24,213 nt of DNA from Candidatus Eiseniibacteriota bacterium. Its GTDB lineage: Bacteria > Arandabacterota > Arandabacteria > Arandabacterales > Arandabacteraceae. Under the pieces are notes generated by a model. The model worked only from the letters and a program-made list of their open reading frames with translations. It was not told where the DNA came from and made no database searches. Shown piece after piece: positions 1 through 24,213 of this stretch. Each line of letters opens with the position of its first letter. Position 1 is the stretch's first letter. A program made the translations under genes and the position numbers. The stretch spans positions 1-24,213 of the forward strand of contig JBDRNT010000157.1 of assembly GCA_043810925.1 (NCBI GenBank), read 5' to 3'.

Positions 1-90
1 CGTCGTCATAGCCACATCGGCGGCGTCAGTCCCGAGGTCTTTGAGCGGGCCTCAAGCAAGGACCTGGTGGTGTCTACGAAACTGGGGTAA
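1..90 (+). CDS. IS3-family transposase OrfB, C-terminal end (partial, runs off window start)
   Basis: Frame +1 reads RRHSHIGGVSPEVFERASSKDLVVSTKLG*, matching the RRHSxxGxxSPxxFE motif that ends IS3-family integrase-core domains. Not in the ORF track. Confidence 0.85.
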   Translation, partial: RRHSHIGGVSPEVFERASSKDLVVSTKLG

Positions 91-95
91 GTCCA
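1..95 (+). mobile_element. Right end of an IS3-family insertion sequence; IRR at about 70-95
   Basis: GTGTCTACGAAACTGGGGTAAGTCCA ends in the IS3-family CA-3' terminus and overlaps the transposase stop codon. Confidence 0.75.
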
Positions 96-129
96 CTCGG
101 CCCTATGGAGAGGTAACTTCATTTTATGC

Positions 130-159
130 TTGACACAAAGCCATGTGTCCTGCTATTTT
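130..159 (+). promoter_or_regulatory. Sigma70-type promoter for the porin gene
   Basis: TTGACA (130-135), 18 nt spacer ending TGc, TATTTT (154-159). Confidence 0.55.
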
Positions 160-303
160 GCTTCACGATTCAAGGCTATCTATTTGTAGCCTAATGCGTT
201 GTGAGGTTTATGCGGGCACCTATCCTCACCTGTCGAAGGAGGTGAGAGTAAGAAGCAGGCAACCCAGTGGGCGTTTGGCTTCTAATCAAGGAGGGTGCTT
301 AGC

Positions 304-1542
304 ATGAAGTACGCGTTTTTGATCCCCATTCTACTGGTCTTTCTGGTATCCACCTGCTTCTCCGCGCCGGAGACCGGAGCGACTGAGGTGGGCGGCAATT
401 TCTGGTTCAGGTACCACATGGACAGGGCAGACGAATCCACCCAGAGAAGCGGTTTCAATGTCGAGAGAGGCTATATCGGGCTTGGATACGGGTGGACCCC
501 CCAGGTGAGCGGCCAGATGACGGTCAATGTCTTCAGCTCGCCATCAACCGGCGGCACGAACGGCTGGAACGTCGAGCTCAGGGATGCATACCTCAACCTG
601 GGCTATTTCGTACCTCACGGTAAGATCCGTGCCGGGCTCCAGAAAAACTACTTCGGGACCGTTCACGACTGGAAATACCTCACCGTAAGGCGGAGCCTTG
701 CAAATGCGGTCGGGGTGGTTCAGGAACGAGACTACGGCATCGCGTTTCTTGGTACGATCCCCGACGGTATGGGTGAGTGGACCGTTGGCATTATGAACGG
801 TGAAGGCTTCTCCTCGGGTCTTGCTCCCGGGTATGCCGACAGGCAGCCGGGGATCATGGCAACCGTCAGATTGATGCCCCTGAGAGAGACCGTGGTCGGG
901 TTCTCGGTCTTAAGGGACAAGAGGTATGTCTACCAGTGGGACCAGACGGTCTTCACTCGCCAGAACAGCATTGCCTACGAGGACAGGACCGCCTTCTCCG
1001 TCATGGGACGGGTGGGGAGCGGGCCTTTAAGTCTCATGGGTGAGTATCTCTACTACGATTATCCGATACCTGACAGGGACAGCCCGAACGAGTGTGCAGT
1101 CAGCGTCAAGGGTACGGGCTTCAGCGTCTTCCCGATGCTAAGGGTGACGGAGAAGTTCGATGTTGTCGGCAGATACGATATGTGGGACCCGGACAAGGAC
1201 AGTGACCGGTCGATCGGACGTGTAGAGACGTCGACCTACACTGCGTTGGACAGCGACATCTACGCCAAGAGTCCGACGACCTGGTGGTTCCCGGGCGACT
1301 ACTCATTTGAGTATTACAATGTAAGCCACAATGTCTACACGGTCGGTTTCAATTACAACCTGACCGACCGCATGGAAGGCAGTCCGGGTGTTGTTATCCA
1401 GGTAAACTGGCAGCGGATGGATCCGCAGGAAGACCTGGAATGGTACGACACTGTGACTGAGGAGACCACCAAGCAGGTGCTCGATCCGGTTGATTCATTC
1501 ATCTTCCAGCTCAGATGGGGTTGGGGCGGCCTTGATATGTGA
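304..1542 (+). CDS. Outer-membrane beta-barrel protein, porin-like (distantly OprO/OprP-like)
   Basis: RBS AAGGAGG (288-294) favours ATG 304. N-terminal signal peptide, alternating aromatic/hydrophobic strands (GFNVERGYIG, LRDAYL, ERDYGI, GRYDMWDPD) and aromatic terminal strand FQLRWGW. Confidence 0.75.
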   Translation: MKYAFLIPILLVFLVSTCFSAPETGATEVGGNFWFRYHMDRADESTQRSGFNVERGYIGLGYGWTPQVSGQMTVNVFSSPSTGGTNGWNVELRDAYLNLGYFVPHGKIRAGLQKNYFGTVHDWKYLTVRRSLANAVGVVQERDYGIAFLGTIPDGMGEWTVGIMNGEGFSSGLAPGYADRQPGIMATVRLMPLRETVVGFSVLRDKRYVYQWDQTVFTRQNSIAYEDRTAFSVMGRVGSGPLSLMGEYLYYDYPIPDRDSPNECAVSVKGTGFSVFPMLRVTEKFDVVGRYDMWDPDKDSDRSIGRVETSTYTALDSDIYAKSPTTWWFPGDYSFEYYNVSHNVYTVGFNYNLTDRMEGSPGVVIQVNWQRMDPQEDLEWYDTVTEETTKQVLDPVDSFIFQLRWGWGGLDM

Positions 1543-1556
1543 TGACCTGATGTATG

Positions 1557-1584
1557 CCGGCGGGCGCCATACGGCGCCTGCCGG
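1557..1584 (+). other. GC-rich intergenic hairpin without U-tract
   Basis: CCGGCGGGCGCC-ATAC-GGCGCCTGCCGG, a 12 bp stem with one G-U pair. Confidence 0.5.
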
Positions 1585-1608
1585 TGATTCACACGAGGAG
1601 GCGGTGGT

Positions 1609-2934
1609 ATGTGGTTTAAGAAGAAGCCAAGGGTTCTGGTGATCGGCCTGGACGGGACGCCGTTGTCATTTGTCAGGCAGAAGATGGACGAGGGTGTGCT
1701 CCCGGGCTTTAAGAAGCTCTTCGACCGGGGCTCCCTGGTGGAGATCAAGTCGACTCATCCATTTGTGTCTTGTGTCGCGTGGTCTACGTACATGACAGGT
1801 AAGAACGCCGGCAAGCACAATATCTTCGGCTTCATAGACCGCAAACCGGGTACGTATTCGGTCTACATACCGAATGGCTCGAACATGACCAGCAAGACCC
1901 TGTGGGAGATCCTGAGCGACGAGGGAAAGAGCGTGCTTGTCATGAACGTGCCGGTCACCTACCCGCCGCGGAAGGTGAACGGAATCCTGGTGTCGGGTTT
2001 CCTGGCACCGAAACTTGAGGGGGGCACTTATCCGGCGGAGCTCTCATCAAGACTCCGGAAGGAAGGTTATGAGATAGATATAGACCCGTGGAGGGCAAGA
2101 GAGAACCTGGACAATCTCTATCCCGATCTCATGCGTGTCTTCAAGGCCAGGACCGGCGCCTTCATGAAACTCTATTCCGAGAAGAAGTGGGACTTCGCAC
2201 AACTCCACGTGATGGAAACCGACCGGCTCTACCATTTCATGTGGGGTCACATGGATGAGGGGCATCCCAAGTACTCGAAAGAATTCATGGAGGTCTTCAA
2301 GGCCATCGATGCATTCCTGGAAGAGATCGCAAGTACCGTTGGTGATGATGTGACGGTGGTTGTCATGTCGGACCACGGCTTCTGTACCGTCAAGAAGGAG
2401 ATCTATCTTAACAGGTTCCTCGAGGAGAAGGGTTACCTCCGTTACAAGGAGGAGGGCGCTAAGTCACTTGAGCACATCGATCCCGCCGGAACCCGAGTCT
2501 TCTGCATGGACCCGGGGCGCTTCTACATAAACCTCAAGGGAAGAGAAGCCGAGGGAATCGTCGGCCCGGATGAGTATGAAGGTTTAAGAGACAATCTGAG
2601 GCAGGACCTCGCCGGCCTCACCGATGAGGACGGCAACAAGGTGATAAGAGACGTACTCAACAAGGAAGAGATCTATAGCGGTGAGCGCTTCAACATTGCT
2701 CCCGACGTGGTCATAAACCCGGTCGATGGGTACGACCCGAAGGGTGCCTTCGGCAAGAAGACACTCTCGGGCAAGGGGCCGATCGTGGGCATGCATACCT
2801 ATGACAATGCAATGCTGTTTATCAGCGGCCGGGAGGTCAAGGAGAGTGGCAGCGTCATGGATGTTCCCATGAGCATCTATGAAATCATGGGCATAACCCC
2901 ACCCGACGATCTCGACGGCCACTCCCTCATCTAA
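1609..2934 (+). CDS. AlkP-superfamily protein, type I phosphodiesterase/nucleotide pyrophosphatase-like (COG3379-like), paralogue 1
   Basis: VIGLDG, STHPFVSCVAW...TGKNAGKHNIFGF, ETDRLYH, SDHG, GMH. RBS GAGGAGG upstream; no signal peptide. Confidence 0.9.
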   Translation: MWFKKKPRVLVIGLDGTPLSFVRQKMDEGVLPGFKKLFDRGSLVEIKSTHPFVSCVAWSTYMTGKNAGKHNIFGFIDRKPGTYSVYIPNGSNMTSKTLWEILSDEGKSVLVMNVPVTYPPRKVNGILVSGFLAPKLEGGTYPAELSSRLRKEGYEIDIDPWRARENLDNLYPDLMRVFKARTGAFMKLYSEKKWDFAQLHVMETDRLYHFMWGHMDEGHPKYSKEFMEVFKAIDAFLEEIASTVGDDVTVVVMSDHGFCTVKKEIYLNRFLEEKGYLRYKEEGAKSLEHIDPAGTRVFCMDPGRFYINLKGREAEGIVGPDEYEGLRDNLRQDLAGLTDEDGNKVIRDVLNKEEIYSGERFNIAPDVVINPVDGYDPKGAFGKKTLSGKGPIVGMHTYDNAMLFISGREVKESGSVMDVPMSIYEIMGITPPDDLDGHSLI

Positions 2935-2967
2935 TGGGGTCAGGCTTTGAAAACTGGAATAGTGAGG
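2935..2967 (+). repeat. REP-like repeat family A, copy 1
   Basis: TGGGGTCAGGCTTTGAAAACTGGAAT matches 3652-3677 with one mismatch. Confidence 0.85.
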
Positions 2968-3042
2968 CGTTTATTGAGGCAGGGTCTTCTCGAGATCCGG
3001 GGAGACCTTGTTGGCAACGGCACGTTGAAAGGAGGAGGCATT

Positions 3043-3645
3043 ATGCGTAAAGCGTTCCTGGCCGGGGTGATGGTCCTTGCCCTGGCAGCACCGGCTTTTG
3101 CAGGCGTCGGGCCCGGTACGATGGAAAAGTCCCTCGGCGGGATGTTCCACCTCTCACCCGAACCGTGGGAGCTCACCGGCAACATGTACTTGGCCTACTA
3201 TGTTTCCCCGATGGTCGGCATCGGCCCGTTCTTCGAGATCCAGAAGACCGGAGAGATGAAGGATGTCGTCTATTGGACCGGCACTGATTTCGACACAGGC
3301 ACCTACAAACCTGCCACATACTATCGCTTCGGCGGCTTTGTTAAGGTCTATCTGCCCGTGACCATGGCCGGCGGCAAACTGACACCTTATGTCGCCGCAG
3401 GTGGAGGTATTGTCACCATGCCTAAGCCCCAGTGGGATGATCGTCTGGTCGAAGAGACGGAGAGCAAGTTCGGGTACTTCGGCGAGTTCTCAATCGACTA
3501 CTGGGCCACCGACTCTTGGACGATCTGGGCAGGCTTGCGTGTCTCCAAGGTTTCGGGTGACACGGACACCTACTTCGATATGTACGGTCGCGATTTTACT
3601 GACATGCGGTCGCAGATCCTGGTCGGAATAAGCAGCTTCAAGTAA
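3043..3645 (+). CDS. Small outer-membrane beta-barrel protein (OmpA/OmpW-like membrane domain)
   Basis: RBS GGAGGAGG before ATG 3043. Signal peptide ending AFA, the KLTPYVAAGGG strand motif and a penultimate Phe. Confidence 0.8.
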   Translation: MRKAFLAGVMVLALAAPAFAGVGPGTMEKSLGGMFHLSPEPWELTGNMYLAYYVSPMVGIGPFFEIQKTGEMKDVVYWTGTDFDTGTYKPATYYRFGGFVKVYLPVTMAGGKLTPYVAAGGGIVTMPKPQWDDRLVEETESKFGYFGEFSIDYWATDSWTIWAGLRVSKVSGDTDTYFDMYGRDFTDMRSQILVGISSFK

Positions 3646-3651
3646 ATATGG

Positions 3652-3780
3652 TGGGGTCAGGCTTTGAAATCTGGAATCAGGTCTGACCCCGTTATTCGAA
3701 AGGGGCCGCTATTTAGCGGCCCCTCTTCTATTTCAGGCTTTTCACCTCAATCTGATTCCAGATTTCAAAGCCTGACCCCA
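3652..3780. repeat. REP-like repeat family A, copies 2 and 3, forming a perfect 29 bp inverted repeat
   Basis: 3652-3680 TGGGGTCAGGCTTTGAAATCTGGAATCAG is the reverse complement of 3752-3780. An extra CTGACCCC at 3683-3690 can also pair with copy 2. Confidence 0.9.
3701..3724. terminator. Probable bidirectional intrinsic terminator between convergent genes
   Basis: AGGGGCCGCT-ATTT-AGCGGCCCCT with A-rich 5' and T-rich 3' flanks. Confidence 0.7.
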
Positions 3781-3785
3781 GCCCT

Positions 3786-4400
3786 TTACTCTATATAGCC
3801 CAAGCCTCTCAAGCGTTCCTTGATCTTTTCCTCATCCTCACTGCAGCAGCAGGGCTTGTCTCCACACTCGCCCTTTGGGATGTAGCCAAGGGTCTCCATG
3901 GTGAGGAGGACCTTGTTGACACAGGTGTCGATGTCCTCGGTGTCCGTTTCACAGACGACCTCGGCCTTCTCAGGCTCTTCGTAGGGCATGTGCCAGCCCG
4001 CGATATCGGCGATCTCACCGCGTTCGGCGCGCTTATAAAGCCCCTTGGGGTCGCGGCTCTTGCAGGTATCCAGCGATGCCTTGACATGGATCTCGAGGAA
4101 CCGGTCAACCATTGCCCTTGCTCTGTCACGGTGGGCCCTCAAGGGGGATACGGCGGCCACGATCGTGCAAACGCCGTTACGGGTGAGCATCTTACCCATG
4201 AAGGCAAGGCGCTTGGTATTGGTATCCCTGTCCTTGGCGGTGAAGCCCAGGTCGGGACTCAGGTTGGCCCTTATCTCATCGGCATCCATGTTCTCAACCA
4301 GGACACCCCGCTCCCTTAAGACTTTCTCGACGGCCTTCCCGATTGTCGATTTGCCCGAAGACGGGACTCCCGTAAACCACAAGAATGTTCCCTTTTCCAT
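3786..4400 (-). CDS. cysC: Adenylyl-sulfate (APS) kinase with a C-terminal ...ERLRGLGYIE extension
   Basis: WFTGVPSSGKST P-loop, DADEIR, LGFT.KDR..N, RDPKGLYK, PYEEP. Confidence 0.95.
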   Translation of the reverse strand: MEKGTFLWFTGVPSSGKSTIGKAVEKVLRERGVLVENMDADEIRANLSPDLGFTAKDRDTNTKRLAFMGKMLTRNGVCTIVAAVSPLRAHRDRARAMVDRFLEIHVKASLDTCKSRDPKGLYKRAERGEIADIAGWHMPYEEPEKAEVVCETDTEDIDTCVNKVLLTMETLGYIPKGECGDKPCCCSEDEEKIKERLRGLGYIE

Positions 4401-4414
4401 CCTGATCCCCCTTC

Positions 4415-5806
4415 TCAGAGTTGTATGACTTTGCCTTCCATATCCTTCGGCACGTCGATTCCCATCACATCGAGCACCGTCGGTGCCACATCGTATATTT
4501 CAAGATTCTCCAGTTTCTTGCCGCGCTTGACCTTCGGATCCCACAGGACAAAGATTCCGTGTTCGGCATGCACGGCGTCATCCGGGCCGACTTCGGTCTC
4601 AAAGGAGTGGATCGAGTCGTGCCCGATTGTACCGGTCGATCGCCAGTAAAGATCACCGAAATAGACGATCAGGTCGGGTGCCTGGTCCAGGTTGGGTCCC
4701 GTATATGCCTCCTGGGGTTTGATCACCCGGGTCCCGATGTTCTTGCCGTTTTCATCCGTGATGCTTCTAAGCCTCTCGGCTATCTCGTCCCTGACCTTCT
4801 CGTAATCGGCGGGATCGATCGCACCCTGCTTCTCGCGGCCTTTGACATTGAGGAAAAGCCGGCAATAGTAGCCGCCCAGGCCCCATGCCTTTGTCTTTTC
4901 CCAATCGATGTCGGCCTTTTCGAGTTTGACCAGGCCTTCGGGCCTGGACTTAAGCGTCATCAGGCCTTCCTGGATCAGCCAGTCGTTGACGTTGATCGCA
5001 CCCTCCATCTTCTTCGCCCCGTGGTCGGATACGACCAGGACGGTCGTGTCCTCATCGAGGACTTCAAGCAGGTCGCCGATCCGCTTGTCGAGGTACTTGT
5101 GGTACTCAAGAATGGCGTTTTCATACTTGTTACCGGCCTCGTACTTGCGGTGGGTCTTGTCGAAGAACTTCCAGAAACCATGGTGTATCCTGTCGAGCCC
5201 TATCTCGACGAACATGAAGAAGTGCCACGGCTCGTTCGTGAGGAAATACTTAACGAGATCAAAGCGTTTCTCGGTCATCTCATAGATTTCCGCCAGAAGC
5301 TCGTCCTTGTTCTCGGTCCGGAACTTCTCACAGTCGAGCATGTAATCTCCGACCGCCAGTTTGACTTCATCCTTGATGTACTCGGGAAACGTGTAGTCGG
5401 AGTTGGTGTCCGGCGCCAGCCAGTCGGTTACCATGAAGCCGTTGACCGGTCTCGGTGGATACGTCTGGGGTACACCGACCATGCCCACCTTGTAACCTTC
5501 ACGCCCGACAACATCCCAGAGTGTCGGTTCCTTTATGGCAGTGGAGTTGGCAATCCAGAAGTTGTCATACGAGTATTCGCTGCGGTTTCTGAAGCCGAAG
5601 ATACCCAGCTGTCCCGGGTTCTTGCTTGTAACCATGCACTGCCAGGCGGGTATTGTGATCGGTGGTATCGTGCTCTTGAGCGGTCCCCAGACCCCACCAT
5701 CGACCATACGCTTGATGTTGGGGAGCTCGTCGAGCCACTTGTCGAAAACCAGATCGGGTGCCGCACAATCCAGCCCGATTATAAGTACTTTCCTCTTCGG
5801 TCCCAT
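4415..5806 (-). CDS. AlkP-superfamily COG3379-like protein, paralogue 2
   Basis: IIGLDC, STIPPITIPAW, GLDRIHH, SDHG, DDAVH, DVAPTVL. Lies between sat and cysC with short spacers. Confidence 0.9.
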   Translation of the reverse strand: MGPKRKVLIIGLDCAAPDLVFDKWLDELPNIKRMVDGGVWGPLKSTIPPITIPAWQCMVTSKNPGQLGIFGFRNRSEYSYDNFWIANSTAIKEPTLWDVVGREGYKVGMVGVPQTYPPRPVNGFMVTDWLAPDTNSDYTFPEYIKDEVKLAVGDYMLDCEKFRTENKDELLAEIYEMTEKRFDLVKYFLTNEPWHFFMFVEIGLDRIHHGFWKFFDKTHRKYEAGNKYENAILEYHKYLDKRIGDLLEVLDEDTTVLVVSDHGAKKMEGAINVNDWLIQEGLMTLKSRPEGLVKLEKADIDWEKTKAWGLGGYYCRLFLNVKGREKQGAIDPADYEKVRDEIAERLRSITDENGKNIGTRVIKPQEAYTGPNLDQAPDLIVYFGDLYWRSTGTIGHDSIHSFETEVGPDDAVHAEHGIFVLWDPKVKRGKKLENLEIYDVAPTVLDVMGIDVPKDMEGKVIQL

Positions 5807-5825
5807 TCACCTCTCCTTGCTGCGA

Positions 5826-6977
5826 CTACTCGATAAAGGGATTGTCGAAATCTTTCTGAGCCTGGAACACCTCAGGTCGTATCATCTCCGGCGGGGGCGT
5901 ACCGCCCTCTACCAGCAGCTTCCTCACGATGGTTCCAGAGAACTTCATCTTGACATCATCACCGTGGGGACAGGTGCGCTCACTTTCAAGCCGCGCGCAG
6001 GTCTTGCAGTAGAAGAAGTCACCTCGTAGGGTGATAGGGCGAATATCAAGATCATCGAGCTCATCGAAGATCTCGATCGCCGCCTCGGGAGCGTAATAAT
6101 TGCCGACGCCGGCGTGGTCTCTTCCGACTATAAGGTGCGTGCAGCCATGATTCTTCCTGATTATGGCATGATGCACGGCTTCCCGCGGACCGGCGTATCT
6201 CATCTCCATGGGTAGGATGGTCAGGGCGACACGGTCCTCGGGGAAATAGTTCTTGATCAGAGCGTCATAGCACTTGAGAATCACGGCGTCCTTGAAATCT
6301 CCCTTTTTCTTCTTGCCTATGACGGGATGGATAAGGAGGCCGTCAACCAGTGCGAGGACGGTCTTCTGCATGTTCTCGTGGCCCAGATGGGGCGCGTTTC
6401 TTGTCTGGAAAGCGGCAACCGTCTTCCAACCCTTCTTCTCGAAGAGCTCGCGTGTCTCGGACGGATAGAGGTTGTACTCCGGAAACGGTTCACGTGAGGT
6501 GTCAATGAGGTCGAGATCTCCGCCGAGGAAGACATCTTTCATCTCCATTTTAGACGCAACGCCGGGGTGGGCCGGGTCGTCGGTCCCGAACACGGCCTTG
6601 GCGATCTTCTCCTTGGGATAAGAATACTTCTCCTTGAGATGAAGAATCGCGACCGGGGTGCCGTCCTCACTCTTGAGGCATACATCTTCGCCCTCGGTGA
6701 GACCCCCCGCTTCCTCCTCGGAGGCATCAAGGAGTATCGGTATAGTCCAGACGGTCCCGTTCGCAAGCCGCATGTTCTCAAGGATAGGCTTGAGATCGTT
6801 CTGGCATATGAAACCCTCAAGCGGGCTATACCTTCCGTGGCAGATGTTCTTAACATCGGTCACACTTTCCTTATCGATCGTTATGCTCTTCATACCGGCA
6901 ACTGCCGCCAGAGCGTTTTCGAGGTCTTTGCCCGTGAGGGACCTGTCTATGAGCTTGCCACCATGCGGTTTGACCAT
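5826..6977 (-). CDS. sat: Sulfate adenylyltransferase (ATP sulfurylase, Sat/Met3 type)
   Basis: PHGGKL, YSPLEGF, FQTRNAPHLGH, MRYAGPREA, GRDHAG and a Zn site CxxC...CPH. RBS GGAGGT favours ATG at 6977 over GTG at 7037. Confidence 0.96.
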   Translation of the reverse strand: MVKPHGGKLIDRSLTGKDLENALAAVAGMKSITIDKESVTDVKNICHGRYSPLEGFICQNDLKPILENMRLANGTVWTIPILLDASEEEAGGLTEGEDVCLKSEDGTPVAILHLKEKYSYPKEKIAKAVFGTDDPAHPGVASKMEMKDVFLGGDLDLIDTSREPFPEYNLYPSETRELFEKKGWKTVAAFQTRNAPHLGHENMQKTVLALVDGLLIHPVIGKKKKGDFKDAVILKCYDALIKNYFPEDRVALTILPMEMRYAGPREAVHHAIIRKNHGCTHLIVGRDHAGVGNYYAPEAAIEIFDELDDLDIRPITLRGDFFYCKTCARLESERTCPHGDDVKMKFSGTIVRKLLVEGGTPPPEMIRPEVFQAQKDFDNPFIE

Positions 6978-7051
6978 GACTGTGACTACCTCCTGTTCCT
7001 GTTCTTCTGGGAATACTCTCTTCTGGTCTATCGGCACAGGTATACCCAGTC

Positions 7052-7080
7052 ATTATACCCACTTAAGTCGAGTTCCGCAA
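7052..7080 (-). promoter_or_regulatory. Sigma70-type promoter for the sat-AlkP-cysC operon
   Basis: Minus strand TTGCGG (7080-7075), 17 nt, TATAAT (7057-7052). Confidence 0.65.
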
Positions 7081-7386
7081 CACAATTAGGCCATGTGTGT
7101 CCGGGCTCGGCGAGTGATGGCGGTTGCCGAACTGGGCTAATAGACCCAGCCGGTCGGAGGATTGACCCATATCCGGCCGGGAAGGGGGCCCCGGAAAACG
7201 GTGCCCGCAGCCAAGCGGGACTATTTCTTTTGGGTTCAACACGTTGTCACTTACGGTGCCGGGACCGGCAGGCGGTGCGCGTGGCACGGAACCTGCTTAT
7301 CTAAGGTAATTGGTAATTCAGACAGACGCCCCGCCGGAGTCTGGTTTGGTTGACTGGCCCTCGCCGATACCCTAAGGAAATGTACC

Positions 7387-7779
7387 ATGCGCTTGATTGT
7401 TGCCGCTGTGCTCGTACTGATCTTCGCTCTGAGCGGATGTGCCCACAGGGCCGTCAGTATGAGCAACCTCTTGGGTAGGGAAGAGGTTGAAGCGTCCTAT
7501 CTTCTGGTTGGTGGCGCATGGGTCCCTGAAGACAGCCTCTCCTGGTCGGACAGGTCCTGGTACAGGGAACTTCGCTTCGATACGGATGGGAATGGCAGGT
7601 GGAACTATCTCTACGCCGAAGTCTACGACGACGTTGCAGGCTGGACCTGGATCCCCTCGAGTGCACGCGTAAACCCCGAGGAGGAACCGGATCTGGCCCG
7701 GACCAAACGATACCTCGTTAGAGATAGGGACACCCCGCCTCGCCAGCCGAGCCTCGACGATTTCGGATACAACGATTAG
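7387..7779 (+). CDS. Hypothetical lipoprotein
   Basis: AAGGA RBS, hydrophobic signal with lipobox LSGC, and a DTDGNG Ca-binding-like loop. Confidence 0.7.
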   Translation: MRLIVAAVLVLIFALSGCAHRAVSMSNLLGREEVEASYLLVGGAWVPEDSLSWSDRSWYRELRFDTDGNGRWNYLYAEVYDDVAGWTWIPSSARVNPEEEPDLARTKRYLVRDRDTPPRQPSLDDFGYND

Positions 7780-7811
7780 TAGTGCCCTGCAGTGAAGAGA
7801 ATCTGTGCCAG

Positions 7812-7835
7812 CGGGAACCCCTCACGGGGTTCCCG
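7812..7835. terminator. Hairpin between convergent genes (probable terminator)
   Basis: CGGGAACCCC-TCAC-GGGGTTCCCG, a perfect 10 bp stem followed by ATTATTTT. Confidence 0.65.
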
Positions 7836-7837
7836 GA

Positions 7838-9301
7838 TTATTTTAAGCCCGGGCTGTTCACAATCCCCAGATTTTGCCGGATGATATCGAAGACCGAGGA
7901 AATGTGTGGCCGGGTGTCCGCCGGAGCCGAAGCAGCCCTGTAAAGCATGAGGGTCCCGTACTTGGAGTGACCGCCGGAGACCTTCTTGTGGGTGGCACTG
8001 ATTCCGAAGGTCCCGCAGAAGACTGTGCGGTCGACACCATACTCCTCGCGGAGATCGAAGATGACATCGGGATACTTCTCGATGTTCCGGCCAGTGAAAA
8101 CCTCTTCCCGCCGCTTCACCCAGGCGGCGACCGTCGAACCGCTTTCGTCAACCACCGACCGGACGAGACCGATCAGACGATCCCGCAAGGTTTCATAGGC
8201 CTTCGGATCTGTCGAAAGGAGTGCTCTATTGATATCGATGCCGCCAAAAGAGGTGCCGCCTCCCACTTCCGAGACCCATGCGGTGCTCGCGTGCCTGTCC
8301 ACTGCATACGATGATGATTTGAGTTGCTTCCTCTTATCCTTGGGAATCAATGATGCAATCCGGTAGACCTGGTCTTCGAGATCGAGCCGTTGCATGATTC
8401 TTAAGAAAGCGTTCTTGGTCTTCTCAACGAGGGCCACCGGATTGATGCCGGGTACACCGCCGCTGCGTGTCTTGAGCAGGCCTTCTTTGCGGAGGATCTC
8501 ATTTACGTAGAGTGCCTTGACCGGTCTTCTCCCGTGGCCGTGGTCGCTTACGATGAGGAGTGCCTGCTCGGGTGAGAGGCGGTCAATGAAATCACCGACC
8601 ACGGAGTCGAACATGCGGAAGAAGTCCTTTATGGACGTCTCGAGAGGATTGCGCCCCGGGTAAGTCGGGTCGTCCGGATCCGTGTAGCGCCAGAGGAAAT
8701 GCATGACCCGGTCGAGCGTAAGGAAGCAAAGGAAGAAGACATCCCACTCCTCTATCGCCATAAGCTCCAGACCGAACCTCGCCTGGTCGCGCGTGACCTG
8801 CTCGGTCCTCTCAAGGAAGCCTGCCAGGTCCTTCTTGCCGGGGAAATCCGCCATCCCGCCGAGTTCCGGAATATCGAACTTGTCCATGATCTCAGACGGA
8901 TGAGACTGGGCTTCACCCGTTATGAAAACAGGCCCGTTTACCATGATCCCGTTGACCGGCCAGACAGGATAGGCAAGCAGGGGGTTTATCACGCAGACCC
9001 GCTTTCCTGCCGCACTTGCGACGTCCCAGAAGGTCTTGCCGATCAGTATCCCGGTGTCAAGGGCGCGGGTACCGCCTCTTATATCCAGGTAGTCCATGGA
9101 GTCCACGACGCCATGCTGCCAGGGCTGCATCCCGGTGTAGATCGTCACCCAGGCGGGAATGGAATCGGGCGGCATCGTAGATTCAAGCGGTGCCGAGTAG
9201 CCTTCGTCCATTATCTTCCGGAAGTTCGGAAGATCGTCTTTCCACCTCTCAAGCAGAACCGGGTCCAGTGCGTCTATTCCGAGTACCACAATCTTGCTCA
9301 A
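7838..9301 (-). CDS. AlkP-superfamily COG3379-like protein, paralogue 3
   Basis: VLGIDA, STMPPDSIPAW..IYTG, TLDRVMH, SDHG, SGGH. TTG start overlaps the upstream TGA stop. Confidence 0.9.
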   Translation of the reverse strand: MSKIVVLGIDALDPVLLERWKDDLPNFRKIMDEGYSAPLESTMPPDSIPAWVTIYTGMQPWQHGVVDSMDYLDIRGGTRALDTGILIGKTFWDVASAAGKRVCVINPLLAYPVWPVNGIMVNGPVFITGEAQSHPSEIMDKFDIPELGGMADFPGKKDLAGFLERTEQVTRDQARFGLELMAIEEWDVFFLCFLTLDRVMHFLWRYTDPDDPTYPGRNPLETSIKDFFRMFDSVVGDFIDRLSPEQALLIVSDHGHGRRPVKALYVNEILRKEGLLKTRSGGVPGINPVALVEKTKNAFLRIMQRLDLEDQVYRIASLIPKDKRKQLKSSSYAVDRHASTAWVSEVGGGTSFGGIDINRALLSTDPKAYETLRDRLIGLVRSVVDESGSTVAAWVKRREEVFTGRNIEKYPDVIFDLREEYGVDRTVFCGTFGISATHKKVSGGHSKYGTLMLYRAASAPADTRPHISSVFDIIRQNLGIVNSPGLK

Positions 9302-9981
9302 TGTAACACTCCCTCGATCTCCCTCGTCAGCCTCGAGTTTACTTGTTCAATGCTTTCCGTACCATCGATTCTCACCGCCCCCACTGCCTCTGCTACCCGG
9401 TCGTAAAGCCCGTGCCGCTCCCTAAGATACTGGATGGAAGGGATGTCGTCTTTTCGCTGCATGGCCTCCTCGGGTGAGATCTCAATCAGTATGACCTTCT
9501 CAGGCTGCGGAAACAACCTGAGAAGGGGAGAGGTGAGCAGCCGGTCGAGCTCGGTTCCGTCTCCCCCGAAGGCGGAATCTATGTCGATGAACGTGTCATA
9601 GACATACCTGTCGAGCACGATCACACGCGTACTCCTGGCGAGTTTCGAGAACGCGACCCTGGCGCTCAAGTAAAGATCTATGACGGTGAGAGTCCGCCAG
9701 ATGGTCCGGAGCAGCCTGTTCTTAAAGAGAGACTGCTTGGAGCTTACATACTTGTCATAGTCTCCGCCCGCGTGGACTCCGTCACCTCGCTTGGTCTCCC
9801 TCGGGGCGCGGAGCAGAGCCTTGCCTATTTTCAGGATCGGGAGCGTCAGGTAGGACTCACCTCGCATCCACACGACCTCGGCGGGTGTGCCCTGTGCAGT
9901 CAGCCATCTGGAGAGAAGCTCTGCCTGGGTCGTTTTACCGCTTCCGTCAAGACCCATGAAGACTACGAGTTGTCGTTTCAT
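9298..9981 (-). CDS. Thymidylate-kinase-like P-loop NMP kinase
   Basis: FMGLDGSGKTTQA, VLDRYVYD, PEEAMQRK. ATGA overlap with the GT4 stop puts the start at 9981. Confidence 0.8.
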   Translation of the reverse strand: MKRQLVVFMGLDGSGKTTQAELLSRWLTAQGTPAEVVWMRGESYLTLPILKIGKALLRAPRETKRGDGVHAGGDYDKYVSSKQSLFKNRLLRTIWRTLTVIDLYLSARVAFSKLARSTRVIVLDRYVYDTFIDIDSAFGGDGTELDRLLTSPLLRLFPQPEKVILIEISPEEAMQRKDDIPSIQYLRERHGLYDRVAEAVGAVRIDGTESIEQVNSRLTREIEGVLH

Positions 9982-11030
9982 GCAATCTCCGACTCTATGG
10001 TTTTGATAACGGTGTCGGCGACCTTGTCCCACCCGAGACCGAGCACGAGCTGCCTTGTCGACACACCTTCGACACCGAGCGCCTCCCGTGTCCTGTCCGC
10101 AAGCTCGGCCTCAGAGGAGCATATGTAGAGTCCTTTGCCATCACGGAAGAGATCCGGGATCCCGCCAAAGCCGGTTGTCACGACCGGTAGATTCGTGGCC
10201 ATCGCCTCGAGCACGGAAAGAGGGATCTCAATGGCCCCCATCTCTGCGAATGTGGGGAACACGTAAGCATCGGCAAGTCTGAAGATCTCATCTATATTCT
10301 CTATGTACCTGCCGATGACCACGATTGAGCCATCCTTCAGCTCCTGTGCGATCGCGGTATCCTGTTCGGTGCTCGTGCTCGAAACGATCACGAGCTTCCA
10401 CCCGTCCGCAACTGTGCGCTTGAGCAGCCCGAGGTTTCGTCTGGCCGATAAGTGGCCCACATGGAGAAGCACCCTGCCGTCACCGATCCCGTATTTCTCC
10501 CGGAGCGCTGCTTTCTCCCCGGCAGCCGGCGGTCTGAAGGTACCGGTATCCACGCCGAGGGGCACACGCCGCGCCTTTATCCCGGCCTCCTCCAGGATAG
10601 CTACGGTCCCGGATGAGAGGGCGAGGGTAAGATCCGGTGCCAGCGATCTTAAGAACGGCCGGACAAGCGGCGAGTACGTTCGACGCTGAAGCGACAACAT
10701 GACAACCGGTATCCCGCCGCCCAGCCTACGAAGACAACTGGTACGGATAAGACTCATCGGTGTTGCCGCTGACTGCGGTATATAAAGAATCACATCAGGC
10801 TTACTGTTCCTCAGATTCCGCGAGAATGACGAGCCGGTAAGGAGCTTGTTGAGGGGAAGCGGCTCGGTGGGAACCGGTAGGCCGGGAGCATCAGGTGTGA
10901 ATACGGTAACCTCGCTGCCGAGCCCTGAGAGCGCAGTGGCAAGCGCCACGGACGCTTTCTTGAAGCCCTCGTCTAGAGGCGGGGAGAGGTTCTCACTTAC
11001 GACTGCTATTCGTCTTGAGCATACAACCAC
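9978..11030 (-). CDS. Glycosyltransferase family 4 (GT-B)
   Basis: VPLGVDTGTFRP, LLHVGHL, ADAYVFP...EIPLSVLEAMATNLPVV (E-x7-E-like motif). Confidence 0.9.
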   Translation of the reverse strand: MVVCSRRIAVVSENLSPPLDEGFKKASVALATALSGLGSEVTVFTPDAPGLPVPTEPLPLNKLLTGSSFSRNLRNSKPDVILYIPQSAATPMSLIRTSCLRRLGGGIPVVMLSLQRRTYSPLVRPFLRSLAPDLTLALSSGTVAILEEAGIKARRVPLGVDTGTFRPPAAGEKAALREKYGIGDGRVLLHVGHLSARRNLGLLKRTVADGWKLVIVSSTSTEQDTAIAQELKDGSIVVIGRYIENIDEIFRLADAYVFPTFAEMGAIEIPLSVLEAMATNLPVVTTGFGGIPDLFRDGKGLYICSSEAELADRTREALGVEGVSTRQLVLGLGWDKVADTVIKTIESEIA

Positions 11031-11056
11031 CTGGACTTACCCCCAATGTATGGTAC

Positions 11057-11085
11057 ATTCTATTTCGCCCCGGGGCTGCGGTCAA
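11057..11085 (-). promoter_or_regulatory. Sigma70-type promoter for the GT4-kinase-AlkP operon
   Basis: Minus strand TTGACC (11085-11080), 17 nt, TAGAAT (11062-11057). Confidence 0.65.
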
Positions 11086-11188
11086 CGAATTAAGCCGGCG
11101 TGAGAAACCCCCGGGGAAACCGCTGGGGCCCATTGGGGTCACGGTCTTTAATTGTTGCGTCGTCGCTCCTCAGGCGACGGCCTTTGAA

Positions 11189-11210
11189 ACGTCGGGCAGG
11201 AGACCCGACG
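11189..11210. repeat. Palindromic REP-like repeat family B, copy 1
   Basis: ACGTCGGGCAGGAGACCCGACG; its reverse complement is near-identical to 12093-12115. Confidence 0.65.
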
Positions 11211-11266
11211 CATCCGGGGTCGTCGCAGGTGGAACCCCGACGCGTGGTTGCCGTGAGGATTGCAGC

Positions 11267-12085
11267 GTGCCTGCAGGCAAAGCCTACTTAAGCCGGATGT
11301 GCATAACGTCGGTTACGCCGACGGTCTGCAACCTGATGGGGATCCCCCCACCAGCGCTCTCGACGGGGGACGTTCTCGGTCGGGTCGTTGAGACCGCGAG
11401 AGGCGAAGGCGTCGCAAAGGTCGACAAGTGTCTTATCTACGCGCCCGATGCCATAGGGAGCCGGATCTGCCGCGACTATGAAACTAGATTCAAAGAGGTG
11501 ATGAGACATGCTCCGATCAGGGTACCGCTGCGTTCGGTGTTTCCTCCGAAGACCCCTGTCTGCTTCGCGTCCATGTTCACAGGCGCCATGCCGAAACGCC
11601 ACGGCATCATCAAGTATGACAAGCGGGTGTTGGCATGTGACACCATCTTTGATGCGTTTGCCCGGGAGCGGAAGGCCACCGCGATCGTGGCGGTCAGGGA
11701 TTCGAGCATCGACCGGATCTTCCGGGACCGGGTGATCGACTATTTCTCTGAAGCCTACGACAGGCAAGTTACCGACCGCACGCTTGATCTTATCAAGGCA
11801 GGTGAGCACGATCTCGTCGTCGCCTACCACCAGCAGTACGATGATGTCCTGCATGAGACCGGACCTCGTTCCGGGGAAGCACTCGAGGCGCTTGAAAACC
11901 ACATCGCCGGTTTCCTCGACATGGCTCAAGCGGTCGAATCATACTGGGCCGCCCACAACCGGATGATAGCATTCGCCCCGGATCACGGGGCGCACATGGA
12001 TCCCGCGACCGGCAGAGGAACGCACGGTGACGACATAGCGGAGGATATGGAGGTCGATCATTTCTACGGTATTGCGCCGGCGTAA
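11267..12085 (+). CDS. Compact AlkP-superfamily phosphodiesterase-like protein
   Basis: LIYAPDAIG, SVFPPKTPVCFASMFTG..P..HGI, YDDVLH, PDHG, GTHG. Start is uncertain (GTG 11267 after GAGGA, or ATG 11297). The ORF-track extension to 11015 overlaps a promoter and repeats. Confidence 0.8.
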   Translation: MPAGKAYLSRMCITSVTPTVCNLMGIPPPALSTGDVLGRVVETARGEGVAKVDKCLIYAPDAIGSRICRDYETRFKEVMRHAPIRVPLRSVFPPKTPVCFASMFTGAMPKRHGIIKYDKRVLACDTIFDAFARERKATAIVAVRDSSIDRIFRDRVIDYFSEAYDRQVTDRTLDLIKAGEHDLVVAYHQQYDDVLHETGPRSGEALEALENHIAGFLDMAQAVESYWAAHNRMIAFAPDHGAHMDPATGRGTHGDDIAEDMEVDHFYGIAPA

Positions 12086-12091
12086 GCTGTA

Positions 12092-12115
12092 ACGTCGGGT
12101 CTCTGTGCCCGACGT
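12092..12115. repeat. Palindromic REP-like repeat family B, copy 2 (inverted)
   Basis: ACGTCGGG-TCTCTGTG-CCCGACGT hairpin, 6 nt after the stop codon. Confidence 0.65.
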
Positions 12116-12170
12116 ATATGGAATCGTCGGGGGTGAAACCCAGCCACTACGCCGCGGGGGATTTCCCGGC

Positions 12171-12199
12171 TTGCGACACCGTGGTGGGTCTGCTATCCT
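12171..12199 (+). promoter_or_regulatory. Sigma70-type promoter
   Basis: TTGCGA (12171-12176), 17 nt ending TGc, TATCCT (12194-12199). Confidence 0.55.
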
Positions 12200-12300
12200 C
12201 TATGTACCAAGAATCACTTATGTGCGGTCAGAGAGACATCGGAGATGCACGGGGCGTTCTGCAGCGTCCTGCATGCAACTCGGCATGAAGGGGGACGGCG

Positions 12301-12651
12301 ATGGCTGAGAAGATTTCGGTTTGCGGATTGGACTGTGGGAGTTGCCCGGCCTACCAGGCCACCCAGAAAAACGATGACGCAGAGCGTGCGAAGGTGGCCG
12401 AGAAGTGGAGCAGCGAATTCAAGGCGGATATCAAACCGGAGGACATAAACTGCGACGGTTGCACTTCAAAAACCGGACCGTACTTCGGCCACTGCAACGT
12501 ATGCGAAATCCGTAAGTGCGGTCTTGAGCAGAGCGTCGAGAACTGCGCTCATTGCGGGGACTATGCCTGTGATAAGCTGACCAAGTTCTTTGAGATGGTA
12601 CCTGATGCGAAGACCAGGCTCGACGGGGTCAAAGCCGACCTCGACACCTGA
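12301..12651 (+). CDS. DUF3795-like cysteine-rich metal-binding protein
   Basis: CGLDCGSCPAY...CDGC...CNVCEIRKC...NCAHC.DYAC pattern (11 Cys). Confidence 0.85.
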   Translation: MAEKISVCGLDCGSCPAYQATQKNDDAERAKVAEKWSSEFKADIKPEDINCDGCTSKTGPYFGHCNVCEIRKCGLEQSVENCAHCGDYACDKLTKFFEMVPDAKTRLDGVKADLDT

Positions 12652-12727
12652 CATTAGGCGGGCCAACCCGGTCCGGGTCCATCATGAGTTGGGCATAGAT
12701 CGGTAGTTAGACAAAAGGAGGTCGGTC

Positions 12728-14467
12728 ATGAACCGCGTAATTGTGGCTGCAGTCTTCTTTTCGGCCTGTCTTTGGGTGGGGGCGACTGCAGCAGCCGATA
12801 ACGGGATGTTGCCCATAAGATTCGCTGTGATCGGTGATCGTACCGGCGGCCATGAGCCGGGGATCCACGGTGCGATAATCGAAGAGATTCAGCGGCTCCG
12901 ACCCGATTTCGTGATGGGCGTGGGCGACATGATCGAGGGGTACTCGGGTGATTTGGACGCAGTCGAGAGTGAATGGAAAGAATACAAGCAACTGCTGGAA
13001 GGTTTCACGATGCCCGTCCACCTGGTAGCCGGTAATCATGACATCTGGGATGAGCCGTCGCTTGAACTCTACAAGCGGCACTTCGGTGATCCCCACTACT
13101 CCTTTGATGTGGGCGATGTCCACTTCCTCATACTTGATACCAGCCGCTGGGATTCAAGCAGCGTACTGCCGAATGATCAGATCGAGTGGCTCAAGAGGGA
13201 TCTCGAAGAACACCGGGAAGCCGCCTACACCCTTGCATTCCTGCACAAGCCTTACTGGATTGAGACCACCGCCGCCGGAAAACCCGACCGGCTCCACACG
13301 ATCTTTGCTGACTATGGCGTCGATGCAGTCTTTGCGGGCCACTATCATGCCTATTTCAGCGGCGAATTCGATGATGTCATCTATACGGCGATCGGCAGCT
13401 CCGGTGGTGTATGTGAGCCGGGTGTAACAGGAGTCAGGTATCACTACGCGTGGGTGACTGTCGATGAGAGTGAGATTGCGATCGCCCCGATCAAGATGGG
13501 ATCTGTGCTCCCATGGGATGAATTCACATCGGATGAGTTCTGGTTTGTCAGGGAGGTCAACGACGAGGCGCTTGAGATTGAGAAACTCTCGGTCGGACGG
13601 GAAACCTCATTCCCCGAGAGTCCTGTGATGGTAACGCTGGCCAATCTCGACAGCTTGACTACCCTAAGCGGAGAGCTCAAGTGGGAGATACCCGACGGCT
13701 GGACCGTTCTTCCCAGAAAGATGCCGATAGAAATCGCACCATTGGGGAGGCATGATATGGAGTTCTCCGTGGGGACCAAAGGGCCTCTCTACCCTGTCCC
13801 TGTACTGTCGGTCGACTACCCCTTCGGCGAGGAGAAGAGCTTCGAAATCAAGAAGTCTCTGCCCCTGAGCCGTTCTGCAGTGGCACAACGTGTGACGATA
13901 CCCATCGTAATCGATGGAGAGGTCGCGGACGGTATCTGGGATGATCCAACGAGCAAGTTCTTCGCGCCCGATGGTTCGCCCGTGACAACGGATCCCGTCG
14001 ATTTCCACTTTGCGTGGGACGACGACAATCTCTACCTGGCGGTCAGGTGTGCGGAAAGCGATGTGGCTTCAGTGGTGGCGGCTGCGACCGAGCACGATGC
14101 CGCCGTCTACGGTGAGGACTGTGTGGGCTTCTTCCTTCAACCGATGGTTCCAATCGGGCCGGTCTATCAGATCTACTTCAATGCGCTTGGAACGATTTTC
14201 GACCAGAAGATAGAAGTCAAGAACGGAGTTGCCGTTGATGTAGACCGGGAGTGGAACGGCACATACGAAGTGGCGACCTCCAGGGGTGCAGACTACTGGA
14301 GCATCGAGATCAGGATCCCGGTGGCCCAGCTGGGTGTGACCGCCGCGTACGGGGACAAGTGGGCAGTCAACTTCCGGCGTAAGCAAAAGCGTCTGAATAC
14401 GTCCGCCGACTGGCAGGTTCCCATAACCTATGATCCGGGTGACTACGGCGTGCTACTGATGCACTAG
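12728..14467 (+). CDS. Secreted calcineurin-like metallophosphoesterase with a C-terminal CBM9/DOMON-like sugar-binding domain
   Basis: Signal peptide; GD, GDMIEG, GNHD, FLHKP, GHYH. C-terminal IDG...W, WDDDNLYL, DCVGFF, WSIEIRIP, W.VNF.R. RBS AAAGGAGG. Confidence 0.85.
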   Translation: MNRVIVAAVFFSACLWVGATAAADNGMLPIRFAVIGDRTGGHEPGIHGAIIEEIQRLRPDFVMGVGDMIEGYSGDLDAVESEWKEYKQLLEGFTMPVHLVAGNHDIWDEPSLELYKRHFGDPHYSFDVGDVHFLILDTSRWDSSSVLPNDQIEWLKRDLEEHREAAYTLAFLHKPYWIETTAAGKPDRLHTIFADYGVDAVFAGHYHAYFSGEFDDVIYTAIGSSGGVCEPGVTGVRYHYAWVTVDESEIAIAPIKMGSVLPWDEFTSDEFWFVREVNDEALEIEKLSVGRETSFPESPVMVTLANLDSLTTLSGELKWEIPDGWTVLPRKMPIEIAPLGRHDMEFSVGTKGPLYPVPVLSVDYPFGEEKSFEIKKSLPLSRSAVAQRVTIPIVIDGEVADGIWDDPTSKFFAPDGSPVTTDPVDFHFAWDDDNLYLAVRCAESDVASVVAAATEHDAAVYGEDCVGFFLQPMVPIGPVYQIYFNALGTIFDQKIEVKNGVAVDVDREWNGTYEVATSRGADYWSIEIRIPVAQLGVTAAYGDKWAVNFRRKQKRLNTSADWQVPITYDPGDYGVLLMH

Positions 14468-14511
14468 ACAGGCGGCAACATGGCATGGTCAGATCTCGTG
14501 GACGAGCGATC

Positions 14512-14922
14512 ATGAGTGTGCGGGACTACAGACAATCCGATGCAGAGCACCTTGTTGAGATATTGAGACTCAACGGTCAGTATGAGTACCCGCACATCGA
14601 GGGTCCCGATGCGATGGATCGTGTTGCCGGATGCGATGCTGGGGTTGTTTTCGTAGCGGATATCGACGAACGGGTGGTGGGCTACATAAGAGCGGTATAT
14701 GACGGGGCACGTGCCCTGATACATCTGCTGACAGTCCACCCTGACTACCAGGGAAAGGGTGTGGGCGCAGCTCTTCTGGCCGCTGTCGAAGAAGAGCTGA
14801 AGAAGCGTGGCGCATCAGGCACGATCGTCACGGTCACGGAAGCCGGTAGCAGTTACTGGGAGCGAATGGGATTCAGGCGCCTGCCGGCCTTCCTCATGCT
14901 CAAGGAGTTCGGCCCGGAGTGA
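14512..14922 (+). CDS. GNAT family N-acetyltransferase
   Basis: LTVHPDYQGKGVGAALL acetyl-CoA motif A, YWERMGF. Start is 14512 or 14485. Confidence 0.9.
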   Translation: MSVRDYRQSDAEHLVEILRLNGQYEYPHIEGPDAMDRVAGCDAGVVFVADIDERVVGYIRAVYDGARALIHLLTVHPDYQGKGVGAALLAAVEEELKKRGASGTIVTVTEAGSSYWERMGFRRLPAFLMLKEFGPE

Positions 14923-14952
14923 GTGAGCGGGTGCACGCCCCGGTGTTTGATC

Positions 14953-14982
14953 TTGACATCCCTCGGACCGGACTGCTATTAT
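14953..14982 (+). promoter_or_regulatory. Sigma70-type promoter of the rsgA leader
   Basis: TTGACA (14953-14958), 18 nt ending TGc, TATTAT (14977-14982). Confidence 0.7.
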
Positions 14983-15035
14983 CTTACTGAATGACGGTTT
15001 AATCCCTGCATAAGGCCGGAAAGGAGGCGTGGTAA

Positions 15036-15095
15036 GTGACATCTATAATTGCATATGCCACTGTGTCGTCACGCCTCGGGAGGCCACGCTCTTAG
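15036..15095 (+). CDS. Putative leader peptide 1 (MTSIIAYATVSSRLGRPRS)
   Basis: AAGGAGG (15021-15027), 8 nt, GTG; 19 codons overlapping an antiterminator arm. Confidence 0.55.
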   Translation: MTSIIAYATVSSRLGRPRS

Positions 15096-15150
15096 TATCG
15101 CGTAAGAAGTAACCGCCGAAGGCCTCCCGTGACGGGTGGCCGTTTTCATT
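15077..15150 (+). promoter_or_regulatory. Putative transcription attenuator (terminator/antiterminator switch)
   Basis: Terminator GGCCTCCCG-TGA-CGGGTGGCC-GTTTTCATTT (15121-15151). CGGGAGGCC (15077-15085) is the perfect complement of its 5' arm. Confidence 0.65.
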
Positions 15151-15364
15151 TCCCAATGGCCGCGGTTGTGACGTATCTCTGCGGCATTCCTTCTTCCGAT
15201 GCACACGGATGTCGCAGCACAGATACGGCAGCACCGTGACACTACCCGGCGGATGACGAGGCCCTTGCGGCGGATCAGGGGCGCCATCTTGGTTTCATAC
15301 GGATGATTGCACTACGTACGTCTTGAGCATCGGTGTGTTCTTTGGGATGAGAAAGGAGGATTTC

Positions 15365-15436
15365 ATGTTGGTCACTGTGGACCGATCTTATGAAATCATG
15401 TTAAATGAGGCTCACCGGGGTGATCGTGGGCATTAG
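15365..15436 (+). CDS. Putative leader peptide 2 (MLVTVDRSYEIMLNEAHRGDRGH)
   Basis: AAGGAGG (15353-15359), 5 nt, ATG; 23 codons ending 51 nt before rsgA. Confidence 0.5.
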   Translation: MLVTVDRSYEIMLNEAHRGDRGH

Positions 15437-15487
15437 ACGATTCCTCACCGGGCCATCACAAGATATCTCGTCAGGAGGATTTTGGAA

Positions 15488-16561
15488 ATGAATTTGAGTG
15501 ATCTGGGATGGGATTCGTTCTTCGAAGAACATCTCACGCAAAATAAGAAAGACGGTTTTGCCCCCGCCAGGATAGCGCGCGAGGACAGGCAGGCGTATCT
15601 AGCTTACAGCGAGTACGGTGAGCTTATTGCCAGAGTATCGGGTAAGATGCGTCACAGCGCGCGTTCACGTGCGGACTTCCCTGCGGTCGGCGACTGGGTG
15701 GTGATAGAGCCGCGGCCCGGCGAAGCCAGAGCGACAATCCATGCGGTGCTTCCGCGGAAGAGTAAATTCTGTCGCAAAGTCGCGTGGGTGAAGACCGAGG
15801 AGCAGGTACTCGCATCAAACGTCGATACCGTCTTCCTTGTTAACGGTCTCGACCTTGATTTCAACCTGAGACGGCTCGAGCGCTATCTTACGCTGGCCTG
15901 GGAGAGCGGGGCGCAACCGGTCGTTGTGCTCAACAAGGCTGACCTGTGTTCGGATGTCGAGTCGCAGGTGGGCGAGGCCGAGTCGGTCGCATTCGGCGTA
16001 CCGGTCCATGCCGTCAGCGCACTCGAGCTCGATGGGCTTGATGCCCTCCGCGGTTATGTCGGTACCGGTACGACCGTGGCCCTTCTGGGTTCTTCAGGTG
16101 TGGGCAAGTCGACCCTGATAAACAGCTTTCTGGGGACCGATCTTCTCAAGGTTGGTGCAGTCCGTGAGGATGACTCACGCGGCCGGCATATTACGACGTC
16201 ACGCCAGCTGGTCGTAATTCCCGGCGGGGGAGTGATCATCGATACCCCGGGGATGCGGGAACTCCAGCTCTGGGTGGATGAGAAGAGCCTGGGAGGGAGT
16301 TTCGAGGACATCGAGGAACTCGCGGCAGAGTGCCGGTTCAGTGATTGCCGGCACCAGACCGAGCCCGGATGTGCGGTCAAAGCGGCCATCGAAGCCGGCA
16401 GTCTGGATGCCGGTCGATACCGGAGTTATGTCAAACTCCAGAAGGAAATCAAGTTCCTGGCAATCCGAAAGGACCAGAGGGCGCGCTTGGACGAAAAGAC
16501 CAAGTGGAAACAGATTGCTAAATGGTCGAGACAAAGGGAGAAGCACAAGGATAAGAGCTAG
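15488..16561 (+). CDS. rsgA: Ribosome small subunit-dependent GTPase A (circularly permuted GTPase)
   Basis: PAVGDWV OB-fold, NKAD (G4), GSSGVGKS (G1), GRHITT, DTPG (G3), CRFSDCRHQTEPGC Zn finger. RBS AGGAGG. Confidence 0.95.
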   Translation: MNLSDLGWDSFFEEHLTQNKKDGFAPARIAREDRQAYLAYSEYGELIARVSGKMRHSARSRADFPAVGDWVVIEPRPGEARATIHAVLPRKSKFCRKVAWVKTEEQVLASNVDTVFLVNGLDLDFNLRRLERYLTLAWESGAQPVVVLNKADLCSDVESQVGEAESVAFGVPVHAVSALELDGLDALRGYVGTGTTVALLGSSGVGKSTLINSFLGTDLLKVGAVREDDSRGRHITTSRQLVVIPGGGVIIDTPGMRELQLWVDEKSLGGSFEDIEELAAECRFSDCRHQTEPGCAVKAAIEAGSLDAGRYRSYVKLQKEIKFLAIRKDQRARLDEKTKWKQIAKWSRQREKHKDKS

Positions 16562-16573
16562 CAACAGCGAAAA

Positions 16574-16731
16574 CCCCAGGGGCCAAAACCCCTGGGGTCA
16601 GAGCTAAAAAGTTACACACCCCCGGGGTCAGAGCTAAAAGTGTGACACTTCAGGGGGTCAGACCCCAGGATGTCAGCTTTTTAGCTCTGACCCCAAGCGA
16701 GTCACTCTTTTAGCTCTGACCCCACCCTGGG
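16574..16731. repeat. Palindromic cluster of GGGGTCAGAGCTAAAA REP-like units
   Basis: Direct copies 16594-16609 and 16624-16639, inverted copies 16679-16694 and 16708-16723, central GGGGTCAGACCCC at 16654-16666. Confidence 0.9.
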
Positions 16732-16802
16732 ATGCCGCTTTTTTGTTGATTTCTTGTTGACGCATATTAGTGGCGGTGATAGCCTGCGGACGGAGAGCTG
16801 AC

Positions 16803-17924
16803 ATGCCAAAGACAGCCAGGACTCTTAAGCCCAAAAAGAGATGCTGGACAGTCCTTGCCTACATTGCCGCCGACAACAATCTGAGCGATGCGGGTCTTGT
16901 CGACGTGCGGGAGCTCTGTGCCGTCGGTACATCTAAGGACGTGTATGCCGGAGTCGAGATCGACACCTACGGCGAGTACACGGGCTCGATTCGCTACGAG
17001 ATAACCGAGCCCGACTGGACGGGTGAAGCCCACCGTACTGTTATCCAGCGTCTCAAGGAGAAAGATACGGGGGATCCGCGGACGCTCCAGAGTTTCGTCA
17101 AATGGGGACTCAGGCGGTACCCGGCAGACAATTACCTATTCGTCATTTGGAATCATGGTGCAGGCTTTCGCTCGATACGGAGAGATATCGGCTACGATGA
17201 CTTCGGATCATCACTTGATATGCCCGAAATCGAGATCGCCTTCAGGAAGGCGGGGATCAACAGCGACAACAAGATTGCGATACTCGGGTTTGACGCCTGC
17301 CTCATGAACATGATCGAGATAGCCCACCATTTCCAGGACCAGGTAGATATCCTGGTCGGATCCCAGCAGACCGAGCCCGGAGACGGCTGGCCCTATGACA
17401 AGGTGCTGGAGGCTGTCAACAAATCCCCCACCCGGATCAACATGGCGAAGGAGATCGTCGACGTCTACATCGAGGACTACCTCAAGATGGGAATGGTCGA
17501 CGTCACCCAGTCGGCCGTCAAGATCAGCACCACCGAAACGGCAATCAGCGCGCTGAGCGATCTCGGTTATCTGCTTGCCGCCCGGACCGTCGAGTACCGC
17601 ACGGAGCTCAAGCGCATCAGGCTTGAGCTCCAGACATTCGAGATGGCCGACTATGTCGATCTCATTCACCTGGCGGGGCGTCTCGGTAAGCACATCCATG
17701 ACAATCGAATAAAGGCCGCAAGCGAGGCCGTCGCAGAAACAACCCGTGCCTGCATACTGACTTCACGCAAAACGGGCCAATCCGTCCGCAACGCCAATGG
17801 GCTGTCGGTGTGGTTCCCGGCAGTGGGACGTCTCTACTACGATTACCGCGGCAAGTATGTAGCACTCAGGTTCGCGAGACACAACAAGGGCTGGATCCGC
17901 TTTCTCGATGCCTATCATTCTTGA
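16803..17924 (+). CDS. Clostripain-related cysteine peptidase (family C11, clan CD)
   Basis: WTVLAYIAADNNL, YPADNY..IWNHGAG (catalytic His), GFDACLM (catalytic Cys), EPGDGWPY, GLSVWFP. No obvious signal peptide. Confidence 0.92.
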   Translation: MPKTARTLKPKKRCWTVLAYIAADNNLSDAGLVDVRELCAVGTSKDVYAGVEIDTYGEYTGSIRYEITEPDWTGEAHRTVIQRLKEKDTGDPRTLQSFVKWGLRRYPADNYLFVIWNHGAGFRSIRRDIGYDDFGSSLDMPEIEIAFRKAGINSDNKIAILGFDACLMNMIEIAHHFQDQVDILVGSQQTEPGDGWPYDKVLEAVNKSPTRINMAKEIVDVYIEDYLKMGMVDVTQSAVKISTTETAISALSDLGYLLAARTVEYRTELKRIRLELQTFEMADYVDLIHLAGRLGKHIHDNRIKAASEAVAETTRACILTSRKTGQSVRNANGLSVWFPAVGRLYYDYRGKYVALRFARHNKGWIRFLDAYHS

Positions 17925-18014
17925 TCCGGACATATCTATAATGGCAATGTACGCCATACTCAATTCTCCGGTGAGACTTAAGATGGCACCGGCCGTCACG
18001 GTAGGAGGAATACG

Positions 18015-19181
18015 ATGAGAGTTCCCAGACTCGGCAAGTCAGCGTTAGTGGTCGTCCTTATGGTTACGGTCATGGTGGTTGTTGTTTGTGGCTGCAGACC
18101 TTTTCGGCCGCTCAGGGCGAGCCGCGAGCCGGTCCCGGAACCGGCCCCGATCCCGGCTTCACCCGCGAGATCATCCTACGTGAAGCCTGAGGTCGCGCTT
18201 GTGGAGGTCGCCAGTTCCGACAGGCTCTGGACCGGTGTGGCGGTATCGAAAGATGGACGGATCTTTGTCAACTACCCGCGCTGGTCGGACGACGTTACGT
18301 TTTCGGTGGGGGAGATACGTGCATCGGGCAAAGTCGTCCCGTTTCCGGATGAGGACTGGAACGCCTGGGATGGTTCCCAGGAACCCGGTGATCATTTCGT
18401 GTGTGTCCAGAGTGTCTATGTCGATGACAAAGACTTCCTCTGGATTCTCGATCCTGCGAGTCCCATGCTGGGCGCGGTGGTACCCGGCGGGCCCAAGCTC
18501 CTCAAGGTCGATCTGGGTAAGAACAAGGTCGTGCAGGAAATAGGCTTTGACGAGACCGTTGCCCCGGCAGCCAGCTATCTCAACGACGTAAGGGTAGACA
18601 CCGGTAAGAACGTTGCCTATATCACCGACTCCGGACTCGGAGCACTCGTCATTGTCGATCTTAAGACGGCCAAAGCCAGACGGCTGCTCGGCGATCATCC
18701 GTCCACAAAGGCAGAGGCAGTGGTGCTTACGATCGGCGGCAAGGAATGGCGAATGGGTGGTAACGCCCCCGAGGTTCATTCCGACGGGCTGGCCTTAAGT
18801 AACGACGGCACGTATCTATACTACCAGGCCCTTACTGCAAGAACCCTCTACCGGGTCGAAACCCGCTGGCTTCTCGATCCATCGCTCTCCGGGGTTCAGC
18901 TCGGGGCAAAGGTTGAATCGATGGGCCAGACCGGGGCCGCCGACGGGATCGAGTTCGGTCCGGACCACTATCTCTATCTCACTGCGATTGAGGATAACGC
19001 AATCAAGACGTTTGCGGCACTCGACAGGGCCGAGACGGTCGTAAGGGACCCACGGCTCCTCTGGCCCGACAGTTTTGCACGGGGTGGCGACGGGTATATG
19101 TATGTCACGACTTCACATATCCATCTCGGCGCCGACGTAAGCGAACCCTACCGGATATTTAAATTCAAACCGGCGAGATAA
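18015..19181 (+). CDS. Major royal jelly protein/yellow family beta-propeller, probable lipoprotein
   Basis: TGVAVS.DGRIFVNYPRW, VQSV..D...LWILD, SYLNDVRVD, AYITDSG, SDGLALS, LWPDSF. Lipobox VCGC; RBS AGGAGG. Confidence 0.9.
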   Translation: MRVPRLGKSALVVVLMVTVMVVVVCGCRPFRPLRASREPVPEPAPIPASPARSSYVKPEVALVEVASSDRLWTGVAVSKDGRIFVNYPRWSDDVTFSVGEIRASGKVVPFPDEDWNAWDGSQEPGDHFVCVQSVYVDDKDFLWILDPASPMLGAVVPGGPKLLKVDLGKNKVVQEIGFDETVAPAASYLNDVRVDTGKNVAYITDSGLGALVIVDLKTAKARRLLGDHPSTKAEAVVLTIGGKEWRMGGNAPEVHSDGLALSNDGTYLYYQALTARTLYRVETRWLLDPSLSGVQLGAKVESMGQTGAADGIEFGPDHYLYLTAIEDNAIKTFAALDRAETVVRDPRLLWPDSFARGGDGYMYVTTSHIHLGADVSEPYRIFKFKPAR

Positions 19182-19193
19182 GGAGGCGGTGTC

Positions 19194-20270
19194 ATGAAAA
19201 GATCTGGGTGTATCACGGACCTGATCCGGCGATGTGTCGTTTCTGGTTGTTGCCTGGCCCTTCTGATCGTAGCAGCCGTATCTCCTGTAGCAGGGGAGGA
19301 GACTGAGCCTGTTCAGGAGACCGACGAGGAGTACGAGCAGGTTCTTGCAGAGAACCCGGAGTATAAGACCCAGCTTGAAGAGGTTGACAATATTCTGGCC
19401 GGTGATGAGGAGCTCGAGGAGAGCTACCTCGCCTATCAGGAATCTCTTGTGGACGACCGGGAGCTGGCGGTCGAGGAGAGTACGTTCTTTGAAGTCCTCG
19501 AAGCAGACACCGTTCTCGCGGAACGGCTGGCTGAGTTTGAGGGGATAGCTGCTGAGGATTCTGAAGCCGTTATCGAGCTGGCTGTGATGGACAGCGTGCT
19601 TGCCGCCGATCCCGAACTCGCCGGCAAGATGGAGGAACTGGAAGCGGCCGCCGCGGAAGACCCCGAACTTCTGGAGACTCACGGGGAAGCGATGGCATAT
19701 CTCGAGGCGCACCCTGAGGAGGCCGGGGATCTCTTCGCCGCCGAGGACGGTCCGACCTATGATGGTGATGACCCCGAAGTCGTGCTCTATGTCACCTACC
19801 TCGCCGGTCATCCGCGTCTATACCGGGCCCATTGGAGTCTCTACCGTTACCTGAAGGCCCGGCCGGCGGCTGCCCAGGTGGTCTATGGCCACTGGAAGTG
19901 GTACCACCCGCGCCGGAACCTCTGGAAGGCATCATGGCGTTACCGCATGTGGGCGGCGCGGCATCCGAAGACTCACAGGATCATCTGGAACCGGCGTCGC
20001 TATCTCGGCGGCCGGCCGGGTCTTTCGAGAAGGATCCGGCGCCATCGTTTCGTTGTGGCGCGCCGGCCTGCTGTACGCCACATTCTGACACGGCACCACG
20101 TTTTTGTCGCCCGGCATCCCAAGCATGCACACGCGGTGGTCAATCACCGCAACTGGGTAAAGCGCAATCACCCGCCGCCCAAGGTCAAGGCAAGACCTGC
20201 GCCCAAACCTGTGCAAGAACGCAAGCCTGACCCCAAGGCGAAGCGCAAGCCGCCGCCGAAGCGACGTTGA
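19194..20270 (+). CDS. Hypothetical secreted 17-aa-repeat protein with acidic N-half and basic C-half
   Basis: RBS AAGGAGG, signal-like hydrophobic segment ending VAG, and a continuous 17-residue periodicity. Confidence 0.8.
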   Translation: MKRSGCITDLIRRCVVSGCCLALLIVAAVSPVAGEETEPVQETDEEYEQVLAENPEYKTQLEEVDNILAGDEELEESYLAYQESLVDDRELAVEESTFFEVLEADTVLAERLAEFEGIAAEDSEAVIELAVMDSVLAADPELAGKMEELEAAAAEDPELLETHGEAMAYLEAHPEEAGDLFAAEDGPTYDGDDPEVVLYVTYLAGHPRLYRAHWSLYRYLKARPAAAQVVYGHWKWYHPRRNLWKASWRYRMWAARHPKTHRIIWNRRRYLGGRPGLSRRIRRHRFVVARRPAVRHILTRHHVFVARHPKHAHAVVNHRNWVKRNHPPPKVKARPAPKPVQERKPDPKAKRKPPPKRR

Positions 20271-20311
20271 GTCTATTGACACCTGGACGGGGTGGTGCCG
20301 TAGTCCGGCCG

Positions 20312-23300
20312 CTACTGCCAGGCTCCGACGGCGATGAAGCCGGCCCAGAGATATGGATGGTCGGGCTTTCCCCTGGATCGCAAGGCGTCGATCGTCTCTT
20401 TCTGAGCGCGCCTGATCCTCTCGGCGATCGGAGCTTCTTCTCTCTCATAGAGCAGACCGGCCATCTCAGCTGTGGCCTCATCCGGTATCGGCCATAGCGC
20501 GCTTACTACCGTGCGGGCGCCCGCAAGTTGAAACGCACGCCGCAGACCATACACACCCTCACCTTCACGGACCTCACCCAGGCCCGTCTCGCAGGCCGAC
20601 AGGACAACCAGATCGGTCCCGTCAAGATCCAGCATGGCGACCTCGTATGCGGTGAGGATGCCGTCCTCCCCGGCCCGGCTCAGGTCATCGCCGCCGCGCG
20701 CGTTGGCGCCGGCAAGAAAAAGGCCCGAAAGAAGGAGCGGGTTCTCTCCGGTCACTCGCGGCCGCTGAGCAGATTCACCACCCATGACGGTCCGGGCGCA
20801 AGCCTTATTGAGGAAGTAACCATGCGTTGCAAGGTGAATCACCCGATGGTCGTGAGCTTCCGCCTTCAGTCTCGACTCGCTGGCATCACCTCTCGTGTAC
20901 ACCGTAGCAGGTTCGTCCGTGGACATATTCCAGAGATCTACGATCAGCCTGATCTCCTCCCTTGTTCCCGGCAGGGGCGGCACGGTCACCTCGCTAAGTG
21001 CTTCGCAGCCCGAGCGAACGCGCCGTGTCAGGCCTGCCACCGGCCCACCGGCGACACCCGGTTCTCCAGCCAGTTCGGTCACCTGCCCGGGGGAAACTGC
21101 ATCATAGTCGGGATCGCCAAAGACCAGCAGCCCTTGCCCCGACTCGACATCGGCTCCCAGGCGGAGCATATCTCTTGCGGACGTGAGGTAGTGAATCGCG
21201 AGATCCCCGGTGAGGTAGTCTCCGTCAGGGCCGATGAGACCCGCATAGGCAACCATATTGAGTGCTCCGTCGGGGGCAATAAAGACCATCTGATGACCTG
21301 TGGTGTACCCGGAGACCGGAGCCCAGATCATCTCCCAGAGGGCTTCGCCGATCTCCTTATACTCAGCAAGATCTATAGGAGTGGGTGGTACCGCGGCCCT
21401 GGAAACTCTCAACATATGCTCCCTGTAACGATTCACAAGACCGTCCACCTCTGGGGCCGACCCGATAGATACGATGACTGGATCAGTGCCGCTCTTCGCT
21501 ACGACTGCCATATACCTGGGCATGGATGTTCCCGCGATCGGATCGGCATGGTTGTATCTGAGATACTCCACAAGGCAGGCCCCTTCCGGCAACAATTCGA
21601 CAATGGACGCTGCCGTAACGTTCCGGTACTGTCTGTGCCTTCTGTAGCTCGCACTCCGCATCGCAAGCTCACTCTCAAGATCCGCAATCTCGTCTTCCAG
21701 TTCGTCTGAGGCCTGCCGGTAGGTTTCCAGGTCCTCACCGGGTCCTTCGATAAACATCCCTGCGAGCTGGAACCTTGAAAACCTGAGGGCCTCGGTGATG
21801 GTCGCGGTCGCACTATCGGCCTCTTCGACCATCGACCTGTTTCGCTCGAAGATGCCGTCGGACACCTGTCCCTTACATGACAGGACAATGTCGGCCGGGT
21901 TTGATGTCTTTGCTTTCTCCTCCCGAGCGAGTGAGTTATAGCAGGAAAGATAGTTGTCGAATGATCCCCGGAGAGAACCCGAATAGGTGAGGGCGTCAGC
22001 TTCAGAGAGGACAGTCGCATTCTCAGCAAGAGCCCGGTGTCTTATCCACACAGCCCGCTCGGCAAGATCCGTGGCTTCAAGCGGCCTGTTAAGAGCCCTT
22101 GCGATCACAGAAAGCCGTTCCAGGTTCTCCGCCACCGCAAAATGGTCTTCACCGAAAATCTCCTCAGCCATAACAAGACTCTTGCGGCAAAGTGTCTCAG
22201 CCTCGTCAAAGCGTTGCTCCTGGATTCTCAGTCTACCCAGATAGCCCAGTGTCCGTGCGATCTCATGTAGCTGCGGATCTTCCGCAGCCTGTCTGATTGC
22301 AAGAGCCCGCGTGTAAAGTGAATCCGCCTCGCGGTAGTCTCCTTGCTCGAGGGCGAGCCCGGCGATGTTCTCGAGGTCGGCCGCCACTCCGCTGTGGTTT
22401 CCCCCGAGCGTCCTGGTGTCGATAGCAAATGCCCTCTCAAGCACTGCTTTCGCTTCATCATATCGGCCCTCATCGACAAGGGCAGCTCCCAGGTTGCAGA
22501 GGCTCATCGCGACATCGGGATGGTCCGACCCTAACGAGCGCTCCCGGATCGCCAGCGCACGTTGATGCAATTCGCAGGACTCGGCCAGAATTCCCTGGCG
22601 GCCTGCCACGGACGCAAGATTGTCAAGACATCCTGCGATATCCGGGTGGTAGGGGCCGAGGAACATCTCCATGATTTCCATTGCTCGCCCAAACGCGAGC
22701 CTCGCTTTTACGTAGTCACCGAGCCATACCGACACGTTACCCAGGTTCAGAAGTATTGAAGCCACGATCGGATGCTCCGTGCCGAAGTTGGACTCGGCGA
22801 TCGTGAGAGCCGCGGCAAGGACCTGTTCAGCCTCGGCATACCTTCCGAGGTTCCCGTAGAGAACACCCAGGTTGACCAGGGTCTTTATGTTCTCCGGATG
22901 CGTGGGCCCGAGAGCCGCTTCTTTTATGGCCAGAGCATGCTTGAGCAAGTCTCCGGCCTCCCTGTAACGTCCGCCCGAGAGGTAGATACCTCCAAGACCG
23001 TGGTAGTAACGCGCGACCTCGAGATGGTCTGGGCCGTAGAGATCGGTCATGGCCGAAAGCCCCGTCACAATCTCTTCTTCTGCTTGATCGAGCCTGCCGC
23101 CATAGAGGTAGAGCGTTGCCAGATCATAGCGGTTCGAGGCGACATCAGGGCTCCCGGTTCCGAGCGCATCCAGTCGGATGTTGAGAGCCCTTGAGAGAAG
23201 CGACTCCGCCGTAGCGAAGTCACCCAGATCTGTGTACAGACTGCCCAGGGCGTTCAGGCTGATCGCAAGGTTCGGGTGGTCGGCGCCGTAAGCCTCTTCC

Positions 23301-23467
23301 GCAACCGAAGCACTAAGTTGATACAGGGATTCGGCGGGAGCATACTCTCCGACCGCCATGAGGGAATCAGCTTCGAAAACAAGATCTTCCCACTCTTCAG
23401 CATATCCCGAAGCAAGGCCCAGGACTGCACAGCATGCGAGCAGAGCGATGGGAATCCTCGCCGTCAT
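20312..23467 (-). CDS. TPR-repeat, CHAT-domain (caspase-like) protease with N-terminal signal peptide
   Basis: Ten ~42-aa kinesin-light-chain-type TPRs (HPxxAxxLxNL), IAPDGAL, LPGTREE, IHLATHG (His), VLSACETGLG (Cys), HPYLWAGF. RBS GGAGGTG. Confidence 0.93.
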   Translation of the reverse strand: MTARIPIALLACCAVLGLASGYAEEWEDLVFEADSLMAVGEYAPAESLYQLSASVAEEAYGADHPNLAISLNALGSLYTDLGDFATAESLLSRALNIRLDALGTGSPDVASNRYDLATLYLYGGRLDQAEEEIVTGLSAMTDLYGPDHLEVARYYHGLGGIYLSGGRYREAGDLLKHALAIKEAALGPTHPENIKTLVNLGVLYGNLGRYAEAEQVLAAALTIAESNFGTEHPIVASILLNLGNVSVWLGDYVKARLAFGRAMEIMEMFLGPYHPDIAGCLDNLASVAGRQGILAESCELHQRALAIRERSLGSDHPDVAMSLCNLGAALVDEGRYDEAKAVLERAFAIDTRTLGGNHSGVAADLENIAGLALEQGDYREADSLYTRALAIRQAAEDPQLHEIARTLGYLGRLRIQEQRFDEAETLCRKSLVMAEEIFGEDHFAVAENLERLSVIARALNRPLEATDLAERAVWIRHRALAENATVLSEADALTYSGSLRGSFDNYLSCYNSLAREEKAKTSNPADIVLSCKGQVSDGIFERNRSMVEEADSATATITEALRFSRFQLAGMFIEGPGEDLETYRQASDELEDEIADLESELAMRSASYRRHRQYRNVTAASIVELLPEGACLVEYLRYNHADPIAGTSMPRYMAVVAKSGTDPVIVSIGSAPEVDGLVNRYREHMLRVSRAAVPPTPIDLAEYKEIGEALWEMIWAPVSGYTTGHQMVFIAPDGALNMVAYAGLIGPDGDYLTGDLAIHYLTSARDMLRLGADVESGQGLLVFGDPDYDAVSPGQVTELAGEPGVAGGPVAGLTRRVRSGCEALSEVTVPPLPGTREEIRLIVDLWNMSTDEPATVYTRGDASESRLKAEAHDHRVIHLATHGYFLNKACARTVMGGESAQRPRVTGENPLLLSGLFLAGANARGGDDLSRAGEDGILTAYEVAMLDLDGTDLVVLSACETGLGEVREGEGVYGLRRAFQLAGARTVVSALWPIPDEATAEMAGLLYEREEAPIAERIRRAQKETIDALRSRGKPDHPYLWAGFIAVGAWQ

Positions 23468-23539
23468 AGTTCACCTCCGCGTTGGGTGAAACGCCGTGTG
23501 TGAATCACATCAATAGGGACTCCTGCACGTGCAGTGCCG

Positions 23540-23568
23540 AAGGTATCACACGTGTCGTCACGGGTCAA
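23540..23568 (-). promoter_or_regulatory. Sigma70-type promoter for the CHAT gene
   Basis: Minus strand TTGACC (23568-23563), 17 nt ending TGa, TACCTT (23545-23540). Confidence 0.55.
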
Positions 23569-23600
23569 TGCCCCGGGATCACATGATGACCCCTGTGTTT

Positions 23601-24213
23601 CAGGACTTTCCCCAAAACGTGAGCTGTGAATCCCTCAAGTGGTTTGATCTCAGCGGATTATCCGGATTGCTAAGTGGAATCGGCGGATTTTGGTGTCTTG
23701 TGAGGAAAATGGGGGAACTCCCTGTAGACTGAAACGGGTCTCCTGTTGTAAAGATTGGATTATGGAAAACAGTGTAACTCTAATCTCTACAAAGGAGACC
23801 CGAAGTGAATGATAGCAGGATAGCGGTAAGATTGCGAGATCAAATAGTACAATTTTCGGGGGAACTCTCAAGGGGATTGACAAAACCAGCCCGGCGGTTT
23901 GTAGTCGAGACAGTCTACGGGATCCAGGCCCGGCAGAGTGTTTTGTTGAGTGAGATCGGCCGGGCCTTGAATGAGTCGATCTCCTTGAAGAAGACCGAGA
24001 CACGGCTCAGTAATGAGTTGAAGCGCTCCGGTCTTGGTGCCCACCTTTTGAAGAGGCTTTTGATGAAAGCGAGCGGTCGAATAAAGGAGGATACGCTCCT
24101 TGTGCTTGATCTATCGGATATTGCCAAGCGTTATGCCCGCGGTATGGAGTATCTGACCCAGGTACGAGATGGCTCTACGGGCGAGATAACCTCTGGTTAC
24201 TGGCTGCTTAAGG
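23601..24213 (+). mobile_element. Left part of a DDE insertion sequence (IS4-like; exact family uncertain)
   Basis: Candidate terminal repeat CAGGACTTTCCCCAAAA at 23601, more AT-rich sequence, and a transposase ORF from 23805. Confidence 0.6.
23805..24213 (+). CDS. DDE transposase, N-terminal part (runs off window end)
   Basis: AAGGAG RBS plus GTG. Reads MNDSRIAVRLRDQIVQFSGELSRGLTKPARRFV..YGIQ...SVLLSEIGRAL.E...LKKTETRLS...LLVLDLSDIAKRYARGMEYLTQVRDGS.GEITSGYW, including the likely first catalytic Asp. Not in the ORF track. Confidence 0.85.
   Translation, partial: MNDSRIAVRLRDQIVQFSGELSRGLTKPARRFVVETVYGIQARQSVLLSEIGRALNESISLKKTETRLSNELKRSGLGAHLLKRLLMKASGRIKEDTLLVLDLSDIAKRYARGMEYLTQVRDGSTGEITSGYWLLK

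Follow-up and report, generated by a model that had tools for sequence, protein, structure and literature searches.

In eosinophil pro-major basic protein and in pro-defensins, an acidic propiece masks a cationic effector and is removed by proteolysis. Internal neutralization is also the basis of the charge-zipper model of TatA and TisB, reportedly put forward by Walther and colleagues in 2013, according to which two antiparallel segments within a chain neutralize each other through complementary acidic and basic ladders. In those cases, the segments are short and membrane-embedded, the proteins are small, and the zippers serve oligomer or pore assembly. For Tat, the model is disputed (PMC5601993).

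The protein considered here is encoded on a stretch of 24,213 nucleotides from Candidatus Eiseniibacteriota (contig JBDRNT010000157.1), which was analyzed as a whole and is referred to below as the window. Like the acidic-propiece precursors, it appears to be an exported chain in which an acidic N-terminal part precedes a strongly basic part of similar size, for a net charge of about zero. It is, however, unrelated to those precursors in sequence or fold, and its two halves share one repeat unit and are conserved to the same degree. The antiparallel intramolecular pairing of a charge zipper is found here by prediction only, with about 150 residues predicted to pair with about 135. In contrast to TatA and TisB, this pairing would occur in a soluble exported repeat protein along a hydrophobic and aromatic spine, and the protein, with 324 residues in its mature form, is not a small membrane-inserted one. 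The literature that we searched on charge zippers, repeat proteins and acidic propeptides contained no description of such a protein.

Both halves are built from one 17-residue unit with inverted charge

The gene occupies positions 19194..20270 on the forward strand and encodes 358 residues plus a stop codon (P0001), which is the reading frame that an earlier sequence-only reading of the window had given. Its entire coding sequence is conserved at full length in six proteins of 45-60% identity. A Shine-Dalgarno-like AAGGAGG is read directly in the sequence 7 nt before the ATG (19180..19186, forward strand) its first two bases being also the final two of the stop codon (19179-19181) of an MRJP-like upstream gene, whose reading frame ends at 19181. 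A promoter and terminator scan of positions 16400-20600 returned counts no higher than expected from shuffled sequence.

Given such opposite compositions, one should consider that a frameshift, an assembly chimera or a wrong frame in GC-rich DNA might have fused two unrelated halves. The basic half is indeed open in further frames (19832-20230 on the forward and 19932-20282 on the reverse strand), and GC-rich DNA read in wrong frames typically yields Arg-rich products. Against this, independent assemblies with 32-59% identity carry the same two-half architecture in one frame, the basic half has invariant Trp, Tyr, His and Pro residues, and the ribosome-binding site is strong. Moreover, when compared with four homologous loci, the third codon position is the most variable in the acidic and basic halves alike; for locus L001 against the window, differences at codon positions 1, 2 and 3 number 34, 19 and 69 in the acidic half and 40, 31 and 64 in the basic half. 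The reading frame is therefore correct. The architecture of the homologues and the codon-position pattern together refute the artefact, to which we assign next to no probability, as the sequence-only reading had already argued from the shared period.

The N-terminus (residues 1-34; 19194..19295, forward strand) resembles a signal peptide according to a simple rule of hydrophobicity and charge, with four Lys or Arg residues, a hydrophobic stretch at residues 18-29 and then ...PVAG ahead of the acidic mature start, the cleavage site being placed by eye. The rule, which calls for a positive N-terminus followed by a 12-residue hydrophobic window, is satisfied by 16 of the 18 family members, so that the protein is probably secreted, as had been suggested. 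This putative signal peptide is the sole hydrophobic segment of the protein, and the AlphaFold2 model assigns it a pLDDT below 50.

The mature protein starts with an acidic leader (residues 35-50) and continues with eight acidic 17-residue helix units, altogether residues 35-186 (19296..19751, forward strand). The units start at residues 51, 68, 85, 102, 119, 136, 153 and 170, in exact register, and have the consensus L-A-A-D-P-E-L-A-E-x-L-x-A-L-E-x-A. Residues 43-186 contain 47 Asp or Glu and only 4 Lys or Arg, and the pI of residues 35-192 is 4.05. A 16-residue hinge follows (residues 187-202; 19752..19799, forward strand), the predicted tip of a fold-back. Together with its flank on the acidic side (F181, E184 and G186), the hinge holds the most conserved positions outside the repeats, including P187, Y189, G191, D193 and Y202; these are invariant columns in an alignment of seven sequences. 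When 18 sequences are considered, P187 and Y202 remain invariant, and F181, G186 and D193 are conserved in at least 90%.

Seven basic aromatic units occupy residues 203-325 (19800..20168, forward strand; pI 12.0), starting at residues 203, 220, 237, 254, 271, 288 and 305, with the consensus L-A-R-H-P-R-L-A-R-A-V-W-R-H-R-R-Y. Residues 201-325 contain not a single Asp or Glu, as compared with 32 Lys or Arg, 14 His and 18 Trp, Tyr or Phe. The chain ends in a Lys/Pro-rich tail (residues 326-358; 20169..20267, forward strand) with a net charge of +11, which is predicted to be disordered (pLDDT below 50 at residues 332-351). A basic tail is found in 12 of the 18 members; among the six without one, P0006 and P0007 end in four residues, while P0016, P0017, P0018 and P0021 have none. 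The sequence-only reading had described these parts well: the eight acidic and seven basic units with their opening heptads, the lack of Asp and Glu and the wealth of Arg, His, Trp and Tyr in the basic units, the hinge and the tail were all recovered as it had given them.

The period was examined by BLOSUM62 autocorrelation against composition-preserving shuffles. At lags of 17, 34 and 51 residues, z-scores were 3.7-6.8 for the acidic half, where lag 34 gave the strongest autocorrelation, and 6.1-7.0 for the basic half. None of 2000 shuffles matched the observed value at any of these lags, and none of 500 matched the maximum over lags 5-60 in either half. When the acidic and basic units are compared position by position, their hydrophobic patterns correlate with r = 0.81, and the percentage of Asp and Glu in the one correlates with that of Lys, Arg and His in the other with r = 0.72, as compared with at most 0.40 and 0.35, respectively, for the other 16 circular shifts of the unit. 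A profile-profile alignment of the two halves covers 113 columns without a gap (E = 6.9e-5, probability 63%). Both halves are thus one 17-residue unit with its charge inverted position by position.

Predicted fold and pairing of the two halves

AlphaFold2, provided with seven sequences, models P0001 with a pLDDT of 82.1, a pTM of 0.75 and 17 helices. Helices of the acidic half span residues 45-53, 55-70, 72-87, 89-104, 106-119, 125-138, 140-153, 159-172 and 174-180; those of the basic half span residues 207-222, 224-255, 258-272, 275-289, 292-307 and 314-325; residues 181-193 are non-helical. ESM Atlas holds its own model of P0001 (pTM 0.70). P0016, a weakly charged member with net charges of -10 and +9 in its two parts, is modeled from 18 sequences with the helix pattern unchanged (pLDDT 86.3, pTM 0.81). 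Since the weakly charged member has the higher predicted confidence, the fold is not brought about by charge. These models, with one helix per 17-residue unit, agree with the helical nature proposed earlier, although it should be noted that the three structure predictors used overlap in their training data and are hence not independent.

Solved structures offered no clear counterpart to the predicted fold. Foldseek returned no match at E<=0.001 in the PDB (best E 0.17, TM 0.10), VIA-align against 48,161 representative solved chains reached at best Z 5.1 for the P0001 model and 4.5 for the P0016 model, and structure neighbours in the ESM Atlas had a TM of 0.32 or less. Its feature neighbours DUF3300, WXXGXW and DUF6600 scored 0.79-0.86, no better than chance by the figures that the tool provides. 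The two-row antiparallel helical zipper of the models is accordingly best described as a candidate new fold.

When the acidic part (residues 43-190) and the basic part (residues 193-330) were submitted as two separate chains, they were predicted to bind with ipSAE values of 0.86, 0.87 and 0.87, while the best of three controls reached 0.01. In calibration, 116 of 157 solved complexes attained this ipSAE mark, as did 2 of 215 mismatched pairs, counts that apply here only roughly because a custom alignment was used. It should also be considered that the controls were unrelated proteins rather than charge-matched helical ones, so that a generic attraction between acidic and basic helix arrays may contribute to the score. 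The runs agreed in at least 97% of contacts, with a partner pLDDT of 88 and an interface of 336-348 contacts. These contacts are antiparallel, with residue numbers adding up to about 361 (357-365 for the pairs of lowest error, namely F115-A246, L108-W253, L149-A212, A152-L209 and K145-L216). Partner-touching residues include 32 of the 48 Asp and Glu of the acidic chain and, in the basic chain, 27 of 33 Lys and Arg, 13 of 15 His and all 19 Trp, Tyr and Phe. The acidic helices are thus predicted to zip onto the basic ones antiparallel and one to one.

Family-wide comparison of the 18 members bears on this pairing in two ways. The net charge ranges from -10 to -49 in the N-terminal part and from +9 to +50 in the C-terminal part, while the mature total stays between -8 and +6, and the charges of the two parts correlate with r = -0.95. 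In phylogenetic contrasts, computed on a quick tree of which several deep branches are weakly supported, the correlation is -0.92, with opposite signs in 14 of 17 contrasts. The length of the chain also varies in a paired manner. The inner units are of fixed length in all 18 members (102-103 and 83-86 residues), and the same three members that retain only 22-26 of the 34 residues of acidic units 1-2 have the shortest distal basic segment, with 15-26 residues as compared with 32-38 in the other 15. Length changes are thus confined to the two ends that pair in the models. The earlier suggestion that the halves pair in cis gains support from the distance between the ipSAE values and the control, from the charge balance and from this joint shortening, all read in the light of the predicted structure.

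As for the charge balance by itself, selection for export or solubility could have acted on the overall net charge and produced it without direct pairing.

We therefore regard it as fairly probable that the protein is an exported all-alpha, self-neutralizing helical hairpin of 17-residue units. The chain would turn at the conserved hinge (residues 181-202), and each of its eight acidic helices would pair with one basic aromatic helix in antiparallel orientation, residue i lying opposite about residue 361-i. Pairing would run along a spine of Leu, Phe and Ile against Leu, Ala, Tyr and Trp, with most Asp and Glu facing Arg, Lys or His across it, and the rungs would be kept in step by the shared 17-residue period. 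At the chain ends, the acidic leader would emerge together with the Lys/Pro tail, and the whole would be near neutral (mature pI 6.1) despite the extreme pI values of its parts. The same surfaces might instead zip between molecules by a domain swap, each acidic half engaging the basic half of the neighbouring molecule, to yield dimers, filaments, an extracellular matrix or a condensate. Complementary surfaces that pair within one chain can also do so between chains, binding is predicted when the halves are supplied separately, and trans pairing needs charge balance equally. As the monomer models of both P0001 and P0016 are already compact and confident, and as the hinge is short and conserved, as expected of a tight turn, we consider this arrangement improbable.

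Relatives, remote similarities and gene neighbourhood

P0001 has six close relatives, and the search yielded 22 representatives at E<=1e-10 among 1.84 billion. The family was not found in any of the 17 other genomes of the source genome's own phylum, nor was any relative found in 72,556 plasmid records or in viral contigs. Fused forms were absent among longer proteins (631-2000 aa) and split forms among shorter ones (30-178 aa), each being weak evidence; the short matches P0014, P0019, P0020, P0022-P0026, P0028, P0030 and P0033 look like fragments. Rare, single-copy and patchily scattered among candidate phyla, the gene is distributed as one would expect for an accessory function in a niche.

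That the protein belongs to no known family, as had been claimed, stands as far as curated cut-offs in Pfam, NCBIfam, PADLOC and PHROGs are concerned. For P0001, Pfam gave only matches below threshold (MHB 0.015, Phage_scaffold 0.13, DUF7503 0.26 and Ntox1 1.2), and no Pfam family was matched by more than 3 of the 18 members. NCBIfam matches were likewise sub-threshold, PADLOC gave a single chance-level match (Cas12a, 0.025), PHROGs gave none, and phmmer with P0001 against the sequences of solved structures gave two (E 0.52 and 0.88). What the claim had missed is a weak TPR-like signal of the acidic half. TPR proteins are also all-helical, with a 34-residue super-period of two 17-residue helices, and the motif A-Y-x-x-S-L-x-x-x-P-E-L-A of the family aligns without gaps to the TPR domain of O-GlcNAc transferase (OGT, 1w3b_A; family profile E 2.4e-6 for the whole sequence, with i-E 0.042 and 2.2 for single stretches). 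Canonical TPR proteins account for 13 of the 16 weak profile matches scanned, a weak signal that comes from the acidic half only. On the other hand, no Pfam TPR family matched P0001 at E<=10 or any of the 18 members at E<=1, and no TPR chain was among the best 50 structural matches of either model. The protein further differs from TPRs in that both helices of a pair are the same unit, in that the chain is predicted to fold back rather than run on as an open superhelix, and in the separation of its acidic and basic charges along the chain. TPR membership is not established, although a remote signal of this kind is present in the sequence.

The sub-threshold MHB match raises the question of a hemophore-like or metal-binding periplasmic protein akin to mycobacterial MHB/Rv0203, with Tyr(i)/His(i+4) ligands in Y-L-x-x-H-P motifs. 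Rv0203 is likewise secreted and based on small helices, carries a motif of this kind and uses Tyr59, His63 and His89 (PMC9846915); P0001 has Y169/H173 and Y202/H206, and 15 His in its C-terminal part. Pfam MHB (PF16525, residues 156-180) and TIGR04529 (residues 136-180) both match weakly at E 0.015, near the hinge, but their 15.9 and 16.1 bits lie below the curated cut-offs of 27.4 and 32, and the MHB model picks up just 2 of the 18 members at E<=1. Of the 86 residues in the Rv0203 chain 3may_A, 79 and 81 can be aligned to the hinge region in the two models (Z 4.8, rmsd 3.2 and Z 4.2, rmsd 3.6, respectively), values within the chance range for helical models, given the tool's own note that scores under Z 5 arise by chance among helical proteins. 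In addition, H173 varies among the seven closest sequences, H206 is less than 90% conserved among the 18, and the His at unit position 4 replaces the Asp of the acidic units directly before Pro, which is suggestive of a helix cap more than of a ligand. An MHB search of the window's genome gave no match, a result that carries no weight because control genomes also stayed below the cut-off. As the present protein is, moreover, four times larger, we consider kinship with hemophores very improbable.

No conserved neighbour is common to the window and the other loci. Downstream of the gene, L001-L003 encode a secreted metallophosphoesterase, followed by a pullulanase and an amylase (Pfam); L007-L010 look alike by ORF order and N-terminal sequence only, and the neighbourhoods of the window and of L004 differ from those of L001-L003. 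A hybrid-cluster (Prismane) protein lies upstream in L002, the one locus scanned for it. The metallophosphoesterase of L001-L003 was not found in the window's genome with the query used, and the window's own Metallophos gene shares 23% identity with it. Two genes upstream, the window encodes a clostripain-family (C11) protein, while the ten neighbour ORFs of L001-L004 scanned with Pfam, being part of all neighbours, include no peptidase.

Possible roles of the predicted pairing

If the protein is such a hairpin, the zipper might serve to keep a 125-residue polycation rich in Arg, Trp and His soluble and masked during export until polyanions open it, a role that, although it is our leading conjecture, we put forward tentatively and consider unlikely rather than likely. 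The acidic half would be displaced by competing polyanionic surfaces, for which extracellular DNA, polyphosphate, sulfated or acidic glycan and anionic lipid or LPS are candidates. A low pH that acts on the 15 His of the basic part might have the same effect, and the opened protein would present its basic half and tail for binding. In its most specific form, which we regard as rather doubtful, this would be an electrostatic latch: a polyanionic surface or acidification (through about 15 His) would unzip the protein outside the cell, and the freed polycation and Lys/Pro tail would bind glycans or extracellular DNA, seed a matrix or attack the membranes of competitors. In this view, the acidic half would serve as built-in antidote and chaperone and co-evolve charge for charge with its partner.

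The data fit a stable structure that never opens at least as well as they fit a switch. The protein might be a permanently closed, salt-bridged hairpin scaffold that functions through its conserved tip (F181, E184, G186, P187, Y189, G191 and D193) or through a tail that anchors it to an anionic envelope polymer. The location of the most conserved non-repeat residues in the hinge, the very large predicted interface, the near-neutral charge of the mature protein in all 18 members and the equal or higher confidence of the P0016 model are all in line with this. A scaffold of this kind, however, leaves the parallel escalation of charge to -49/+41 in some members unexplained, since -10/+9 suffices for the fold, and the tail is missing in six of the 18 members; we consider it possible, though not likely.

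Should the predicted structure of the self-neutralizing hairpin be right, the protein would be a natural counterpart of designers' repeat proteins, in which the same unit, charge-inverted, closes on itself helix by helix. The family would then offer a clean system for separating electrostatics from the hydrophobic spine in repeat-protein folding, as its scaffold spans charges from -10/+9 to -49/+41. It also shows that the two halves of a single chain co-evolve in charge, which holds after phylogenetic correction, and, if the masking role is true, it may represent a new bacterial way to export and mask a large polycation.

Repeat register and reading frame

The open reading frame at 19194-20270 on the forward strand encodes a protein of 358 residues (P0001), as the sequence-only reading had described it, and AAGGAGG, which shares the last two bases of the upstream gene's stop codon, lies 7 nt upstream of its ATG. 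When the protein was printed in a 17-residue register, the unit starts claimed in that reading were matched exactly: the acidic units start at residues 51, 68, 85, 102, 119, 136, 153 and 170, a hinge of 16 residues occupies 187-202, and the basic units start at 203, 220, 237, 254, 271, 288 and 305. Residues 43-186 contain 47 Asp or Glu and 4 Lys or Arg, while residues 201-325, said to be free of acidic residues, indeed have no Asp or Glu, with 32 Lys or Arg, 14 His and 18 Trp, Tyr or Phe. By computation, residues 35-192 have a pI of 4.05, residues 193-358 one of 12.0 and the entire mature chain one of 6.13. The 17-residue periodicity, likewise, is far above chance: in both halves, autocorrelation computed with a substitution matrix has peaks at lags 17, 34 and 51 (z 3.7-7.0), and neither the values at these lags (0 of 2000 shuffles) nor the maximum over lags 5-60 (0 of 500) were matched by shuffled sequences.

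Six proteins with 45-60% identity to P0001 cover 80-95% of the query, acidic and basic halves both included, and when 1.84 billion cluster representatives were searched with a profile, 40 proteins passed E≤0.001, 22 of them also E≤1e-10 and 15 E≤1e-30. When the window was compared with four homologous loci, codon differences were found to pile up at the third position in the acidic and basic halves alike (positions 1/2/3 at locus L001: 34/19/69 acidic, 40/31/64 basic; at L003: 37/24/80 and 37/35/79). As this excess is present in both halves, the other frames that are open across the basic half are by-products of composition. Homologues do not change frame past residue 200, so that the claim that the charge reversal is no frameshift artefact holds; the artefact reading, to which we give practically no chance, is refuted. 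At two relatives' loci (L008, 6729-8402; L010, 3260-4933), a 557-residue open frame starts within the homologue's basic half, in another frame, and enters the next gene; it probably arises from the richness of this DNA in GC and Arg codons. Comparable open frames lie in the window at 19832-20230 (+) and 19932-20282 (-).

One unit with two charges and its predicted pairing

To compare the halves, units of both kinds (8 acidic, 7 basic) from 18 family members were pooled by position within the unit. Acidic and basic units alike are hydrophobic at positions 1, 7 and 11, and Pro is found at position 5 in 58% of the former and 70% of the latter. Position 4 is Asp or Asn in acidic units and His or Arg in basic ones, and positions 6, 9, 13 and 15 change from Glu or Asp to Arg. 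The hydrophobic profiles of the two kinds correlate with r 0.81 (at most 0.40 for the other 16 circular shifts), as does the acidic content of the one with the Lys, Arg and His content of the other (r 0.72, against at most 0.35). Profile-profile alignment of half with half gave a single ungapped alignment of 113 columns, in register (E 6.9e-5, probability 63%). What basic units have in addition is Trp at position 12 and, at position 17, an aromatic side chain. Of their histidines, about a third stand at position 4, directly before Pro, and would serve as helix caps rather than metal ligands, since acidic units have Asp there.

The AlphaFold monomer check that had been proposed gave, with 7 sequences, a mean pLDDT of 82.1 and a pTM of 0.75, and the expected helical repeat was predicted as 17 helices, essentially one per unit, with low pLDDT confined to the signal peptide, acidic leader and Lys/Pro tail. 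A separate ESM Atlas model of the identical sequence has a pTM of 0.70. Pairing of the halves in cis, as earlier suggested, is supported by complex prediction with the two halves entered as two chains, for which three runs gave ipSAE values of 0.86, 0.87 and 0.87; the best of 3 controls, which were not charge-matched, reached 0.01. In calibration, 116 of 157 solved complexes reach that ipSAE mark, against 2 of 215 mismatched pairs; these figures should be considered rough here given the custom alignment. No similar complex has been solved and, therefore, a pass from the predictor's memory is unlikely. Pairing in trans, which would lead to polymers, we regard as improbable.

The predicted interface has 336-348 contacts, with at least 97% agreement between runs and a partner pLDDT of 88. 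Its lowest-error contacts follow i+j = 357-365 (F115-A246, L108-W253, I118-L243, L149-A212, A152-L209 and K145-L216), with antiparallel helix-on-helix pairs of acidic 106-119 with basic 240-255 and of 140-153 with 207-222; applied to helix boundaries, this rule would add the pairs 89-104/258-272, 72-87/275-289 and 55-70/292-307. Contacts between the chains in the best run involve 32 of the 48 Asp or Glu in the acidic chain and, in the basic chain, 27 of 33 Lys or Arg, 13 of 15 His and all 19 aromatic residues. Such pairing would account for the single period of the two halves, by which the rungs stay in register. P0001 is predicted to combine the repeat, the charge inversion, a helical hairpin and cis pairing.

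The family supports this pairing independently. Over the 18 members, net charge ranges from -10 to -49 in the N-part and from +9 to +50 in the C-part (tail included), while the total for the mature chain keeps within -8 to +6; the two parts correlate with r -0.95, and with r -0.92 in phylogenetic contrasts (opposite sign in 14 of 17) on a maximum-likelihood tree from a quick search, in which some deep branches are weak. Members lacking the basic tail (P0006, P0007, P0016, P0017, P0018 and P0021) have correspondingly less acidic N-parts. The inner units are constant in length in 18 of 18 members (102-103 and 83-86 residues), length varying only at the two chain ends, and the three members with shortened acidic units 1-2 (P0013, P0015 and P0017) are those with the shortest distal basic segment; in the hairpin model, the two variable ends would pair together. 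The least charged member, P0016 (-10/+9), was predicted with more confidence than P0001 (pLDDT 86.3, pTM 0.81) and with an unchanged helix pattern. As it is predicted well without strong charge, the fold would rest on a spine of hydrophobic and aromatic residues, with the charge ladder probably being an addition amplified in step on both sides.

Relation to known families

No curated family was matched, in line with the sequence-only reading. Foldseek gave no match at E≤0.001, and an exhaustive structural aligner run over 48,161 chains reached best Z values of 5.1 and 4.5 for the two models, where, by the tool's own note, helical models usually reach about 14; no structural match is in sight, although this should not be taken as proof of a new fold.

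A weak signal links the family profile to O-GlcNAc transferase, whose TPR domain is matched at E 2.4e-6 over the complete chain (i-E 0.042 for the best single stretch) and aligns without gaps over the acidic half in a 34-residue register; canonical TPR proteins make up 13 of the 16 weak profile-search matches scanned. However, none of the 18 was hit by a Pfam TPR model at E≤1, and the best 50 structural rows for either model contained no TPR structure. We read this signal as remote TPR-like ancestry or convergence on a helix-turn-helix pattern, not as membership.

A function as a hemophore or metal binder is very improbable. The MHB/Rv0203 hemophore family gave sequence matches, below threshold, at residues 136-180, and the Rv0203 chain 3may_A aligns to the hinge region of both models (79 and 81 of 86 residues, Z 4.8 and 4.2). 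The heme ligands of Rv0203 are Tyr59, His63 and His89, according to PMC9846915; P0001 has Tyr/His pairs of the same spacing, but their histidines are not conserved. One search match, P0029 (572 residues, with a signal peptide), is built from repeats like FL-x-x-HPEIAEQLRKNP and scores 65 bits on Pfam MHB, summed from many weak stretches. Another, P0044, has basic repeats of 13-14 residues (KWL-x-x-HP-x-x-AKK), and P0032, a distant relative (E 1.9e-6) lacking charge segregation, has a hinge-like motif and an Arg/Pro-rich tail. Taken together, these three point to a broader class, so far undescribed, of exported repeats built from His/Asn/Asp-Pro-capped helices.

P0001 belongs to a known kind, the helical repeat proteins, and bears a faint TPR-like signature. 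In the literature, we found no described counterpart for a repeat array folding back onto a charge-inverted copy of itself, nor for charge-for-charge co-variation between halves.

Distribution, neighborhood and possible role

The gene is present once in its own genome (3.85 Mb, 91.7% complete) and was found in none of the phylum's 17 other species genomes (completeness 57-99%). Among 185,579 species genomes, relatives were found at four loci only, recorded under Zixibacteria, Gemmatimonadota, Eisenbacteria and an unclassified bacterium; metagenome contigs added five further loci, and none was found on plasmids or viral contigs. The absence from the phylum, together with nearest relatives under three other candidate phyla, points to lateral transfer or repeated loss. 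Local G+C at 19194-20270 is slightly raised (0.59-0.63 against ~0.57), which Arg codons alone may explain.

Just upstream on the same strand (16770-19181) lie genes for a clostripain-family (C11) peptidase and a major-royal-jelly-protein-like protein, the latter ending 12 nt before the ATG; given this gap and the shared strand, the three genes may be co-transcribed. This arrangement was not seen at the relatives' loci. Downstream, a gene at 20312-23467 (-) for a 1051-residue TPR-CHAT protein (nine TPR_12 stretches and a C-terminal CHAT domain) converges on the P0001 gene, their stops being 41 nt apart. At L001-L003, the homologue lies upstream of a secreted metallophosphoesterase, a pullulanase and an amylase (by Pfam), as it does at L007-L010 judged by ORF order only; a hybrid-cluster (Prismane) gene lies upstream at L002 (Pfam) and at L007 and L009 (N-terminal likeness). 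L004 differs from the window and from L001-L003. No partner gene is conserved across these loci, the company of exported hydrolases being a thin and sole common theme. Elsewhere, 1609-12085 contains five genes of PF01663 (type I phosphodiesterase/alkaline-phosphatase superfamily), matching well at 1609-2934, 4415-5806, 7838-9301 and 11015-12085, the last of them more weakly, among which lie ATP sulfurylase (5826-7037, -), APS kinase (3786-4400, -) and a GT4 glycosyltransferase (9978-11030). The group looks like a cluster for synthesis of an envelope glycan or lipid that is sulfated or phosphorylated.

Overall, we consider our reading of P0001, which has a self-pairing fold at its core, fairly probable. 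A permanently closed scaffold, acting through a conserved tip or tail, is a doubtful but serious alternative. As for function, we favor a masked polycation, though tentatively and at odds well below even: the acidic half would hold the Arg-, Trp- and His-rich half soluble and inert during export, and competing polyanions or acid pH would open the latch.
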